Source: Acutalibacteraceae bacterium
Lineage (GTDB): Bacteria > Bacillota > Clostridia > Oscillospirales > Acutalibacteraceae
Direction: 5' to 3'
NCBI GenBank assembly: GCA_045589395.1
Contig: JAZNOZ010000004.1
Coordinates: 1,433-65,432 of the forward strand
Length of the DNA stretch: 64,000 bases
In this document: positions 1 to 64,000 of the stretch, piece after piece
Layout of the letters: every line of letters starts with the position of its first letter
Numbering within the stretch: the stretch's first letter is position 1
The notes under the pieces: generated by a model
What the model was told of the DNA's origin: nothing
Databases searched by the model: none
What the model saw: the letters and a program-made list of their open reading frames with translations, nothing else
Program-made: the position numbers and the translations under genes

Positions 1-7
1 TTAAGAA

Positions 8-430
8 ATGGAAAAAGAAAGAATAATAAAAATATCGGACCTCCAGACTACCGAGGAGGGTGAAGACAGAATTGAAATCACCACAAGAGGAACCTTCAGC
101 GGTGATGAAGAGAACTATACTCTCGAATTTGATGAGATTTTTGATGACGGCTTACAAAGCCATACCGTGCTGACCGTAAAGGACGGTAAAAGTGTAAATC
201 TTCTGCGCAGAGGGGATATGAACAACGAAATTATCCTTGAAGCAGGGAAGAGGCACAATTTTCAGTACCAGACACCGTACGGAGAGATGCAGATGGGTGT
301 TTTTGCCAACACGGTTGAGAATAAAATGACTCCCGAAGGCGGTACCCTTAAGCTTGTTTATACGATAGATTTTTACGGTAATTTCACAAGCGCAAAGGAA
401 ATGCTGATTGAAGTGGGAAATACTTTCTGA
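8..430 (+). CDS. DUF1934-like small protein (YwiB-like) immediately upstream of argS
   Basis: 140-aa ORF ending 23 nt before argS. A small acidic beta-rich protein in the position DUF1934/YwiB occupies next to argS in Firmicutes. The family assignment is from memory of this synteny, not from a search. Confidence 0.55.
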   Translation: MEKERIIKISDLQTTEEGEDRIEITTRGTFSGDEENYTLEFDEIFDDGLQSHTVLTVKDGKSVNLLRRGDMNNEIILEAGKRHNFQYQTPYGEMQMGVFANTVENKMTPEGGTLKLVYTIDFYGNFTSAKEMLIEVGNTF

Positions 431-453
431 TTATTTGAAAAGAGGGAGATAAA

Positions 454-2142
454 ATGAGCATACTTGTTAAAAATGCAGAAAAGCAGATAAATACAGCAGT
501 TGAAGCAGCACTGAAAAAGGCGATGGAAACAGGTCTTCTTCCCGAAGCCGAGCTTCTTCCCTTTAAGGTTGAAATCCCTGCAGACAGAAAAAACGGTGAC
601 TATTCCACCAATGCCGCTTTGGCACACGCAAGAGCATTCCGTCTGCCTCCCATAAAGATTGCCAATGCGATAAAGGACTGCATTGAGCTTGAAAATACAT
701 ACTTTTCCTGTGTTGAATGTGCAGGTGCAGGCTTTATAAACTTTACCCTTTCACCCGTATATTATGCAGACATTCTTAAGGATGTTGAAGAAAAGGGCAG
801 TAAGTACGGTCATTCCGAAATGGGCAAGGGCAAAAAGGCACTCGTTGAATTTGTTTCAGCTAACCCCACAGGTCCTATGCATGTAGGTAATGCAAGAGGC
901 GGTGCAATGGGTGACTGCCTTGCAGAGGTTCTTACCTGGGCAGGCTACGAAACCGAAAGAGAATTTTATATAAATGACGGCGGAAATCAGATTGAAAAAT
1001 TCGGTCTGTCACTTGATTTGAGATACCGCGCTCTGTATGAGGACGGCATCGAAATGCCCGAGGATTCCTATCACGGTCAGGATATTATCGACCACGCCGA
1101 AGCATTTGCAAAAATCCACGGTGATAAGTATATATACTTGAGTGAAGAAGAGAGAAGAAAGGCACTCGTTGACTATGCACTTCCTCTTAATATCGCAGGT
1201 CTTGAAAGAGATTTGCTTAAGTACAAAATCAAGTATGACACATGGTTCAAGGAAAGCACTCTCCATAATTCAGGTGCTGCAAAGAATGTTATAAAGCTTC
1301 TCACTGAAAAGGGCTACACATATGAGCTTGACGGAGCTGTCTGGTTCAAGGCGGAGCAGTTCGGCTGCGATAAGGACTTTGTTCTTGTCCGTTCAAACGG
1401 CTTTCTGACATATATCGTTCCCGATATTGCATATCACTATAATAAGCTTTGCGAAAGAAAGTTTGATCTGGCGGTAGATATTCTCGGTGCAGACCATCAC
1501 GGATATGTTCCCAGACTCAAAGCTGCTCTGACAGCACTCGGTGTTGACCCCGAGCGTCTGCAGGTAGTGCTTATGCAGATGGTTCGTCTTGTTAAAGACG
1601 GTGAAGTTATCAAGGCTTCAAAGCGTTCGGGTAAGGCTATCACACTCGTAACTCTTCTTGAAGAGGTGCCGATTGATGCAGCACGCTTCTTCTTTAATAC
1701 AAGAGAAGCAAATTCTCACTGTGACTTCGACCTTGACCTTGCAGTTGAGGAATCCTCACAGAATCCCGTTTATTACTGTCAGTATGCTCACGCGCGTATC
1801 TGCTCCATATTCAGAAAAATGGAAGAAAAGGGTGTGAAATATGAGGGCTGTACTGATAAACAGGCTCAGCTTCTCACGGTAAACGAGGAAAAAGAGCTTA
1901 TCAGACATATCGCTTCTCTCACAGGAGAGGTTGAAAGCGCAGCTTTGGCTTTAGACCCTTCAAAGCTTACAAGATATGCAGTTGAGCTTGCAACACTCTT
2001 CCATAAGTTCTATAACGCTTGCCGCTGTGATATTGAAGATAAAGACCTTATGACAGCAAGACTTTTCCTTTGCAACAGCGCAAAAATTGTATTGGCTAAT
2101 GTTCTCGGTCTTCTCAAGGTAGACGCTCCCGAGGTAATGTAA
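454..2142 (+). CDS. argS: arginine--tRNA ligase
   Basis: 562-aa ORF with the class-I HIGH-type motif 'PMHVGNARGG' and a KMSKS-like 'KASKRSGKAITL'. Has the ArgRS-typical C-terminal anticodon-binding region. RBS GAGGGAG lies 7 nt upstream. Confidence 0.95.
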   Translation: MSILVKNAEKQINTAVEAALKKAMETGLLPEAELLPFKVEIPADRKNGDYSTNAALAHARAFRLPPIKIANAIKDCIELENTYFSCVECAGAGFINFTLSPVYYADILKDVEEKGSKYGHSEMGKGKKALVEFVSANPTGPMHVGNARGGAMGDCLAEVLTWAGYETEREFYINDGGNQIEKFGLSLDLRYRALYEDGIEMPEDSYHGQDIIDHAEAFAKIHGDKYIYLSEEERRKALVDYALPLNIAGLERDLLKYKIKYDTWFKESTLHNSGAAKNVIKLLTEKGYTYELDGAVWFKAEQFGCDKDFVLVRSNGFLTYIVPDIAYHYNKLCERKFDLAVDILGADHHGYVPRLKAALTALGVDPERLQVVLMQMVRLVKDGEVIKASKRSGKAITLVTLLEEVPIDAARFFFNTREANSHCDFDLDLAVEESSQNPVYYCQYAHARICSIFRKMEEKGVKYEGCTDKQAQLLTVNEEKELIRHIASLTGEVESAALALDPSKLTRYAVELATLFHKFYNACRCDIEDKDLMTARLFLCNSAKIVLANVLGLLKVDAPEVM

Positions 2143-2178
2143 TAAAAAGTATAATTCTGAAAGAAAGCAGGTGAAAAT

Positions 2179-2643
2179 ATGGCAGACTCACAAAGAACGG
2201 TAGCGCAGAACAAGAAAGCTTATCATGACTATTTTATAATAGAAACCTATGAAGCAGGTCTTGAGCTTTACGGCACCGAGGTAAAGTCTATACGAGAGGG
2301 GAGAGTGAACCTCAAAGACTCCTGGTGCAATATAAAAGACGGTGAAATCTTTGCTTGCGGAATGCATATTTCACCCTATGAAAAAGGAAATATATTCAAC
2401 CGCGACCCCATGAGAGTCAAAAAACTGCTTATGCACAAACGGGAGATTTCCAAACTTTTCGGATTGACAAAGCAGCAAGGGTATGCGATAATTCCGCTGT
2501 CGGTATATTTTGTACGCGGACGGGCAAAACTGCAGATAGGTCTGTGTAAGGGTAAAAAATTATACGACAAACGCGAAACCGAAGCCAAAAAGAGCGCAAA
2601 CCGAGATATTGAGCGCTCTCTCAGAGGCGACAAAAATGCTTAA
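2179..2643 (+). CDS. smpB: SsrA-binding protein SmpB
   Basis: 154-aa ORF. N-terminus 'NKKAYHDYFIIETYEAGLELYGTEVKSIR' and a basic C-terminal tail are typical of SmpB. The tmRNA gene lies 0.9 kb downstream. Confidence 0.95.
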   Translation: MADSQRTVAQNKKAYHDYFIIETYEAGLELYGTEVKSIREGRVNLKDSWCNIKDGEIFACGMHISPYEKGNIFNRDPMRVKKLLMHKREISKLFGLTKQQGYAIIPLSVYFVRGRAKLQIGLCKGKKLYDKRETEAKKSANRDIERSLRGDKNA

Positions 2644-2791
2644 TCAACCGTTGGTTTAGTTCGATTTTGGCAAAAAACAACTTTTCGTTTAGAAAATTGA
2701 CTCCGTTTCAACCTTTGTTCAATTCAAATTTTTCGGTTTTTCCGTTAAAATATTTTTGAACAAACGGCAAAGCCGAAAGGAGAAAAAGAAA

Positions 2792-3334
2792 ATGACTTTA
2801 TTTACAAAAAAAGAAAACGAAAACGCAAGCGAAGAAAAAATCAACGATGCAAAAACACTCGGAGAAAGATTATCTGCGGCGAGAAAAAGAAAAGGACTTA
2901 CTCAGGAGGATTTTGCAAATTATCTTGATGTTACACCGCAGGCTGTATCAAAATGGGAAAATAACCTGTCTTGTCCGGATATCCTTATTTTACCGAAGAT
3001 ATCAGAAATTCTCGGTGTTGGCATTGAAGAGCTTTTAACAGGCGAAACAAAAAGAAAAGAAGCACCAAAGCGTACTGTTACGGATAACAGTAAACTCAAA
3101 TTAAAAATAAGAATAACTCCTGTAAACAAGAAACCCACAAATATAACCGTGCCGGTGGCACTTGCGAAAAAAGTAGCAAGAATCGGAAACGGAATATCCG
3201 GAATAGTAGGCAATACTTCTATAAGCAACGCACAAATGGAAGAGATACTCCAACTCACCGAAGAGGGCGTTGTGGGAGAAATTCTTAATGTAGAAGCCGA
3301 GGACGGGACTGTAATATCAATAGAAATAAGCTGA
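2792..3334 (+). CDS. XRE-family helix-turn-helix protein with an uncharacterised C-terminal domain
   Basis: HTH_3-like segment 'LGERLSAARKRKGLTQEDFANYLDVTPQAVSKWEN'. I start it at ATG 2792 (RBS AAAGGAG at 2776-2782) rather than at the ORF-track start 2756. Confidence 0.75.
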   Translation: MTLFTKKENENASEEKINDAKTLGERLSAARKRKGLTQEDFANYLDVTPQAVSKWENNLSCPDILILPKISEILGVGIEELLTGETKRKEAPKRTVTDNSKLKLKIRITPVNKKPTNITVPVALAKKVARIGNGISGIVGNTSISNAQMEEILQLTEEGVVGEILNVEAEDGTVISIEIS

Positions 3335-3344
3335 TGATTTCCAG

Positions 3345-3373
3345 TTGATATTCTCAGAGAAATAATATATAAT
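3345..3373 (+). promoter_or_regulatory. sigma-A-like promoter (TTGATA-17 nt-TATAAT), probable ssrA promoter
   Basis: TTGATA at 3345-3350, a 17-nt spacer, then TATAAT at 3368-3373. No ORF follows, and the next feature on this strand is the tmRNA, about 160 nt downstream. Confidence 0.6.
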
Positions 3374-3418
3374 AATCTTCCCGAAAGATAGATTATAACA
3401 CAATCATTCTTTTCTCAT

Positions 3419-3531
3419 CCGACGCAAGTCGGAAACATCACACCGACGAAGTCGGTACATCACTCACCGTAGGAGAGTATCACATTTTGCACAGCAAAAT
3501 ACATCACTGCAGATTTGTAAAACAAATCTGC
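3419..3531 (+). repeat. array of five variable hairpins punctuated by the A(C/T)ATCAC heptamer (putative pre-tmRNA leader)
   Basis: Hairpins are ccgac-gcaa-gtcgg, accgac-gaa-gtcggt, ctc.cc-gta-gg.gag, attttgc-aca-gcaaaat and gcagatttg-taaaa-caaatctgc. Each of the first four is followed by ACATCAC (3435, 3457, 3501) or GTATCAC (3477). Confidence 0.8.
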
Positions 3532-3536
3532 CTTAT

Positions 3537-3888
3537 GGGGGCGAAAGGATTTCGACGGGGAATCTGAGTTTCGATAAGCGAGCAGAGGCGGGGCACCTCT
3601 ATAAAAGCTTCAAGTTATAAAATAAATAACAACAATAAAACAGTTTTAGCTGCTGCCTAAGTGCAACAGCCGTCATTCCCGAGAGTACCGCGGCTCGGTG
3701 CGTGGCGTCATTGAGCGGTGAACGTGAATGAAAAATAGCCTTGTATTTCATCACGCATCAAAGGGCTGGTCTTCTCCCGAGTGTGTTACTTCACGCAGGA
3801 GAAGACGAGATTAAATAAGTAACTACGCTCGTAGAAAGTCGTGAGGAGGGTTTTTCGGACAGGGGTTCGACTCCCCTCGCCTCCACCA
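3537..3888 (+). ncRNA. ssrA: tmRNA (transfer-messenger RNA)
   Basis: 5' end GGGGGCGAAAGGATTTCGACGGGG. 3' end GGACAGGGGTTCGACTCCCCTCGCCTCCACCA, a tRNA-Ala-like acceptor/T-arm. An internal tag frame ends ...NNNNKTVLAAA-TAA (stop at 3658-3660), with the probable resume codon GCT at 3607. Confidence 0.92.
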
Positions 3889-3896
3889 AAAAATAC

Positions 3897-3930
3897 AGCA
3901 GCAACTGAAAGGTTGCTGCTTTTTTATTTT
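3897..3930 (+). terminator. Rho-independent terminator of ssrA
   Basis: Stem agcagcaac / gttgctgct with loop tgaaag, followed by TTTTTTATTTT. Confidence 0.85.
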
Positions 3931-4018
3931 AAAATAGCAACTGCAAATATATTGAAATTCAGTGTATTGTATGATATAATTTCAAATATACTTCTAATTT
4001 CAACGGAGGGATTTATTA

Positions 4019-4585
4019 ATGAAATTTGTTGCAGCAAAATGTCCTAGTTGCGGAGCGGACATTCAGGTTGATGAAAATACCAATAAATGTTTTTGCCAAT
4101 ATTGCGGTTCGCAGATTTTTGTCGAAGAAGCAATTCAAATGATTAAAGGAACCGTTCAAATCGATTTCAAAAATCAGATTGATAATTTCCTTATTCGAGC
4201 AAATGAATTTATGGAGCAAAAAAGATATTCTGATGCCGAAATTTATTTCAACAAGGTTTTAGATATAGATGCCACTAACAAAGAAGCAAAAGAAGGTCTT
4301 GCTGCAGCAGAAAGTGTTATTACTTCCAATAATATTTTTATTGAAAGAGGCCAGAAAAGACCTGCCGGAGAAGGAAAAACACTTTTGTACATCAATGATC
4401 AAAAATATAAAGTAGATTTGGATAATCCCGTAAGCATAATTTTGCCTATAGGAATGCATAGAATTGAATTCAAGCGTGGTATATGTCAGAGTAAGCCTAT
4501 ACTTATTACAATAAAAAACAGATACGATACTTTTAAAATCAGGTTTACGCCAAAGCTATTCACCATTAGTGCCGAATTAATTTAA
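4019..4585 (+). CDS. zinc-ribbon protein with a TPR-like middle and a beta-rich (PEGA-like) C-terminus
   Basis: N-terminal CPSCG...CQYCG double-CxxC zinc ribbon. RBS GGAGGG lies upstream. No closer family recognised. Confidence 0.6.
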   Translation: MKFVAAKCPSCGADIQVDENTNKCFCQYCGSQIFVEEAIQMIKGTVQIDFKNQIDNFLIRANEFMEQKRYSDAEIYFNKVLDIDATNKEAKEGLAAAESVITSNNIFIERGQKRPAGEGKTLLYINDQKYKVDLDNPVSIILPIGMHRIEFKRGICQSKPILITIKNRYDTFKIRFTPKLFTISAELI

Positions 4586-4886
4586 GATAGAAAACAAGAA
4601 TATGTTGCCATATGTTGGGAATATATGCAGCCGATTGAAGATCTTCCTGTCGGAATTTCGGTTGAGTTAGTCAGCGGATTTGAAGCTGAAGGCGATATTT
4701 TAATTATGAAAAATGAAAGATAGTAGTATAACGATACCTCTAGCCTTAAATCAAATTGCACCTCTGCGTTATATTTAGGTTAATGGTATACTTATAGGTA
4801 ATATGCCAAACAAGAGTCAGACGAACACCTACTATTTCTTCACAGGCGGCTTCGCCGTGAAAGTGGAAATCTGACAGACAGACAAG

Positions 4887-4918
4887 AACCAAGGTTAGAA
4901 ATAGCCTTGGTTTTTTTT
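4887..4918 (+). terminator. Rho-independent terminator with no annotated gene upstream
   Basis: Stem aaccaagg / ccttggtt followed by a T8 run. It closes a 300-nt stretch with no ORF of 60 aa or more. Confidence 0.7.
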
Positions 4919-4932
4919 GTTTACTGGGGGTA

Positions 4933-4962
4933 TTGAGATAATTAACTATTATGTGATATAAT
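4933..4962 (+). promoter_or_regulatory. sigma-A-like promoter for the 5029 gene
   Basis: TTGAGA at 4933-4938, an 18-nt spacer ending in TGTGA (extended -10-like), then TATAAT at 4957-4962. Confidence 0.5.
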
Positions 4963-5028
4963 GAAAAAAAGACTTCGTGAAAATTACAAAGTCTGTTATG
5001 AATATATAATTCAGAAAGAAGGATAAAA

Positions 5029-6042
5029 ATGTCTGAAGAAAAGAATTTAGAAAAAGAAGTTGCATTAGAGAAAATTATCACATCTGCTGTACAAATCCCT
5101 GGTGTAAAGGTAGACAGAAAGAAATTTCTTGCTGAGACATTCGCAAATCACGAAGTCATAATGGAAGACATTTTTGAATTAGGCCCCATAGAAGTAGGCA
5201 TATCTCAGGAAGATCTTTCAAAATTTGCTAATAAGCTCATTCTTTCGAGAACAGGTCAGTCATCAATAGCATCTTTTGTTGCAGGTATTCCCGGTGGTTT
5301 GGCTATGGCAGCTACAGTTCCACTTGATGTATTACAGTTCTTTGGCATGGCAATAAGGCTTGCTCAGGAATTGTCCTATCTTTACGGTGCAGACGACTTA
5401 TGGCAGAATGGTCAGCTTGATGATGAAAAGGTTAAAAATCAGTTGTTATTATACTGTGGTGTTATGTTTGGTGTATCAGGTGCAGTATCAGGCGTACGAG
5501 TTCTTTCTACACAAATCGCAAAAACTACACTTAAAAAGCTTCCTCAAAAAGCTTTAACAAAAACATTTTGGTATCCAATGATAAAGCAAATCGGCAAAGC
5601 TATTGGAGTTAAAGTTACAAAGTCAACTGTTGCAAAGGGAATATCAAATGCTATACCCGTAATTGGTGGTGTAATTTCCGGCAGCATGAACTTTGCATCT
5701 ATGTTACCAATGGCAAACAGATTACAATCAGCTCTTGAAAGTGCAAACTTTGGATATACTGAAGAAGACCTTGAAAAAGATATCGATATCATCGAAGCAA
5801 CTGACTTTACTGACGAGCCTGACGAATTAGAGGATATAAAAGCAAAGGTTGTTGAAAATGGTAAGAAATTAGGAAACAATATCTCAAATCTTTTCAGCAA
5901 GAAAAAGAAAGAAGCAAAAGCATCTTCTCAAGCCGAAGACCCATTTGAAGCAATTAAGAAACTTGCAGACCTTAAAGATATGGGCATACTTTCACAGGAA
6001 GAATTTGATACAAAAAAAGCTGAACTGTTGACAAAAATCTAA
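5029..6042 (+). CDS. EcsC-like protein with a C-terminal SHOCT domain
   Basis: 337-aa ORF. The C-terminus 'IKKLADLKDMGILSQEEFDTKKAELL' matches the SHOCT short C-terminal motif. The central Gly/Ala-rich hydrophobic region resembles the EcsC family. RBS AGAAGGA. Confidence 0.6.
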   Translation: MSEEKNLEKEVALEKIITSAVQIPGVKVDRKKFLAETFANHEVIMEDIFELGPIEVGISQEDLSKFANKLILSRTGQSSIASFVAGIPGGLAMAATVPLDVLQFFGMAIRLAQELSYLYGADDLWQNGQLDDEKVKNQLLLYCGVMFGVSGAVSGVRVLSTQIAKTTLKKLPQKALTKTFWYPMIKQIGKAIGVKVTKSTVAKGISNAIPVIGGVISGSMNFASMLPMANRLQSALESANFGYTEEDLEKDIDIIEATDFTDEPDELEDIKAKVVENGKKLGNNISNLFSKKKKEAKASSQAEDPFEAIKKLADLKDMGILSQEEFDTKKAELLTKI

Positions 6043-6067
6043 AACTCCACACATTCGACAAAACACA

Positions 6068-6113
6068 GACCTCCTTGTAAACCGGTATTACCAAATACAA
6101 GGAGGTCATTTTA
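6068..6113. terminator. hairpin terminator between convergent genes
   Basis: 12-bp stem gacctccttgta / tacaaggaggtc, followed by ATTTTA on the + strand. Confidence 0.6.
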
Positions 6114-6151
6114 TGTTTAATAGGAAAATAAATGTATAAATAAATGCTTTA

Positions 6152-7765
6152 TTAACCCCACAAAGCCGATAATGTGGGAATTATCTGTTTTTTACGGCTC
6201 ATAACATCGGGGAGGAATACTTCGTTATCCTTCGGTGTTACATCAAAAGCCTGACCGATGATGTCCTCGTCACCCACAAAAAGCAGATAGCTGCCCTCTA
6301 AAAGTACATCTGTCAGCATCAGAATAACTAAGGAAGCTTTGGTTTTGTCTGCAATGACCTTCATCTGGTCAAGCAGCTCCTGTTTTCTTGAAAGGATGCT
6401 CGCGCTGTCTAAGCAGGTAATCTGTGATACGGCTAAATCGTGGCCTGCAATATGGAATTCCTTGTAGTCCGTATAAAGCAGATCATTTGCAGTTTTGCCC
6501 TCGCCCGAGCCTGAGAAAATCTTTTTGCCAAGCTCCTCAAGAGAGATGTTTGCAATTCGCGCCATTCTTTCCGCTGTGCGGATGTCCCGTACGGTACAGG
6601 TGGGGGACTTGAACATTACGGTGTCCGACAGAATTGCCGCCGCCATCATTCCCGCGAGCTTCTCAGAGGGGAGCAGTCCCTTGTCCTGGAACATAGACGC
6701 TATTATTGTATTGGTGGAGCCTACAGGCTCATTTCTGACGAAAATGGGGTTTGTTGTCTGAATATCAGCAAGTCTGTGATGGTCAATTATTTCGAGAATT
6801 TCGGCTTCCTCTAAGCCGGGGACAGACTGCGAAATCTCATTATGGTCAACGAGAACAACACGCTTTTTTCTCGGACGAAGCAGATGATATCTTGTGAGTA
6901 TGCCTACAATCTTTTCTTTTTCATCGAGGATGGGATAACAGGTTTTTCTGTATTTCCATACCATTTCCTTTACAAGGTCAACTCTGTCCTCTAAGTGGAA
7001 GCATACTAAATCCTTTGTGGTACAGATTCTGCGGATGGGTGTTGACTGGAAAATCAGTCTCGTAGCCTTGTATGCATCAAAAGGAGTTGAGATAATACAG
7101 GTTGAGGTTTCTATCTGAGAAAGCTCGGCATCCAATTGAGTACGGCAGAGGATAAGACAGTTTACATTCTGCTCTAAAGCCTGGCGTATCATATCGGGCT
7201 GATGACCGCAGATTACAACACGGTCGCTGTCGGGGAATATATCAGTTCCTCTGCTTTCGGGGATAGCGAGAACAACCTCGCCTGATACGGTATCTAAATA
7301 TTCGCCCGCATCATTGATGACCTTGCCCTCGAGCACGGACAAGACATTGAACAGCGGTACTTTATCAAGGACACTCGAATTATTAAGCTCCATATTGTAG
7401 TTTGCGATGTCTTCGCGGGTGATTATCCCGAGCAGAGTGCCGTCGTCATTAGCAACGGGAATTGCACGAAGCTCCTTTTGCTGCTGAAGCTCATTCCAAG
7501 CCCTGTCAACGCTGAGGCCTGCATTGAGAATCGGAGGCTTATCAAAGTCCAGGTCCTGTACCTGTGTATATAAATTCGTTATCAGAACGGGAGCTTCAAA
7601 GCCGAAATGGTCAAGCACAAGCTGTGTTTCGTCTGATACAAGCCCGAGGCAGGCTGCTGTATATTCTCTGTCACCCAGAGCATTTCTCAGGGATGCATAA
7701 GCAATAGCCGCCACAATTGAATCCGTGTCGGGATTCTTATGTCCGGTTACATAAATAGGATCCAT
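6152..7765 (-). CDS. CBS-domain-containing family II (DHH/DHHA2) inorganic pyrophosphatase
   Basis: 537 aa. N-terminal 'GHKNPDTDSI' DHH motif, a long CBS-type insert, 'VDHN' and 'DHHR' motifs, and a DHHA2-like C-terminus. Confidence 0.85.
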   Translation of the reverse strand: MDPIYVTGHKNPDTDSIVAAIAYASLRNALGDREYTAACLGLVSDETQLVLDHFGFEAPVLITNLYTQVQDLDFDKPPILNAGLSVDRAWNELQQQKELRAIPVANDDGTLLGIITREDIANYNMELNNSSVLDKVPLFNVLSVLEGKVINDAGEYLDTVSGEVVLAIPESRGTDIFPDSDRVVICGHQPDMIRQALEQNVNCLILCRTQLDAELSQIETSTCIISTPFDAYKATRLIFQSTPIRRICTTKDLVCFHLEDRVDLVKEMVWKYRKTCYPILDEKEKIVGILTRYHLLRPRKKRVVLVDHNEISQSVPGLEEAEILEIIDHHRLADIQTTNPIFVRNEPVGSTNTIIASMFQDKGLLPSEKLAGMMAAAILSDTVMFKSPTCTVRDIRTAERMARIANISLEELGKKIFSGSGEGKTANDLLYTDYKEFHIAGHDLAVSQITCLDSASILSRKQELLDQMKVIADKTKASLVILMLTDVLLEGSYLLFVGDEDIIGQAFDVTPKDNEVFLPDVMSRKKQIIPTLSALWG

Positions 7766-7800
7766 ATTTTCCCTCCTATCGGAAGATTCGCGTTTATGAT

Positions 7801-9096
7801 TTAGCCTATCTGAGTTGTGAGAGCTTCGCTGAGATTACCCCATACATCTTCGGCTGTAACGCGTACGGTATACTTTCCGTTTATTAGGGTGATGCCGTCA
7901 AAGGTAATGCTTTCGGGTATATCTGCAAAGTAGTACTGTGAAAGCTCCCAAGCGGAATAAACTTCCTTGCCCGAGGAATTTGTTATGCTGATTCTGTACA
8001 GATAAACCTCGTTATCCTCCGTAACCTTTGCCTGAGGAACAGTAATTTTGTAGTTGCCGAGCTTTTTGTTTATGCTAAGTGCCGCATCATCAGCGAATAC
8101 GGGGGCTGTGCTGAGAAGCTTTCTTGCATCATGGGAATATTTAAGCTTTACGGGAGCGGCTACATTATCAACAAGGTATTCCTTAACAAATTTTCCTGCG
8201 TCAACATCAAAAACCTTTATGAGTACACGGTTATTATCATCAATTTCAATGATAAGAGCCTGTGTCATTGTTTTATAGTTTTCGGGATGAACTGCAGTTT
8301 TGTCATCAACCGTAAATTCATAGTAGGCAAGACCTCCGTCACCTATAGCCGTGAAATTACCCTGCCAGATTGAACGGGGATCGTTTGCCGGATAATGTGA
8401 GTGACCTGAAATATGTATCACCTGAGGGTATTTTTCAAGCACTTCACGGAAGGTATTCATACCCCAACCGTCATAGGTATAGCTGCCGAAAACGGTGTTC
8501 TGTACATGCTCGTGAGTGAAAACAAAAACGGGCTGTAAGGGGGATTCTTCGGTGGCTTTTTTTAGCTCCCCGTCAAGCCAGATCACCTGTTCATCGGAAT
8601 AATGCTCACCTGATGAGGAACGGGAAATACCGATATAGTGGAAGCCGTTTATTATTCTGTGAAAATCAGGCTCCTGACCTGTGAGAGCAGTGAATATATC
8701 AAGACTTCCGCTTCCGAAGGTGTAGCCGTCATGGGCTTTTGCCACAACTGCCAGTCTTTCGGTATCCCCCTTTAATGCCTTGTCTGTTGTTGCCGTAAAT
8801 GCGGAAAATGCGGTAAAGGTACCGCTGTCTGTAATATCACCTGAGAAAACAACAGCATCGAGCTTATTATAATCAGCATCTGCTTCACAATAAGCATAAG
8901 CCGAATTCAGCATTTTTGCAATTCTTTTGCAGCCCTTGTCCCCCAGAGTGCTGATGTGAGTGTCACTTGTTGCGATAAAACGGGCAACTGGTACAAAATC
9001 ATCATTATTTTCGGGCACAGGGGCGGTTGCAACGGGTACAAAAAGTGAGGTAAAAAGTGCCAGAAAGCTTAAAATCCAAGAAAGAAATGTTGACAT
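7801..9096 (-). CDS. secreted calcineurin-like metallophosphoesterase with a C-terminal Ig/FN3-like domain
   Basis: Signal peptide 'MSTFLSWILSFLALFTSLFVPVATA'. Metallophosphoesterase motifs 'SDTH', 'SGDITD' and 'SGHSH'. The last ~110 aa are beta-rich. Confidence 0.75.
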   Translation of the reverse strand: MSTFLSWILSFLALFTSLFVPVATAPVPENNDDFVPVARFIATSDTHISTLGDKGCKRIAKMLNSAYAYCEADADYNKLDAVVFSGDITDSGTFTAFSAFTATTDKALKGDTERLAVVAKAHDGYTFGSGSLDIFTALTGQEPDFHRIINGFHYIGISRSSSGEHYSDEQVIWLDGELKKATEESPLQPVFVFTHEHVQNTVFGSYTYDGWGMNTFREVLEKYPQVIHISGHSHYPANDPRSIWQGNFTAIGDGGLAYYEFTVDDKTAVHPENYKTMTQALIIEIDDNNRVLIKVFDVDAGKFVKEYLVDNVAAPVKLKYSHDARKLLSTAPVFADDAALSINKKLGNYKITVPQAKVTEDNEVYLYRISITNSSGKEVYSAWELSQYYFADIPESITFDGITLINGKYTVRVTAEDVWGNLSEALTTQIG

Positions 9097-9110
9097 AGCA
9101 ATTCCTCCGT

Positions 9111-11060
9111 TTATTCTACCGTAATTCTGACTTCACCGTTTGAAATTACCGTAAGAGTCAGAGTTTTTGCGCTTTCGTTCCATTCAGTTTTCATTTCAGC
9201 GCCGTTGGTACCTGATGCAGTAACAGTCGGCTGTGTTTCGTAGCCTGTAAGCTCAATAACAGATGTTCTGAAATTTTTAGGATCGCTTCGTTTTTCACCG
9301 AAGATATATTTTCTTAAAAATTCATCTTCACTTTCAAGACCTGCACATATCTCATCGGTATCAAGCCTGAGATTGCACATCTCAATATCGAGCTTATCGC
9401 CGTTTTCCTTGAAAATAGCATAGGTGTGAGCCACAAGTGTTGTGTTAAGCTCAATTTTGCTGTCGGGGAGAGTGTATTGTACGGTCTGTTCACTGTTTAT
9501 GGTTATGTTTTCATTGCTGTTGAAAACATAAATATAGTCATTAATGTCAAACAGAACTCCGTCGCCGCAATATGTCTGTTCGTACATTTTGTTGAAAAAT
9601 GCTTTCTTGATGGGATTTATAAACAAGCCGCACAGCCAATAGTTAAGATCATTTATAATAATACTGTCGGGCAGAACCTCTTTTGCGTCTGAGTGTATGG
9701 GCAGAATGGGGATAACAAAATATCTGCCTGTTGACGGTACCCAGTCCTTTGTGCAGTCAAAGTACGGATTTTTAAAATCAATAAGTTCCTGATATAAATT
9801 AAAGGAATCGCAGTAAAGCCCCTGCAGAATATGTGCATCGTTGCCTCTTACCGCATAGGTTGCAGGGATATTCATTTTGAACGCAACCTTGATTTTTTCT
9901 TTTACCTGCTCTTTGTCGGGGACAGAGCCGTTGAGAATCATCTGATAGAAGGGATAAAGTATTTCAGAAGCGGTGGGTGAAAAACAAACCTCTCCGTTTA
10001 TGTACTGATAAATACCGCCTCTGCCTATTGTGCCTTCGATAGCATAAACTGTTGCACCTGCAACCATATCTGCAATCATATCTATGCCGTAAAGTGCAGG
10101 AGGATATTTTGCGGTGTATGCGAAATCAGGCTCGTTGGGTGCAACGCCTACATTGTCATATTCAAGGAAGCCCTCTTCATACCAGAGGAAATTTTCAAGA
10201 TTTACACCCCAGTTGCCGCAAACACCGTCAAGCCAGCAGCCGAGAATGTTTGACTGACTTGAAAAATGTCTGCCGTGACCGTTGTGCTTATCCATAATAA
10301 TTATATTTTCACTGTTTTCCTTCATCAGGTCATAAAGCTCCTTATCCTGAAGCAGGAAATTTACATAACAGGTCTTTTTCCAATAGATATACTCCATATC
10401 CTGCCAGATGAAAAGTCCGCCGTTTTCCGCACATGCTTTAATGCATGACTTCATTCTCGCAAGTATGTTTTTATTTACACCGTTATCTTCAGTAACAGTG
10501 TCGTATGCAAGCTTTTCGTTTGTTACACCGTTTGTTGAAAGCTCAACCTGTACAAAGCCGATAAGTGTTTTATGTCTTTTAAAAAGGTCGGAAAGCTCCT
10601 CCTGAGTAAAGGGATCTCGTTTCTTGTTTGTGCTGAAGCATTCTGACTGAAGCACAACAGGAACATTATATTCATCGGTAATTGTAAGCAGATCATCCCA
10701 GAAATCCAGCTGCTGTTGAGGAGTAAAATATGTTGTGCCCTCATCAATATAAATAACCGTGAAGTTTCTCATGTCCTCGGGCAGGGCATAATATGTTTTT
10801 ATTGCAAGCTCGGCATAAGCCTCGCCCGTTGAGGGACAGCCCCAATTCGGACAGTTTCTCATCATAAATAACGGATTTTCTTCATCAACATACATACGAA
10901 GTCCGTCAACCTGTTTTCTTGTTCTGATTTCTGTTGTTTCGGAAACTATCGGTGAAAGCTGTGAAAAACCTTGGCTATCGTTTTTTTCAAGGGCAATTAC
11001 TTCACAGGGAATGAGAATAAGATTGAGTAGTGCCAAGATAATACTGAGTGCCTTTTTCAT
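9111..11060 (-). CDS. secreted protein of unknown function (possibly glycoside-hydrolase-like)
   Basis: Start moved to ATG 11060, which gives the signal peptide MKKALSIILALLNLILIPCEV and an AGGAGG RBS 8 nt upstream. The ORF-track start 11171 adds 37 implausible residues. The function was not recognised. Confidence 0.65.
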   Translation of the reverse strand: MKKALSIILALLNLILIPCEVIALEKNDSQGFSQLSPIVSETTEIRTRKQVDGLRMYVDEENPLFMMRNCPNWGCPSTGEAYAELAIKTYYALPEDMRNFTVIYIDEGTTYFTPQQQLDFWDDLLTITDEYNVPVVLQSECFSTNKKRDPFTQEELSDLFKRHKTLIGFVQVELSTNGVTNEKLAYDTVTEDNGVNKNILARMKSCIKACAENGGLFIWQDMEYIYWKKTCYVNFLLQDKELYDLMKENSENIIIMDKHNGHGRHFSSQSNILGCWLDGVCGNWGVNLENFLWYEEGFLEYDNVGVAPNEPDFAYTAKYPPALYGIDMIADMVAGATVYAIEGTIGRGGIYQYINGEVCFSPTASEILYPFYQMILNGSVPDKEQVKEKIKVAFKMNIPATYAVRGNDAHILQGLYCDSFNLYQELIDFKNPYFDCTKDWVPSTGRYFVIPILPIHSDAKEVLPDSIIINDLNYWLCGLFINPIKKAFFNKMYEQTYCGDGVLFDINDYIYVFNSNENITINSEQTVQYTLPDSKIELNTTLVAHTYAIFKENGDKLDIEMCNLRLDTDEICAGLESEDEFLRKYIFGEKRSDPKNFRTSVIELTGYETQPTVTASGTNGAEMKTEWNESAKTLTLTVISNGEVRITVE

Positions 11061-11182
11061 TATAAAACCTCCTGAATGTGCAGTAGTGTTTTTATGGTGA
11101 AAAACTTTTGCTGAAAATATTATACAATTGTTTTTGTTCGCTTGCAATGTTTTTATGTAAATTCTGCACATTTATATATATA

Positions 11183-11248
11183 CAAGAAACACCAATCCCT
11201 CTCCAAGATTGGGGGTAGGGGGTTGATAAACCATAAGATTTTTTCTTA
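11183..11248 (+). repeat. dispersed ~65-bp repeat, copy A (hairpin CCAAGATTGG core)
   Basis: caagaaacacc..ccaagattgggggtaggggg-ttgataaaccataagattttttctta. The reverse complement of 58692-58752 matches it apart from a few substitutions and indels. Confidence 0.8.
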
Positions 11249-11309
11249 TAAGAAAAGCTTTGTGAACAGTCGATAGATTAAAGCTTTTGTTGTATAAGCA
11301 AAATTCCGT

Positions 11310-11352
11310 AAAAAAAGACTTACACATCCGAAAATATGATGTGTAAGTCTTT
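11310..11352 (-). terminator. Rho-independent terminator of the CapA-LRR gene
   Basis: Minus-strand stem aagacttacacat / atgtgtaagtctt followed by a T7 run. Confidence 0.8.
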
Positions 11353-11382
11353 GTCATATTATAATTCAGTAGGGAAAATTAA

Positions 11383-13266
11383 TTATTCCTCATCATCATC
11401 GTCATCAGCTTCTGCTGCAACAGCCTGAGCTGTTAAGGGCATATATTTTACGGGGATTTTATGAGCTTCTGCATAAGAATCGGCAGCTGAACCCTTTTCA
11501 CAGTATATAGTAAGCTTTTCGCAACCGGAGAAAGCATTTTCACCGATTTGGGTTACTTTCGGGGGAATTTTGATGCTGAGAAGACTTGAGCAGTTAAGGA
11601 ATGCTTCAGCACCGATTGACTGTGCATTCTTGGGTAAAATGATACCTGTAAGGCTTGTACAGCCTGCAAAGGCTCTGTTTCCTACAGTCTTCAGCCACTT
11701 GAAGATTCTGATGCTCTCCAGTGCTGTGAAATCACAGAATGCTTCATCTTCTATACTGTGTACAGATTTGCCGAGGTAAATAAGACGGGTAGTGGTATTT
11801 TTTACACCGCCTGCTGAAACCTTGCGCACGGGAAGCTTTCCAAGCTTTCTGGGAAGAGTTACAATTTCACCTGTTCTGCCGAATAAAACCAATTCAGCGT
11901 GGTTTTTTTCAAGCTTATAAAGACACTTTTTCTCAACAAGGTAGGAATCCTTATTCTCAACAAGCTCCTGAGGCATTTTAACAGCAGAAACGGTGTGTTC
12001 TTCTGTTTCATTTATATCGAGAGCTTCAAGGCGGGCAGGAAGAGCTTCCTTTTCCATTGAACGGATACTAATGAATGCATCGGGACTTACGGGGAAGTCC
12101 ATGCGGATTCTTGAAGATTTACAGTTAAGTCTTTTGAGTACACGATCGCTTGTTTTAGCAACAAGGCGTTCCTGTGAATCAGTAATCCCCATCTGCATTG
12201 AAACGGGAACTACGGTGTAGGGAATACCTTTGTAGTTTTTAAGAATTTTGCAAGGGATGAATTCTATATTTGTTTCGATTGAATTTTCAGTGCGGGTTAA
12301 CTGCACATGACACAGTGCTGTGTATTCGGTACCTTTCTTTTTTGAATTGGGAACTGACATAAGGTCGCCCAATGAAAAGGCAACGGGCTTGCCGTTAACC
12401 AGATTGAAATGCTGTAAGATATGGCTGTGTGAGCCAAGCACAAGGTCAAAGCCGAGAAGAGAGAGAGTTCTTGCAGTTTCAATCTGATTGTCTGTGAGCT
12501 CTTCTTCATATTCTTTACCCCAGAAGGGAAGACAGATTGTGTATTCTGCACCGTTTTTAATCATCTGTGTGCGGATTTCTGCAGCTGCATCAAAGGAGAA
12601 GGGATTAAGCAATGCAGCCTTGCCTTCTGCTGTCAGATTGCGGCGCATATTGTTATAGTTGCCGCCGAAAGCAGTAATGCCGACTTTAAAACCGCAGATG
12701 TCTATGATAACAAATTTGTCTGCTTCCTTTTCGCTTGTGCCGGTCTGAATTATGCCGAAATTACGGATATTTTCAATGGTTTCAAAAAGTCCTCTGACAC
12801 CAGTATCAAGGCAGTGGTTACCTTCGGTTGTCAGCATATCGAAGCCTGCTTCGGAGAGAGCTTCAAGGTATGAAACGGGGGCATTATAGTAACGGGGACC
12901 TTCGTGAGATAATATTTCACCCTGATAGGGAGCAGTGTGAGAAACAGGAGTTCTTAAGTTTGCTGCTGCAAAATCAGCAGATTGAAGAAGAGGCTTGATG
13001 TATTCAAAGCAAAGAGAGAAATCGTAGCCTCCGTCCTTCTTTCTGCAGGCATTTATGAGATCTTCCTGACAAAGCAGGTCACCGCCGAAAAGAAGCGATA
13101 CGGAATTTTTGCCGCTCAGTTTTGATGTATACATATTGGTGTTTTCTGCACCGGAATAACGGCGAAGCTTTGTGTGAGAAGCAAAGTCGATGTTTGTGCT
13201 TGCTCTGTCGCGCAATTCGTAGCTGGGAGCTTTGTACTCAAGCTTGTCAATCTGAGAATAATTCAT
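11383..13266 (-). CDS. CapA/PGA_cap-family protein fused to BspA-type leucine-rich repeats, with an acidic tail
   Basis: 627 aa. The N-terminal half has CapA-like features ('GGDLLCQEDL', 'TTEGNHCLDTG', 'GSHSH'). The C-terminal part carries ~23-aa LRR_5-type repeats ('IEDEAFCDFTALESIRI','VGNRAFAGCTSLTGIIL','IGAEAFLNCSSLLSIKI','IGENAFSGCEKLTIY'). It ends in AEADDDDDEE. No N-terminal signal peptide is visible. Confidence 0.8.
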   Translation of the reverse strand: MNYSQIDKLEYKAPSYELRDRASTNIDFASHTKLRRYSGAENTNMYTSKLSGKNSVSLLFGGDLLCQEDLINACRKKDGGYDFSLCFEYIKPLLQSADFAAANLRTPVSHTAPYQGEILSHEGPRYYNAPVSYLEALSEAGFDMLTTEGNHCLDTGVRGLFETIENIRNFGIIQTGTSEKEADKFVIIDICGFKVGITAFGGNYNNMRRNLTAEGKAALLNPFSFDAAAEIRTQMIKNGAEYTICLPFWGKEYEEELTDNQIETARTLSLLGFDLVLGSHSHILQHFNLVNGKPVAFSLGDLMSVPNSKKKGTEYTALCHVQLTRTENSIETNIEFIPCKILKNYKGIPYTVVPVSMQMGITDSQERLVAKTSDRVLKRLNCKSSRIRMDFPVSPDAFISIRSMEKEALPARLEALDINETEEHTVSAVKMPQELVENKDSYLVEKKCLYKLEKNHAELVLFGRTGEIVTLPRKLGKLPVRKVSAGGVKNTTTRLIYLGKSVHSIEDEAFCDFTALESIRIFKWLKTVGNRAFAGCTSLTGIILPKNAQSIGAEAFLNCSSLLSIKIPPKVTQIGENAFSGCEKLTIYCEKGSAADSYAEAHKIPVKYMPLTAQAVAAEADDDDDEE

Positions 13267-13422
13267 TGACGGGTTCTCCTTTTGTAATTTTTGTTAAAAG
13301 CAATATTTTTAACGCACAAAATATATTTCCGGTACATTATATCAAACTGAAAATGGCATTTCAAGACTTTATTTAAAAAAGAAGCATTAATATAAAAATG
13401 ACACGAATAATGTAAAAATATA

Positions 13423-13451
13423 TTGCACTTTAATTTTGTATGTGATATACT
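13423..13451 (+). promoter_or_regulatory. sigma-A-like promoter for the tandem ATP-grasp gene
   Basis: TTGCAC at 13423-13428, a 17-nt spacer, then TATACT at 13446-13451. It lies in the 250-bp divergent region shared with the CapA-LRR gene. Confidence 0.5.
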
Positions 13452-13516
13452 GTAACGGAAAAAATCAGCTCGGTTGTTATAAAGCATTAAAAAACAAGAA
13501 GTGAAAGGGAATTGTT

Positions 13517-15949
13517 ATGGGTTCCAAAAAGGTTGTTAGAAATGTTAAAAATGCTGTAGTTAATCTGCGTGCCTTCCCCTTGGCTTCTGCCGGTTATGTA
13601 GGTGAGGAAGCAAAAGGTTGGGTCAGAAGTGTATACAGAAATTACCGTAAAGCATTACAAGGCGGCGACTTTTCTGTCGGTCAGGTCAGATGGGCAGTAA
13701 AGCACGGCTTTTTACCCGCTCAGGTTGAAAAGCTCGGTATTACCGAAGAAAAATTAAAGGATACCATATCCGCAAAGGATTATGCTTTTCTTCGTCCTTT
13801 GAACGGAATTTACAGTAAGTGGATTTCAGACTTGGTAACGGTTCATACTATTTTCAAGCCTTTCCGCGATGTAATGCCCAAGTGTTATTTTCAGATAAAT
13901 AAGCGTGACGGCAAAACCCAGATTATCAATCTGCAGGATAAAAACGGCGGCGATACAATTAATGATGTTGTTATGCTTTTGCAGGAAAAAAAGATTCTTA
14001 CCGTAAAGCGTTCAGTCAGCAGAATGAGCTGGCTTCTGACATATGACGGCAGAAATTATTATATAGACGGTGAGAAGCTTCCTTTGGATGATCTCAAAAA
14101 GCGTATAACAAGATTCGGCGGTATCGTTGTTGTCTGTGAAGCAGTAGCCGCTTCAAAGGAATTTGTGGGCGGTAAGCTGAGATTGGTTGTTTTTAATGAG
14201 CACGGAAATAATCCCGTAATCGGTGAGTCATATATCCGTTTCCGCAAGGTTCACAGTCTTCAGAATAATAGGGCATATAAAAATGCAATGTCAGGCATTG
14301 CTCTTGAAAAAAATGAAGAGCTTTTCCGTACAAGCATCAAAGCTAAGAAAGGCACTGTTGATGAAAATATAAACAGTTTAGCAGAAAACAATGTTGAAGA
14401 AGGCTTGACTCAGGAGTTTAACTGGGGTGAACGCAAGGCTATATTCTACACGGTAGACAGAGAAACAGGTGAGTTTAATCTTATTGATTCCTGCAAGGGG
14501 ATGAATGAAATAAACCCGACAACAATGGAAGTTCTTCCGAAAGGCATTCCCTGTTGGCAGGAAATTGTTGATACTATAGAAAGATTATGTCGCTTTGTTC
14601 CTCAGCTTGAATTCTTCGGACTTGAAATTATCCTTACCGATGACGGCTTCAGAATCACAAGAATTATGAACCATCCGGGATATCCCCAACGAATTCCCTT
14701 CAGCAAGGAAACATCTGCTTATCTTAAGAAGAAGATGATTCAGAAGAAGGAATCCTACACACCGGCAAAGATTTTTGCACGCGGATGCCACAAGGCTAAG
14801 CTTCAGATCCGTGCAGGCTTCTGCAGAATGTTCTTCCCCGAAACTCTGCTTCCTTATCTTTCCATCCGTTGGTTCCAGGATCAGTGGAAGGATTTCAAGA
14901 CAAATAAGGATACAACACTCAAGGAAAAGCTCTGGGCTGTTAAACACGGATTTATCTCCTACAGACTTCATCAGTACGGTATAACTGAAGAAAACTGGAA
15001 GAATTATATTTCAGACTTTGAATACAAGTGGCTTCGTCACATCAATCCCAAGTACCGCCATTGGATGGAGGATAAGATAACAGTAAAGTATATCTGTTCC
15101 GAATATAACCATTGCTTCCCCGAATACTATTATCATATAAGTCTTAAGGACGGTAAAAACAAAATTCTTCCTATGATGGACTGTCCTGAAGGATATGACG
15201 GTGTATATGAAGATATTTTCCGTCTTGTAAAGGAAAAGGGCTCACTTGCTCTTAAGCCCGATGAAGGCTCACACGGCAACGGCTTCTTTAAGTTCTCATA
15301 TGACGGCGAAAAATACTATCTTAACCATCAGGAGGCAACCGAACAGCAGGTTCTTGATATTCTTCAGGATGAAAAGAACCAGTATCTTATCACAGAGTAT
15401 ATAGATATGCATCCCGAAATCAAGCGTATTTATGACGGTGCTGTTAATACCATCCGTATGCTTGTGTTCAAAAAGGACGGTAAGAATCCTCAGATCGGTA
15501 ATGCTTATATGCGTTTCGGCTCCACCCGTACAGGTGCTGTTGATAACATGGGTGCCGGCGGTATGTATGCCCGTATTGATGTTGAAACAGGCCGTTTCTA
15601 TGATGCTAAAATAATTGAGGAAAATGAAATCAAATCCTGTCTGTATCATCCCGATACACACGAAAAGATTGACGGTTATCTGCCCAACTGGGAAAAGGTA
15701 AAGCAGGATGTTCTTGATGTTGCAAGAGAAATTCAGCAGCTCGAATGGTTCGGCTTTGACCTTGCAGTAACTCCCGACGGCTTGAAGTTCCCTGAAATCA
15801 ACAGATTCCCCGATTATCCCGCAATCGAGAAGTACAGCCCCGCAACCATTGACTATCTGCTTTATAAGCTTGAGCTTAAGAAGAAGCTCTACGGTTATGA
15901 TAAGAACCGCGGCAACAAGCTGTTCAAGCTTCCCGACAGAAATAAATAA
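13517..15949 (+). CDS. tandem ATP-grasp protein (sugar-transfer-associated ATP-grasp type) with a degenerate N-terminal module
   Basis: 810 aa made of two homologous halves, each opening with 'W(A)VKHGF...YGITEE'. The C-terminal half keeps 'LKPDEGSHGNGF', 'NTIRM', 'DNMGAGGMYARIDVETG', 'HPDT' and 'WFGFDLAV...PEINRFP'. The N-terminal half has lost these motifs. Confidence 0.75.
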   Translation: MGSKKVVRNVKNAVVNLRAFPLASAGYVGEEAKGWVRSVYRNYRKALQGGDFSVGQVRWAVKHGFLPAQVEKLGITEEKLKDTISAKDYAFLRPLNGIYSKWISDLVTVHTIFKPFRDVMPKCYFQINKRDGKTQIINLQDKNGGDTINDVVMLLQEKKILTVKRSVSRMSWLLTYDGRNYYIDGEKLPLDDLKKRITRFGGIVVVCEAVAASKEFVGGKLRLVVFNEHGNNPVIGESYIRFRKVHSLQNNRAYKNAMSGIALEKNEELFRTSIKAKKGTVDENINSLAENNVEEGLTQEFNWGERKAIFYTVDRETGEFNLIDSCKGMNEINPTTMEVLPKGIPCWQEIVDTIERLCRFVPQLEFFGLEIILTDDGFRITRIMNHPGYPQRIPFSKETSAYLKKKMIQKKESYTPAKIFARGCHKAKLQIRAGFCRMFFPETLLPYLSIRWFQDQWKDFKTNKDTTLKEKLWAVKHGFISYRLHQYGITEENWKNYISDFEYKWLRHINPKYRHWMEDKITVKYICSEYNHCFPEYYYHISLKDGKNKILPMMDCPEGYDGVYEDIFRLVKEKGSLALKPDEGSHGNGFFKFSYDGEKYYLNHQEATEQQVLDILQDEKNQYLITEYIDMHPEIKRIYDGAVNTIRMLVFKKDGKNPQIGNAYMRFGSTRTGAVDNMGAGGMYARIDVETGRFYDAKIIEENEIKSCLYHPDTHEKIDGYLPNWEKVKQDVLDVAREIQQLEWFGFDLAVTPDGLKFPEINRFPDYPAIEKYSPATIDYLLYKLELKKKLYGYDKNRGNKLFKLPDRNK

Positions 15950-16010
15950 TTGTATAAAAATCCCCTCTGCTGTTGATTGCAGAGGGGTAAATTTTATTCA
16001 GAACAGTAAT

Positions 16011-16045
16011 AAAAGCGTACCCGACACAGTCGGTACGCTTTTTAT
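16011..16045. terminator. bidirectional terminator between convergent ATP-grasp genes
   Basis: aaaagcgtaccgac-acag-tcggtacgcttttt, with an A-run before and a T-run after. A second hairpin, cccctctgc..gcagagggg, lies at 15962-15987. Confidence 0.8.
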
Positions 16046-16070
16046 AAACTGTTTTTTCAGCTTTCGATTT

Positions 16071-17300
16071 TCACCACAGGTATTTGCGGATAACATCCAT
16101 TGTGCCCTTTTTCAGAGTAAGATAGGGGGATGTGAACAGCATAGGTCCGGGATTGCCGTTCTTTTCGATAAGCATGGGACCTTTTTCGGATATAGCAACA
16201 TCCCAGCCTACATAGCCCTCAATCTTTGTTGTGGTAAGTATATCGTTTATCATCTCACAGGCTTCTTTGAAGTACGGAATCTTTATGCCCTTGAACTTTA
16301 TGCCTGTATCAGGATGCTTTTTGAAGAACAAGCCTTCGCCGTCTGCCGCATCTGTAATAATTGTTCCTGTTGCAAGGTCAATATTTGCAACCATACCGCC
16401 GCTGTGGAAATTGTCTACATGCTTACCCACTCTGCCGATTCTGAGAGAAGCGTAGATAATATCATGGTCCTTGCCGTCTGCAGTTACTTTTTTTCTGTTG
16501 GATGAAACTGTAGCGAAGCGGATTGTGTTTACAGATGTGGGACACAGTCTGCACAATTCAGGATGCTGGATAAGGTATTCTTCAATAATAGCATCAGGAA
16601 GACTTACAAGCTTATCAAAAACTTCTCCTATGCTGTTATCATCAAAGGGGAAAACTTCAACACCGTGACCGCCTGAACCTGTTATGGGTTTATAAATTAC
16701 TTTATTTTTACCCTTGAAACGGGCAATGAAATCTTCCTTTGTAATGTCTTTGTTATAACACCATTCACGGTTAAACCATTGTCCGAAATCTTTGCTGTTA
16801 GTCAATTTTGTGCGTATGGGAGCACCTAATTCTCTGGGAGGATTGTATCTGTCACGCAGCATTTTTGTGTGTCTGCTGAGAAAGAGTTCCTTCTGCATAT
16901 GTGCGCTCAGCTCATACATATGATAGAAATAATATTCACTCCAATAGGCACCTGTGCGTTTTTTACATTCTTCATATTTTTCCAACGCCTGCTCATATGA
17001 CCAGCCTGTAGCATGGATAACCTTTGCCATATATTGCAGCTGATATCTTTCCTTTTCGAGCTTTTGATCGGCTCTTTTTTGGACAATGGCAACATATTTT
17101 GCGCCCTTTACATCAATCGGAACCTTCCAGAATGAATATGTATAATAATCATCGAAGGGGATACCGTATTTTTTTCTGTCGGTTTCCATTTTGGCGGAAG
17201 CCTGTTCAAAGCTCCAACCGGTTTTCTTCATAACCGCCTGAATATATTTGTTTTCGGTTTCAGAGTACTTGTTATTTTGTGTTTCCATAGCTTTATACAT
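16071..17300 (-). CDS. ATP-grasp ligase (ATPgrasp_ST-like) with a duplicated N-terminal helical motif
   Basis: 409 aa with 'IYKPITGSGGHGVEVF', 'NTIRFATV', 'DNFHSGGMVANIDLATG', 'HPDTG' and 'WDVAISEKGPMLIEKNGNPG'. The N-terminus has two 'TGWS(F/Y)EQA' repeats. Confidence 0.75.
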   Translation of the reverse strand: MYKAMETQNNKYSETENKYIQAVMKKTGWSFEQASAKMETDRKKYGIPFDDYYTYSFWKVPIDVKGAKYVAIVQKRADQKLEKERYQLQYMAKVIHATGWSYEQALEKYEECKKRTGAYWSEYYFYHMYELSAHMQKELFLSRHTKMLRDRYNPPRELGAPIRTKLTNSKDFGQWFNREWCYNKDITKEDFIARFKGKNKVIYKPITGSGGHGVEVFPFDDNSIGEVFDKLVSLPDAIIEEYLIQHPELCRLCPTSVNTIRFATVSSNRKKVTADGKDHDIIYASLRIGRVGKHVDNFHSGGMVANIDLATGTIITDAADGEGLFFKKHPDTGIKFKGIKIPYFKEACEMINDILTTTKIEGYVGWDVAISEKGPMLIEKNGNPGPMLFTSPYLTLKKGTMDVIRKYLW

Positions 17301-17322
17301 CTCTTTTTAATTGTAATAATTT

Positions 17323-17925
17323 TCAGTTTTCGTGCTGTTCATTCTGGTATTCAAGTAAATCCGAGGGAGCATTGAAATCTCTGGTGTCATCCTCAATGAC
17401 AATATAGTTTTTGCCTATTTCACGGGATTCTATCGGTAAGCCCTGCATTGAGTGATAAACCTCCCATCCGATACATTCCTTTAATTCGTTTTTCAGGAAT
17501 AATTCACGGACACGGTTCAGATGGCTTTTGAAAAACACATCATCTGCAATTTTTATTGCAAATATCTTTTTTGTGCTTCCGAAGGTAAGCACTGTATCTG
17601 TTTTATGCTCTATAATACAGCGCATTGCATTTTCCGAGTACAGAACATCACCGTAAAGGAAACAGACATCGGGCTCGATTAATTCAACCGTAAATCTGTC
17701 AATTTCAAGAACATTGTTCTGCGGCTCATAGCGGGTAGCACCCTCAACCTGAAGCTGAGGATTATGAGAGGTGATATAAATTTTTGCAGAATCATCAAGA
17801 GAGTGAATAAGGTCGCAGGTTCTTTCTAAAAGCGTCTTGGAGCCTATCTGAATCTGACACTTTTCTATACCCTGAAAGTGCTTCCAGCGCTGTCCCTTGC
17901 CGTCTGCCATAATTATATATTTCAT
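17323..17925 (-). CDS. small nucleotidyltransferase-like protein (MobA/LicC-like NTP-transferase fold)
   Basis: 200 aa. The N-terminal 'MKYIIMADGKGQRW' resembles the (L/I)xxAxGxGxR nucleotide-binding signature. The start of the next gene lies 22 nt downstream. Confidence 0.55.
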   Translation of the reverse strand: MKYIIMADGKGQRWKHFQGIEKCQIQIGSKTLLERTCDLIHSLDDSAKIYITSHNPQLQVEGATRYEPQNNVLEIDRFTVELIEPDVCFLYGDVLYSENAMRCIIEHKTDTVLTFGSTKKIFAIKIADDVFFKSHLNRVRELFLKNELKECIGWEVYHSMQGLPIESREIGKNYIVIEDDTRDFNAPSDLLEYQNEQHEN

Positions 17926-17965
17926 AAATATCTCATCCTAATTTTGCTTTTTCTTATAACAGAGC

Positions 17966-19012
17966 TTATTTTTTTATAACATTATGGGCTTTATAGAATC
18001 TGCCGAGTTCTCCGTTTCTCTGACCGCCCCAAAGCTGAATTATGTTGACACCTGAAGAGGTGTTTGCTTCTATTACATAGAATCCGTCATTTGTAACAAG
18101 AATATCCCATGCAACAAAGGATAAGTACGGGAATTTGTTTGCTAAAGCAAGAACATCTGCTTTAATTTTTTGCCAATTCGGAATAAGTGCCCCCTTGATT
18201 TGTGCCCCGGTGTTCGGATGCACATCGTAGACATCAAGGTTATGAAGAGTTTTTGCTTCACTGAGAGCACCTGTTTCTAAGTCAATACAGGAAACAAGAC
18301 CGCCGCGGCTGCCGTTGTCAACGGGGAAGGTTTTGTCTGTGCCTATACGCTGTACCGCAAAAAATACCTTGAATTCCTGTGTGTCGGGGTCGCGTAAGGT
18401 AATAAGTCTTATTGTGTTTGCTGTGCGGTAATATATTCTGTTGAGGTATTCACCCTGACAGATATATTCCGATAAAAACCAGTTTTTGGAGGCTTTTAAG
18501 AAATCGAGCAGCTCTTTGTCTGTTTTCTCCTGTTTATTGACAAAAAACTTTCTGTTCTCATATGTGATAAGATTAACACCGTTGCCTTTGCCGAAGTTTA
18601 TAGGCTTCATAATTGCTATTGCATTTTCACGGATGCATTCAAGTATCTTTTCATCTGTTGCGATAGTGTTATCTGCCATAACAGTGACCTTGCCGACCTT
18701 TGTTACATAGGTTTCGGGTACATTCGTGTACTGCTTGAGCATATCGGCGCAGACAATTTTATTATTAAGAATAAAGCTGTAATCGCCGTTTATTCCCCTT
18801 GAGCGGTACCAGTCAAATTCGGCAAGATATTCCTTTGAGCCGCGGTGCTTGAAATCATAAATCATATACTGGTCAACAAGATAACCGTGAAGATTAAGCC
18901 ATAGCTTTGTCCATGGAGCTACCTTGAAATGGTCTTTTGCAAATAAGATTTTTGTAAACCAGATATAAACAAGTTTAAGCTTTTCTATTAAATTTTTTAC
19001 AAATTCTTTCAT
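17966..19012 (-). CDS. ATP-grasp ligase (ATPgrasp_ST-like)
   Basis: 348 aa with 'IMKPINFGKGNGVNLI', 'NTIRLITL', 'DNGSRGGLVSCIDLETG', 'HPNTG' and 'WDILVTNDGFYVIEANTSSG'. Confidence 0.75.
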   Translation of the reverse strand: MKEFVKNLIEKLKLVYIWFTKILFAKDHFKVAPWTKLWLNLHGYLVDQYMIYDFKHRGSKEYLAEFDWYRSRGINGDYSFILNNKIVCADMLKQYTNVPETYVTKVGKVTVMADNTIATDEKILECIRENAIAIMKPINFGKGNGVNLITYENRKFFVNKQEKTDKELLDFLKASKNWFLSEYICQGEYLNRIYYRTANTIRLITLRDPDTQEFKVFFAVQRIGTDKTFPVDNGSRGGLVSCIDLETGALSEAKTLHNLDVYDVHPNTGAQIKGALIPNWQKIKADVLALANKFPYLSFVAWDILVTNDGFYVIEANTSSGVNIIQLWGGQRNGELGRFYKAHNVIKK

Positions 19013-19095
19013 ATTTTCCGTACCTTACACAATAATGATAAAGTTTATAGGCTATTTTAGTGAAAATTTATTGTATTACCGCTAATGATAAAATA

Positions 19096-20148
19096 TCAGT
19101 CATCTTTTTTCAGGGGAGCAGTACCCGAAATGCCGGCTGCAGATACAGCACTTCTGTCCGTAATGCCGTTATACACTCTGAATGCACGGATTGTATAGGT
19201 ATAGGTTTCACCGGGGGTAACCTTTGTATCTTCAAAATTGTCGGTCTGGCTTCCTGCAACAATTCCGATTCTCTGGTAGGATTGCTTATCCTTTTTTCTG
19301 TACACAATATAGCCTGTTGCCTCTGGTACGCAATGCCAGCTTACTGTAAGCCCTCCCTGTGAGGGGACAACCTCTTCAGGACGGGGAGCTTTTATCTCGC
19401 TCTGAATACCCTTTTGTTCGGCAGCGGCGTATTTCTGCTGATATTTGCGGACAACATCCTTTGCATCGCCAAGCATCAGCATTTCACCCTTGTCAAGCCA
19501 GAGAACACGGTCGCAAAGAGTGGAAAGTCTGCCCATATCGTGGGATACTATAACTACTGTATGCTTATCGTCAGTGATGAGCTCTTTCATTTTTGTGTAG
19601 CTCTTCTGTCTGAAAGCCACATCACCTACACTTAAAACCTCGTCAATGAGAATAACCTCTGTTGTCAGATGAACGGCGATTGAGAATGAAAGCTTTGAGC
19701 GCATACCGCTGGAATATGTGCGGACAGGCTTGTCTATAAAGGAGCCTAATTCTGCAAATTCAACTATCTTGTCAAACTGTGCATCTATTTCCTTCATAGA
19801 AAAGCCTAGCTGAAGACCGATAAGATATATGTTATCGCGGCCCGGCATTTCTGTCATAAGGCTTGAGCTTAATGCAAGAAGAGAAACGCGCACATGTTCT
19901 TCCTTTTCAATACTGCCGCTGTCGGGCTTGATAATTCCGCCCAAAGCTTTAAGCAGAGTTGATTTGCCGCTTCCGTTTCTGCCTATGATGCCTAAAATTT
20001 CACCTGGGATAATATCAAAGGATATCCCGTTCAGAGCGCAGAAATTTGTGCGGCGTTTGCCGAGCAGCTTATCTGTTTTTGAGCCTTTTCTTTTAGTGAG
20101 CGTGCGGTAGAGCACCTTTACATCATTTACTTTTATTACCTGTTCCAT
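19096..20148 (-). CDS. ABC transporter ATP-binding protein (TagH/Wzt-like) with a C-terminal FN3-like beta-sandwich
   Basis: Walker A 'GRNGSGKST', signature 'YSSGMRSKL', Walker B 'VILIDE'. The C-terminal ~95 aa, 'GLTVSWHCVPEATGYIVYRKK...TPGETYTYTIRAF', look like a fibronectin-III-type domain. Confidence 0.85.
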   Translation of the reverse strand: MEQVIKVNDVKVLYRTLTKRKGSKTDKLLGKRRTNFCALNGISFDIIPGEILGIIGRNGSGKSTLLKALGGIIKPDSGSIEKEEHVRVSLLALSSSLMTEMPGRDNIYLIGLQLGFSMKEIDAQFDKIVEFAELGSFIDKPVRTYSSGMRSKLSFSIAVHLTTEVILIDEVLSVGDVAFRQKSYTKMKELITDDKHTVVIVSHDMGRLSTLCDRVLWLDKGEMLMLGDAKDVVRKYQQKYAAAEQKGIQSEIKAPRPEEVVPSQGGLTVSWHCVPEATGYIVYRKKDKQSYQRIGIVAGSQTDNFEDTKVTPGETYTYTIRAFRVYNGITDRSAVSAAGISGTAPLKKDD

Positions 20149-20154
20149 AGTATA

Positions 20155-20937
20155 TCAAGAAACCTTTATATAATGTTGTTCGTAGCGGGTTACCACAAAA
20201 ATACCGCTGACTGATAAAATAACAGAGAAAACAAAAATAAGAGCAACGGGAAGCACGGACATATTTATATTATACAGCAAAACATTTCGTGCTTCGTGGA
20301 ATAAGCTGCCTACGGGGTTTATTTTTAAGATTAAATTGCCGACATTTCCCTGAATTCTGCTGTCCAATGCATAGAAAACACCTGAAATATAGAACAGAAG
20401 CCTCAGAAGAACTGATGTGACCTTTTTTATGTCGGGCAGATATACACCTATATGCAGTAGCCATACACAGCAGCCGAAGGTAAACAGGAAGAAGGTTATC
20501 AGTATAGGAATAAACTGCAATGCCGTAAAACCGACGGGGATACGGTAGTATACCATAAATACCATAACAATCAAAAAGTTTATAAACATTTTGAAGGCAT
20601 TGTAAAGCAGAGTGGAAAAAACGAGAATATATTTCGGCATATAAACTCGATGAAGTAGTCCCGAGTAGTGTTTTACAAGGCTTACGCTGCTAAGTGCCGA
20701 GCGCTGGAAGAAATTCCACATCATAAGACCTGAAGAGATATATGCCATAAGGTAGGTCATATTTCTGTTAAATATGATGGCAAAAAGAAAAACATATATA
20801 GCCATAAAGAGGATAGGCTCAATAACCCACCAGAGCCATCCCAGCCGCATACCCGAAATTTCGGAGGTAAGCTGGCTGTATGCGGAATAACAGCAGAAGC
20901 TCCAATATTTTTTACAATTCTTAAATACATCTTTCAT
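20155..20937 (-). CDS. ABC-2-type polymer-export permease (TagG/Wzm-like)
   Basis: 260-aa protein with six hydrophobic spans. It ends 6 nt before the ATPase gene, and the size and layout are typical of the ABC-2 membrane family. Confidence 0.8.
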   Translation of the reverse strand: MKDVFKNCKKYWSFCCYSAYSQLTSEISGMRLGWLWWVIEPILFMAIYVFLFAIIFNRNMTYLMAYISSGLMMWNFFQRSALSSVSLVKHYSGLLHRVYMPKYILVFSTLLYNAFKMFINFLIVMVFMVYYRIPVGFTALQFIPILITFFLFTFGCCVWLLHIGVYLPDIKKVTSVLLRLLFYISGVFYALDSRIQGNVGNLILKINPVGSLFHEARNVLLYNINMSVLPVALIFVFSVILSVSGIFVVTRYEQHYIKVS

Positions 20938-20942
20938 TTCTG

Positions 20943-22067
20943 TTAAAATCCTTTATAAATACGCGGAATTCGCTTGGATATTCCGCAGATAATTTCATAA
21001 TTTATTGTTTGTGCAAGCTCTGCAACTTCATTTACTGAAAGCTCTTTACCGAAAATGATTACCTCATCACCCGTGCAGACCTCTTTTATTTCAGTTACAT
21101 CAACACAAAGCTGATCCATACACACTCTGCCCACTATGCGAGCTCTTTGACCTCTTATGATTACATTGCCTCTGTTTGACAATAAACGCGGAATACCGTC
21201 TGCATATCCTGCTGGAATTGTTGCTATTCTTTTCTGCGAGGGAGCTGTGTATGTTCTGCCGTAGCTTACCGTTTCATTCTTTTCAACAGTTTTTATGGTT
21301 GATACTACGGAGTGCAAGGACATCGCAGGCTTTATGCCCACGGGAGGCTGCAGCTCTTCTGACGGAGATAAGCCGTAAAGAATGATTCCTGCTCTTACAG
21401 CCGAGGAGGTTTTATCAAAATCTCCTAACATTGCGGCAGAGTTGCAGCAATGCTTTATTTTGAACGGATGTTTTTTCTCAAGCTTCTCAACAGCACTGAG
21501 AAAACGCTTATACTGCTCTGCAGTAAATTCTTTATCGGCTTCTTCACCGCTGTCTGCAACGGCAAAGTGCATAAAAATACCTTCTGTATCCAGGTTTTTA
21601 AGAGCAAGAATTTTTTCGGCTTCTTCAATTGCGAAGCTGTCTTCATTTCTGAAGTTAAGACCGATTCTGCCCATACCCGTATCCAGCTTCAGGTGTGTTA
21701 TGACCGTGACACCTGCTTTTTTTGCATGGAAATCCAGCTGCTGTGCATAGTCGTAAGACATAACGCATTGACTTATATTGCTGTTTGCCAAGCGCACAGC
21801 GCAGTCGGCAGGAGTATAGCCTAGTATCAGTATCGGCTTATCAATTCCCGCAAAGCGCAGCTCCTCTGCCTCTAAAAGATTTGAAACCGCAAAACCAAAA
21901 GCCCCTGCTTTATCTAAAGCTTGGGCAACCTGTATTGCTCCGTGACCGTATGCATCGGCTTTCACTACGGCATATATATTCTGTTGAGTTATATTTTTTA
22001 TAATATTAAGATTATTTACAATGGCATCAAGGTCGATTTCGGCCCACGCCCGGCGAAAAGGTTCCAT
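20943..22067 (-). CDS. alr: alanine racemase
   Basis: 374 aa. PLP-lysine motif 'AVVKADAYGHGA' and C-terminal 'GRVCMDQ' are typical of Alr. Its stop lies 5 nt before the permease start. Confidence 0.92.
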   Translation of the reverse strand: MEPFRRAWAEIDLDAIVNNLNIIKNITQQNIYAVVKADAYGHGAIQVAQALDKAGAFGFAVSNLLEAEELRFAGIDKPILILGYTPADCAVRLANSNISQCVMSYDYAQQLDFHAKKAGVTVITHLKLDTGMGRIGLNFRNEDSFAIEEAEKILALKNLDTEGIFMHFAVADSGEEADKEFTAEQYKRFLSAVEKLEKKHPFKIKHCCNSAAMLGDFDKTSSAVRAGIILYGLSPSEELQPPVGIKPAMSLHSVVSTIKTVEKNETVSYGRTYTAPSQKRIATIPAGYADGIPRLLSNRGNVIIRGQRARIVGRVCMDQLCVDVTEIKEVCTGDEVIIFGKELSVNEVAELAQTINYEIICGISKRIPRIYKGF

Positions 22068-22330
22068 TAAATTTTCCCCGATTCGAGCTTTTTATATACG
22101 CAATAAAAATTATAAATGTATGATTATCAGTTTTTGTTAACCTTATTTTTATATATTACAAAATGTAATTTTTATGCCGAGAACATTATATCATACAAAA
22201 TGGTAATATACAAGCCTATTTTATTTATTTTTGCTGTACTTTGCAAATTCAAATCCCGCATAATTATACTTTACTTATCAATAATATAATGCTATGATTA
22301 ATATAAATATAAAATACTCAGGAGATTTTT

Positions 22331-23107
22331 ATGATATATAATTACCATACTCATACCTTCAGATGCTCACATGCAAAAGGTGATGAGGAAGATTATATAA
22401 AAAGGGCAATAGAAAACGGCATAAAATATATGGGCTTTTCTGACCATTTTCCTTTTATATGCTCAGACGGACACGAGGCCTCTTTCAGAGTACCTGTCTG
22501 TCAGGTAGAAGACTATTTTGACACGATTAGGGCACTTCGGGAAAAATACAAAAACGAAATTGACATAAAAATCGGCTTTGAAATGGAGTACTATCCCGAG
22601 AATTTTGAAAAAATGCTCGAAAATGCTAAGAAATACGGTGCAGAGTATCTTATTATGGGAGAGCATTTTACCGAAGAAGAAATTGAGGGTGTTCTGCCAT
22701 CAAGCGCACCGAGTGACAGCACAGATAAGCTTAAAAATTATGTTGATAGTGTTTGTGAGGGTATGTCTACGGGAGTATTCACATATATAGCACATCCCGA
22801 TTTGTTTAATTTTACGGGGGATGAGGTTGTTTACAAGGAAGAAGTACGCAGAATGTGCCGTGCTTCAAAGAAATATGATGTTCCACTTGAAATAAACTTC
22901 CTCGGCATAAGAGAGGGAAGACTCTATCCGCGGGAGCTGTTCTGGAAAACAGTAGGTGAAGAGCAAGCCCCGGTGACCTTCGGCTTCGATGCCCACAGCG
23001 TGCCTGCAGCATATGACGGTGCATCTCTGGTGAAAGCAAAGGAAATGGTAAAAAAGTATAAGCTTAATTATATAGGTATGCCGAAAATCAGAGCGTTAGG
23101 AGAGTAA
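22331..23107 (+). CDS. PHP-family histidinol-phosphatase-like protein (HisJ family)
   Basis: 258 aa. N-terminal 'YHTHTFRCSHA' PHP motif, with further His/Asp ligands ('GFSDH', 'MGEH', 'IAHPD', 'FGFDAH'). Confidence 0.8.
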   Translation: MIYNYHTHTFRCSHAKGDEEDYIKRAIENGIKYMGFSDHFPFICSDGHEASFRVPVCQVEDYFDTIRALREKYKNEIDIKIGFEMEYYPENFEKMLENAKKYGAEYLIMGEHFTEEEIEGVLPSSAPSDSTDKLKNYVDSVCEGMSTGVFTYIAHPDLFNFTGDEVVYKEEVRRMCRASKKYDVPLEINFLGIREGRLYPRELFWKTVGEEQAPVTFGFDAHSVPAAYDGASLVKAKEMVKKYKLNYIGMPKIRALGE

Positions 23108-23108
23108 T

Positions 23109-23852
23109 ATGCCCGAAAGCCTGAGATTGAAAATATATTATCTGTGTATGGCTGTAAGCGTATTGCTTTCGGTGTGTATGTTTATGCTTATAAGCCGTAA
23201 GAAAGGCGTAAAGCTTAAAGATGCCGTCACGATTGCTGCAATGGGAATAATATCGGCTTTTCTCGGTGTTATGCTTATGGCAAAGCTTGACAATGCCGTA
23301 ACAGCCTATGTTACGGACGGAGCGTTTTTACAGCAAAGCCGATTCAGACTTTTAGGCAGTCTTGTTTTTCCGCCGCTTGCGCTTTTAAGACCTATGAAAA
23401 ATTATCCCTATTTCTATAACGATATTATGGATTACCTCTCTCCGGGACTGTTTTTAAGCTTAGGCGTTTCAAAAATAGGCTGTGCTGTGTACGGCTGCTG
23501 CTACGGTGAGGTGTGCGAAACGGGTATTCTCAATCCCATTACGGGACTTACACATTTTCCGGTACAGCTTTTGGAAGTATTCTTGGGTGTTATAATAGCC
23601 TTTGTTTTCTTTTTTGTTATTCTTAGCTCACAAAAATATGTCAGAGGAAGTATTTATCCCCTCGGTTTGATTCTGTTTTGTGCAGGACGCTTTATTCTGG
23701 AATTTTTCAGATACTATGAATTCCCGGTGCAGGAAAATATAATTCTTTTTATGAATTTCTGGCAGATAATCTGTCTTATAGGCTTTGTTTCAGGCATAAT
23801 ATGGCTTTTTGCTGTGCTGAAAAGCAACAAAAAATATATCAGTACGGTGTAA
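23109..23852 (+). CDS. Lgt-like (prolipoprotein diacylglyceryl transferase family) membrane protein
   Basis: 247-aa polytopic membrane protein. 'FPVQLLEVFLG' and 'AGRFILEFFR' resemble Lgt motifs, but it is shorter than canonical Lgt. The start overlaps the previous stop region. Confidence 0.5.
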   Translation: MPESLRLKIYYLCMAVSVLLSVCMFMLISRKKGVKLKDAVTIAAMGIISAFLGVMLMAKLDNAVTAYVTDGAFLQQSRFRLLGSLVFPPLALLRPMKNYPYFYNDIMDYLSPGLFLSLGVSKIGCAVYGCCYGEVCETGILNPITGLTHFPVQLLEVFLGVIIAFVFFFVILSSQKYVRGSIYPLGLILFCAGRFILEFFRYYEFPVQENIILFMNFWQIICLIGFVSGIIWLFAVLKSNKKYISTV

Positions 23853-23950
23853 AAATCGCACTGATATAATTTTTTTTGTAACTAATTCTAAAAAAATGCT
23901 ACTTAATATATGAAAGGATTTTCCTTTTGTTTCTGACGGAGGACATTTTA

Positions 23951-24505
23951 ATGGAAGATCGGAAAATAGTGGAGCTTTTCTGGCTTCGTGATGAAAACGC
24001 GATAAGCGAAACGAAGCTTAAATATTCCGCAATGCTTAACTCAATAGCTTTTTCAATGCTGAAGAATAAAAATGATGCTGAAGAATGTGAGAATGATACA
24101 TATCTTGCGGCCTGGAACTCTATGCCCGAAAACAGACCTGAATATCTCGGTGCATATCTTGGCAGAATCGTAAAAAATCTCTCCGTCATAAAAATACGAA
24201 ACAAAACTGCACAGAAGAGAGGTACCGGTTACAACGAATGTATAGAAGAGCTTTCTTCACTCAGCGGTATTGAAACAACGGAAAGCTTATTTGATGAAAA
24301 AGAAACAGCAAAGCATATTTCTGATTTTTTACGCTCAATAGACAGCGAAAAACGGCAGATTTTTATCCGCAGATACTGGTATTGCGACTCAATAAGCGAT
24401 ATTGCCGAAAGTTTTGATGTGAGCGAAAGCAAGGTAAAAACAAGTCTTTCAAGAATCCGTCAGAAGCTGAAAGAATATTTGATTTGTCAGGGAGTTGAGG
24501 TTTGA
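23951..24505 (+). CDS. ECF-type RNA polymerase sigma-70 factor
   Basis: Region 2 ('AEECENDTYLAAW') and region 4 HTH ('SISDIAESFDVSESKVKTSLSRIRQKL'). Start set at ATG 23951, preceded by GGAGG. Confidence 0.8.
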   Translation: MEDRKIVELFWLRDENAISETKLKYSAMLNSIAFSMLKNKNDAEECENDTYLAAWNSMPENRPEYLGAYLGRIVKNLSVIKIRNKTAQKRGTGYNECIEELSSLSGIETTESLFDEKETAKHISDFLRSIDSEKRQIFIRRYWYCDSISDIAESFDVSESKVKTSLSRIRQKLKEYLICQGVEV

Positions 24506-24509
24506 TAAA

Positions 24510-25289
24510 ATGAAAGGTGAAGAATTTTTCAATGCAATCAATATGATAGATGATGACCTTATTAATGAGGCAGCTTCTGTCAGAAAAACAAAGAGAAAAA
24601 AGAAAACAGTATATTTTACTGTTGCCGCCTGTCTGGCAGTTTTTATGTGTGCAACGGTGTTGTTAAATGAATTCGGTGTTTTTTCGCCATATGAAACAGC
24701 AGATGATGTTGCCCAGGGTACGGGTACAACAAATGAAATTGCAGAAAATGTTTTAGTAGGCGATACAGACAATATGTTCCCCGAAAGCGGCTCAGCACAA
24801 GACAGTACGGGGGCGGCTTACGAAAATCAGGAGCCCGAAGATCCTACTGTAATTTATATTCCTGAAACTGCCCCTACCGAGGTATATGTGAGCGGAGCTT
24901 CAGGTGAGAATACAGGCTCAAAGGGTGAAGGAACTGTTGAATCTGCAACTGCAGAGGGCAGTTCAACCCCACCGTATGAAGTCGTAACGGGCGAGGATGT
25001 AAGCTATCCACCTATGTCAGAGGAAACAACAACGGGTAAAACTCAGGAGTATAACGGTAACAGCACAATGTTTAAGGCTAAAATAATTGAAATCAACGGT
25101 AATTCGGTTATGGTCGAGCCGCTTGACAGTGTTGTCAGCAGCTCTTCGGACAGAATAGTTTTTTCTAATGCAAGGCTTGAAGAATTAGATGTAAAAAAAG
25201 GCGATGTTGTAATTATAGTTTATGACGGACTTATCATGGAATCATATCCTGCACAGATATGTGCTTCCTCATGGTCTTTGGCTCAGTAG
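24510..25289 (+). CDS. putative anti-sigma factor (single-pass membrane protein)
   Basis: Overlaps the sigma gene's stop. Short cytoplasmic N-terminus, TM 'VYFTVAACLAVFMCATVLL', a Ser/Thr/Glu-rich linker, and a small C-terminal beta domain. Confidence 0.55.
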   Translation: MKGEEFFNAINMIDDDLINEAASVRKTKRKKKTVYFTVAACLAVFMCATVLLNEFGVFSPYETADDVAQGTGTTNEIAENVLVGDTDNMFPESGSAQDSTGAAYENQEPEDPTVIYIPETAPTEVYVSGASGENTGSKGEGTVESATAEGSSTPPYEVVTGEDVSYPPMSEETTTGKTQEYNGNSTMFKAKIIEINGNSVMVEPLDSVVSSSSDRIVFSNARLEELDVKKGDVVIIVYDGLIMESYPAQICASSWSLAQ

Positions 25290-25308
25290 GTATGAAAGGA
25301 GAAAAAAT

Positions 25309-26565
25309 ATGAAAAAGCTTTTAAGTGTATTTTTAGCAATACTTGTCTTTTGTGTCGGATTATCCTCCTGTACAGACACAAACAAGGAAGAAACAACGGT
25401 TGATGAAAAAACAACCGTACAGCTTTCTCAGACACAGCGTGAAGAAATATCGGATATTGTAGGCTCTCTTGCCCCCTTGTGTATTATAGACAACACAGAC
25501 AGCACTTTTATCAAAGCCAACGAGAGCTGCCGCAAGGAGCTTATTGATGCTTTCAGTATTTCAGATGTGACAGATAAGAGTGCATCAGGTAAATTCTATA
25601 CTGTTTATTCAATGGATGAAAATAAGAAAGAAACGGTATATACCTATTATCCCGAGGCCCAAGTGCTTGTGAGAGATAATACCGCATATACAATGTCGCA
25701 AAGTGCAAAGGAAAAATTCAACGAGCTGATAAGCCCTGTGTCAGCAGGAGAAGATGCAATATCATCTGAACAGCAGCAGGAGGAATTTATATATTTCCGT
25801 ATAGATATGATTTACCCCGACTGCATAATCTGTCACAGTGGGGTAGGGAATCCTTATATTTCATACAGATTCAACATTGAGCTGTCGGAGGAATTTTGTA
25901 TCGGGGATTATGTTGACATTATCTCAGTTGACGGAAAATATCTGATGTCCGAAGATGAAAAAATCTGTGAAGCTGATGCAAAGGAAGTACGAATCACAAC
26001 ATTTGAAATACAAGAGGGAGTAGCATATAAGCCTGTTATATATCTTTATCCCGAAAGACAGGGTGAGGCAGAGGTTAAACTCAATGTAAACGGTGAGCTT
26101 ATCTGCTCTTATCCTCTTTATAATGACGGCTGGAGCGTTACAGCCTCTCCCGACGGTACATTGACAGACGAAAACGGCACATACGATTACCTTTTCTGGG
26201 AAGCAGATATGAGTACGGTAGAGTTTGATATGTCCGAGGGCTTTTGCGTAAGCGGCGACGAAACGGAAGAATTTTTCCGTGAAAAATTGAGCTTTATAGG
26301 CTTGAATGAGAAAGAAATTGCAGATTATCTCGAATTCTGGCTGCCGCATCTTACAAAAAATGCATATAACTATATAACATTCCAGGCCGATTGCTATACA
26401 GATAATGCAAAGCTTACAGTCACCCCCACACCCGACAGCGTAATAAGAGTGTATACGGTAATAATGCCTTTAGATGAAGAAATACAGGTTACCGAGCCCG
26501 TTTTAGAGCCGCTTGAAAGAACAGGCTTTACAGTTGTTGAATGGGGCGGAGGAATAGTTAAATGA
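25309..26565 (+). CDS. lipoprotein of unknown function
   Basis: Start at ATG 25309 gives 'MKKLLSVFLAILVFCVGLSSC' with an LSSC lipobox. RBS AAGGAG. Confidence 0.6.
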   Translation: MKKLLSVFLAILVFCVGLSSCTDTNKEETTVDEKTTVQLSQTQREEISDIVGSLAPLCIIDNTDSTFIKANESCRKELIDAFSISDVTDKSASGKFYTVYSMDENKKETVYTYYPEAQVLVRDNTAYTMSQSAKEKFNELISPVSAGEDAISSEQQQEEFIYFRIDMIYPDCIICHSGVGNPYISYRFNIELSEEFCIGDYVDIISVDGKYLMSEDEKICEADAKEVRITTFEIQEGVAYKPVIYLYPERQGEAEVKLNVNGELICSYPLYNDGWSVTASPDGTLTDENGTYDYLFWEADMSTVEFDMSEGFCVSGDETEEFFREKLSFIGLNEKEIADYLEFWLPHLTKNAYNYITFQADCYTDNAKLTVTPTPDSVIRVYTVIMPLDEEIQVTEPVLEPLERTGFTVVEWGGGIVK

Positions 26566-26626
26566 AATAAATCCCTAACCTGCGGTAGATGTCACTTGCT
26601 TTGTGATGAAATTAAAGGTATGTACC

Positions 26627-26770
26627 GGTAGGGAACGATGCCCACATCGTTCCGTATGAGGGGAGTGTAACTTTATTTGCACACAGTTTTTTGTCAGATG
26701 TAGTATGAAATGCTTACAAAAAAGTTAGAATTTGCTTTATAACGGAACGAAGTGGGCTTCGTTCCCTACC
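26627..26770. repeat. MITE-like 144-bp unit with 28-bp terminal inverted repeats that are each a hairpin
   Basis: Left arm ggtagggaacgatgcccacatcgttccg (26627-26654). Right arm cggaacgaagtgggcttcgttccctacc (26743-26770). The arms differ only by a compensated pair inside the internal stem. Confidence 0.75.
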
Positions 26771-26818
26771 AACCGAAGACACAAGTGATGTGTAATATAA
26801 AATGATAAAAGAAATATA

Positions 26819-26848
26819 AAAAAGGAGCTGTGTGTTCAGCTCCTTTTA
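26819..26848. terminator. bidirectional terminator (lipoprotein gene / GH3 gene)
   Basis: aaaaaggagctg-tgtgtt-cagctcctttt, with an A-run before and a T-run after. Confidence 0.8.
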
Positions 26849-26855
26849 TTATTGG

Positions 26856-29279
26856 TTAAATCTGCTTTAATCTGCCGAGATTTTTGATAAGGCTCGGGAT
26901 ACCCTTGAATATAATTTTAAGTCCCTTGCCCATTTTGTCTTCGGCAAGAATAAGGATAAGGCCTTCTGCCATTTCGGGACTGAACAGACCGAAGCTCATT
27001 GAAATGAAGTTCTTGATGGGAGTCTGTGTTGCAATGCCGCCTGCCATTGTTTCTGCTCCGAGAAGCTTGATGAGAAGTCTGTAAAGTCTGCCGCCCCATT
27101 TACCGTTCTGGGCGTCCTCTATTGTGTTAAGGACTGTGAACGGGTCGTTCTTGCTTCTTTCTGAGGGGGGTAATTCCTTGCCGTAAACAGCCTTGAAGGC
27201 ATCAGAGCTTACATTCATAATATCTGCCCCGTAGTAGCAGGGAGCGGACTGTCTGTAATCGGGAATTACTGCATCAACGGTTGATTCAACATTAATTGTA
27301 GCTTCAAGTCTTATATCGCGGCTTGATGCACCGACTAAAATTCTGAACTCACCGCTTTCAACATGCCAGTCGCCAAGGTTTACATTATAGTAAGCAAATG
27401 CGCGCTTATCGAGAGTGATTTCGATTTCCTTTTCTTCGCCTGCCTTTAAGAATACTTTCTTGAAGCCCTTAAGCTCTTTAAGAGGACGGTAAATTGTGCT
27501 TTCAACATCGCTAACATAAAGCTGAGCTACTTCTGCACCGTCGACAGAGCCTGTATTTTTAACCTTGAATGAAACAGTAACTGTGTCGGTATCCTTGATA
27601 TTGTCGGCTGATACCTTAATGTCGCTGTATTCAAATGTTGTGTATGAAAGACCGAAGCCGAAGGGGAAACGGACATCCTTTTTTGCTGTGTCATAATATT
27701 TATAGCCTACATAGATTCCCTCTCTGTATTCAACAGAAACCTGTGTGCCGGGGAAGTAGTTGTAGCTTGAATTATCTTCGAGAGCCAAGGGATATGTTTC
27801 ACTCAGCTTACCGCTGGGATTGACATCACCGAAGATTATATCGCATACTGCAGAGCCGCCTGCCTGTCCTGTGAGGAACATATTAAGGATAGCGGGAACC
27901 TTGTCTGCCCATGGCATTTCAACTGAAGCACCGCCTGAAAGCACAACAACCGTGTTGGGGTTAGCCTTAAGCACTTCTTCAACAAGAGAGTTGTGAACGG
28001 GAGGAAGTGAAAGATGCTTTCTGTCGTTGCCTTCTGTTTCATATTCATCGGTAAGACCGATAAATACAACTGCAACCTCTGCTTCTTTTGCTTTGGCGAC
28101 TGCATCGGAAATAAGCTCATCAGACTTCTTATTCTTGCCCTTGAGAACATAGCCCTCAGAGAATGTAAGGTCAATGCCCATTTCTTTCATTGTGTCAAGT
28201 GCACAGTCAAGCTTGATGGGATTGATGATTGATGAGCCTGCACCCTGATAACGGGGTGTGCGTGCCATTTCACCGATAAGAGCAATTTTAGAGCTCTTTT
28301 TAAGAGGAAGAAGCTTGTTGTCATTCTTCATGAGAACCATACACTGAGAAGCGATTTCACGGGCAAGCTTATGGTGCTCGTCGGAGTTGTATGTATATTC
28401 TTTACCGAGAACGGGTTCTGCCTTTTTGGTAAGCTCAATAAGCTTGTCAACAGCTTCATCGAGCACTGCCTCGTCAAGCTCGCCGTTGTTTACTGCGTCA
28501 ACAATAAGCTTTGTACCGATACCGGTGGAAGTGGGCATTTCAAGCTCCTGACCTGCAATAAGTCCGGGAACTCTTTCGTTTCCTGCACCCCAGTCGGTAA
28601 CAACAAGACCCTCGAAGCCAAAGTCCTTGCGAAGCACATCGGTAAGCAGCCATTTATTTTCAGAGCCGTATGTTCCGTTAAGACGGTTATAGCAGCACAT
28701 TACGGTCCAGGGCTGAGCCTTTTTTACTGCTATTTCAAAGGGGAGAAGATATGTTTCACGGAGAGTTCTTTCATCAGCAACAGTATTAACTGTCATTCTG
28801 CGTGTTTCCTGATTGTTTGCGGCATAGTGCTTAAGAGAAGTACCTATACCCTTGCTCTGAACACCGTTTATGAATGCAGCAGCCATTTCACCTGCAAGAA
28901 CACCGTCTTCAGAGAAATATTCAAAGTTTCTTCCGCAAAGAGGAGAACGCTTGATGTTTGTTCCGGGACCGAGCAGAACTGAAACCTGTTCCTTTCTGCA
29001 TTCGTCACCGAGAGCTTCACCCATTCTGCCGATAAGCTCAGTATCCCATGAGCAGGCAGTTGCGGATGCAGTAGGGAAGCATATTGCGGGAACACCTAAG
29101 AGCATATCCTTGCTCTGAGAGCCTTCGCCCTTTTTACGGATACCGTGAGGTCCGTCGTTAAGAGCGATTGATTTGATGCCGAGTCTTTCAACAGGCTGGC
29201 TGTGCCAGTAGTCAAGACCGTCGCACATGCTTGCTTTTTCTTCAAGAGTCATCTGTTTGATAAGGTCAGAGTGTTTCAT
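26856..29279 (-). CDS. bglX: glycoside hydrolase family 3 beta-glucosidase
   Basis: 807 aa from ATG 29279 ('MKHSDLIKQMTLEEKASMCDG'). GH3 motifs 'GPHGIRK', 'KHYAANNQE' and 'VVTDWGA', plus a C-terminal FN3-like domain. The ORF-track start 29411 lies inside the upstream repeat. Confidence 0.9.
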   Translation of the reverse strand: MKHSDLIKQMTLEEKASMCDGLDYWHSQPVERLGIKSIALNDGPHGIRKKGEGSQSKDMLLGVPAICFPTASATACSWDTELIGRMGEALGDECRKEQVSVLLGPGTNIKRSPLCGRNFEYFSEDGVLAGEMAAAFINGVQSKGIGTSLKHYAANNQETRRMTVNTVADERTLRETYLLPFEIAVKKAQPWTVMCCYNRLNGTYGSENKWLLTDVLRKDFGFEGLVVTDWGAGNERVPGLIAGQELEMPTSTGIGTKLIVDAVNNGELDEAVLDEAVDKLIELTKKAEPVLGKEYTYNSDEHHKLAREIASQCMVLMKNDNKLLPLKKSSKIALIGEMARTPRYQGAGSSIINPIKLDCALDTMKEMGIDLTFSEGYVLKGKNKKSDELISDAVAKAKEAEVAVVFIGLTDEYETEGNDRKHLSLPPVHNSLVEEVLKANPNTVVVLSGGASVEMPWADKVPAILNMFLTGQAGGSAVCDIIFGDVNPSGKLSETYPLALEDNSSYNYFPGTQVSVEYREGIYVGYKYYDTAKKDVRFPFGFGLSYTTFEYSDIKVSADNIKDTDTVTVSFKVKNTGSVDGAEVAQLYVSDVESTIYRPLKELKGFKKVFLKAGEEKEIEITLDKRAFAYYNVNLGDWHVESGEFRILVGASSRDIRLEATINVESTVDAVIPDYRQSAPCYYGADIMNVSSDAFKAVYGKELPPSERSKNDPFTVLNTIEDAQNGKWGGRLYRLLIKLLGAETMAGGIATQTPIKNFISMSFGLFSPEMAEGLILILAEDKMGKGLKIIFKGIPSLIKNLGRLKQI

Positions 29280-29297
29280 TATATCTTTTCCTTTCAT

Positions 29298-29572
29298 AGG
29301 GTGACAATAATAATCCGAACCGTGTTTTTTTTCGGATGATTTCCGCCACTTCTTCGTTAAAATACTCGCCAATCCGCAAGGATTGGCTGCGTTTTTGCCT
29401 TGAATTGCCAAAAATCCTCTCCATAAAAAATCTGCGACCTGAAATCAAAGATTTTTTAGATGATTTTTGGATGTTGAGGGTGCCGAAAGGCTGACGCCTT
29501 TCAAAACCGAAACGCCGAAAAGCGCTGAAAAGGCTTGATTTCAGGCATGGTTCGGATTGTTATTGTCACCCT
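29298..29572. repeat. 275-bp structured intergenic repeat, copy 1 (24-bp terminal inverted repeats)
   Basis: AGGGTGACAATAATAATCCGAACC ... GGTTCGGATTGTTATTGTCACCCT. Internal hairpins include ccaatcc-gcaa-ggattgg and gaaaggc-tgac-gcctttc. About 94% identical to 30535-30809. Confidence 0.9.
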
Positions 29573-30516
29573 TAGTTTATGTTTTCATATGCTGCAGCCA
29601 TAGTTTTTGTTAAAGCTACGGCATCGTCTATTGTGTAGGGGATTTCTCCGCCGTTTAAGCATACATCGAGGAAGCTTTCGAGGGGAGATACCTTTCCTAA
29701 GCCCTCAATATCGGGATATACCCAGTCGCCGTCTGTTTTATAGCAGAGCTTATTTTGTGCGCCGCCGCACATAATTGTGCCCTTTGTGCCCACAATTTCG
29801 AGTGAGAAAGGATTTGACTGAGCAACAAATGCCGTTTCGTTTACGCCTATTGCACCGTTTTTATATTTAAGCACGGACACACAGTTGTCTTCAACAGTTT
29901 TGCACATAACATTAGTGAAAACAGAAGTTACGCTTTCGGGTTCACCTAAAAGCCAGTTGAGTATATACATACCGTGTGCGCCGAGATCCATCATAGCACC
30001 GCCGCAGGTGGGAACGGGATCAAGGAAGGAATCAGGAAGCCAGTTTCCGCTTACACCGTTGTGAGCGTTTCTCATACGGACATATGTAATCTGACCTAAA
30101 AGCCCCGAATCAACGGCATCCTTTATCCATAAGAAATCTGCTCTTGCGCGCCAGATAAAGGAGATACAGAAATTAACACCGTTTTCCTTTACCGCGGCAC
30201 ATACCCTTTCGGCATCCTCTGTTTTCGCTGTCAGCACCTTTTCTGTGAAGATGTGCTTTTTTGCTGTTGCAGCCTTGTAAAGCACCTCGGGATGAATATT
30301 TGTTTCGGCGCATACCATTACCGCATCAATGTCTTTTTTGAGAAATTCATCGTAGTCTGCAACGAATTCGCAGCCGAATTCCTCTGCCTTTGCTTTTCCG
30401 ATTTTTTCATCGGGATCCCATAAGGCAACAATTTTACAGTTTTCGTGCGCAGCAGCAGTTTTGGCATAACCTGAGAAATGTACATGCCAGCAGCCTGCAA
30501 GACCGATTTTCAGCAT
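29572..30516 (-). CDS. Gfo/Idh/MocA-family NAD(P)-dependent oxidoreductase
   Basis: 314 aa. N-terminal Rossmann 'MLKIGLAGCWHVH', then 'EKVL', with the C-terminal alpha/beta domain typical of the family. Confidence 0.85.
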   Translation of the reverse strand: MLKIGLAGCWHVHFSGYAKTAAAHENCKIVALWDPDEKIGKAKAEEFGCEFVADYDEFLKKDIDAVMVCAETNIHPEVLYKAATAKKHIFTEKVLTAKTEDAERVCAAVKENGVNFCISFIWRARADFLWIKDAVDSGLLGQITYVRMRNAHNGVSGNWLPDSFLDPVPTCGGAMMDLGAHGMYILNWLLGEPESVTSVFTNVMCKTVEDNCVSVLKYKNGAIGVNETAFVAQSNPFSLEIVGTKGTIMCGGAQNKLCYKTDGDWVYPDIEGLGKVSPLESFLDVCLNGGEIPYTIDDAVALTKTMAAAYENIN

Positions 30517-30534
30517 AAAAATACCCCTTTTCTT

Positions 30535-30809
30535 AGGGTGACGGTAATAATCCGAACCGTGTTTTTTGTCGGCTGATTTCCGTCACTTCTTCGTTAAAAT
30601 ACTCGCCAATCCGCAAGGATTGGCTGCGTTTTTACCTTGAATTGCCAAAAATCTTCTTGATAAAAAATCTTCGACCTGAAAGCAAAGAGTTTTCAGATGA
30701 TTTTTGGATGTTGAGGGTGCCGAAAGGCTGACGCCTTTCAAAACCGAAACGCCGAAAAGCGCTGAAAAGGTTTGATTTCAGGCATGGTTCGGATTGTTAT
30801 CGTCACCCT
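30535..30809. repeat. 275-bp structured intergenic repeat, copy 2
   Basis: Same orientation and length as copy 1. Terminal repeats are AGGGTGACGGTAATAATCCGAACC / GGTTCGGATTGTTATCGTCACCCT. Confidence 0.9.
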
Positions 30810-32079
30810 ATTCGGGCAGCTCGAGTATATCTGACGCTTCGCCGCTGTCGATAACCTCAACGCCCTTAAGCTTTTTAATGATAATAGAATTTCTTGACTG
30901 AGCATCATCAAGGCTTTTGCCTGCCTCGTCAATCTTCCTTTTTGCCTTTTCGAGTGACAGACCGAATTTTTCATACTGAGCCTTTGCTGCGGCAAGTAAA
31001 TCCATAACCTCATTAGCCTTCTGGTTGAGAGCCATTGTTCTGAAGCCCATAGCAAGGCTTGAAAGAAGTGCTGTTATTGTTGACGGACCTGCAAGCAGAA
31101 TTGAATAATCGTTGTGAAGTCTGTCGGCAAGATTTTCCTTTGAGGAAATGATTTCGGCATATAAGGAGTCCGTTGCGAGATACATAATTGCAAAGGGAGT
31201 TGTTCTCGGAGGATTTATGTATTTGCTGACATCCTTTGCTTCGCTCAGAACTCTTGAATACAAAGCCTTTCTTGTAGCCTTGACAGCTTCGGTGTCACCT
31301 GTATCTCCTGCCTCGCACAGTCTTAAATAGTCCTCCATAGGGAATTTTGAGTCTATAGGCAGATATGTTTTTTCTGTTGAGTTGGGATCGGGGATGATTA
31401 CCGCAAATTCAACAACATCTCTTGAGGAATCGGAACGGTAATTCTTAACATACATATTGGGAATTATCTGGTCGAGTATCCCCTCTAACTGTGTTTCAGC
31501 CCAGTTGCCTCGTGTTTTTACATTTGTAAGCACACGGTTAAGCGCGCTTACACCTGATGAAAGCTCCTTCATTTCTCCGAGGGATTTATATACATTTGAA
31601 AGCTGTTCGGATACTGTTTTGAATGAGGAGTCAAGTCGTGCCGAAAGGGTAGTGGTCAGCTTTTCATCAACTGTAGCACGCATTTCCTCGAGCTTCTTTT
31701 CGTTTGACTTCTGCAGCTTTTCTACAGCTTCGGTAACAGCCCTTGTCTGTTCCTTGCCCGTGCCGTCAAGCTTTTCACGCATATCCGAGAGTGATTTTAT
31801 GAGCATAAGCTGTCTGTCCGCCTCGGCATTATTAAGAGCGTTGATTTTTTCGCCCATCATATCGAGCTTTGTGCCTACAGCAGTTTTTATATGCTCTGAA
31901 TTTGTTATATTTTCCTGTCTGAGGGAAGAAAAATTATCCGTGCAGTTTTTTGAAAGGTTATCTATTTTTTCATTTGTGAGGGAATTTTTATTGCCCGATA
32001 ATTTTATCAGCACCGCTGTTAAAAGCACGATACATACGGAACACAAAAATATCAGCACAAATCCCATAGTCTGAGTCAT
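30808..32079 (-). CDS. rmuC: DNA recombination protein RmuC
   Basis: 423 aa from ATG 32079 (RBS AAAGGAG). N-terminal TM, long coiled-coil, and a C-terminal RmuC nuclease-like region ('VEFAVIIPD...YLPIDSKFP'). Confidence 0.8.
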   Translation of the reverse strand: MTQTMGFVLIFLCSVCIVLLTAVLIKLSGNKNSLTNEKIDNLSKNCTDNFSSLRQENITNSEHIKTAVGTKLDMMGEKINALNNAEADRQLMLIKSLSDMREKLDGTGKEQTRAVTEAVEKLQKSNEKKLEEMRATVDEKLTTTLSARLDSSFKTVSEQLSNVYKSLGEMKELSSGVSALNRVLTNVKTRGNWAETQLEGILDQIIPNMYVKNYRSDSSRDVVEFAVIIPDPNSTEKTYLPIDSKFPMEDYLRLCEAGDTGDTEAVKATRKALYSRVLSEAKDVSKYINPPRTTPFAIMYLATDSLYAEIISSKENLADRLHNDYSILLAGPSTITALLSSLAMGFRTMALNQKANEVMDLLAAAKAQYEKFGLSLEKAKRKIDEAGKSLDDAQSRNSIIIKKLKGVEVIDSGEASDILELPE

Positions 32080-32249
32080 AAAAGCTACTCCTTTTGAACA
32101 TATCATAATAAGTATATCATAGGTAATAAAAAAAATAAAGCAAATAATATAAATTTGAAAAAAGTTTTCTGAATGTATGGAAATGTGTCAGGAATTCTGT
32201 TACAATAGGTAAAAAGTTTTTTTGTATCTGAAAAGGGAGGGCATTAAAA

Positions 32250-33845
32250 GTGAAAAAATTTATCTGTTTATTATTGATTTTTGTGCTTTTGCTGTGTTCT
32301 GCCTGCTCATCCGAGACTCTTATATCAATGTCCTTTGCAGTAAAAGAGGCTGCAGGCAGCTTTGATCCGCAGATTGCCGAAAATGCAACAACAAATATTA
32401 TTGTAAAAAACTGCTTTGAGGGACTTGTAAGATACAACGAAAACGGAGAGATTGTTTCCGGTGTTGCAAAGGAATGGAGTGTAAGTGAGGATTTACTTGT
32501 ATATACATTCACCCTGCGTGAAAATGCCGTATGGCATCTTACGAACACCGCAAAAAAACAGCTTGAAGAGAAATTACCCGAGGATTTTTCTCTTGAGGTT
32601 ACCGCCTTTGACTTTGAATTTGCTCTGAAAAGAGCCGTTGACCCTGCAATGGGAGCAAAAAATGCAGGACTTCTTAAAAATATTAAAAATGCATCGGAGA
32701 TAATTACAGGAAAGGCTTCGCCCGACACTCTCGCGGTTAAGGCTATAGATAAATACACTCTTAAAATAACCCTTTCTCGGCCTCAGAGTAATTTTCTGAA
32801 TGTGCTGACCGAAAGCATCTGTATGCCCTGCAATGAAACATTTTTTGAGGCTTGCTCCGGCAGATACGGAATGTTCATAAAATATTTTATTTCAAACGGT
32901 CCTTTTTATCTCTCATATTTTGATGAAAGCTCCTACCGACTTACAAAAAGTGCAGACTACACGGGAGATAATTTCCCTGAGTCTGATATATTATGGTTTT
33001 ATATAAAGCCGGACTCAACTGCACTTATTCCCATTCTGGAGGAGCATCAGTATTCGGGAGCATATATGAGTGAGCTCGAATTTGCAAATCTTGAAACGGA
33101 CAGAAAAATGACTGTCCTTGAAATAAAGGATGTTACCCGCTGCTTTGTGCTTAACACAAAGAATGAAGTCTTATCAGATATAAACATCCGTCTTGCCTTT
33201 ATGAGCGTAATTGATGCCCAAACACTCTCTCAGGAAAATTCAAAAACCGCAAGCGGATTTTTGCCCGCTGCCTTGGGCGGTGAAGAAGTGTCGGTCAGCT
33301 CTTCGTATAATCCCGAAAAAGCAAGGGAATATCTGAAAAAAGGACTTGAAGAGTTAAACAAAGAGGATATAAGTGTCAGTGTTCTTGCTCCGAAGGAATA
33401 CGAAGAAGCCCTTAAAATTGCTTTGCAGAAATGGCAGCAGATACTCGGAGTAAATATGATAATTTCTGTTGAAGCCGTAGAAGAAGCCCTGCTTATTGAA
33501 AGCGTAAAAAAAGGGGAGTACGATATAGCATTTTATCCGCTGAGGGCGTCCACCCCTTGTAAGGAAGATTTCTTTGCAGACTTTGTTTCTCTTTCAGACA
33601 GTAATATTATTAATCTTGAGGATGAGGGGTATGATAAGCTTGTAAATTCTCTTTTTTCCTCTTCTTCTCAAGCACAGAAAGGTGTGCTTAACAAAATTCA
33701 GAAAAAGCTTCTCAGTACCGGTGCAGTTGTTCCTGTATGGAGTGAAAGCACATATTTTGTGTGTACACAGGATGCAAGGGGAGTTATAGCCTTGCCGGGA
33801 GAAGAAAATCTGTATCTGTTCAACGCAACGGACCAAAACAATTAA
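32250..33845 (+). CDS. ABC-transporter substrate-binding lipoprotein, family 5 (peptide/nickel type)
   Basis: GTG start after GGGAGG. Lipobox 'LLLCSAC'. SBP_bac_5-like length and motifs. No cognate permease or ATPase genes are adjacent. Confidence 0.75.
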   Translation: MKKFICLLLIFVLLLCSACSSETLISMSFAVKEAAGSFDPQIAENATTNIIVKNCFEGLVRYNENGEIVSGVAKEWSVSEDLLVYTFTLRENAVWHLTNTAKKQLEEKLPEDFSLEVTAFDFEFALKRAVDPAMGAKNAGLLKNIKNASEIITGKASPDTLAVKAIDKYTLKITLSRPQSNFLNVLTESICMPCNETFFEACSGRYGMFIKYFISNGPFYLSYFDESSYRLTKSADYTGDNFPESDILWFYIKPDSTALIPILEEHQYSGAYMSELEFANLETDRKMTVLEIKDVTRCFVLNTKNEVLSDINIRLAFMSVIDAQTLSQENSKTASGFLPAALGGEEVSVSSSYNPEKAREYLKKGLEELNKEDISVSVLAPKEYEEALKIALQKWQQILGVNMIISVEAVEEALLIESVKKGEYDIAFYPLRASTPCKEDFFADFVSLSDSNIINLEDEGYDKLVNSLFSSSSQAQKGVLNKIQKKLLSTGAVVPVWSESTYFVCTQDARGVIALPGEENLYLFNATDQNN

Positions 33846-33869
33846 AATAAACAGTAAAGGAGACTTTTT

Positions 33870-35108
33870 GTGTCAACTATACGAGCTTTCAAGGCACTCA
33901 GACCTACAAGGGAATACGCTTCTAAGGTTGCTGAGCTGCCGTATGATGTTATGAATTCCGATGAAGCGAGAATAAAGGTTCAGGGCAATCCTTATTCCTT
34001 CCTGCATGTTGACAAGGCAGAGATTGATTTGCCGCGGAACACTTATCTGTATTCAGATGAGGTTTATAAAAAGGCTGCCGAAAATCTTAAAAGGCTTGAG
34101 AGTGACGGCATCTGCGTTCAGGATGAGAAAAAGCTTTTATACATTTACCGTCAGGTGATGGGAGATATATGTCAGACAGGTATAGCAGGCTGTGCTTCTA
34201 TTGATGACTATATAAGCGGAGTTATAAAACGCCATGAGCTGACGCGTGCCGATAAGGAGGAGGACAGAATCCGTCATGTTGACACATGTGATGCGAACAC
34301 AGGTCCTATTTTCCTTGCATACAGAAGAAATTCAAGGGTTGATGAGATTATAGAAAAGTATACTGCCCTTGAGCCGGAATATGATTTTGTTTCAGAGGGC
34401 GAAGTTAGAAATACCGTATGGGTAATAACTGACGGAAATGATATTGAAGCTGTTATTTCCGCATTTGAGGATATAAAGAGTCTTTATATTGCAGACGGAC
34501 ACCACAGAGCCGCTTCAGCAGTTAAGGTCGGAATGAAAAGAAGAGAAGCAAATCCCGATTATAACGGTAATGAAGAGTTCAATTTCTTTCTTGCAGTCTT
34601 TTTCAGAGCCGATGAGCTTAAAATCCTTGATTATAACAGACTGTTGAAGGACACAAATTCCCACAGCGATGAAGAGCTGTTCTTGCTTCTTGAAGACAGC
34701 TTTACAATAAAGGAAAGCCGGGTTGCTGTTTCTCCCGAAAGAAAGCACAGCTTCGGAATGTATTATAAAAACAAATGGTATGCCTTAGAGCTTAAAAACG
34801 GTATTGCAGATGATAGTAATCCTGTTGAAAGCCTTGATGTGTCTGTACTGCAGAAAGAGGTTATAGAGCGTATTTTCGGTATCTCTGACCCGAGAACGGA
34901 CAGCAGAATAGATTTTGTAGGAGGAATAAGAGGACTGGGAGAGCTTGAAAAGCGCTGCAGTGAGGATGCCGTGCTTGCTTTTTCAATGTATCCCACTTCG
35001 CTCGATGAGCTTATGGCTATAGCTGATGCAGGAGAAATAATGCCTCCCAAATCAACATGGTTCGAGCCGAAGCTTCTCAGCGGTTTATTTATCCACAAAT
35101 TAAAATAA
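33870..35108 (+). CDS. DUF1015-family protein
   Basis: 412 aa. N-terminal 'IRAFKALRP...ELPYDVM' and 'ADGHHR' match my recollection of the conserved DUF1015 signature. GTG start after AAGGAG. Confidence 0.7.
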   Translation: MSTIRAFKALRPTREYASKVAELPYDVMNSDEARIKVQGNPYSFLHVDKAEIDLPRNTYLYSDEVYKKAAENLKRLESDGICVQDEKKLLYIYRQVMGDICQTGIAGCASIDDYISGVIKRHELTRADKEEDRIRHVDTCDANTGPIFLAYRRNSRVDEIIEKYTALEPEYDFVSEGEVRNTVWVITDGNDIEAVISAFEDIKSLYIADGHHRAASAVKVGMKRREANPDYNGNEEFNFFLAVFFRADELKILDYNRLLKDTNSHSDEELFLLLEDSFTIKESRVAVSPERKHSFGMYYKNKWYALELKNGIADDSNPVESLDVSVLQKEVIERIFGISDPRTDSRIDFVGGIRGLGELEKRCSEDAVLAFSMYPTSLDELMAIADAGEIMPPKSTWFEPKLLSGLFIHKLK

Positions 35109-35153
35109 ATTGTCTTATATGGTCAGAAAACTTAAAAAAGTTTAAAAAAACTA

Positions 35154-35182
35154 TTGCATTTATTTTTAGTTTCTGTTATTAT
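35154..35182 (+). promoter_or_regulatory. sigma-A-like promoter of rpmB
   Basis: TTGCAT at 35154-35159, a 17-nt spacer, then TATTAT at 35177-35182. Confidence 0.55.
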
Positions 35183-35240
35183 GTTGTTTGCTGATTTGTT
35201 AAATAAATATTTGCACATAAATTAAGGGAGGTGCGCTCCA

Positions 35241-35429
35241 ATGGCAAAATGCGATTTTTGCGGTAAAGAAGTTAAATTCGGTATCAAAGTTTCTCACTCT
35301 CACAGAAGATCCAACAGAACCTGGAAGCCCAATGTAAAGAGAGTTAAGGCTGTAGTAAACGGCACTCCTTGCAGAGTTCACGCTTGCACTCGTTGCATCC
35401 GTTCCGGTAAGGTAACAAGAGCTGTCTGA
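35241..35429 (+). CDS. rpmB: 50S ribosomal protein L28
   Basis: 62 aa, 'MAKCDFCGKEVKFGIKVSHSHRRSNRTWKPNV', the canonical L28 sequence. RBS AGGGAGG. Confidence 0.95.
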   Translation: MAKCDFCGKEVKFGIKVSHSHRRSNRTWKPNVKRVKAVVNGTPCRVHACTRCIRSGKVTRAV

Positions 35430-35448
35430 TTTAACTGAAGAAAGAATA

Positions 35449-35475
35449 AAGCCGAGGTTTCCTCGGCTTTTTTTC
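35449..35475 (+). terminator. Rho-independent terminator of rpmB
   Basis: aagccgagg-ttt-cctcggctt followed by a T-run. Confidence 0.85.
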
Positions 35476-35550
35476 GTTGCACAAATTAATATGCAGGTCA
35501 AAAGAAATCGGGGTAATGCTTTTTAGGCATCACCCCGTTGCTTATGTTGA

Positions 35551-37383
35551 TTAAAGTATTTCGTTGAGTTTATCGAGAACAAGGCTTACAACTACCTGTG
35601 CTATAGTTGTGATGCCCTCCTTGCTCTGACCTACCGCGCTGATTATTGTCTGCGCCTCGTCAGTTCCTGCAAGGGGAGTGAGAGCTATAACACTTTCAAC
35701 AATTTTTTCGTTTATAGCATAGCCTATAAGGAAGTCTATTGTTTTCTGTGAATCAGCAACATAATAGCTGTTGCCGTTTGAGAGAGTTGTTTTACTTGCA
35801 CATCCGCGAAGAGTGTTTATGTCCATATCGGGCATATCAGCGTTTTCGTTTTTTGTGATAAGTGCTAAAAGACCGTCAAGAAGCTCGTTGAAGCTGCCTG
35901 AAATATCAATTCCGAGTTCACCGATAATCTTTACAAGAGAATCGCCGAGGTTGTGAAGCAGACCGCTTTCAAAGCCCATAAAGGCCGTTGCAAGAGGATG
36001 GAATTCGGCATCTATGCGAAGTGACTTCATACTCTTTACAAGCTCACCTGTTTCAATGAGGTCAGCAAAGTTTACAAGCATTGAGGGAAGTGCATTTACG
36101 GGATCGTTTGCAGCCTTTTCAACGGCAAAAAGAACGGGTTCAAGAATTGACTGCCATATGTCACCGAGTCCCGTATAGGAGCAGGCAACCTCAACTGAGG
36201 GATATTCACCGTCTTTAAGTCCTAATGCATTGAAAAGACGCACAAGGCAGGTTTCATAACCGCTCTTTTCGGAAGCATTGTAAATAGTTGCGGCTTCGAG
36301 ATTTATGTTCATAAAATCAGTCTTGAGTAAAAATTCGATAACATTTATGTTAACAGCCTTTGCTTTACCCTGTACACAGATTTCGAGAACGCCTCTGAGG
36401 CCCTCAGACATTGCATTCATTGCATTATAAAAGCTTGCTTTGTCACTTACCCCCCATTTTATAGAGTTCCACAAGGTTGTTTTTTTGCTCTCCCCGTCTG
36501 TATCTGTCCAGCTGACCTCGGCATCCATATAAGACCAGTCACCGTCGGCAGCCTTCAGGACCTCTGTAAGAGCTTTTCTTGTGCCGTCCTTGTCACAGCA
36601 GGTGTAGGAAGTATCGGGTATTTTGGTTGCATATAAAACGGGAGTTGCAAAAAGGTCAATTTCGGGAGCAAATTCCATCATATTGAGATTTGTAAGAACC
36701 TCGAAAAGCAAGGGGTATGCCATAGACATAACTGTGTTTACTATGGAATCGGAGTAAATAACATTCTTTACGAGCTTTACAATATCTGCAGCTGAAAAGC
36801 TTTTGTCTGTGAAATCCGAAAGAAGTGATGAAACAGCAGAGCCTATATCACCGCTCACCTCACCCAAGGAGAGATTAAGTGTTATATTGCTGTCCTGCGG
36901 TGTTGATGCCACAGGCTTGTCCTTATTAAGACCTGTTGCAATCAGAGCTGCACTTTCACCGAGAAGAGCCACGGCAAGCACAACAACGAGCACGGTTTTC
37001 CACACGGGCTTCTTTTTCTTGTTTATAACCTCTAAGTTTTCTTCCCAGGTTGAATTTTTTTCAAGCTGCTTCTGCTGTTTTATCGCAGCCTTTTCTTCCT
37101 TTATCATAGCTGCAATACGCTGAGATTTTGCCTTCTTCTCCTTTTGGATAAGCTTGTTATGCTGACGGACGGCACTGCCTTCCTTTGTACTGCTTTTAAC
37201 ATTCTTTTCCCATGTTTCTTTTGCTGCAGCTTTCTGAAGCTTAGCTGCTTCTTTTTCAGCTTTTTTCTCGGCTTTTACGCGTTTCTTTTCTTCTTTGAGA
37301 AGAATTTTATTATGCTTTCGCCCCTCAGAGCCTGTTTTCTGCTGAGCCTTCATATTCTGTTCCCAAGTGTTTTGTTTTTTCAT
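35551..37383 (-). CDS. type-II membrane protein: Lys-rich repetitive N-terminal tail, one TM, one copy of the unknown domain also found in 46738-49728
   Basis: 610 aa. Three 'TWE(Q/K/E)N..' Lys-rich repeats, TM 'WKTVLVVVLAVALLGESAALIATGL', then a domain sharing the blocks 'YSDSIVNTVMSMAY', 'KWGVSDKASF', 'SGYETCLVRLFNALG' and 'NDPVNALPSMLVNFADL' with the 996-aa protein. Confidence 0.7.
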   Translation of the reverse strand: MKKQNTWEQNMKAQQKTGSEGRKHNKILLKEEKKRVKAEKKAEKEAAKLQKAAAKETWEKNVKSSTKEGSAVRQHNKLIQKEKKAKSQRIAAMIKEEKAAIKQQKQLEKNSTWEENLEVINKKKKPVWKTVLVVVLAVALLGESAALIATGLNKDKPVASTPQDSNITLNLSLGEVSGDIGSAVSSLLSDFTDKSFSAADIVKLVKNVIYSDSIVNTVMSMAYPLLFEVLTNLNMMEFAPEIDLFATPVLYATKIPDTSYTCCDKDGTRKALTEVLKAADGDWSYMDAEVSWTDTDGESKKTTLWNSIKWGVSDKASFYNAMNAMSEGLRGVLEICVQGKAKAVNINVIEFLLKTDFMNINLEAATIYNASEKSGYETCLVRLFNALGLKDGEYPSVEVACSYTGLGDIWQSILEPVLFAVEKAANDPVNALPSMLVNFADLIETGELVKSMKSLRIDAEFHPLATAFMGFESGLLHNLGDSLVKIIGELGIDISGSFNELLDGLLALITKNENADMPDMDINTLRGCASKTTLSNGNSYYVADSQKTIDFLIGYAINEKIVESVIALTPLAGTDEAQTIISAVGQSKEGITTIAQVVVSLVLDKLNEIL

Positions 37384-37490
37384 ACTTTCAACCCTTTTTT
37401 ATTTTCTCCTATCTATTTTACCTATATTTTTGTTTAAGTCAATAATAATATCAGAAAAGCAATTATATTGTCGTTTTTGTCGGAAAAATC

Positions 37491-37537
37491 AACAAGAAAA
37501 GCTATATCCTTACCGATTCGGTGTAAGATATAGCTTT
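37491..37537 (-). terminator. Rho-independent terminator after the 37544 gene
   Basis: Minus-strand stem aaagctatatcttac / gtaaggatatagcttt followed by TCTTGTT. Confidence 0.65.
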
Positions 37538-37543
37538 CAGTGT

Positions 37544-38434
37544 TTACATAGGCATTCCGGGTGTGTTTCCTGCACCGCCCATAAGCTGTGCAAGCATTCC
37601 GGGCTTCTTTTCTTTTTTAGGCTTGTATGCGGGAGGATTTGCAAGACGCATACGGGCAGATTTACTCTTTGCTAATCTTTCATTTACTGAAAGGACGGGC
37701 TCGAGCATTGTATCTGTGAGATAGGGCATAATCTGCTGAATTATTTTAGGATCGTTGTTTATTTCACCGAGAATTGTAACGGCAATAAGACTCTGAACAT
37801 CATTTGTGCCGTCCTCATAAACCTCACCGAGAATATTGAAAAGTCTTTTTACCTTCTGAGGATTATTTTCTCTGATAACCTGCATAATGGGAGCATTTGC
37901 ATGGTTTACAAAGAAATCCTCGCCGAGAAATTCACCGTAGGTATCAAGATTTATCTTGATTTCATCCTTAAGCTCGGGGAACATGCCTGCGATTTTACTT
38001 GCAAGAGTAATTGCGTCATAGGAAAGAGCACCACTCTTTGCTGCAGCCTTTGAAACTGTTGCGGGAGCCTTTGATTTCTTTGCATATTTGTTTTTAACAA
38101 AGGAATCTGTGAGGTATTCGGAAATTTCGTTTGAAAGTGAACGGACATCCTTTTCATCATATTCATCCATAACGAAAAGATATGTGCTGTCAAGAGAAAG
38201 CTGTGAGTCATCGGATGTGTCAGCACCGTTTTCACCTCTTAAGAGATGTACACGGTTTTCGCTGTACACAAGACGGATAATTTCCTTGTCACTGCTGAAA
38301 TCCATGACCGAGGATTTTTCTCTCCGGAATACGGGGGTTGAAGAGTTCTTTGGCTTTACCGGCTCAAAACCGCAGGTGCTCATTGCCTGAGTTATGCCCT
38401 TGCAAAGCATTTCCATCATAGTTAACTGGTCCAT
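37544..38434 (-). CDS. hypothetical cytoplasmic protein
   Basis: 296 aa from ATG 38434 (the ORF-track GTG at 38443 is an alternative). No family recognised. Basic Pro/Gly/Met-rich C-terminal tail. Confidence 0.55.
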   Translation of the reverse strand: MDQLTMMEMLCKGITQAMSTCGFEPVKPKNSSTPVFRREKSSVMDFSSDKEIIRLVYSENRVHLLRGENGADTSDDSQLSLDSTYLFVMDEYDEKDVRSLSNEISEYLTDSFVKNKYAKKSKAPATVSKAAAKSGALSYDAITLASKIAGMFPELKDEIKINLDTYGEFLGEDFFVNHANAPIMQVIRENNPQKVKRLFNILGEVYEDGTNDVQSLIAVTILGEINNDPKIIQQIMPYLTDTMLEPVLSVNERLAKSKSARMRLANPPAYKPKKEKKPGMLAQLMGGAGNTPGMPM

Positions 38435-38467
38435 TATTTTCACCGAACGCTGTTTGTTCGTCCTTTC

Positions 38468-40060
38468 TTAAGAGTTGAGAGCTGCAAAGTTCTTTTTGTT
38501 TGCCTTGTAAAGCTCTTTATATACGGCATAAGCCTTATCGTACACTTCTTTGTTTTTTGGATTGGGAGTGTATGTTTTTGTTGCGGGAATAAGATTTTTA
38601 GCATCGCCTATTGATTTGATAAGTCCCAGACCTACTGCGATTGTTACCGCAGCACCAACTGCACCTACATTCTGAGCAGAATCAACGGTTTCCACCTTTT
38701 TGTTAAGAACATCACTTAAAATCTGACAGGTAAGCGGAGAGAGAGCACCGCCGCCTACGAAGCGTACAACATCGGAGGACTTGACCTTTTTGTCTTCAGC
38801 CTCCATAAACCAACGAAGATGATAGCAAACACCCTCTGTTACGGCTCTGATAAGCTCGCTCTTGCCTGTTTCAAGGCTTATGTTGAAGAACATTCCTCTT
38901 GCATTTGGATCTTCAAAGGGACAGCGGTTGCCGTGAAGCCAGGGAGTGAAGATAACACCGCCCGAGCCTGCGGGAACCTTGCTGCATATTTCTGTCATAT
39001 AGTCATAAAGGCTTGTATATTTAGCCTCATATTCGTCTGTTACATCTTTCTTTTCAAGGTAAATGCCGATTTCATCAAGAGCAAGGTGGTCCTTTACCCA
39101 TTCAAGACATTTACCCGCTGTTTCAAGCTCTGCAAAATAATTGTATTTGCCTTCATCTGCACCGATTATAGCGGCAATCATAGCAGAAGCGTCAACAATA
39201 CTCTTGTCAACAACAGTTGAAACCCAACCTGATGTTCCGCAGTAGATATGAGTGTCACCCAATGCAACGGAGCCTGCACCTACACCGATAAGTGAAGCGT
39301 CACCGCCACCGCCGAAAACAGCCGTACCCTCTTTAAGTCCCAGCTGCTCAGCCTGTTCCTTGCGCAGTGTGCCTACAACAGAGGTTGAGGAAACGATTTC
39401 AGGCATATGATTTACATCAACACCTAATGTTTTGCAAAGACTTGCACTCCAGCACTTGTGTCCCTCTCTTAAATCGTATAAGAGAGCACCGAAGGCGGAG
39501 TCTGTTGTCATAGTGAATTTACCTGTCATACGGCAGATAAGATAATCCTTTACATCGAGCCACTTGTGAACTCGCTTGAAGTTCTCGGGCTCGTGGTTTT
39601 TAACCCAATTGTATTTCCATACAGGGTCCTTTACGGATGCTGCAACCGCACCTGTTATCATAAGTGATTTAAGGAGAATCGGAATACTTGCACCTGCTAT
39701 CTGCACACCGTGAGCAATGCCCTTTTTAAGCTCTTCTCTTGCTCTCTGGTCCATATAGCTCATAGCGCGTCTTACGGGAACACCCTCTTTGTCAACAAGA
39801 ACGAGTCCCTGCATCTGTGAGCAGAAGGAGATACCTTCAATCTGTTCTGGAGAAATTCCTGATTTGCTTATAGCTTCCTTTGAGGTTTCGCACATAGCTG
39901 CCCACCATTCATCGGGGTCCTGCTCTGCTCCGCCGTCCGGGAAAACATAAAGCTTATAGCCCTTTGATGCGCTTGCTAAAAGTTCAATCTTGTCTGATAT
40001 AGCAAACACACAGGTCTTAACGCCTGTTGTGCCGATATCAAATGTTATAGCGTATTTCAC
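38468..40060 (-). CDS. FGGY-family carbohydrate kinase (xylulokinase/gluconokinase-like)
   Basis: 530 aa. N-terminal 'AITFDIGTTGVKT' actin-fold phosphate-1 motif and 'FVGGGA' near the C-terminus. Confidence 0.85.
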   Translation of the reverse strand: MKYAITFDIGTTGVKTCVFAISDKIELLASASKGYKLYVFPDGGAEQDPDEWWAAMCETSKEAISKSGISPEQIEGISFCSQMQGLVLVDKEGVPVRRAMSYMDQRAREELKKGIAHGVQIAGASIPILLKSLMITGAVAASVKDPVWKYNWVKNHEPENFKRVHKWLDVKDYLICRMTGKFTMTTDSAFGALLYDLREGHKCWSASLCKTLGVDVNHMPEIVSSTSVVGTLRKEQAEQLGLKEGTAVFGGGGDASLIGVGAGSVALGDTHIYCGTSGWVSTVVDKSIVDASAMIAAIIGADEGKYNYFAELETAGKCLEWVKDHLALDEIGIYLEKKDVTDEYEAKYTSLYDYMTEICSKVPAGSGGVIFTPWLHGNRCPFEDPNARGMFFNISLETGKSELIRAVTEGVCYHLRWFMEAEDKKVKSSDVVRFVGGGALSPLTCQILSDVLNKKVETVDSAQNVGAVGAAVTIAVGLGLIKSIGDAKNLIPATKTYTPNPKNKEVYDKAYAVYKELYKANKKNFAALNS

Positions 40061-40094
40061 AAAATCACTTTCCTTTTATGAATTGTACAATTAT

Positions 40095-40694
40095 TTACAG
40101 TGTCTGTCTGCCTGCAAAGGCTCTGGTGAGAGTAACGCTGTCTGCATACTGTAAATCCGAGCCAACAGGCAGGCCGTATGCAAGTCTTGTTACCTTTATA
40201 CCGAGAGGCTTAAGAAGCTTTGAAATATACATAGCAGTAAGCTCACCCTCAACATCGGAGCCTGTTGCCATAATAACCTCGCTTATCTCCTCTGAGTTTA
40301 CCCTGCTGAGAAGCTCTTTTACGGTTATGTCATCGGGACCTATTTCATCAAGCGGAGAAATAGAGCCGTGAAGAACATGATATGTTCCTTTATATTCGTT
40401 TGTTTTTTCTATTGCCATCAGAGATTCAACATTTTCCACAACGCATATAAGAGAATTGTTGCGCACGGGGCTTTTACATATAGGACAAAGCTCACCGTCG
40501 GTGAGATTACAGCATTTTGCACAACGGTGGATTTTTTCGGCGGCTTCTCTGACTGCATCCGACAGAGAGAAAGCTTCTTCCTGCGGTAAAGACAAAACAT
40601 GAAAAGCCATTCTCTGCGCTGTTTTTGCACCGATACCCGGCATACGCTGAAAATGTTCTATTAAATTCTGAAGCGGAACGGCTGAAAATTCCAA
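40095..40694 (-). CDS. recR: recombination protein RecR
   Basis: 199 aa. HhH 'LPGIGAKTAQRMAFH', a C4 zinc finger 'CAKCCNLTDGELCPIC', and a Toprim domain. Confidence 0.95.
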   Translation of the reverse strand: MEFSAVPLQNLIEHFQRMPGIGAKTAQRMAFHVLSLPQEEAFSLSDAVREAAEKIHRCAKCCNLTDGELCPICKSPVRNNSLICVVENVESLMAIEKTNEYKGTYHVLHGSISPLDEIGPDDITVKELLSRVNSEEISEVIMATGSDVEGELTAMYISKLLKPLGIKVTRLAYGLPVGSDLQYADSVTLTRAFAGRQTL

Positions 40695-40695
40695 T

Positions 40696-41037
40696 TTATA
40701 TACCTAAGCCGGGAATGTTAAGTCCGCCTGTAACCTTTCCCATTTCTCTTTCCATAGTGTCATTAGCCTTGCGGATTGCTTCGTTAAGGGATGCTATGAG
40801 AAGATCCTCCAGCATTTCAATGTCTTCGGGGTCAACAACATCGGGCTGAATTTTAACAGAAAGAACCTCATGCTTACCGCTTACCTTTACTTCAACTGCG
40901 CCGCCGCCGGAGGAAGCAGAATATTCGGCTTCTTCAACCTCTTGCTGAACTCTTGCCATTTCCTCCTGCATTTTCTGAATTTTAAGCATCATATCGTTGC
41001 GTGAGCCGCCGCCTTGATTGGGAATTCTTGCTTTCAT
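40696..41037 (-). CDS. ybaB: YbaB/EbfC-family nucleoid-associated protein
   Basis: 113 aa sitting between dnaX and recR, as in most bacteria. 'MMLKIQKMQEEMARVQQE...VKVSG' is typical of the family. Confidence 0.9.
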   Translation of the reverse strand: MKARIPNQGGGSRNDMMLKIQKMQEEMARVQQEVEEAEYSASSGGGAVEVKVSGKHEVLSVKIQPDVVDPEDIEMLEDLLIASLNEAIRKANDTMEREMGKVTGGLNIPGLGI

Positions 41038-41052
41038 TTTATATTCCTCCGA

Positions 41053-42903
41053 TTACTTTATTTTAACATTATATTCTTTATTCAGCACAAAGGATGCCGA
41101 ATTTTTTACATGCTTGCATATGAGTGCGCTGTTTGCAAATTTCTTAAGAGTTGCATCTGCAAACTCAATTAAAAGAGTGTTTCCCTCAATATATCCCTTT
41201 GAGCCCGTGAGCTGACCTATAAGGGGCATAAATGCTTTTTCCGTTTCAAGGATAATTTTCATCCATGTTGAGGGATTTATCTGACTTGAAGCCGTGTCTG
41301 TGCTTTCATCGCCGAAGGGTAGGTCTGCCGGCTGTGAAGAAGAGCCGAACGGCATTTCACCGCCAAAGGAAAAGTCCTGAGAAGGCTGCTTCGGCTCGGA
41401 GTGACTCTGCTGAGCCTTGTCATCCTCAAGCTCAGCCATAAAGGCATCAAAGTCAAAGGTGTCATCATTGTCATCGCTGCCGTTATCAGCTGCGGCAAAT
41501 TTATCTGCGAATGAGAAAGAGGGAGCTTCAGCAGCAAAGCCTGAGAAAGAGGATGCAGGCTTTTCTTCAATGCGCGGATTATCTGAAATAATTTTTTCGG
41601 GAACAGCTTCGGGAATATCCCAAGGTACATCTGCAAGTGCCGATTTTTCTTCGGGAATATCCCAAGGTACATCCGTGTGTGCAATTTCTTCTTTTTTCTT
41701 CTCGGTTTTCTGTACAGGAACGGGAATTTCCTTCGGCTGTACAAATGTACCGTTTTTCAGAAGTGCAATTTCCTTTTCAAGCTGTGCAATTCTTGCAGTG
41801 AGTGCGCTTACATCGTTTTCGCCCTCGGGACGGCACATTCTTATTAGCGCAATTTCTGCTTCAATTCGTCTGTTCTGGGTTTTCTTGATTGCCTGTGAAG
41901 CAGAAGTGAGCACATTGAGTGCAAACATAACAAAATCCGATGTAAAGAGATTGCAGAGAGCTTTTACCGTTTCAAGCTCTTCGGCTGTGCACACAATAAG
42001 ATTTTCGGGGTGCTGAACGGTTTTTATTATAAGGAAATTTCTGAACTGGTCAATAAGCTCCGTACAGAGTCTTTCTGTGTCGCACGATGCCTTGTGAAGC
42101 TCATCGAGAATATTAAGGCATTTTGCCGTGTCTTTATCTGCAACTGCTCTTATGAGTGCATAAAGATGCTCTCTGCCCATAAGTCCCGCACAGGCTGACA
42201 CCGTCTGTATATCAACATTCTGAGTAACGCTTAAAGCTCTGTCAAGCAAGGATAAGGCATCACGCATACCGCCATCTGCAATTCTTGCTATGAGAATTGC
42301 GGCATCCCTTTCGAGAAAGGTTTTTTCGGCAGTTGCAACCTCAATAAGTCTGTCTGCAATTATATCAGGCTCAATTCTTCTGAAATCGAAGCGCTGACAG
42401 CGTGAAAGTATTGTTGAGGGAAGCTTTTGTACTTCTGTTGTTGCAAGAATGAACTTGACATGCTCGGGAGGCTCTTCAAGAGTTTTAAGCAAAGCATTGA
42501 AAGCCTCTATCGTGAGCATATGAACCTCATCTATGATATAAACGCGGTATTTTGCCTGAGAGGGTGTGAAGTTTGCTTCATCTCTTAAAAGACGGATATC
42601 ATCAATACCTCGGTTACTTGCAGCATCTATTTCAACTATATCGAGAACGGTTCCTCTGTCTATCCCTTTGCAGATTTCGCATTCATTACAGGGATTTCCG
42701 TCCTTCGGATTAAGACAGTTTACCGCCTTTGAAAAGATTTTTGCACAGGTGGTTTTACCTGTTCCTCTTGAGCCTGTAAAAAGATAAGCGTGAGCCAGAC
42801 GGTTTTCTCTTATCTGGGAAGAAAGTGTTTTTGTGACCTGAGGCTGCCCTACAACATCGGAAAAAATCTGCGGACGCCATTTGCGGTATAATACTCTGTA
42901 CAT
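41053..42903 (-). CDS. dnaX: DNA polymerase III subunit gamma/tau
   Basis: 616 aa from ATG 42903 (RBS AGGAGGG). 'YRKWRPQIFSDVVGQ', Walker A 'GSRGTGKTT', a zinc module 'CNECEICKG', and 'IIDEVHML'. The ORF-track start 43056 runs through the SRP RNA gene. Confidence 0.93.
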   Translation of the reverse strand: MYRVLYRKWRPQIFSDVVGQPQVTKTLSSQIRENRLAHAYLFTGSRGTGKTTCAKIFSKAVNCLNPKDGNPCNECEICKGIDRGTVLDIVEIDAASNRGIDDIRLLRDEANFTPSQAKYRVYIIDEVHMLTIEAFNALLKTLEEPPEHVKFILATTEVQKLPSTILSRCQRFDFRRIEPDIIADRLIEVATAEKTFLERDAAILIARIADGGMRDALSLLDRALSVTQNVDIQTVSACAGLMGREHLYALIRAVADKDTAKCLNILDELHKASCDTERLCTELIDQFRNFLIIKTVQHPENLIVCTAEELETVKALCNLFTSDFVMFALNVLTSASQAIKKTQNRRIEAEIALIRMCRPEGENDVSALTARIAQLEKEIALLKNGTFVQPKEIPVPVQKTEKKKEEIAHTDVPWDIPEEKSALADVPWDIPEAVPEKIISDNPRIEEKPASSFSGFAAEAPSFSFADKFAAADNGSDDNDDTFDFDAFMAELEDDKAQQSHSEPKQPSQDFSFGGEMPFGSSSQPADLPFGDESTDTASSQINPSTWMKIILETEKAFMPLIGQLTGSKGYIEGNTLLIEFADATLKKFANSALICKHVKNSASFVLNKEYNVKIK

Positions 42904-42931
42904 TTTCTTCCCTCCTAAAAAAATTTTGCCT

Positions 42932-43050
42932 CTGTCACACGGCGTGCAGGCGGACTGTGTCGCACGGGCATACCGCTTAATGCTGCTCGGTTCCCCGCCT
43001 GACATGGTTCGCGGCGCTCCGTCGCACAGGACCAACACGCCGCATGACAG
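42932..43050 (-). ncRNA. ffs: signal recognition particle RNA (small 4.5S-type)
   Basis: The minus strand reads ...CAUGUCAGG-CGG-GGAA-CCG-AGCAGCAUUAAG..., the domain IV symmetric loop plus GGAA tetraloop. The termini CUGUCAUGCGGCGUG / CACGCCGUGUGACAG pair. It sits upstream of dnaX as in other Firmicutes. Ends are approximate. Confidence 0.85.
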
Positions 43051-43223
43051 AAGCAAAATCCAAAAAATTATTGATTGAGCGCTTTTATATACGCTGCCCG
43101 AATATTATAATATAATTATTTTCATTTGGCAAGTCTTTTTTTGAAAAATCCTGTCTTGTAAAACAAAATATAAAGATGTATAATATTTCTATTCTACGAA
43201 GATTAAAGGGGAAGTGATGTTAT

Positions 43224-44996
43224 TTGGAAAGTAAAACCTCCCGAAGAGAAGGGCAGAAGAGCGTAAAGGTCATAAAAAGACTTCTTCCGTACTACAAGCC
43301 ATATTGGAAAACTCTTGTTTTTGACCTGATGTGTGCAGCACTAACAACTCTTTGTGAGCTTGTGCTCCCGCTTATTGTCAGGCGCATAACAAATGCAGCA
43401 ACCGAAAATACCGAGCCGCTTACAACAGGTCTTATACTGTCAATGGGCGGAGTGTATATCTTTTTAAGACTGGTTGATACTCTGGCATCATACTATATGT
43501 CAACTGTCGGTCATATTATGGGCACAAAGATTGAAACGGATCTGCGCCTTGATTTGTTCTCCCATCTGCAGAAGCTCTCATTTTCATATTTTAACGACAC
43601 AAAAGTCGGTGTGCTGATGTCGAGAATAACAAACGACTTATTTGATGTCACCGAGTTTGCGCATCACTGCCCCGAGGAATTTTTCATAGCAGGCGTTAAA
43701 ATTATCGGCTCGTTTACTATTCTTTGTACAGTGAATGTACCTCTCACACTCATTATTTTCGCAATGCTGCCGCCTATGGTATTCATAATGTTCCGCCTTA
43801 ACAGAAGAATGAAGGACGGACACAGGGAATCAAGAAAAAAAGCAGGCGAGCTTAATGCTGATATTGAGGATTCCTTATTGGGTATACATGTTGTCAAATC
43901 ATTTGCTGCCGAGAAAAGAGAAATAGACCGCTTTCAGAAGGGCAACAAGGCATTTTACAAGGTCAAGGCACAGGTATATAAGTATATGGGCTCGTTCCAC
44001 AGTATGTCCCGTCTGTGTGACGGTCTTATGTATATCGTCACCGTTATGGCAGGTGCGTTTTTTATCAAGGGCGAACATATAAATGCGGCAGACCTTGTTG
44101 CATATCTTTTGTATGTGAGCACACTTTTTGCCTCGGTCCGCACAATTCTGCAGTTTACCGAGCAGTTCTACAGAGGTATAACGGGTGTTGAACGCTTCTG
44201 CGAAATTGTTGACACCGAGCCTGATATAAAGGATATAAAGGGTGCACGGGATATAGGCGGGGTTGACGGTGAAATCCGCTTTGAGAATGTAAGCTTTTCT
44301 TATGAAGAAAAGGGCAAAACAATTCTCAGTAACTTCAATCTGCATATCAAAAAAGGTGAAAACCTTGCTATAGTAGGTCCGTCAGGTGCGGGAAAAACAA
44401 CGCTCTGTGCGCTTATCCCCCGTTTTTATGAGCCTCAGGAGGGAAAGATACTTATTGACGGCAAGGATATTTCCGAGGTCACTATGAGCTCTCTGAGAAA
44501 GAGCATCGGTATAGTTGAGCAGGATGTTTATTTGTTCTCAGGTACGATAAGAGAAAATATAGCCTATTCAAAGCCCGATGCAACAGATGAGGAGGTAATA
44601 AATGCCGCCCGTCTTGCAGGTGCATATGAGTTCATAAACGAATTCCCTGACGGAATGGATACCTATGTAGGCGAAAGGGGAGTGAAGCTCTCAGGCGGTC
44701 AGAAGCAGAGAATTTCCATTGCAAGAGTGTTCCTTAAAAATCCTCCCGTTCTTATTCTTGATGAAGCAACGAGTGCACTTGATAACGAGAGTGAAAGACT
44801 TGTCAGAGAATCCCTTGCAAGGCTCGCCGTGGGCAGAACAACGCTTACAATAGCACACCGCCTTACAACAATAAAAAATGCAGACAGAATTATTGTTCTG
44901 ACGGATGACGGAATTGCAGAAGAGGGCAATCACAGTGCATTAATGGCTAAAAACGGTATTTATGCAGAAATGTATAAGCTATATTCAACAGACTGA
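43224..44996 (+). CDS. ABC exporter, fused transmembrane and ATP-binding domains (MsbA/type-I exporter fold)
   Basis: 590 aa. Six-TM N-terminal half. Walker A 'GPSGAGKTT', signature 'LSGGQKQR', Walker B 'ILILDEATS'. Putative TTG start after AAAGGGGAAG. Confidence 0.85.
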   Translation: MESKTSRREGQKSVKVIKRLLPYYKPYWKTLVFDLMCAALTTLCELVLPLIVRRITNAATENTEPLTTGLILSMGGVYIFLRLVDTLASYYMSTVGHIMGTKIETDLRLDLFSHLQKLSFSYFNDTKVGVLMSRITNDLFDVTEFAHHCPEEFFIAGVKIIGSFTILCTVNVPLTLIIFAMLPPMVFIMFRLNRRMKDGHRESRKKAGELNADIEDSLLGIHVVKSFAAEKREIDRFQKGNKAFYKVKAQVYKYMGSFHSMSRLCDGLMYIVTVMAGAFFIKGEHINAADLVAYLLYVSTLFASVRTILQFTEQFYRGITGVERFCEIVDTEPDIKDIKGARDIGGVDGEIRFENVSFSYEEKGKTILSNFNLHIKKGENLAIVGPSGAGKTTLCALIPRFYEPQEGKILIDGKDISEVTMSSLRKSIGIVEQDVYLFSGTIRENIAYSKPDATDEEVINAARLAGAYEFINEFPDGMDTYVGERGVKLSGGQKQRISIARVFLKNPPVLILDEATSALDNESERLVRESLARLAVGRTTLTIAHRLTTIKNADRIIVLTDDGIAEEGNHSALMAKNGIYAEMYKLYSTD

Positions 44997-45025
44997 AATA
45001 AATTCAATGTAAAGGAGAAAGAAAA

Positions 45026-45922
45026 ATGGACGAAACCACAACATTATTATCAGAAGAGCTTTCAGAAAGCCTTTCCGAGCTTACGGATATCCCCACAAGC
45101 ACAGAGGAGGTAAGCGAGTATCTGCACAATCTCATTATGCTTGTTCAGGAATTTGCGGTTACATACGGTGTGAAGCTCGTTGCAGCAATAGCACTTCTCA
45201 TTATCGGCTTCAAGGTCATAAATATTTTCACAAAGAAGCTCTCAAAATCAAAGGCAATGGCAAAAATTGACCTTTCAACCCAAAGCTTTGTAAATAACAT
45301 ATTCTCAATAGGTCTTAAGATTATAATTGCCATAACAGCACTCGGTATAATAGGCGTTCCTATGACCTCCATTATCGCAGTTGTAGGCTCCTGCGGTCTT
45401 GCTATAGGTCTTGCTTTACAGGGAAGCTTATCAAACATTGCCGGCGGCTTTATAATTTTATTCCTCAAGCCCTTTGTTGTAGGTGACTTTATCACATCGG
45501 GCGACATTGCAGGTACGGTTGAGGCAATAGGTATATTCCACACAAAGATTATCACTGTTGACAATAAGCGTATTGTTGTGCCTAACTCCACAATCTCCAA
45601 TGCAACACTCACAAATGCATCGGCTCTTAAGGAGAGAAGAGTTGACCTTACCTTTACGGCTTCATATTCAAACGATGTTGATACCGTTGAAAGAGTGCTG
45701 CGCGAGGTCTGCGACAGGCACGAGCTTGTATTTTCCGATCCCGAGCCTTTTGTGCATCTTTCCGCACATAAGGATTTCGCACTCGAATATACTGTAAGAG
45801 TATGGTGTAAGGGTGACGATTACTGGACGGTTTATTTTGATCTGCTTAAAGATGTCAAAAAAGCATTTGATGAAAATTCTATATCAATTCCTTATCCCAG
45901 AATTGATATAAAAACTAAATAA
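45026..45922 (+). CDS. small-conductance mechanosensitive channel (MscS family)
   Basis: 298 aa. Three TM segments followed by 'KPFVVGDFITSGDIAGTVEAIGIFHTKIITVDNKRIVVPNSTISNATLTN', the MscS beta-domain signature. Confidence 0.88.
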   Translation: MDETTTLLSEELSESLSELTDIPTSTEEVSEYLHNLIMLVQEFAVTYGVKLVAAIALLIIGFKVINIFTKKLSKSKAMAKIDLSTQSFVNNIFSIGLKIIIAITALGIIGVPMTSIIAVVGSCGLAIGLALQGSLSNIAGGFIILFLKPFVVGDFITSGDIAGTVEAIGIFHTKIITVDNKRIVVPNSTISNATLTNASALKERRVDLTFTASYSNDVDTVERVLREVCDRHELVFSDPEPFVHLSAHKDFALEYTVRVWCKGDDYWTVYFDLLKDVKKAFDENSISIPYPRIDIKTK

Positions 45923-45943
45923 GCAAGAAAAATTAGACAAAGG

Positions 45944-45970
45944 CAGACCGGTTTTACGGTCTGTTTTTGT
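45944..45970 (+). terminator. Rho-independent terminator of the MscS gene
   Basis: cagaccg-gtttta-cggtctg followed by TTTTTGTTT. Confidence 0.8.
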
Positions 45971-46029
45971 TTAATTATATGGCTAAATATTAACTAAATA
46001 TTAATATATATTATTTTGAGAAAAACATA

Positions 46030-46089
46030 TTGACACATTGTCATTTTTTTGTTATTCTTACCCTTGTAAAGAAATGACAAAGTGTCATT
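46030..46089 (+). promoter_or_regulatory. promoter with two TGACA-N3-TGTCA palindromes (putative TetR operators)
   Basis: TTGACA at 46030-46035 overlaps palindrome 1, TGACAcatTGTCA (46031-46043). A weak -10, TATTCT, sits at 46053. Palindrome 2, AATGACAaagTGTCATT (46073-46089), lies in the leader of the TetR gene. Confidence 0.6.
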
Positions 46090-46135
46090 CTTTGCTCTTT
46101 TTTGAGGAAGATTTTTATTTTTCGGAGGACTTTTA

Positions 46136-46735
46136 ATGTCTGAAATATCGAATAAAAAAACGGAAAAAAGGATGAAAATTCTTGAATCTGCTTTTTCTCT
46201 TTTTCTTGAGAAATCAGTTGCGGCAACCGCTGTTGATGATATAGTCAAGGCTTCGGGAATAGCAAGAGGAACCTTTTATCTGTATTTCAAGGATAAAAGC
46301 GATTTGCTTGAGCAGATAATTATGTATAAGAGCATGGAGTCGATAAAAAGGCTTTTGTATGCAGCATCACAGAAAATTAAAGAAGAAAATTTACCCTTTA
46401 CGGAAATATGTAAACTGTTTATTGACAACTATATTGATTTTCTTGTAATGAATAAGGATATACTCGGAGTGTTACAGAAAAACATTTCCTCCTGTCTGAA
46501 GGTGCTTCCTAATCTCGGTGATGATGAAATTGCCCGCTGTTATTATGAAATACTCGAAAAATTTATAGAATTCGGATATGACAGGGAAAATGCAGAGAAG
46601 ACTATGTATATAGTAATAGATCTGGTAGGCTCGGTATGTTCTGATGCTATTTTATACTCTAAGCCCTTTTCGATTGATGAAATCAGGGATAATGTTAAAA
46701 CTGCAGCATTAAGTATTATAATGAGGTGTATATAA
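46136..46735 (+). CDS. TetR/AcrR-family transcriptional regulator
   Basis: 199 aa. N-terminal HTH 'ILESAFSLFLEKSVAATAVDDIVKASGIARGTFYLYFKDK'. Confidence 0.88.
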   Translation: MSEISNKKTEKRMKILESAFSLFLEKSVAATAVDDIVKASGIARGTFYLYFKDKSDLLEQIIMYKSMESIKRLLYAASQKIKEENLPFTEICKLFIDNYIDFLVMNKDILGVLQKNISSCLKVLPNLGDDEIARCYYEILEKFIEFGYDRENAEKTMYIVIDLVGSVCSDAILYSKPFSIDEIRDNVKTAALSIIMRCI

Positions 46736-46737
46736 GC

Positions 46738-49728
46738 GTGAAAAAAACAGTAAGTATTTTATTGGCACTTATTCTGTGCTTATCCCCGCTGTTATCTTTA
46801 GGTGCGGCGGCAGTAAGCTTTCCTGAGGGGGTAAGCCGCACGGATGTGCAGGCGGTTTTGCCTAAGGCGGAAAAGCTTACGGATTCTCTTATGGAGTCGC
46901 AAAACATTGATTTGTCGGAAATGATTTATGATATGCTTTTTACCGATTCCGTTGTCAATTCAATTATAAAAACTTTATATGCATCAGAGGAAACACAGGA
47001 AACAGCCCAGACGCTTTCAAGCCTCGGTGTGGATTTTTCTCCTGCAAATGTGGCAAACGGGCTCGGAAAATATCCTGAAATCAGCGCGGCACTTTCAGCC
47101 TGTGCAACATGGGATGATGCCAAATCAATAATTGACACATTTAAGTGGAACATCACTTCTCCCGAGCAGTTCGGCGAGGCTCTCAGCGGGATTTTTTATC
47201 CGTTCAATGATTTGCTGTTTACGCTTTTATGCTCAGGTAAATATTCGGTAAATGTTCTGCTTTCCATAAAGGGTGAAAACGGCTACTCCAATTCGATAGT
47301 TGAGCTTCTCAAAACGGTAGGTTGTCCGAATATTATGACTCAGGAGGCCTTCACCGCAGCTGCCGCAGAGGATAAGAGCAGTATGATAAAAAATCTTGTT
47401 GATATGCTTTTCTCCGCTGTTGATAATATGCTCGCTTCTCCCATAAGAGGAATGTGCAAATATCTTCCCGCAATAGCATATCTTCTTTATTCCGAAGCAC
47501 TGACCGAAACAATAACAACACTTATTTCTCCTCTTTCAATAAGAGTGGGTATTATTTCCTTTACGGGGCTTGATGCTATGATGGAAAACCTTTCTCTTAT
47601 GGAAAATTCACAGGGACTTACCTCAATGTTTCAGGATATGGATATGTCTTCCTTGCTCGGTGAGGATGTGCAGTTTGATTTTCCGGAAATTGACTTAAAA
47701 GAGCTTTCCCAATGCGGAAGCGTTAATGCAAACGGTATTTTTGTTGCCGATGAAGAGCTTGCATTTATATGGATGCTTGAATTTATTATTGAGCTTCTCA
47801 AGCTCAATTCTGCGGAAATTCTTTCCATGATTTCAGGCGAAATGTCTGTTGCAGGAGATATGAGCGCAATGCTTAATACCTTTCTTGCCAAGGATACGGC
47901 TTCTCTGGTAAGGCTTGTTTTTGATGTTTTCACTCTTAAAAGTCAGGAAACAATAAATAATTATCAATGGTCTTATGCTGCTGTAACACCTGTTGAAATC
48001 ACATATACCGCAAATCTTACCAAGGATGATTATGCTAAAATGCTCGGTGAGATTGATGAGGTGCTTAATCAATTCGCATATGAATTCGGCGGCGGCACAA
48101 CTCTTTCACAGCTTTTGCAGACTGAATTGTATTCCAATACACTTGTTTCCACTCTTGTAAAATCAATATATTCAATGCTCGCAGATGAATCTATGTCAGG
48201 CTTGCTGTCCTTGCTCGGTGTTGATGCAACTCCCGCAGGCGTAGCAAATGCCATTCAGGCACAGTATCCCGCAACGGCCCAAAAGCTTTCAAAGCTTTCC
48301 TCTTGGGAAAAGCTTAATGAAAAGACCTTCACATGGGGCTTTTCAAACGGCAGCAAATCCGGCTTTACCAATGTGCTGACCGCTGTGCTCAGACCTTTCT
48401 TCCCGATGCTGAGATTTCTTCTTGCAGGCGGCTCTATGAATATCCTTGATGTTATAGATATATACGGCTCAAACGGCTATAACACTGCTGTTATTCCTCT
48501 TTTAGAGGCATTGGGCTGTGACAGCTCATTGATAAAACCGTATGCACAGTATGCTGCAGGTGCTTCCACAGACAGTGTGATTACCGATATTCTCACTCCC
48601 GTAACCGCACTGCTTGACAGATTGATTGCAAGTCCCGTAAGCACAATAGTTGAAATTCTTCCCAACCTTATGTATTTTGCCGATATGGGCGGCATAAGCA
48701 TTTGTATTGATAATCTTATTTTCCCTGTAAAGGTATTACTCGAAAAGCTCGGTATGAGCGATTTGCTTTCAGGCTCGGGACTTAATCTTCAGCAATTCGA
48801 TATAAAGAGTCTGCTTTCTTCAATTGATATGGGGGAAATCGGAATTTCACTCGAAAATGTTGATTTGAGTCAGGTTAAGAATATGGGTGTGGCTGTTGCA
48901 AAAGCAAGTAAGGCAACAGTTAACGGTGCATATACACAGTATACCTATGTTCAGAGTGACTCTCCTGCGGTGCTTGTTTCTCTTCTGAGAACTCTTTTAG
49001 GCTCTATGGACCCGAGTGCAATGTCCTCCTTTATGAGTGGGGATATGATGAATGAAAATCCTATGTTTGCCACATATGCTCAGAATATTACCGAGCAGCT
49101 GTCTGCAATGACAACCGATGAAACCATTGAGTGGTTTTATGATTTGCTGTTTGCCGAAACTCCCACAGTTGAGCTTCCCGACAGAAATGAAGAGGAATTT
49201 ATTCCTACTGTAATTTATACTCCCGAAGAAACAACAGATCCCTCAACCGTTATTGTTATAGTTGCCGTAATCGTTGTTGTTCTGATTGTTGGTATTATTG
49301 TTATTATTTCAAAGCTTGATATAAGTGAAATAAAGCAGAAGAAAAAGCGTAAAAAGGAGCTTAAGACGCTTAAGAAGCTTGAAATGAAAAAAGAAAAAGA
49401 GCTTCTCAATCCTGCTAAGGCAAGAAAAGCAGCGGCAAAGGCTGCAAAGGCAAAGAATGAAAGTCAGAAGCCCGAAAAGCCCAGAAAGACAGAGGTTAAA
49501 AAGTCTGTTACCAACACTGCAAAATTCCCCGAAGAGCGTCCCGAAAAGGAATTGACAGCCGAAGAAAAGGCAAAACAGATGATAAAGAATAAAAAGCTTT
49601 CCGAAAAAGAGTTCAAAAAGCTTGAAGCAAGAACCGATAAAGCTGCAAACAAAGCAATAAAGGATGCAAAGAAAGCAGATAAATATTATGCCAAGGCAGT
49701 AAAAGAAGCCAATAATAAGAAGAAATAA
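46738..49728 (+). CDS. large surface protein: signal peptide, two copies of an unknown ~400-aa domain, a C-terminal TM anchor and a Lys-rich cytoplasmic tail
   Basis: GTG 46738 sits 9 nt after GAGGTG (the ORF-track start 46726 is possible). Signal peptide 'KKTVSILLALILCLSPLLSLGAAA'. Internal duplication ('LGVDFSPANVANGL...GENGYSNSIVELLKTVGCP' vs 'LGVDATPAGVANAI...GSNGYNTAVIPLLEALGCD'). TM 'VIVIVAVIVVVLIVGIIVII'. K/E/A-rich last ~130 aa. Confidence 0.75.
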   Translation: MKKTVSILLALILCLSPLLSLGAAAVSFPEGVSRTDVQAVLPKAEKLTDSLMESQNIDLSEMIYDMLFTDSVVNSIIKTLYASEETQETAQTLSSLGVDFSPANVANGLGKYPEISAALSACATWDDAKSIIDTFKWNITSPEQFGEALSGIFYPFNDLLFTLLCSGKYSVNVLLSIKGENGYSNSIVELLKTVGCPNIMTQEAFTAAAAEDKSSMIKNLVDMLFSAVDNMLASPIRGMCKYLPAIAYLLYSEALTETITTLISPLSIRVGIISFTGLDAMMENLSLMENSQGLTSMFQDMDMSSLLGEDVQFDFPEIDLKELSQCGSVNANGIFVADEELAFIWMLEFIIELLKLNSAEILSMISGEMSVAGDMSAMLNTFLAKDTASLVRLVFDVFTLKSQETINNYQWSYAAVTPVEITYTANLTKDDYAKMLGEIDEVLNQFAYEFGGGTTLSQLLQTELYSNTLVSTLVKSIYSMLADESMSGLLSLLGVDATPAGVANAIQAQYPATAQKLSKLSSWEKLNEKTFTWGFSNGSKSGFTNVLTAVLRPFFPMLRFLLAGGSMNILDVIDIYGSNGYNTAVIPLLEALGCDSSLIKPYAQYAAGASTDSVITDILTPVTALLDRLIASPVSTIVEILPNLMYFADMGGISICIDNLIFPVKVLLEKLGMSDLLSGSGLNLQQFDIKSLLSSIDMGEIGISLENVDLSQVKNMGVAVAKASKATVNGAYTQYTYVQSDSPAVLVSLLRTLLGSMDPSAMSSFMSGDMMNENPMFATYAQNITEQLSAMTTDETIEWFYDLLFAETPTVELPDRNEEEFIPTVIYTPEETTDPSTVIVIVAVIVVVLIVGIIVIISKLDISEIKQKKKRKKELKTLKKLEMKKEKELLNPAKARKAAAKAAKAKNESQKPEKPRKTEVKKSVTNTAKFPEERPEKELTAEEKAKQMIKNKKLSEKEFKKLEARTDKAANKAIKDAKKADKYYAKAVKEANNKKK

Positions 49729-49743
49729 AGAGGGAGGAAAAAT

Positions 49744-52515
49744 ATGCTTATATTAAAAGATATCGTAAAAGATTATGCAGCAGGCGATTTAGGTGTAAGA
49801 GCACTTAAAGGCGTTAATATTAATTTCAGAGAAAATGAATTTGTATCAATCCTCGGTCCTTCGGGCTGCGGAAAAACAACAATGCTTAACATTATAGGCG
49901 GACTTGACAGATACACAAGCGGTGACCTTATTATCAACGGCAAATCTACACAGGATTTTACGGACAGTGACTGGGATACTTACCGTAACCATTCCATAGG
50001 CTTTGTTTTCCAGAGCTATAACCTTATTCCCCATCAGACTGTTCTTGCAAATGTTGAGCTTGCGCTCACTCTTTCCGGTGTATCAAAGAAGGAACGCCGC
50101 AAGAGAGCAATAGAAGCTCTCGAAAAGGTAGGCTTAGGTGAACAGATAAACAAAAAGCCCTCACAGATGTCGGGCGGACAGATGCAGAGAGTTGCTATTG
50201 CAAGAGCTATTATAAACAATCCTGATATTCTTCTTGCCGATGAGCCCACAGGTGCGCTTGACAGTGAAACAAGTGTACAGATAATGGAAATTCTCAGAGA
50301 GATTGCCAAGGATAAGCTCATTATTATGGTAACACATAACCCTGAGCTTGCTGAAACCTATTCAACAAGAATAATCAGCACTCTTGACGGTAAGGTGGTT
50401 GGTGACACAAACCCCTTTGAGCCTGAAAAGGCTGATTTTGAAGCAGAAAAGGCAAAGGCTGAAGCAGAAAAGGCAAAGGGTAAAAAGCCCTCCATGTCCA
50501 CTTCAACTGCATTCTCACTCAGTCTTCGCAACCTCACAACAAAAAAAGGCAGAACCTTCCTGACAGCTTTTGCCGGCAGTATCGGTATTATCGGTATAGC
50601 ACTTGTACTCGCTTTGTCAACGGGTATTGAAAACTATATAGATAAGCTGCAGAACGACCTGCTTTTAGCATATCCCGTAAGTGTTGAGCGGGAAGCTATA
50701 GATATGAACAATGTTATGGGCTCAATGATGAATATGACCTCGTCGATTACTGAGCTTGACCATGACCTTGATAAGATTTATGTAAACAACACTATGACCG
50801 AAATGATGAATACATTTATTTCGCAGGCAGAGTCAAACAACCTTAAAAGCTTCCGCCAGTATATAGAGGATAACAGAGGAAAATTTGATGAGCTGTGTAA
50901 TGATATTCAGTATAAATACGAAACACAGCTTAATATATACAGAGTTGACAATGAAAACGGTGTTATTCAGGTAAACCCCAACAATATGATTAATACACTT
51001 ATGTCAGGTTCATCGTCTTCAGGTATGACAGCCAATATGACCTCTTCCATGACAAATATGTTCAGTTCTTCTATGACAAACAGCTGGGTAGAGCTTATAG
51101 GTGATAACAAGCTGCTTGAAATGCAGTATGATATTGTTCACGGCAGACTTCCCGAAAACAAGAATGAAGTCGTTCTTATTGTTGATAAGCACAATGAGGT
51201 AAACGAGCTTGTGCAGTATGCACTCGGACTTAAAAATCAGGATAACTTTATGTCTGATATGATGGGAATGATGTCAGGAGAAGAGCTTTCTACTACTGTT
51301 ATTGAAGAATACACATATGACGACATAATTAATATGCAGTTCCGTCTTGTTTTTGACTACCAGTATTTTGTGTATGATGAAGCAACAGGGCTTTGGACAG
51401 ACCAGAGAGAAAATGCCATATATGAAAGACAGCTTGTTGAAAACGGCGAGCTTCTCACAATCGTAGGTATTATCCGTCCTGATGAAGACAATGCTATAGC
51501 AATAGGCACAGGCTGTATCGGCTACACCACAGAGCTTATGGATTATGCGCTTCAGAAAACACAGAGCAGTGATGTTGTTATCCAGCAGCTTGCAGACAAA
51601 ACAAAGGATGTTATCACAGGACTTACATTCAATACTCTTACCGTAAACGATTTCAGCCTTGCTGATATTGATATGTCACTGATTGATTTCAAATATCTTG
51701 ATTTATCTCCCTTTATGAGTATGATGGAAGATATTGATTTGTCACAGATTGATATACTCAATTTCGACATAACCGATCTTATGGACTTCTCGGATATGAC
51801 CGAGCTTCAGAAGAAGCTTGTTGAGGGCTATCTCTCCGATGAACAGGTTCTTGCATTCAAGCAGGCTTATGTTGACACTCTGAATGCTCAGTGTTCTCTT
51901 GATAAAACCTTTAAGTCTATAGGCTATGCAACAGAAGACACACCCTCTTCAATTTATATTTATCCCAAGTCATTTGAAGACAAGGAAGAAATAAATAATC
52001 TTGTTGCATACTATAATGAGCAGATGGAAGCTCAGGGCTATATCGGATATACAGTAACCGTTACCGATATTATGGGTATGATAATGTCTATGATGACAAG
52101 TATTCTTAATATCGTTACTTATGTTCTTGTTGCATTCGTTGCTATTTCTCTTGTTGTTTCATCAATAATGATTGGTATTATCACTTATATCTCGGTTCTT
52201 GAAAGAACAAAGGAAATCGGTATTCTCAGAAGTATCGGTGCTTCAAAGAAGGATATTTCGAGCGTATTCAACGCAGAAACCGTTACTATCGGTCTGGGGG
52301 CAGGTGTTATCGGTATTGTTTCAACGCTGCTGCTGGAAATTCCTATCAACTTCCTGCTCGAATATTTCACACATTCGGGTGCAGAAGCTCAGCTTCCTGT
52401 TGTTGCCGCAATTATCCTTGTCGGTATAAGCGTACTGCTCACATTTGTTGCAGGTCTTATTCCCTCATCCTTTGCAGCTAAGAAGGATCCCGTTGAAGCT
52501 CTCAGAACAGATTGA
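49744..52515 (+). CDS. fused ABC transporter: MacB/FtsX-type permease with an N-terminal ATPase
   Basis: 923 aa. Walker A 'GPSGCGKTT', 'MSGGQMQRVAIARA', 'LLADEPTGALD'. One TM around aa 270-295, a ~490-aa extracytoplasmic domain, and a C-terminal FtsX-type three-TM bundle. RBS GAGGGAGG, 15 nt after the previous stop. Confidence 0.88.
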   Translation: MLILKDIVKDYAAGDLGVRALKGVNINFRENEFVSILGPSGCGKTTMLNIIGGLDRYTSGDLIINGKSTQDFTDSDWDTYRNHSIGFVFQSYNLIPHQTVLANVELALTLSGVSKKERRKRAIEALEKVGLGEQINKKPSQMSGGQMQRVAIARAIINNPDILLADEPTGALDSETSVQIMEILREIAKDKLIIMVTHNPELAETYSTRIISTLDGKVVGDTNPFEPEKADFEAEKAKAEAEKAKGKKPSMSTSTAFSLSLRNLTTKKGRTFLTAFAGSIGIIGIALVLALSTGIENYIDKLQNDLLLAYPVSVEREAIDMNNVMGSMMNMTSSITELDHDLDKIYVNNTMTEMMNTFISQAESNNLKSFRQYIEDNRGKFDELCNDIQYKYETQLNIYRVDNENGVIQVNPNNMINTLMSGSSSSGMTANMTSSMTNMFSSSMTNSWVELIGDNKLLEMQYDIVHGRLPENKNEVVLIVDKHNEVNELVQYALGLKNQDNFMSDMMGMMSGEELSTTVIEEYTYDDIINMQFRLVFDYQYFVYDEATGLWTDQRENAIYERQLVENGELLTIVGIIRPDEDNAIAIGTGCIGYTTELMDYALQKTQSSDVVIQQLADKTKDVITGLTFNTLTVNDFSLADIDMSLIDFKYLDLSPFMSMMEDIDLSQIDILNFDITDLMDFSDMTELQKKLVEGYLSDEQVLAFKQAYVDTLNAQCSLDKTFKSIGYATEDTPSSIYIYPKSFEDKEEINNLVAYYNEQMEAQGYIGYTVTVTDIMGMIMSMMTSILNIVTYVLVAFVAISLVVSSIMIGIITYISVLERTKEIGILRSIGASKKDISSVFNAETVTIGLGAGVIGIVSTLLLEIPINFLLEYFTHSGAEAQLPVVAAIILVGISVLLTFVAGLIPSSFAAKKDPVEALRTD

Positions 52516-52521
52516 TAAATA

Positions 52522-52556
52522 GCCGGGTGTTCGGAAGAACACCCGGCAGTTTTATT
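52522..52556 (+). terminator. Rho-independent terminator of the ABC operon
   Basis: gccgggtgttc-ggaa-gaacacccggc followed by AGTTTTATT. Confidence 0.8.
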
Positions 52557-52585
52557 CGCCTTATGGCAAGTTTTATTGCTTCGCA

Positions 52586-52766
52586 GTGATATTATGCTTT
52601 GCATAGTGTTATTATGAGGAAAGCGAATAACAAGGTTCTGACGAAGTCAGGTTCTTATTGTCCTGCGGACAGTTATTCTGCGAATAAAATATCACTGAAG
52701 CAGAATGCTTCAATATCACTATTGCCGAAGGTGATAATATCACTCTGCCGTCAGGCAGAATATCAC
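52586..52766. repeat. second hairpin / ATATCAC array (four + oriented units and two inverted units)
   Basis: AATATCAC at 52688, 52712, 52736 and 52759 (23-24-bp period), with hairpins tgaagca-gaa-tgcttca, tattgcc-gaa-ggtgata and tctgcc-gtca-ggcaga between them. Inverted GTGATAT at 52586 and GTGTTAT at 52606 flank tatgc-ttt-gcata. Central hairpins are ctgac-gaa-gtcag and tgtcc-tgc-ggaca. Confidence 0.8.
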
Positions 52767-52776
52767 TTGAATATAC

Positions 52777-52812
52777 AAAAAAACAGTGTAGCCTATGCGG
52801 GTTACACTGTGC
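52777..52812 (-). terminator. Rho-independent terminator of the pseudouridine synthase gene
   Basis: The minus strand reads gcacagtgtaaccc-gcata-ggctacactgt followed by a T7 run. Confidence 0.8.
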
Positions 52813-52839
52813 ATTAAAAGATATTTGCTAATGTTTTTT

Positions 52840-53502
52840 TTACTCAAACATATTCCATGGATATTTGTTTTCGGGCTTTGCGGTAAAGCTAAGCTTTTCT
52901 TTTGTTTCGGGATGAGTAAAGCTCAGTGAACAGCTGAAAAGTCCCAGTGTGGGAATGTTATCTGCCGCACCGTATTTTCCGTCACCTAAAAGCGGCATCT
53001 TACGCGATGCAAACTGTACTCTTATCTGATGTGTTCTGCCTGTGTGCAGTCTTATTTTCAGAAGTGAATAAGCATCGGTATCAGCTGTATATGTTTTTAT
53101 AATCGTATATGTCAGCGAGGCTTTTTTTACTCCCTTTCGCTCTCTTTTTACAACATATGATTTATTCTTTTTTGTGTCCTTGAACAGCCAATCCTCTAAA
53201 ACGGCACTTTTTTCTTCGGGTACATTATGAACTATTGCAAGGTATTCCTTCTGAAAATTGTTGAGTGTTATCTCATTTGAAAGGAAAGCCGCCGCTTTTT
53301 TTGTTTTTGCATATACCATAATCCCGGCTGTTGCCGTGTCCAGCCGATGAACGGGGAAAATCTGAGGCTGAGCTGCTCCTTGTTTTTCGCAATACTTTAT
53401 AAGCTCATTCACCATATCCTTTTTGTCCGGTCGTTCCTGAGAGGATATTCCTGCAGGTTTTATGCAAACAATTATGTGGTTGTCTTCAAAAAGTAAGTTC
53501 AT
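52840..53502 (-). CDS. RluA-family pseudouridine synthase (no S4 domain)
   Basis: 220 aa. Catalytic motif 'HRLDTATAGIMVYAKT' and 'GRTHQIRVQ'. Confidence 0.88.
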   Translation of the reverse strand: MNLLFEDNHIIVCIKPAGISSQERPDKKDMVNELIKYCEKQGAAQPQIFPVHRLDTATAGIMVYAKTKKAAAFLSNEITLNNFQKEYLAIVHNVPEEKSAVLEDWLFKDTKKNKSYVVKRERKGVKKASLTYTIIKTYTADTDAYSLLKIRLHTGRTHQIRVQFASRKMPLLGDGKYGAADNIPTLGLFSCSLSFTHPETKEKLSFTAKPENKYPWNMFE

Positions 53503-53723
53503 AATAAAGCTCCCGAAAAATTCTTTATTTATAATACAATTATTTTATTGTGAAATCAATATTCTATTCAATGATTGTTCATAATTTTTGTTGTTTTATA
53601 AAATCAAATATGCATTTTTCCGTCATTATATATGTGTTTGTTTGATAAAAGCAGAGATGCCGTTTTGAATTGTTGTGTGAATGTGACAAATCTGTTAATC
53701 TTTTGGAATGATGCCGAAATTTA

Positions 53724-53752
53724 TTGAAATTGTTTTTAATTAATGCTATTAT
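53724..53752 (+). promoter_or_regulatory. sigma-A-like promoter of the micro-ORF 1-2 unit
   Basis: TTGAAA at 53724-53729, a 17-nt spacer, then TATTAT at 53747-53752. Confidence 0.5.
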
Positions 53753-53803
53753 TAGTATGTAATATAGTTTATTATACTGATTTGTATTTTGGAGGTGAAA
53801 TAA

Positions 53804-53947
53804 ATGGAAGAAACAACAAAGGTTGCTCCCGGTGCAATATTATCTGATGATGCAAAAACAATCGGTGATGCAATAGATGATTTTGCAGCAATTTTTATCT
53901 GGCTTTTTAATAAAATCAAAGAGCTTTTGGCAAAAATCGGCTTGTAA
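53804..53947 (+). CDS. micro-ORF 1, 47-aa amphipathic peptide (not in the ORF track)
   Basis: Hand-translated as MEETTKVAPGAILSDDAKTIGDAIDDFAAIFIWLFNKIKELLAKIGL. RBS GGAGGTG lies 6 nt upstream. Paralogous to the next two micro-ORFs. Confidence 0.65.
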   Translation: MEETTKVAPGAILSDDAKTIGDAIDDFAAIFIWLFNKIKELLAKIGL

Positions 53948-53979
53948 TTGCAGCGTTTAATTAAAAAGGAGGTCTGTTT

Positions 53980-54099
53980 ATGGAAGTAGCAGAATATATC
54001 CAAACATTTGTTAAAATGCTTGTTGAGATTATCAACGCCATAAAGAACTTCTTTAATGCAACTAAAGGCGAAGAAGATGCAGGCGAAGAAAAACAGTAA
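53980..54099 (+). CDS. micro-ORF 2, 39-aa amphipathic peptide with an acidic tail (not in the ORF track)
   Basis: Hand-translated as MEVAEYIQTFVKMLVEIINAIKNFFNATKGEEDAGEEKQ. RBS AAGGAGG lies 8 nt upstream. A terminator follows. Confidence 0.7.
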   Translation: MEVAEYIQTFVKMLVEIINAIKNFFNATKGEEDAGEEKQ

Positions 54100-54132
54100 G
54101 CAAAAAATGACAAATAGCTTTTCAGCTAAAAA

Positions 54133-54160
54133 GACCGACGCATAGGCGTCGGTTTTTTTT
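54133..54160 (+). terminator. Rho-independent terminator after micro-ORF 2
   Basis: gaccgacgc-atag-gcgtcggt followed by a T8 run. Confidence 0.85.
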
Positions 54161-54190
54161 GCCCGAAATTGTAAAAAAACGGTTAAATAC

Positions 54191-63581: not shown

Positions 63582-64000
63582 ATGAAAAGAGAAGAATTAA
63601 AAAATGTCACATTACCCGTTATACCCTTAAGAGGTATAGTGCTTTTTCCCGATATGACTCTGCATTTTGATATCGGAAGAAAGTCATCTCTTGCGGCTCT
63701 TAAGGCGGCAGGCGAAAAGGGAAGTAATATATTTTTTGTGACACAGATGGATATAAATACGGAAAGCCCCGATGTTGATGAGCTTTACAGTGTTGGTGTT
63801 GTGGGTAAAATCCGTCAGATAGTAAAGCTGCCCGACAGAGGCTCTACTGTAAGAGTTGTTGTTGAGGGCATACACAGGGGCAGAATAACAGAAGCTTTAC
63901 AGAAACGCCCCTACATAAAGGCAGAGGTTGAATATCTTGCCGATGATTTTTCTATGCCCGAGGACATAGCAGAGCCTAAGCTTATGCAGGAGGCCGCCTT
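63582..64000 (+). CDS. lon: Lon protease, N-terminal fragment (continues beyond the window)
   Basis: Hand-translated as [44 protein letters not shown]...[16 protein letters not shown].., the LON N-terminal substrate-binding domain. The ORF is open at the window edge, so it is absent from the ORF track. Confidence 0.85.
   Translation, partial: [139 protein letters not shown]

Follow-up and report, generated by a model that had tools for sequence, protein, structure and literature searches.

What is the DNA that separates the promoter of ssrA from the mature tmRNA, and to which class of elements does it belong? In the window, by which we mean the whole stretch of 64,000 nucleotides that was analysed, ssrA (3537-3888) follows argS (454-2142), smpB (2179-2643) and an XRE/HTH_3 gene (2756-3334). 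A sequence-only reading of this region had placed a near-consensus promoter upstream of the tmRNA, with an ORF-free interval between the two that carried five hairpins and four copies of a heptamer. Our analysis bears this out. The site at 3345-3373 matches the consensus at 11 of 12 positions and is the sole promoter-like site upstream of ssrA, none being found in the stretch that separates the array from the mature 5′ end; no ORF of at least 40 aa exists in 3335-3536 on either strand. Transcription of ssrA is predicted to start near 3380. The features of the locus are the following:

3345 to 3373, plus strand: sigma-70-type promoter-like site, TTGATA-17-TATAAT
3383 to 3413, plus strand: H0, predicted 5′-proximal leader hairpin with the conserved core ACACAAUCA, from the minimum-free-energy fold
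3418 to 3433, plus strand: H1, hairpin (U)CCGAC-GCAA-GUCGG(A) with a GNRA loop; fold and covariation helix 1
3435 to 3441, plus strand: heptamer 1, ACAUCAC
3442 to 3456, plus strand: H2, hairpin ACCGAC-GAA-GUCGGU; fold and covariation
3457 to 3463, plus strand: heptamer 2, ACAUCAC
3464 to 3476, plus strand: H3, hairpin UCACC-GUA-GGAGA with one A.A mismatch; fold and covariation helices 3 and 4
3477 to 3483, plus strand: heptamer 3, GUAUCAC
3484 to 3500, plus strand: H4, hairpin AUUUUGC-ACA-GCAAAAU; fold and covariation helix 5
3501 to 3507, plus strand: heptamer 4, ACAUCAC
3508 to 3536, plus strand: H5, hairpin GCAGAUUUG-UAAAA-CAAAUCUGC (3509 to 3531) and the linker CUUAU; fold and covariation helix 6
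3537 to 3888, plus strand: tmRNA gene (ssrA) with the tag peptide ASSYKINNNNKTVLAAA; ARAGORN, Rfam 165.7 bits
3897 to 3920, plus strand: intrinsic terminator of ssrA

Between about 3380 and 3536, the minimum-free-energy structure of the plus strand contains six hairpins (-42.3 kcal/mol, z = -6.3), and none of 200 shuffled sequences was as stable. All five hairpins named before are present in this fold, and the heptamers lie at the positions given for them (ACATCAC at 3435, 3457 and 3501, GTATCAC at 3477), with a regular spacing of 20-24 nt. The loops read GCAA, GAA, GUA, ACA and UAAAA, with no recurrent GGA; on the tmRNA strand they are of the GNRA or GNA type. The sixth hairpin, H0, was missing from the earlier list, and its sequence is kept in the related loci L122, L124, L128 and L131.

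To place the leader among its relatives, contigs were reached via homologues of SmpB. The layout of promoter, array and tmRNA recurs in eight further lineages (SmpB 82-99% identical where determined). Arrays were found in L131, L132, L133 and L178-180 (SmpB 99% identical), in L122 and L124 (both 88%), L126 (86%), L128 (84%) and L129 (82%), and in two metagenome contigs, L153 and L174. A promoter-like site stands upstream of the array in six array-bearing lineages (the window, L131, L122, L124, L126 and L128), while none is evident in L129. From this conserved position we infer that pre-tmRNA carries the array as its 5′ leader, a claim of the sequence-only reading that the comparison supports as far as sequence can. 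The 5′ ends of pre-tmRNAs are made by RNase P, so that a leader of ~157 nt would be released, with the cut predicted after 3536. The start site of the leader, its cleavage by RNase P and its stability are all predictions of this kind.

The array is absent from L121 (SmpB 92%), L181 (96%) and L130 (82%), of which L181 keeps H5 alone. Soil and human-gut taxa with an identical 24-mer at the tmRNA 5′ end lack the array too: a metagenome scan with this 24-mer returned mostly soil taxa and an array-less human-gut taxon, the only new leaders being L153 and L174. A long array leader is therefore not a general trait of Clostridia tmRNAs, since it is lacking in three close relatives and in most tmRNA loci with the same 24-mer. 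Because L121, L130 and L181 do without it, tmRNA function does not need the array, which is clade-specific and dispensable. The adjacent HTH gene is absent from the array-bearing L122, L126, L128 and L129.

Nine distinct leaders entered a covariation test that left H0 aside. In this alignment, which was fitted to the covariance model, 95.1% of cells pair and 23 of the 32 pairs are changed on both sides (67 cells), among them 5 of the 6 pairs of H2 and 6 of the 9 pairs of H5. None of 500 shuffles reached the observed values, and sliding the 3′ partner by 1-3 columns brought pairing down to 27-40%. Our results show that the hairpins covary strongly across relatives and that the leader array is a structured module under selection for pairing.

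The heptamers behave differently. They are almost always identical within an array and differ between leaders: ACATCAC in the window, ATTTCAC in L131, L178, L126, L153 and L174, and ATATCAC in L122, L128 and L129. The clearest case is L131, which is 95.3% identical to the window over 1.8 kb and lacks H1. Hairpins H2, H4 and H5 are the same in both, and 8 of the 28 heptamer positions differ, all from the ACATCAC type to the ATTTCAC type. The earlier description of unrelated stems separated by a conserved heptamer thus holds within one array. Between orthologous arrays, however, it is the stems that are conserved, and the variation in the heptamer falls on positions 2-3.

This periodicity is not what shuffled sequence yields. 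Units in which a perfect hairpin of 5 bp or more is flanked by TCAC on its 5′ side and NNNTCAC on its 3′ side occur four times in the 64-kb window, against 0.14 expected from 100 dinucleotide shuffles, and the looser pattern ATCAC-N11-22-ATCAC occurs six times against 1.3 expected, always within one of two arrays. Heptamer-hairpin-heptamer units are found in the window solely at 3.4 kb and 52.7 kb. The recurrence of the design at 52.6 kb, which had been noticed before, is real: four copies of ATATCAC lie at 52689-52766 and score 40.9 bits with the leader covariance model. Run across the window, this model returned the leader itself (132.9 bits) and both halves of the 52.6-kb locus, and nothing else. 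When all the bacterial loci collected were scanned without a preset motif, this heptamer family alone was found in such arrays.

What the sequence-only reading missed is that a related family has been described. In the Gut-1 motif (RF01706), GUGAAAU links three covarying hairpins; the motif was known from human-gut metagenomes only, without an assigned function, and was rated as a certain RNA (Y) that is probably not cis-regulatory (Weinberg et al. 2010, Genome Biol 11:R31, PMC2864571). At the gathering threshold, Rfam finds tmRNA and SRP RNA only in the whole window, and no Gut-1. Matches below the curated threshold of 50 bits appear only in the E-value mode of Rfam: one to the leader (3430-3509, minus strand, 40.5 bits), one to the right half of the 52.6-kb locus (52684-52768, minus strand, 47 bits) and one to its left half (52547-52617, plus strand, 40.2 bits). 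This second locus is built as follows:

52522 to 52547, plus strand: terminator hairpin of the upstream gene (ORF 49744-52515), abutting the composite element
52547 to 52617, plus strand: left-type array, a degenerate Gut-1 with the heptamers GUUUUAU, GUUUUAU, GUGAUAU and GUGUUAU; the 40.2-bit RF01706 match
52618 to 52688, plus strand: centre of the composite, with two extra hairpins
52689 to 52766, plus strand: right-type array of the tmRNA-leader design, AUAUCAC four times with three hairpins; the leader-model match, on the plus strand

In the centre, GCGAAUAAAA (52680-52689) is complementary to UUUUAUUCGC (52550-52559). No stable RNA lies downstream of the right-type array at 52.7 kb.

The same layout is visible in the flanks of the published Gut-1 alignment: in the Stockholm file of Weinberg and colleagues, what comes after Gut-1 copies of the GUGAUAU type is ...GGCGAAUAUA, with (AUAUCAC-hairpin)n next. 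Bona fide Gut-1 copies (52-74 bits) are the left half of such composites, and the right half has the design of the leader. From 5′ to 3′, the consensus composite has a terminator-like hairpin, CAGUUAUAUUCGCC, a left-type array of GUGAUAU with hairpins whose loops are UUC or UACG, GGCGAAUAUA, and a right-type array of AUAUCAC with hairpins whose loops are GNA or GNRA. The heptamer consensus is A-Y-W-U-C-A-C for the right type and R-U-G-A-W-R-U for the left type. The leader model recognizes the right half of composites in the same orientation, and leaders and composites have hairpin types in common (UCUGCC-GAA-GGCAGA and AUUUUGC-GYA-GCAAAAU). Scanning one genome per species with the pattern gave at least 120 loci; among the matches listed, 72 are real arrays, nearly all of them in gut MAGs of Oscillospiraceae, Acutalibacteraceae, Ruminococcus or unclassified Clostridia.

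The leader shares with Gut-1 three or more small hairpins supported by covariation, a conserved heptamer between them and an origin in gut Clostridia. In contrast, its transcribed strand carries, as single-stranded linkers of 7 nt, the reverse-complement heptamer AYWUCAC instead of GUGAAAU; the leader loops are GNRA/GNA, where those of Gut-1 are UUC or UACG; and it would be part of a tmRNA precursor, where Gut-1 is a free-standing sRNA. The ends of Gut-1 linkers extend the stems; extending the leader stems in this way, from the linkers ACAUCAC and GUAUCAC, would require A.C mismatches, and the architecture is a mirror image. We do not file the leader as a member of Gut-1, because it fails on score, on strand and on linker sequence. 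It does have all the marks of the right-type arrays that lie 3′ of bona fide Gut-1, namely AYWUCAC heptamers and hairpins with GNA/GNRA loops. The leader array is hence a solitary right-type module, the mirror image of Gut-1, of a composite family of gut Oscillospirales; it is not a new class but a variant of a known, uncharacterised Gut-1-related family.

These results place Gut-1, orphan and metagenome-only since 2010, in MAGs of Oscillospiraceae, Acutalibacteraceae and Ruminococcus, and show it to be half of a larger composite element. They also link the family to stable-RNA genes. At nine loci the composite comes directly after the bidirectional terminator of a tRNA operon, and at three more (L039, L062 and L114) the two are separated by other sequence. 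At L045 an array of four ACATCAC begins 28 nt after tRNA-Pro, with no terminator between. No tmRNA was found to adjoin the arrays of the genome scan, where tRNA genes are frequent. A long, conserved and structured 5′ leader of pre-tmRNA is unusual in itself.

Do left-type and right-type arrays that lie next to each other carry matching heptamers? We counted the reverse complement of each right-type version over the 300 nt that precede right-type arrays:

Right ATATCAC: upstream GTGATAT, 75 occurrences
Right ATTTCAC/ATTTCAT: upstream GTGAAAT/ATGAAAT, 14 occurrences
Right ATATCAT: upstream ATGATAT, 6 occurrences
Right ACATCAT: upstream GTGATGT, 3 occurrences
Right ATATAAC: upstream GTTATAT, 3 occurrences

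Cross-combinations of left and right versions are close to zero. Explicit examples of matched versions are found at L079 (1652-1836), L087, L124, L098 and L174, the last with a matching left-type array just upstream of the ssrA promoter. L079, L174 and L098 hold several versions together in one genome region. In L019 and L119 a left GTTATAT stands with a right ATATCAC, a mismatch of one base, and the heptamers of left arrays are often mixed. The 64-kb window holds no partner array of the GUGAUGU type. Complementary heptamer versions give a concrete, testable rule, and both the concerted switching between orthologous leaders and the complementarity of neighbouring versions appear to be undescribed so far. 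In a search that covered part of the journals, we found no literature on Gut-1 beyond the 2010 paper or on long pre-tmRNA leaders, and no paper on the composite architecture, the tRNA/tmRNA association or the matching of versions.

The matching of left and right versions argues for pairing between nucleic acids rather than for a protein. It is no proof of RNA pairing on its own, since in double-stranded DNA complementary versions are the same site inverted. Duplexes of 7 bp between heptamers are predicted at -5 to -7.5 kcal/mol when perfect versus -3 to -4 kcal/mol when mismatched. Folding of composites, and cofolding with matched or mismatched left arrays, was permissive and did not discriminate. 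A long-range helix, GUU-N-UAUUCGCC with GGCGAAUA-N′-AAU, closes the left array and also seems to be new; covariation at its N:N′ position (A:U, U:A and C:G) is broken by G.U in two cases. As this L0/R0 helix encloses the left array, nested pairing between left and right would need a pseudoknot or a second conformation.

On this evidence, drawn from sequence comparison, we tentatively favour, while holding it somewhat short of probable, the reading that the heptamers of the leader dock complementary left arrays of the Gut-1 type by base pairing. The hairpins would be rigid spacers that hold the heptamers single-stranded, and the heptamers would serve as multivalent pairing sites for those of the left arrays, in cis within composites, and in trans where an array is solitary, as in the tmRNA leader. 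RNase P would free the ~157-nt leader, and the docked RNA could modulate the processing by RNase P or the stability of pre-tmRNA; or else the partner RNA could be titrated, in which case the leader would act as an RNA sponge that a strongly expressed stable-RNA gene yields on the side. Should the leader dock a partner RNA, this would be a new layer of control on trans-translation in abundant uncultured gut bacteria.

A broader form of this idea is that gut Oscillospirales have an RNA-RNA addressing system of 7-nt "address" motifs, in which left and right arrays recognize each other only if complementary and in which the pre-tmRNA leader takes part. We consider this general system rather unlikely. 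If it were true, a Gut-1-type RNA would control the maturation of tmRNA, or the tmRNA leader would titrate a Gut-1-type RNA, and the switching of addresses at the level of strains would re-wire the link between Gut-1 and tmRNA. Pairing of the heptamers with the mature tmRNA was rejected, the cognate tmRNA containing no complement of any heptamer version.

Sponge RNAs suggest a protein partner instead. CsrB and RsmZ sequester CsrA through GGA motifs in loops and CrcZ acts on Hfq/Crc, while the tRNA-spacer sponge 3′ETS-leuZ is a functional RNA released as a by-product of stable-RNA processing. As modelled, the leader likewise repeats a short motif in accessible positions of a highly structured RNA, and by analogy it may work like multi-site or tRNA-spacer sponges. 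An oligomeric RNA-binding protein could read the single-stranded heptamers, being titrated by them or chaperoning pre-tmRNA. This would suit repeated single-stranded motifs set between hairpins at a regular spacing of 20-24 nt, an invariant UCAC core, and hairpins selected for structure rather than for sequence. The CsrB-like form of the idea, proposed in the sequence-only reading, is not supported: the motif of the leader lies in linkers and not in loops, its version varies between strains, and the leader has neither the repeated GGA in loops that marks CsrB/RsmZ, and that CsrA would need, nor A-rich motifs. For a protein platform in general, Gut-1 is not known to bind a protein, no candidate protein emerged from any of these analyses, and arrays persist in the four lineages without the adjacent HTH gene. 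Moreover, there are five or more heptamer versions, some of them together in one region, and they are matched to complementary arrays; a single protein does not predict this, and several versions in one genome region are hard to explain by one sequence-specific protein. We therefore regard a protein platform as doubtful, if still a serious candidate.

The docking reading also has to be weighed against a role purely in cis, in which the chain of hairpins insulates the folding of tmRNA, shields the 5′ end or provides RNase P with the right geometry, and the heptamers serve just as linkers. The retention of H5, by the cleavage site, in the otherwise array-less L181, the very high stability of the leader and the presence of arrays beside tRNA genes all fit such a module. 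It leaves unexplained, however, why the linkers are conserved, why their versions switch in concert and why complementary arrays exist, and the same module stands at 52.7 kb with no stable RNA after it. We think a purely cis function quite unlikely.

An array of small palindromes could also be a functionless repeat that landed between promoter and ssrA and is tolerated there. REP/BIME elements in enterobacteria and BOX elements in pneumococci are dispersed intergenic mosaics of small palindromic units, and the arrays resemble them in their blocks of opposite orientation, their frequent position after terminators and their variable number of units. The family is indeed dispersed and intergenic, it is confined to one bacterial order among the matches listed, and its presence and unit number differ among close relatives. 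On the other hand, the orthologous position is kept at SmpB identities of 99% (L131) and 82-88%, with many compensatory changes. REP families have many near-identical palindromic units; here the stems of one array are not copies of each other, nor are those of the two arrays of the window, while the linker is conserved, and the 64 kb hold two loci. No link to RAYT or transposases was seen. Real arrays made up only 2 of the 120 pattern matches on viral contigs, for which reason a phage origin was rejected too. A tolerated repeat is accordingly improbable in our view.

CRISPR and ToxI arrays also alternate a constant short element with other sequence in a transcribed array. In the leader, however, the constant element is just 7 nt long, where CRISPR repeats have ~21 nt or more with cas genes or a leader nearby, and what varies along the array are self-complementary hairpins, 13-19 nt in length and conserved between species. 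The Pfam annotation of six neighbouring proteins contains no Cas domain, and neither array of the window has a cas or toxin gene as its neighbour.

Finally, a DNA operator, with heptamers about two helical turns apart (20-24 bp) binding for example the XRE-type regulator encoded at 2756-3334 directly upstream and so controlling ssrA transcription, would account for the inverted versions in composites as one double-stranded site, but it is highly improbable, since it explains neither the covariation of the hairpins nor the GNRA loops, four array-bearing lineages lack the HTH gene, and single loci, so presumably single genomes, hold several heptamer versions. A link to the neighbouring HTH gene was rejected in general, as arrays occur without it. 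Resemblances to omega-repressor heptads (WATCACW), to the 16S rRNA 3′ end and to MazF sites (UACAU), and codon- or anticodon-like readings of the heptamer, were dropped as unsupported numerology.

As to the strand of these elements, the match of Rfam to the strand opposite the leader follows from the pseudo-symmetry of composites and is not evidence of antisense transcription. The composite is nearly symmetric, so that loop types do not decide its strand, and a test of strand on the stems of right arrays gave a weak result (21 G.U versus 11 A.C). The strand of the leader is set by the tmRNA gene. The orientation of composites is that of the tRNA genes in all 12 of the 12 tRNA-associated loci, and in L124 and L129 further arrays lie just downstream of the tmRNA terminator.

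Comparison of the composite element at window 52.5-52.8 kb (a left-type array, a centre and a right-type array) with the corresponding locus of another strain, L182, shows a modular rearrangement at strain level. The centre and right half of the composite are nearly identical in both, whereas the left, Gut-1-like half is absent from L182 and the gene upstream of the composite is a different one.

At 380-500 of locus L174 (plus strand), a left-type array was observed directly upstream of the ssrA promoter. Its heptamers, read on the ssrA strand, are AUGAAAU/GUGAAAU, a version complementary to the AUUUCAC of the leader array. A composite element appears to have the ssrA promoter of L174 at its centre. 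In L153, leader hairpins H4-H5 are partly duplicated (2470-2560) with the heptamer ATTTCAC, about 110 nt upstream of the true leader array. Hairpin-heptamer arrays of other versions lie near ssrA or smpB in L124 (5798-6100), L129 (5108-5260) and L122 (3860-3994). Among these, ATATCAT with ATGATAT, and also four copies of ATATAAC with GTTATAT, are found directly 3' of the tmRNA terminator, and one further array lies between argS and smpB.

The tmRNA 3' flank (window 3921-6151) appears to be a variable island. Comparison of the window with L131, L132 and L178 shows that near-identical strains carry different genes, phage-like ones in L132, between ssrA and the following gene:

Window 6152-7765, minus strand: DHH/CBS/DHHA2 gene

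Short insertions were seen 3' of terminators in two other places, in L122 (about 5060-5240) and, in L114, downstream of this tRNA:

L114 3646-3729, minus strand: tRNA-Leu

In both, the insert is conserved, measures about 170 nt (GGACCCGAGAGGGTCTGAGC.TTAAGAAAACAGTCCGG.GGACTGTTTTTAGCGAGGA...) and is followed by a repeat of the 3' end of the gene. Downstream of tRNA-Cys in L039, the duplicated tRNA 3' end is all that is present. The arrangement looks like a tiny integrated element or the remnant of an attachment site.

In L045, an ORF (about 4900 onward) stands directly downstream of the array that comes after tRNA-Pro; its product starts MSESKLRDLSMDFSVQIINLVKDL... and is presumably similar to the four-helix-bundle (23S rRNA intervening-sequence) proteins. 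The window also encodes another small RNA:

Window 42941-43038, minus strand: bacterial small SRP RNA (57.2 bits)

Follow-up and report, generated by a model that had tools for sequence, protein, structure and literature searches.

One system to which the present gene block can be likened is the pathway that makes wall teichoic acid in Bacillus subtilis and Staphylococcus aureus (TagO/A, TagB/TarB, TagF/TarL, TagD/TarI, TagGH, LCP), with D-alanylation by DltABCD, which acts outside the cell. In Campylobacter jejuni HS:2, the C-terminal domain of Cj1438, which has an ATP-grasp fold, amidates a sugar acid incorporated into the polymer, within a pathway that depends on an ABC transporter. In PgsBCA/CapBCA a PGA_cap domain is partnered with an amino-acid ligase, and MslH, a characterised PGA_cap homologue, is a lasso-peptide epimerase acting on the C-terminal residue of the peptide. 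The Mur pathway (Alr, Ddl, MurC-F) and the Enterococcus faecium pair of the ATP-grasp D-aspartate ligase Asl and the racemase Rac work by stepwise ATP-dependent ligation on a nucleotide-activated precursor, whose phospho-moiety is then passed to a lipid carrier. RimK and LysX extend the carboxylate of a macromolecule with amino acids.

Here we analysed a gene block in a 64-kb window, which is the whole stretch of DNA under study. It shares TagGH and a nucleotidyltransferase with the wall teichoic acid pathway, and related loci in other genomes hold in one operon a TarB/TarL-like enzyme, a small cytidylyltransferase-fold enzyme, TagG/TagH and LCP. Unlike that pathway, the family operon has two to five ATPgrasp_ST ligases among its core genes, to which some loci add Mur-type ligases, PGA_cap and racemases; the nucleotidyltransferase is not TagD and cannot be recognised as TarI, and TagB/F and LCP are absent from the window. 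ATP-grasp enzymes would add the amino acids inside the cell, in contrast to Dlt. An ATP-dependent amide bond made in the cytoplasm on a residue of an ABC-exported surface polymer is the likeness to Cj1438, which differs as a Gram-negative capsule enzyme having a single ligase domain fused to GT2 and serinol- or ethanolamine-phosphate as nucleophile. On balance we lean towards reading the block as a rearranged form, specific to one lineage, of a module that is widespread in Gram-positive gut anaerobes and biochemically uncharacterised; the module would decorate a teichoic-acid-type wall polymer with amino acids or short peptides in the cytoplasm.

Layout and components of the gene block

All eight open reading frames were confirmed at the coordinates of Table 1, and the minus-strand gaps in the order alr, permease, ATPase, 348-aa, 200-aa and 409-aa gene are 5, 6, 83, 40 and 22 nt, as the preliminary description had given them. 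The operon and the convergent 810-aa gene are separated by 121 nt, and the hairpin between them is likely a bidirectional terminator for both transcripts. The same layout was found on at least ten contigs. Compared with an 88%-identical relative, every gene is under purifying selection, degenerate domains included (dN/dS 0.03-0.17), and transmembrane segments are absent from all soluble components of the block.

Table 1. Coordinates of the features of the gene block in the 64-kb window
Feature	Position	Strand	Remarks
PGA_cap (CapA/MslH-like, residues about 58-303) and LRR_5 (about 493-586) protein, 627 aa	11383..13266	-	Cytoplasmic, acidic C-terminal tail, dN/dS 0.11
Divergent promoter region, 810-aa gene versus PGA_cap-LRR gene	13267..13516	.	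AT-rich, 250 bp
Best sigma-70-like site, TTGAAA-17-TATAAT, extended TG	13364-13336		Faces PGA_cap-LRR gene; consensus match only
810-aa protein, N-terminal half, degenerate ATP-grasp-like module	13517..14851	+	Without catalytic motifs, dN/dS 0.16
810-aa protein, C-terminal half, ATPgrasp_ST amidoligase module	14852..15949	+	Intact, highly conserved, Pfam 127 bits, dN/dS 0.015
Hairpin, GC-rich, T-runs on both strands	15962..15987	.	Between convergent transcripts
409-aa ATPgrasp_ST ligase	16071..17300	-	Last gene of the operon, two UBA-like N-terminal repeats
200-aa nucleotidyltransferase (NT)	17323..17925	-	IspD/LicC/MobA-like fold, N-terminal MADGKGxRW motif
348-aa ATPgrasp_ST ligase (G348)	17966..19012	-	Most conserved ligase of the family
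TagH/Wzt-like ABC ATPase, 350 aa	19096..20148	-	
TagG/Wzm-like ABC-2 permease, 260 aa	20155..20937	-	
Alanine racemase (alr), 374 aa	20943..22067	-	First gene of the operon in the window, 5 nt upstream of permease gene
Region upstream of alr	22068..22330	.	Homologous to relatives' spacer between alr and an extra 526-540-aa ATPgrasp_ST gene

The family placements proposed for these proteins held for the most part in profile searches: PGA_cap (165 bits) and LRR_5 (80 bits) in the 627-aa protein, ATPgrasp_ST in three proteins (127-147 bits), ABC_tran, and alanine racemase (TIGR00492, 391 bits against a cutoff of 168). The permease, a weak ABC-2 match (22.9 bits against 26.9), and the 200-aa protein (E 0.005) stayed under the Pfam cutoffs. 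The AlphaFold model of the latter is confident (pLDDT 93) and matches the nucleotidyltransferases ST0452, LicC, PntC, KdsB, IPCT, RmlA and IspD.

The ligases had been recognised as members of the uncharacterised ATPgrasp_ST family, and this was confirmed by Pfam; the literature searched contains no member with a demonstrated substrate, so we infer "amino acid ligase" at the level of the family. The further claim of four modules with one shared motif set has to be revised. The N-terminal half of the 810-aa protein, which has a disordered insert at residues 257-299, lacks the K-P..G.G.G, NTIR, DN..GG, WD and E.N motifs, and these motifs are also missing in all aligned homologues; the block therefore has three intact modules and one pseudo-module. 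In the C-terminal module K580, E627, D748, E760 and N762 are invariant. The top Foldseek matches of the intact module are RimK, Ddl, PsnB and LysX, and RimK is the top structural neighbour, the matches to RimK and Ddl being distant (E about 1e-4, TM about 0.5). It differs from RimK and LysX, the closest solved folds, by its low identity (15-16%), by an N-terminal helical domain of its own and by its occurrence in tandem with a pseudo-module. The 348-aa ligase is 97% identical to that of a close relative. The 409-aa ligase shares only 41% identity with its positional counterpart in close relatives, and this terminal gene is a variable cassette, swapped relative to them. The additional 526-540-aa gene carried by relatives is absent from the window.

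The proposal of an ABC-2 exporter was upheld. The ATPase has TagH as its best NCBIfam match (197 bits, under the equivalog cutoff) and scores highest against TagH and Wzt, with DrrA as a lower-scoring match; its C-terminal extension of about 95 aa is beta-rich and weakly fn3-like. The permease has about six hydrophobic segments and clusters with the TagG partners from 55 loci. ABC-2 pumps export drugs too, and dipeptide antibiotics are made by ATP-grasp ligases, so that stand-alone ligases and a DrrAB-like pump might serve a small secreted peptide-like or nucleotide-peptide metabolite, in keeping with the DrrA match and with a window lacking phosphotransferase, glycosyltransferase and LCP genes. 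We consider this improbable, as TagH and Wzt are the better matches of the ATPase, there is neither a precursor peptide ORF nor another secondary-metabolite gene, and the orthologues of G348, NT, the tandem (810-aa) ligase, TagG and TagH share an operon with TarB/L-like and LCP genes in the majority of loci; the variable ligase cassette suits a surface antigen.

Related loci and the type of polymer

The comparison set consisted of 84 related loci, most of them from Anaerovoracaceae, other Clostridia and Coriobacteriia, and partners were counted over the 46 loci that had 5 kb or more of flanking sequence on each side. The 348-aa ligase, the 200-aa nucleotidyltransferase and the tandem ligase form the conserved core, and the operon order GPT, G348, NT, tandem ligase, TagG, TagH, LCP is conserved in dozens of species, where GPT is a TarB/TarL-like Glyphos_transf protein (CDP-alditol phosphotransferase). 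GPT lies in the same operon in 37/46 loci (about 80%), and G348 was counted in 38/46, NT and TagH each in 37/46, TagG in 31/46 and LCP in 23/46. The best match of GPT is TarB/TarL and that of LCP is TagU. A Bac_transf priming enzyme stands directly upstream of GPT in three loci (L071, L042, L077), GT2 is present in L065, and further additions seen in some loci are LicD, MurF-like ligases, Ddl or Asp/Glu racemase. Fusions of MurF-like ligase with LRR_5 occur as well, together with genes for YkuD (L,D-transpeptidase) and NlpC/P60 peptidase. In L052 NT and the tandem ligase form one fused protein, and in L003 and L013 their genes overlap by 1 nt. Emergencia timonensis is among the relatives that hold the tandem ligase without the partners.

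The linkage of TarB/TarL-like, TagGH and LCP genes in related loci therefore points to a teichoic-acid-type pathway, and not to the pathway free of glycan and phosphotransferase, parallel to Dlt or Pgs, that the preliminary description had put forward. Its observation that glycosyltransferase, priming phosphotransferase and dlt genes are missing from the window was correct: neither glycosyltransferase nor dlt families are among the Pfam matches of the 64 kb, searching the whole window in all six frames gave no TagF-like, LCP or LicD gene, and no priming transferase or TagB/F-like gene was found in it. The link to teichoic acid in this block thus rests on orthology with the other loci. By gene content, the family is a predicted teichoic-acid-type pathway with an amidoligase module, and the window lineage merely lacks phosphotransferase and LCP genes nearby, none lying within the 64 kb.

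The general idea of a surface polymer bearing amino acids or peptides gained support from the Asp/Glu racemase, Ddl, MurF-like ligases, PGA_cap-ligase fusions, L,D-transpeptidase and NlpC/P60 of relatives. The same genes apart from these fusions, with alr and the nucleotidyltransferase-ligase fusion, could also speak for action on peptidoglycan precursors, in which the module would attach D-amino acids, as side-chain or cross-bridge residues, to muropeptides linked to a nucleotide or a lipid, after the model of Asl and Rac. The racemase and stepwise-ligase logic is indeed alike, but most of the ligases are of the ATPgrasp_ST and not the Mur type, a TagB/F-like enzyme takes the place of MraY as transferase partner, and the exporter is TagGH. 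As the strongest and commonest partners (TarB/L-like phosphotransferase, TagGH, LCP) act on secondary wall polymers and not on lipid II, and no MraY, MurG or MurJ-type gene is linked, we give this explanation little credence.

Alanine racemase and the PGA_cap protein

The racemase is joined to the module in 3/85 loci, all of the window lineage, so the expectation that its linkage to the exporter would be conserved in relatives failed. The preliminary description had named, as jointly counting against it, an alr that is the only one of the genome and a linkage not shared by relatives; since the linkage is confined to one lineage, the second half of this is what was found. Within the lineage, alr is in the operon on at least ten contigs, alr and tagG are 3-6 nt apart in every member, and on the contigs of relatives alr sits between a ligase gene and tagG, with a spacer of about 290 bp upstream. 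Asp/Glu racemase (Asp_Glu_race) occurs in L070 and L068, and Ddl in L068. Because racemases were recruited in three lineages, the use of D-amino acids by the pathway is plausible as a chemistry read from gene content; for D-alanine as the building block, the restricted linkage counts against the original proposal.

It is possible, though rather unlikely, that alr is a housekeeping alanine racemase which heads the operon by chance, in which case D-Ala would be no building block and the rest would still be a wall-polymer amidoligase module. The gene is canonical by its TIGR00492 score and rarely linked, no second alr lies within the 64-kb window, and the upstream spacer of relatives could carry a promoter of its own. 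Against this stand the short gap to tagG throughout the lineage, the position between ligase gene and tagG in the relatives, and the independent presence of Asp_Glu_race in homologous loci of two other lineages, one also with Ddl.

The PGA_cap-LRR protein had been taken as a CapA-like anchoring or transport component. It has no signal peptide or transmembrane segment, relatives fuse PGA_cap to ATP-grasp or Mur ligases, which are cytoplasmic because they are ATP-dependent, and MslH acts on a peptide C-terminus, all of which argues against that role. The partnership with ligases is shared with PgsBCA/CapBCA, from which the block differs in lacking PgsB and PgsC and in having a soluble PGA_cap protein with LRR_5. 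The fold is that of MslH, able to epimerise a C-terminal residue, and relatives keep the MslH catalytic set; in the window protein, by contrast, the metal ligand Glu44 of MslH is Arg105 (alignment to MslH 8gq9) and the His of the PHWG motif is Phe248 (family alignment). The window protein is possibly non-catalytic because this metal-ligand Glu is Arg.

These observations bear on the polymer first suggested for the block, a polyamino-acid or D-amino-acid chain without glycan or phosphodiester backbone. ATP-grasp polymerases of the RimK or cyanophycin kind would build it, CapA would anchor or transport it in the manner of Pgs, and the ABC-2 pump would export it. RimK as top structural neighbour, the PGA_cap domain and a window without backbone-forming enzyme agree with it. 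We find it very improbable, as the PGA_cap protein lacks both a membrane segment and the Glu44 equivalent, PgsB- and PgsC-type genes are absent, and such a scheme leaves no role for the nucleotidyltransferase, which is conserved, or for the TarB/L-like enzyme that usually accompanies it.

Proposed pathway

For a decorated teichoic-acid-type polymer, which we infer to be phosphodiester-linked and assembled on a lipid carrier, the steps may be arranged as follows. The 200-aa nucleotidyltransferase would make an NDP-activated, probably CDP-activated, small phospho-compound, and the TarB/TarL-like phosphotransferase of most relatives would, judging from gene linkage, install or polymerise this product on the lipid-linked acceptor; for the window lineage the gene of this enzyme must then lie outside the window. 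The 348-aa ligase, the C-terminal module of the tandem ligase and the 409-aa ligase would, by family and fold, each add one amino acid via an acyl-phosphate, and alr, by its operon position, would supply D-Ala for at least one ligase step. The cytoplasmic PGA_cap-LRR protein and the pseudo-ATP-grasp half would be accessory or scaffold subunits of the ligase complex. In relatives PGA_cap probably epimerises the newly added C-terminal residue, and in the window lineage alr may, speculatively, give the D-residue instead. The decoration, amino acids or short peptides with D-amino acids in them, is most likely attached before export by the ABC pump. The finished polymer would leave through TagGH and be placed onto peptidoglycan by an LCP enzyme encoded elsewhere.

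Close relatives differ in the number and identity of their ligases, as a variable surface antigen would lead one to expect. The gene set is widespread in gut Clostridia and yet unstudied, and the version in the window is lineage-specific.

Genes and proteins of the block

The block is a rearranged member of a widespread and uncharacterised amidoligase module that belongs to teichoic-acid-type pathways of gut anaerobes. Every ORF of the preliminary description was recovered in its place and the observations made there were largely correct; its interpretation, a glycan-free D-amino-acid polymer built by four ATP-grasp modules and anchored by CapA, was right in part only. The features are collected in the table below.

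Features of the block and of the surrounding window (window coordinates)
Feature	Position	Strand	Basis
tmRNA gene	3537-3888	+	165.7 bits
GH98 glycoside hydrolase gene	9111-11171	-	
PGA_cap + LRR_5 protein, 627 aa	11383-13266	-	profile search; PF09587, 165 bits
Tandem ligase, ATPgrasp_ST, 810 aa	13517-15949	+	Pfam, 126.6 bits
GC-rich hairpin with T-tracts on both strands, between convergent genes	15962-15987		
409-aa ligase, ATPgrasp_ST	16071-17300	-	Pfam, 147 bits
348-aa ligase, ATPgrasp_ST	17966-19012	-	Pfam, 129.2 bits
ABC ATPase, best model TagH	19096-20148	-	profile search
Permease, weakly ABC-2/Wzm-like, ~6 hydrophobic segments	20155-20937	-	profile search and hydrophobicity
Alanine racemase (alr), canonical	20943-22067	-	TIGR00492 and Pfam
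447-aa ORF	25222-26565	+	no Pfam match at E <= 0.001
667-aa ORF, TTG start	41053-43056	-	
Small SRP RNA gene	42941-43038	-	57 bits

The minus-strand genes are separated by gaps of 5, 6, 83, 40 and 22 nt, the 6 nt lying between permease and ATPase; the convergent gap is 121 nt and the divergent region is 250 bp, with a promoter-like site near consensus oriented toward the PGA_cap gene. The locus was also searched for Rfam elements, including riboswitch and T-box control, and none matched. The remaining genes of the window are housekeeping or glycoside-hydrolase genes. The listed start of the 667-aa ORF is probably too far upstream, because the ORF overlaps the SRP RNA gene.

The alanine racemase scored 390.9 bits against the TIGR00492 equivalog cutoff of 168 and matched both Ala_racemase_N and Ala_racemase_C. 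For the ATPase, TagH was the best NCBIfam match (197 bits vs a cutoff of 320) and the ABC_tran threshold was exceeded. The permease reached 22.9 bits vs the ABC2_membrane cutoff of 26.9 and matched the Wzm model at 4.6e-11. Both proteins are orthologous to TagG/TagH pairs which adjoin genes for a Glyphos_transf (TarB/TarL-like) phosphotransferase and an LCP wall ligase in 55 loci. The TagH-like ATPase carries a beta-rich C-terminal extension of ~95 aa (residues ~255-350), weakly fn3-like (E 0.006, below cutoff), while the TagH proteins of canonical loci have ~258 aa and lack it; by analogy with the carbohydrate-binding domains of Wzt, this extension could recognise the terminal decoration of the polymer.

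The 810-, 409- and 348-aa proteins all exceed the PF14397 gathering threshold of 31.4 bits. Four equivalent ATP-grasp modules had been proposed; the catalytic motifs (Lys/Gly-rich loop, NTIR, DN..GG and the D...E.N Mg ligands) are intact in three. The N-terminal half of the tandem ligase is a recognisable duplicate in which every one of these motifs is missing, here and in all aligned homologues. Measured against the closest relative, dN/dS is 0.16 for this half and 0.015 for the nearly invariant C-terminal half. The N-terminal half is therefore a conserved pseudo-enzyme domain rather than a product of decay. In structure comparison the nearest structures to the intact module were RimK, Ddl, PsnB and LysX/ArgX, all distant. 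Searching of the PDB and the literature found neither a solved structure nor published biochemistry for PF14397; by sequence the 348-aa ligase had no match in the PDB, and an exact-sequence look-up of the 810-aa protein gave none.

The 409-aa terminal ligase is 41% identical to the same-position gene in relatives and its neighbours are 79-97% identical; a cassette-like swap of the terminal ligase is typical of surface-antigen loci. The same protein has two N-terminal helical repeats (residues ~20-45 and ~90-115, motif TGWS(F/Y)EQA) which match UBA-like TAP_C at 23.2 bits vs a cutoff of 21.3 and are missing from the 348-aa ligase.

The 200-aa nucleotidyltransferase remained under the Pfam cutoff (17.5 bits), and a PDB sequence search with it returned noise only. 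Many of its 677 homologues match PF01128 (IspD) or PF12804 (NTP_transf_3), and the homologues share an invariant motif M-A-D-G-x-x-x-R-W. Its predicted model (pLDDT 93) matched ST0452, LicC, PntC, KdsB, IPCT and IspD at a Foldseek probability of 1.0, with RmlA also among the nucleotidyltransferase structures matched. By the GT-A-like fold of the model and an N-terminal loop of the G-x-G-x-R type, the protein is assigned as an IspD/LicC/MobA-like nucleotidyltransferase. In relatives it is translationally coupled to the tandem ligase by a 1-nt overlap, and in an Eggerthellaceae MAG (L052:9317-12292) the tandem ligase begins with a complete nucleotidyltransferase (residues 1-193, 243 bits). The overlap and the fusion argue that the tandem ligase may use, or feed, the nucleotide-activated intermediate. 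A second, separate nucleotidyltransferase copy lies two genes upstream of the fusion gene.

Distribution and composition of related loci

For the tandem ligase 166 close homologues were found, mainly in Anaerovoracaceae and other Eubacteriales MAGs. By neighbourhood look-ups and a scan of species-representative genomes 84 loci were collected, from sources including Emergencia, Senimuribacter, Anaerofustis, Anaerostipes sp. 992a, Collinsella and the Eggerthellaceae MAG; their ORFs were called, clustered and re-scored with HMMs built from the clusters. The commonest order is Glyphos_transf, 348-aa ligase, nucleotidyltransferase, tandem ligase, TagG, TagH and LCP, and by Pfam and NCBIfam this canonical operon opens with a TarB/TarL-like gene and closes with a TagU-like one. 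Components were counted in the 46 loci that extend 5 kb or more to each side of the tandem ligase: the 348-aa ligase type was present in 38, the nucleotidyltransferase, the phosphotransferase and TagH in 37 each, TagG in 31, LCP in 23, extra ligases resembling the 409-aa protein in 15, Mur-ligase-LRR_5 fusions in 7, LicD and PGA_cap in 5 each, and alr in 2. A Bac_transf priming enzyme is encoded directly upstream of the phosphotransferase in three loci (L042, L071 and L077), and one locus has a GT2 gene.

The conserved linkage of phosphotransferase, TagGH and LCP, together with the priming enzyme or GT2 of some loci, marks the family as a wall-polymer pathway of the teichoic-acid type in which an amidoligase module is embedded, a point that a single window could not reveal. 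The same genes speak against the stand-alone, glycan-free system proposed at first.

In some of these loci MurF-like ligases occur fused to LRR_5. Two further lineages have an Asp/Glu racemase within the locus, accompanied in one by Ddl, a PLP decarboxylase and an L,D-transpeptidase and in the other by NlpC/P60 peptidases. The MurF-like ligases, the PGA_cap fusions, the Asp/Glu racemases and the alr within the operon point to a probable amino-acid and D-amino-acid chemistry. Modification of a peptidoglycan precursor would agree with Ddl, the MurF-like ligases and the racemases as neighbours, but not with TagGH, TagB/F and LCP.

Some individual loci differ in composition. In L068:12414-22112 the tandem ligase is directly followed by an L,D-transpeptidase (YkuD, with choline-binding and fn3 repeats), a DUF819 protein, a PLP-dependent decarboxylase, Ddl, an Asp/Glu racemase and, last, a Mur-ligase-LRR protein of 990 aa, a string which looks like a second, peptidoglycan-like peptide assembly kit. 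In Emergencia timonensis and relatives (L050, L067, L076) a tandem ligase of ~828 aa, 43-44% identical, adjoins leuS and has no 348-aa ligase, nucleotidyltransferase or phosphotransferase beside it, so the tandem protein can exist outside the module. Five loci whose gene order is typical of Clostridia (L033, L035, L036, L051, L079) stem from bins labelled as Alistipes, Flexilinea, Bacteroidaceae, Absicoccus or Bacteroides; these are probably mis-binned contigs and not true occurrences in the labelled taxa.

The window lineage and its PGA_cap-LRR protein

The window belongs to a small lineage which includes L001, L046 (a sheep-rectum Clostridia MAG, tandem ligase 88% identical) and at least ten metagenomic contigs. 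Here the PGA_cap-LRR gene is divergent from the tandem ligase gene, which converges on an operon of alr, TagG, TagH, the 348-aa-type ligase, the nucleotidyltransferase and the 409-type ligase. Unlike a wall teichoic acid locus, the window lacks the TagB/TagF/TarL-type phosphotransferase, LCP and the priming transferase: HMMs for phosphotransferase, LCP and LicD gave no match in a six-frame search of the 64 kb, and no Bac_transf or GT family was among its Pfam hits. DltA (AMP-binding), DltB (MBOAT), DltC and DltD families were likewise missing from the Pfam hits of its ORFs, in agreement with the original remark that glycosyltransferase, priming transferase and dlt genes are lacking.

The missing backbone enzyme would suit a secreted small peptide-like metabolite as product; this reading is considered unlikely, and the partners of the orthologues speak against it. 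A RiPP pathway, with an MslH-like protein, ATP-grasp enzymes and an ABC exporter, was rejected, as neither a credible nor a conserved precursor ORF turned up in the intergenic gaps and the partners conserved across loci are enzymes of wall-polymer synthesis.

Relatives have an extra 526-540-aa ligase gene upstream of alr, so that alr lies between a ligase gene and tagG; no remnant of this gene was found upstream of alr in the window, where it is cleanly absent. That alr is a mere housekeeping gene is considered somewhat unlikely. The PHP gene adjoining alr was tried as a CpsB-type phosphatase and rejected, since it scores as a HisJ-family histidinol phosphatase. At the other edge, L046 and L085, both close relatives, have no GH98 gene where one adjoins the block here, and in them a metallophosphoesterase gene abuts the PGA_cap-LRR gene; the difference is a recent indel.

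A signal peptide, transmembrane or other hydrophobic segment was looked for in the 627-aa PGA_cap protein and none was found, and the protein is therefore soluble and cytoplasmic. MslH, a characterised PGA_cap homologue, epimerises the C-terminal residue of a peptide, and the same C-terminal epimerisation has been proposed for CapA in poly-glutamate synthesis. Its catalytic and metal set is Asp11, Glu44, Asn87, His88, Asp91, His259, His261 and His295. Comparison was done by HMMER alignment of a truncated query to 8gq9, a profile search of the PDB with the whole protein being dominated by LRR. N150/H151/D154 (for N87/H88/D91) and H282 (for H295) are kept, D63 is kept by motif and His259/His261 fall outside the alignment. 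Glu44, an essential metal ligand, is replaced by Arg105, so the protein does not match the full residue set of an MslH-type epimerase. In the family alignment the His of the PHWG motif is Phe in the window lineage; relatives outside this lineage all keep the Glu44 equivalent. In a homologue search with the whole protein, LRR_5 repeats from giant surface proteins crowded out most other matches, leaving 4 useful full-length relatives. The gene remains under purifying selection (dN/dS 0.11). As the Arg105/Phe variant and alr occur in one and the same lineage, free D-Ala from alr may, speculatively, stand in there for epimerisation on the polymer.

These results contradict a Pgs-like polyamino-acid polymer with CapA in an anchoring or transport role. 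The PGA_cap domain is shared with PgsBCA/CapBCA, but the membrane-anchored CapA, the PgsB Mur-type ligase and PgsC are not: the PGA_cap protein is soluble and lacks the Glu44 equivalent, no Mur-ligase family is among the Pfam hits of the window, and the MurLRR HMM picks up no more than the LRR portion of the 627-aa protein. The conserved pairing of nucleotidyltransferase and phosphotransferase also speaks against it.

L003 and L013 encode fusions of PGA_cap-LRR with an ATPgrasp_ST domain, and the related proteins P0309 and P0369 are fusions of it with Mur ligases; a unit of ligase and epimerase would account for these fusions. BspA-type LRR_5 domains are mostly known from surface proteins. In these systems they are fused to ATP-dependent cytoplasmic enzymes, namely MurF-like ligases, ATPgrasp_ST and PGA_cap (L065:13446-15449, L068:8019-10004, L068:19140-22112, P0297, P0309 and P0369), which suggests that LRR_5 may serve cytoplasmic docking.

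Proposed pathway and its significance

From the gene families, folds, conserved linkage and selective constraint, which the analysis shows, we infer the following chemical steps. A polymer would be assembled on a lipid carrier in the cytoplasm. The nucleotidyltransferase would activate a small phospho-compound, which a TagB/F-like enzyme, unlinked in this genome, would install, and the three ATP-grasp ligases would add one amino acid each, at least one of them probably D-Ala, with PGA_cap-LRR and the pseudo-module as accessory subunits. The product would be exported by TagGH and joined to peptidoglycan by an LCP enzyme. C. jejuni Cj1438 provides the nearest characterised analogue: its C-terminal domain makes a cytoplasmic, ATP-dependent amide decoration before ABC export.

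A bolder version, which we consider distinctly improbable, is a Mur-like assembly line making a peptide-bearing teichoic acid on a nucleotide handle. The nucleotidyltransferase would turn a carboxylate-bearing phospho-metabolite (e.g. phosphoglycerate, phospholactate or phosphoserine) into a CDP-ester, and ATPgrasp_ST, in some lineages with MurF-like ligases, would grow a D-amino-acid-containing peptide stepwise on the still nucleotide-bound carboxylate. A TagB/F-like enzyme would then pass or polymerise the phospho-(acyl-peptide) onto the lipid carrier, as MraY does with muropeptides, for export by TagGH. If true, this would be a new wall-polymer class, whose peptide could be cross-linked into peptidoglycan by transpeptidases, and D-amino acids would be placed on teichoic acids without Dlt.

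Wall polymers are the main surface met by phages, host immunity and antimicrobial peptides, and to our knowledge the wall-polymer chemistry of the dominant gut Clostridia is almost unknown. In all studied Firmicutes that we know of, the amino acids of teichoic acids arrive via the extracellular Dlt machinery. A literature search on PF14397/ATPgrasp_ST and on ATP-grasp with teichoic acid found no such system described. For wall analysis there are several culturable carriers of the canonical operon, namely Senimuribacter sp. DSM 106208, Anaerofustis butyriciformans HA2171, Anaerostipes sp. 992a and Collinsella tanakaei ET10. The operon offers definite enzymes on which ATPgrasp_ST could first be assigned a biochemical function, and it suggests that PGA_cap and LRR_5 domains may act in the cytoplasm. 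By setting several ATP-grasp ligases beside TagB/F, TagGH and LCP, frequently in the company of Mur-type ligases, racemases and MslH-like domains, it predicts a cytoplasmic, Dlt-independent route by which amino acids or peptides may be placed onto wall polymers.
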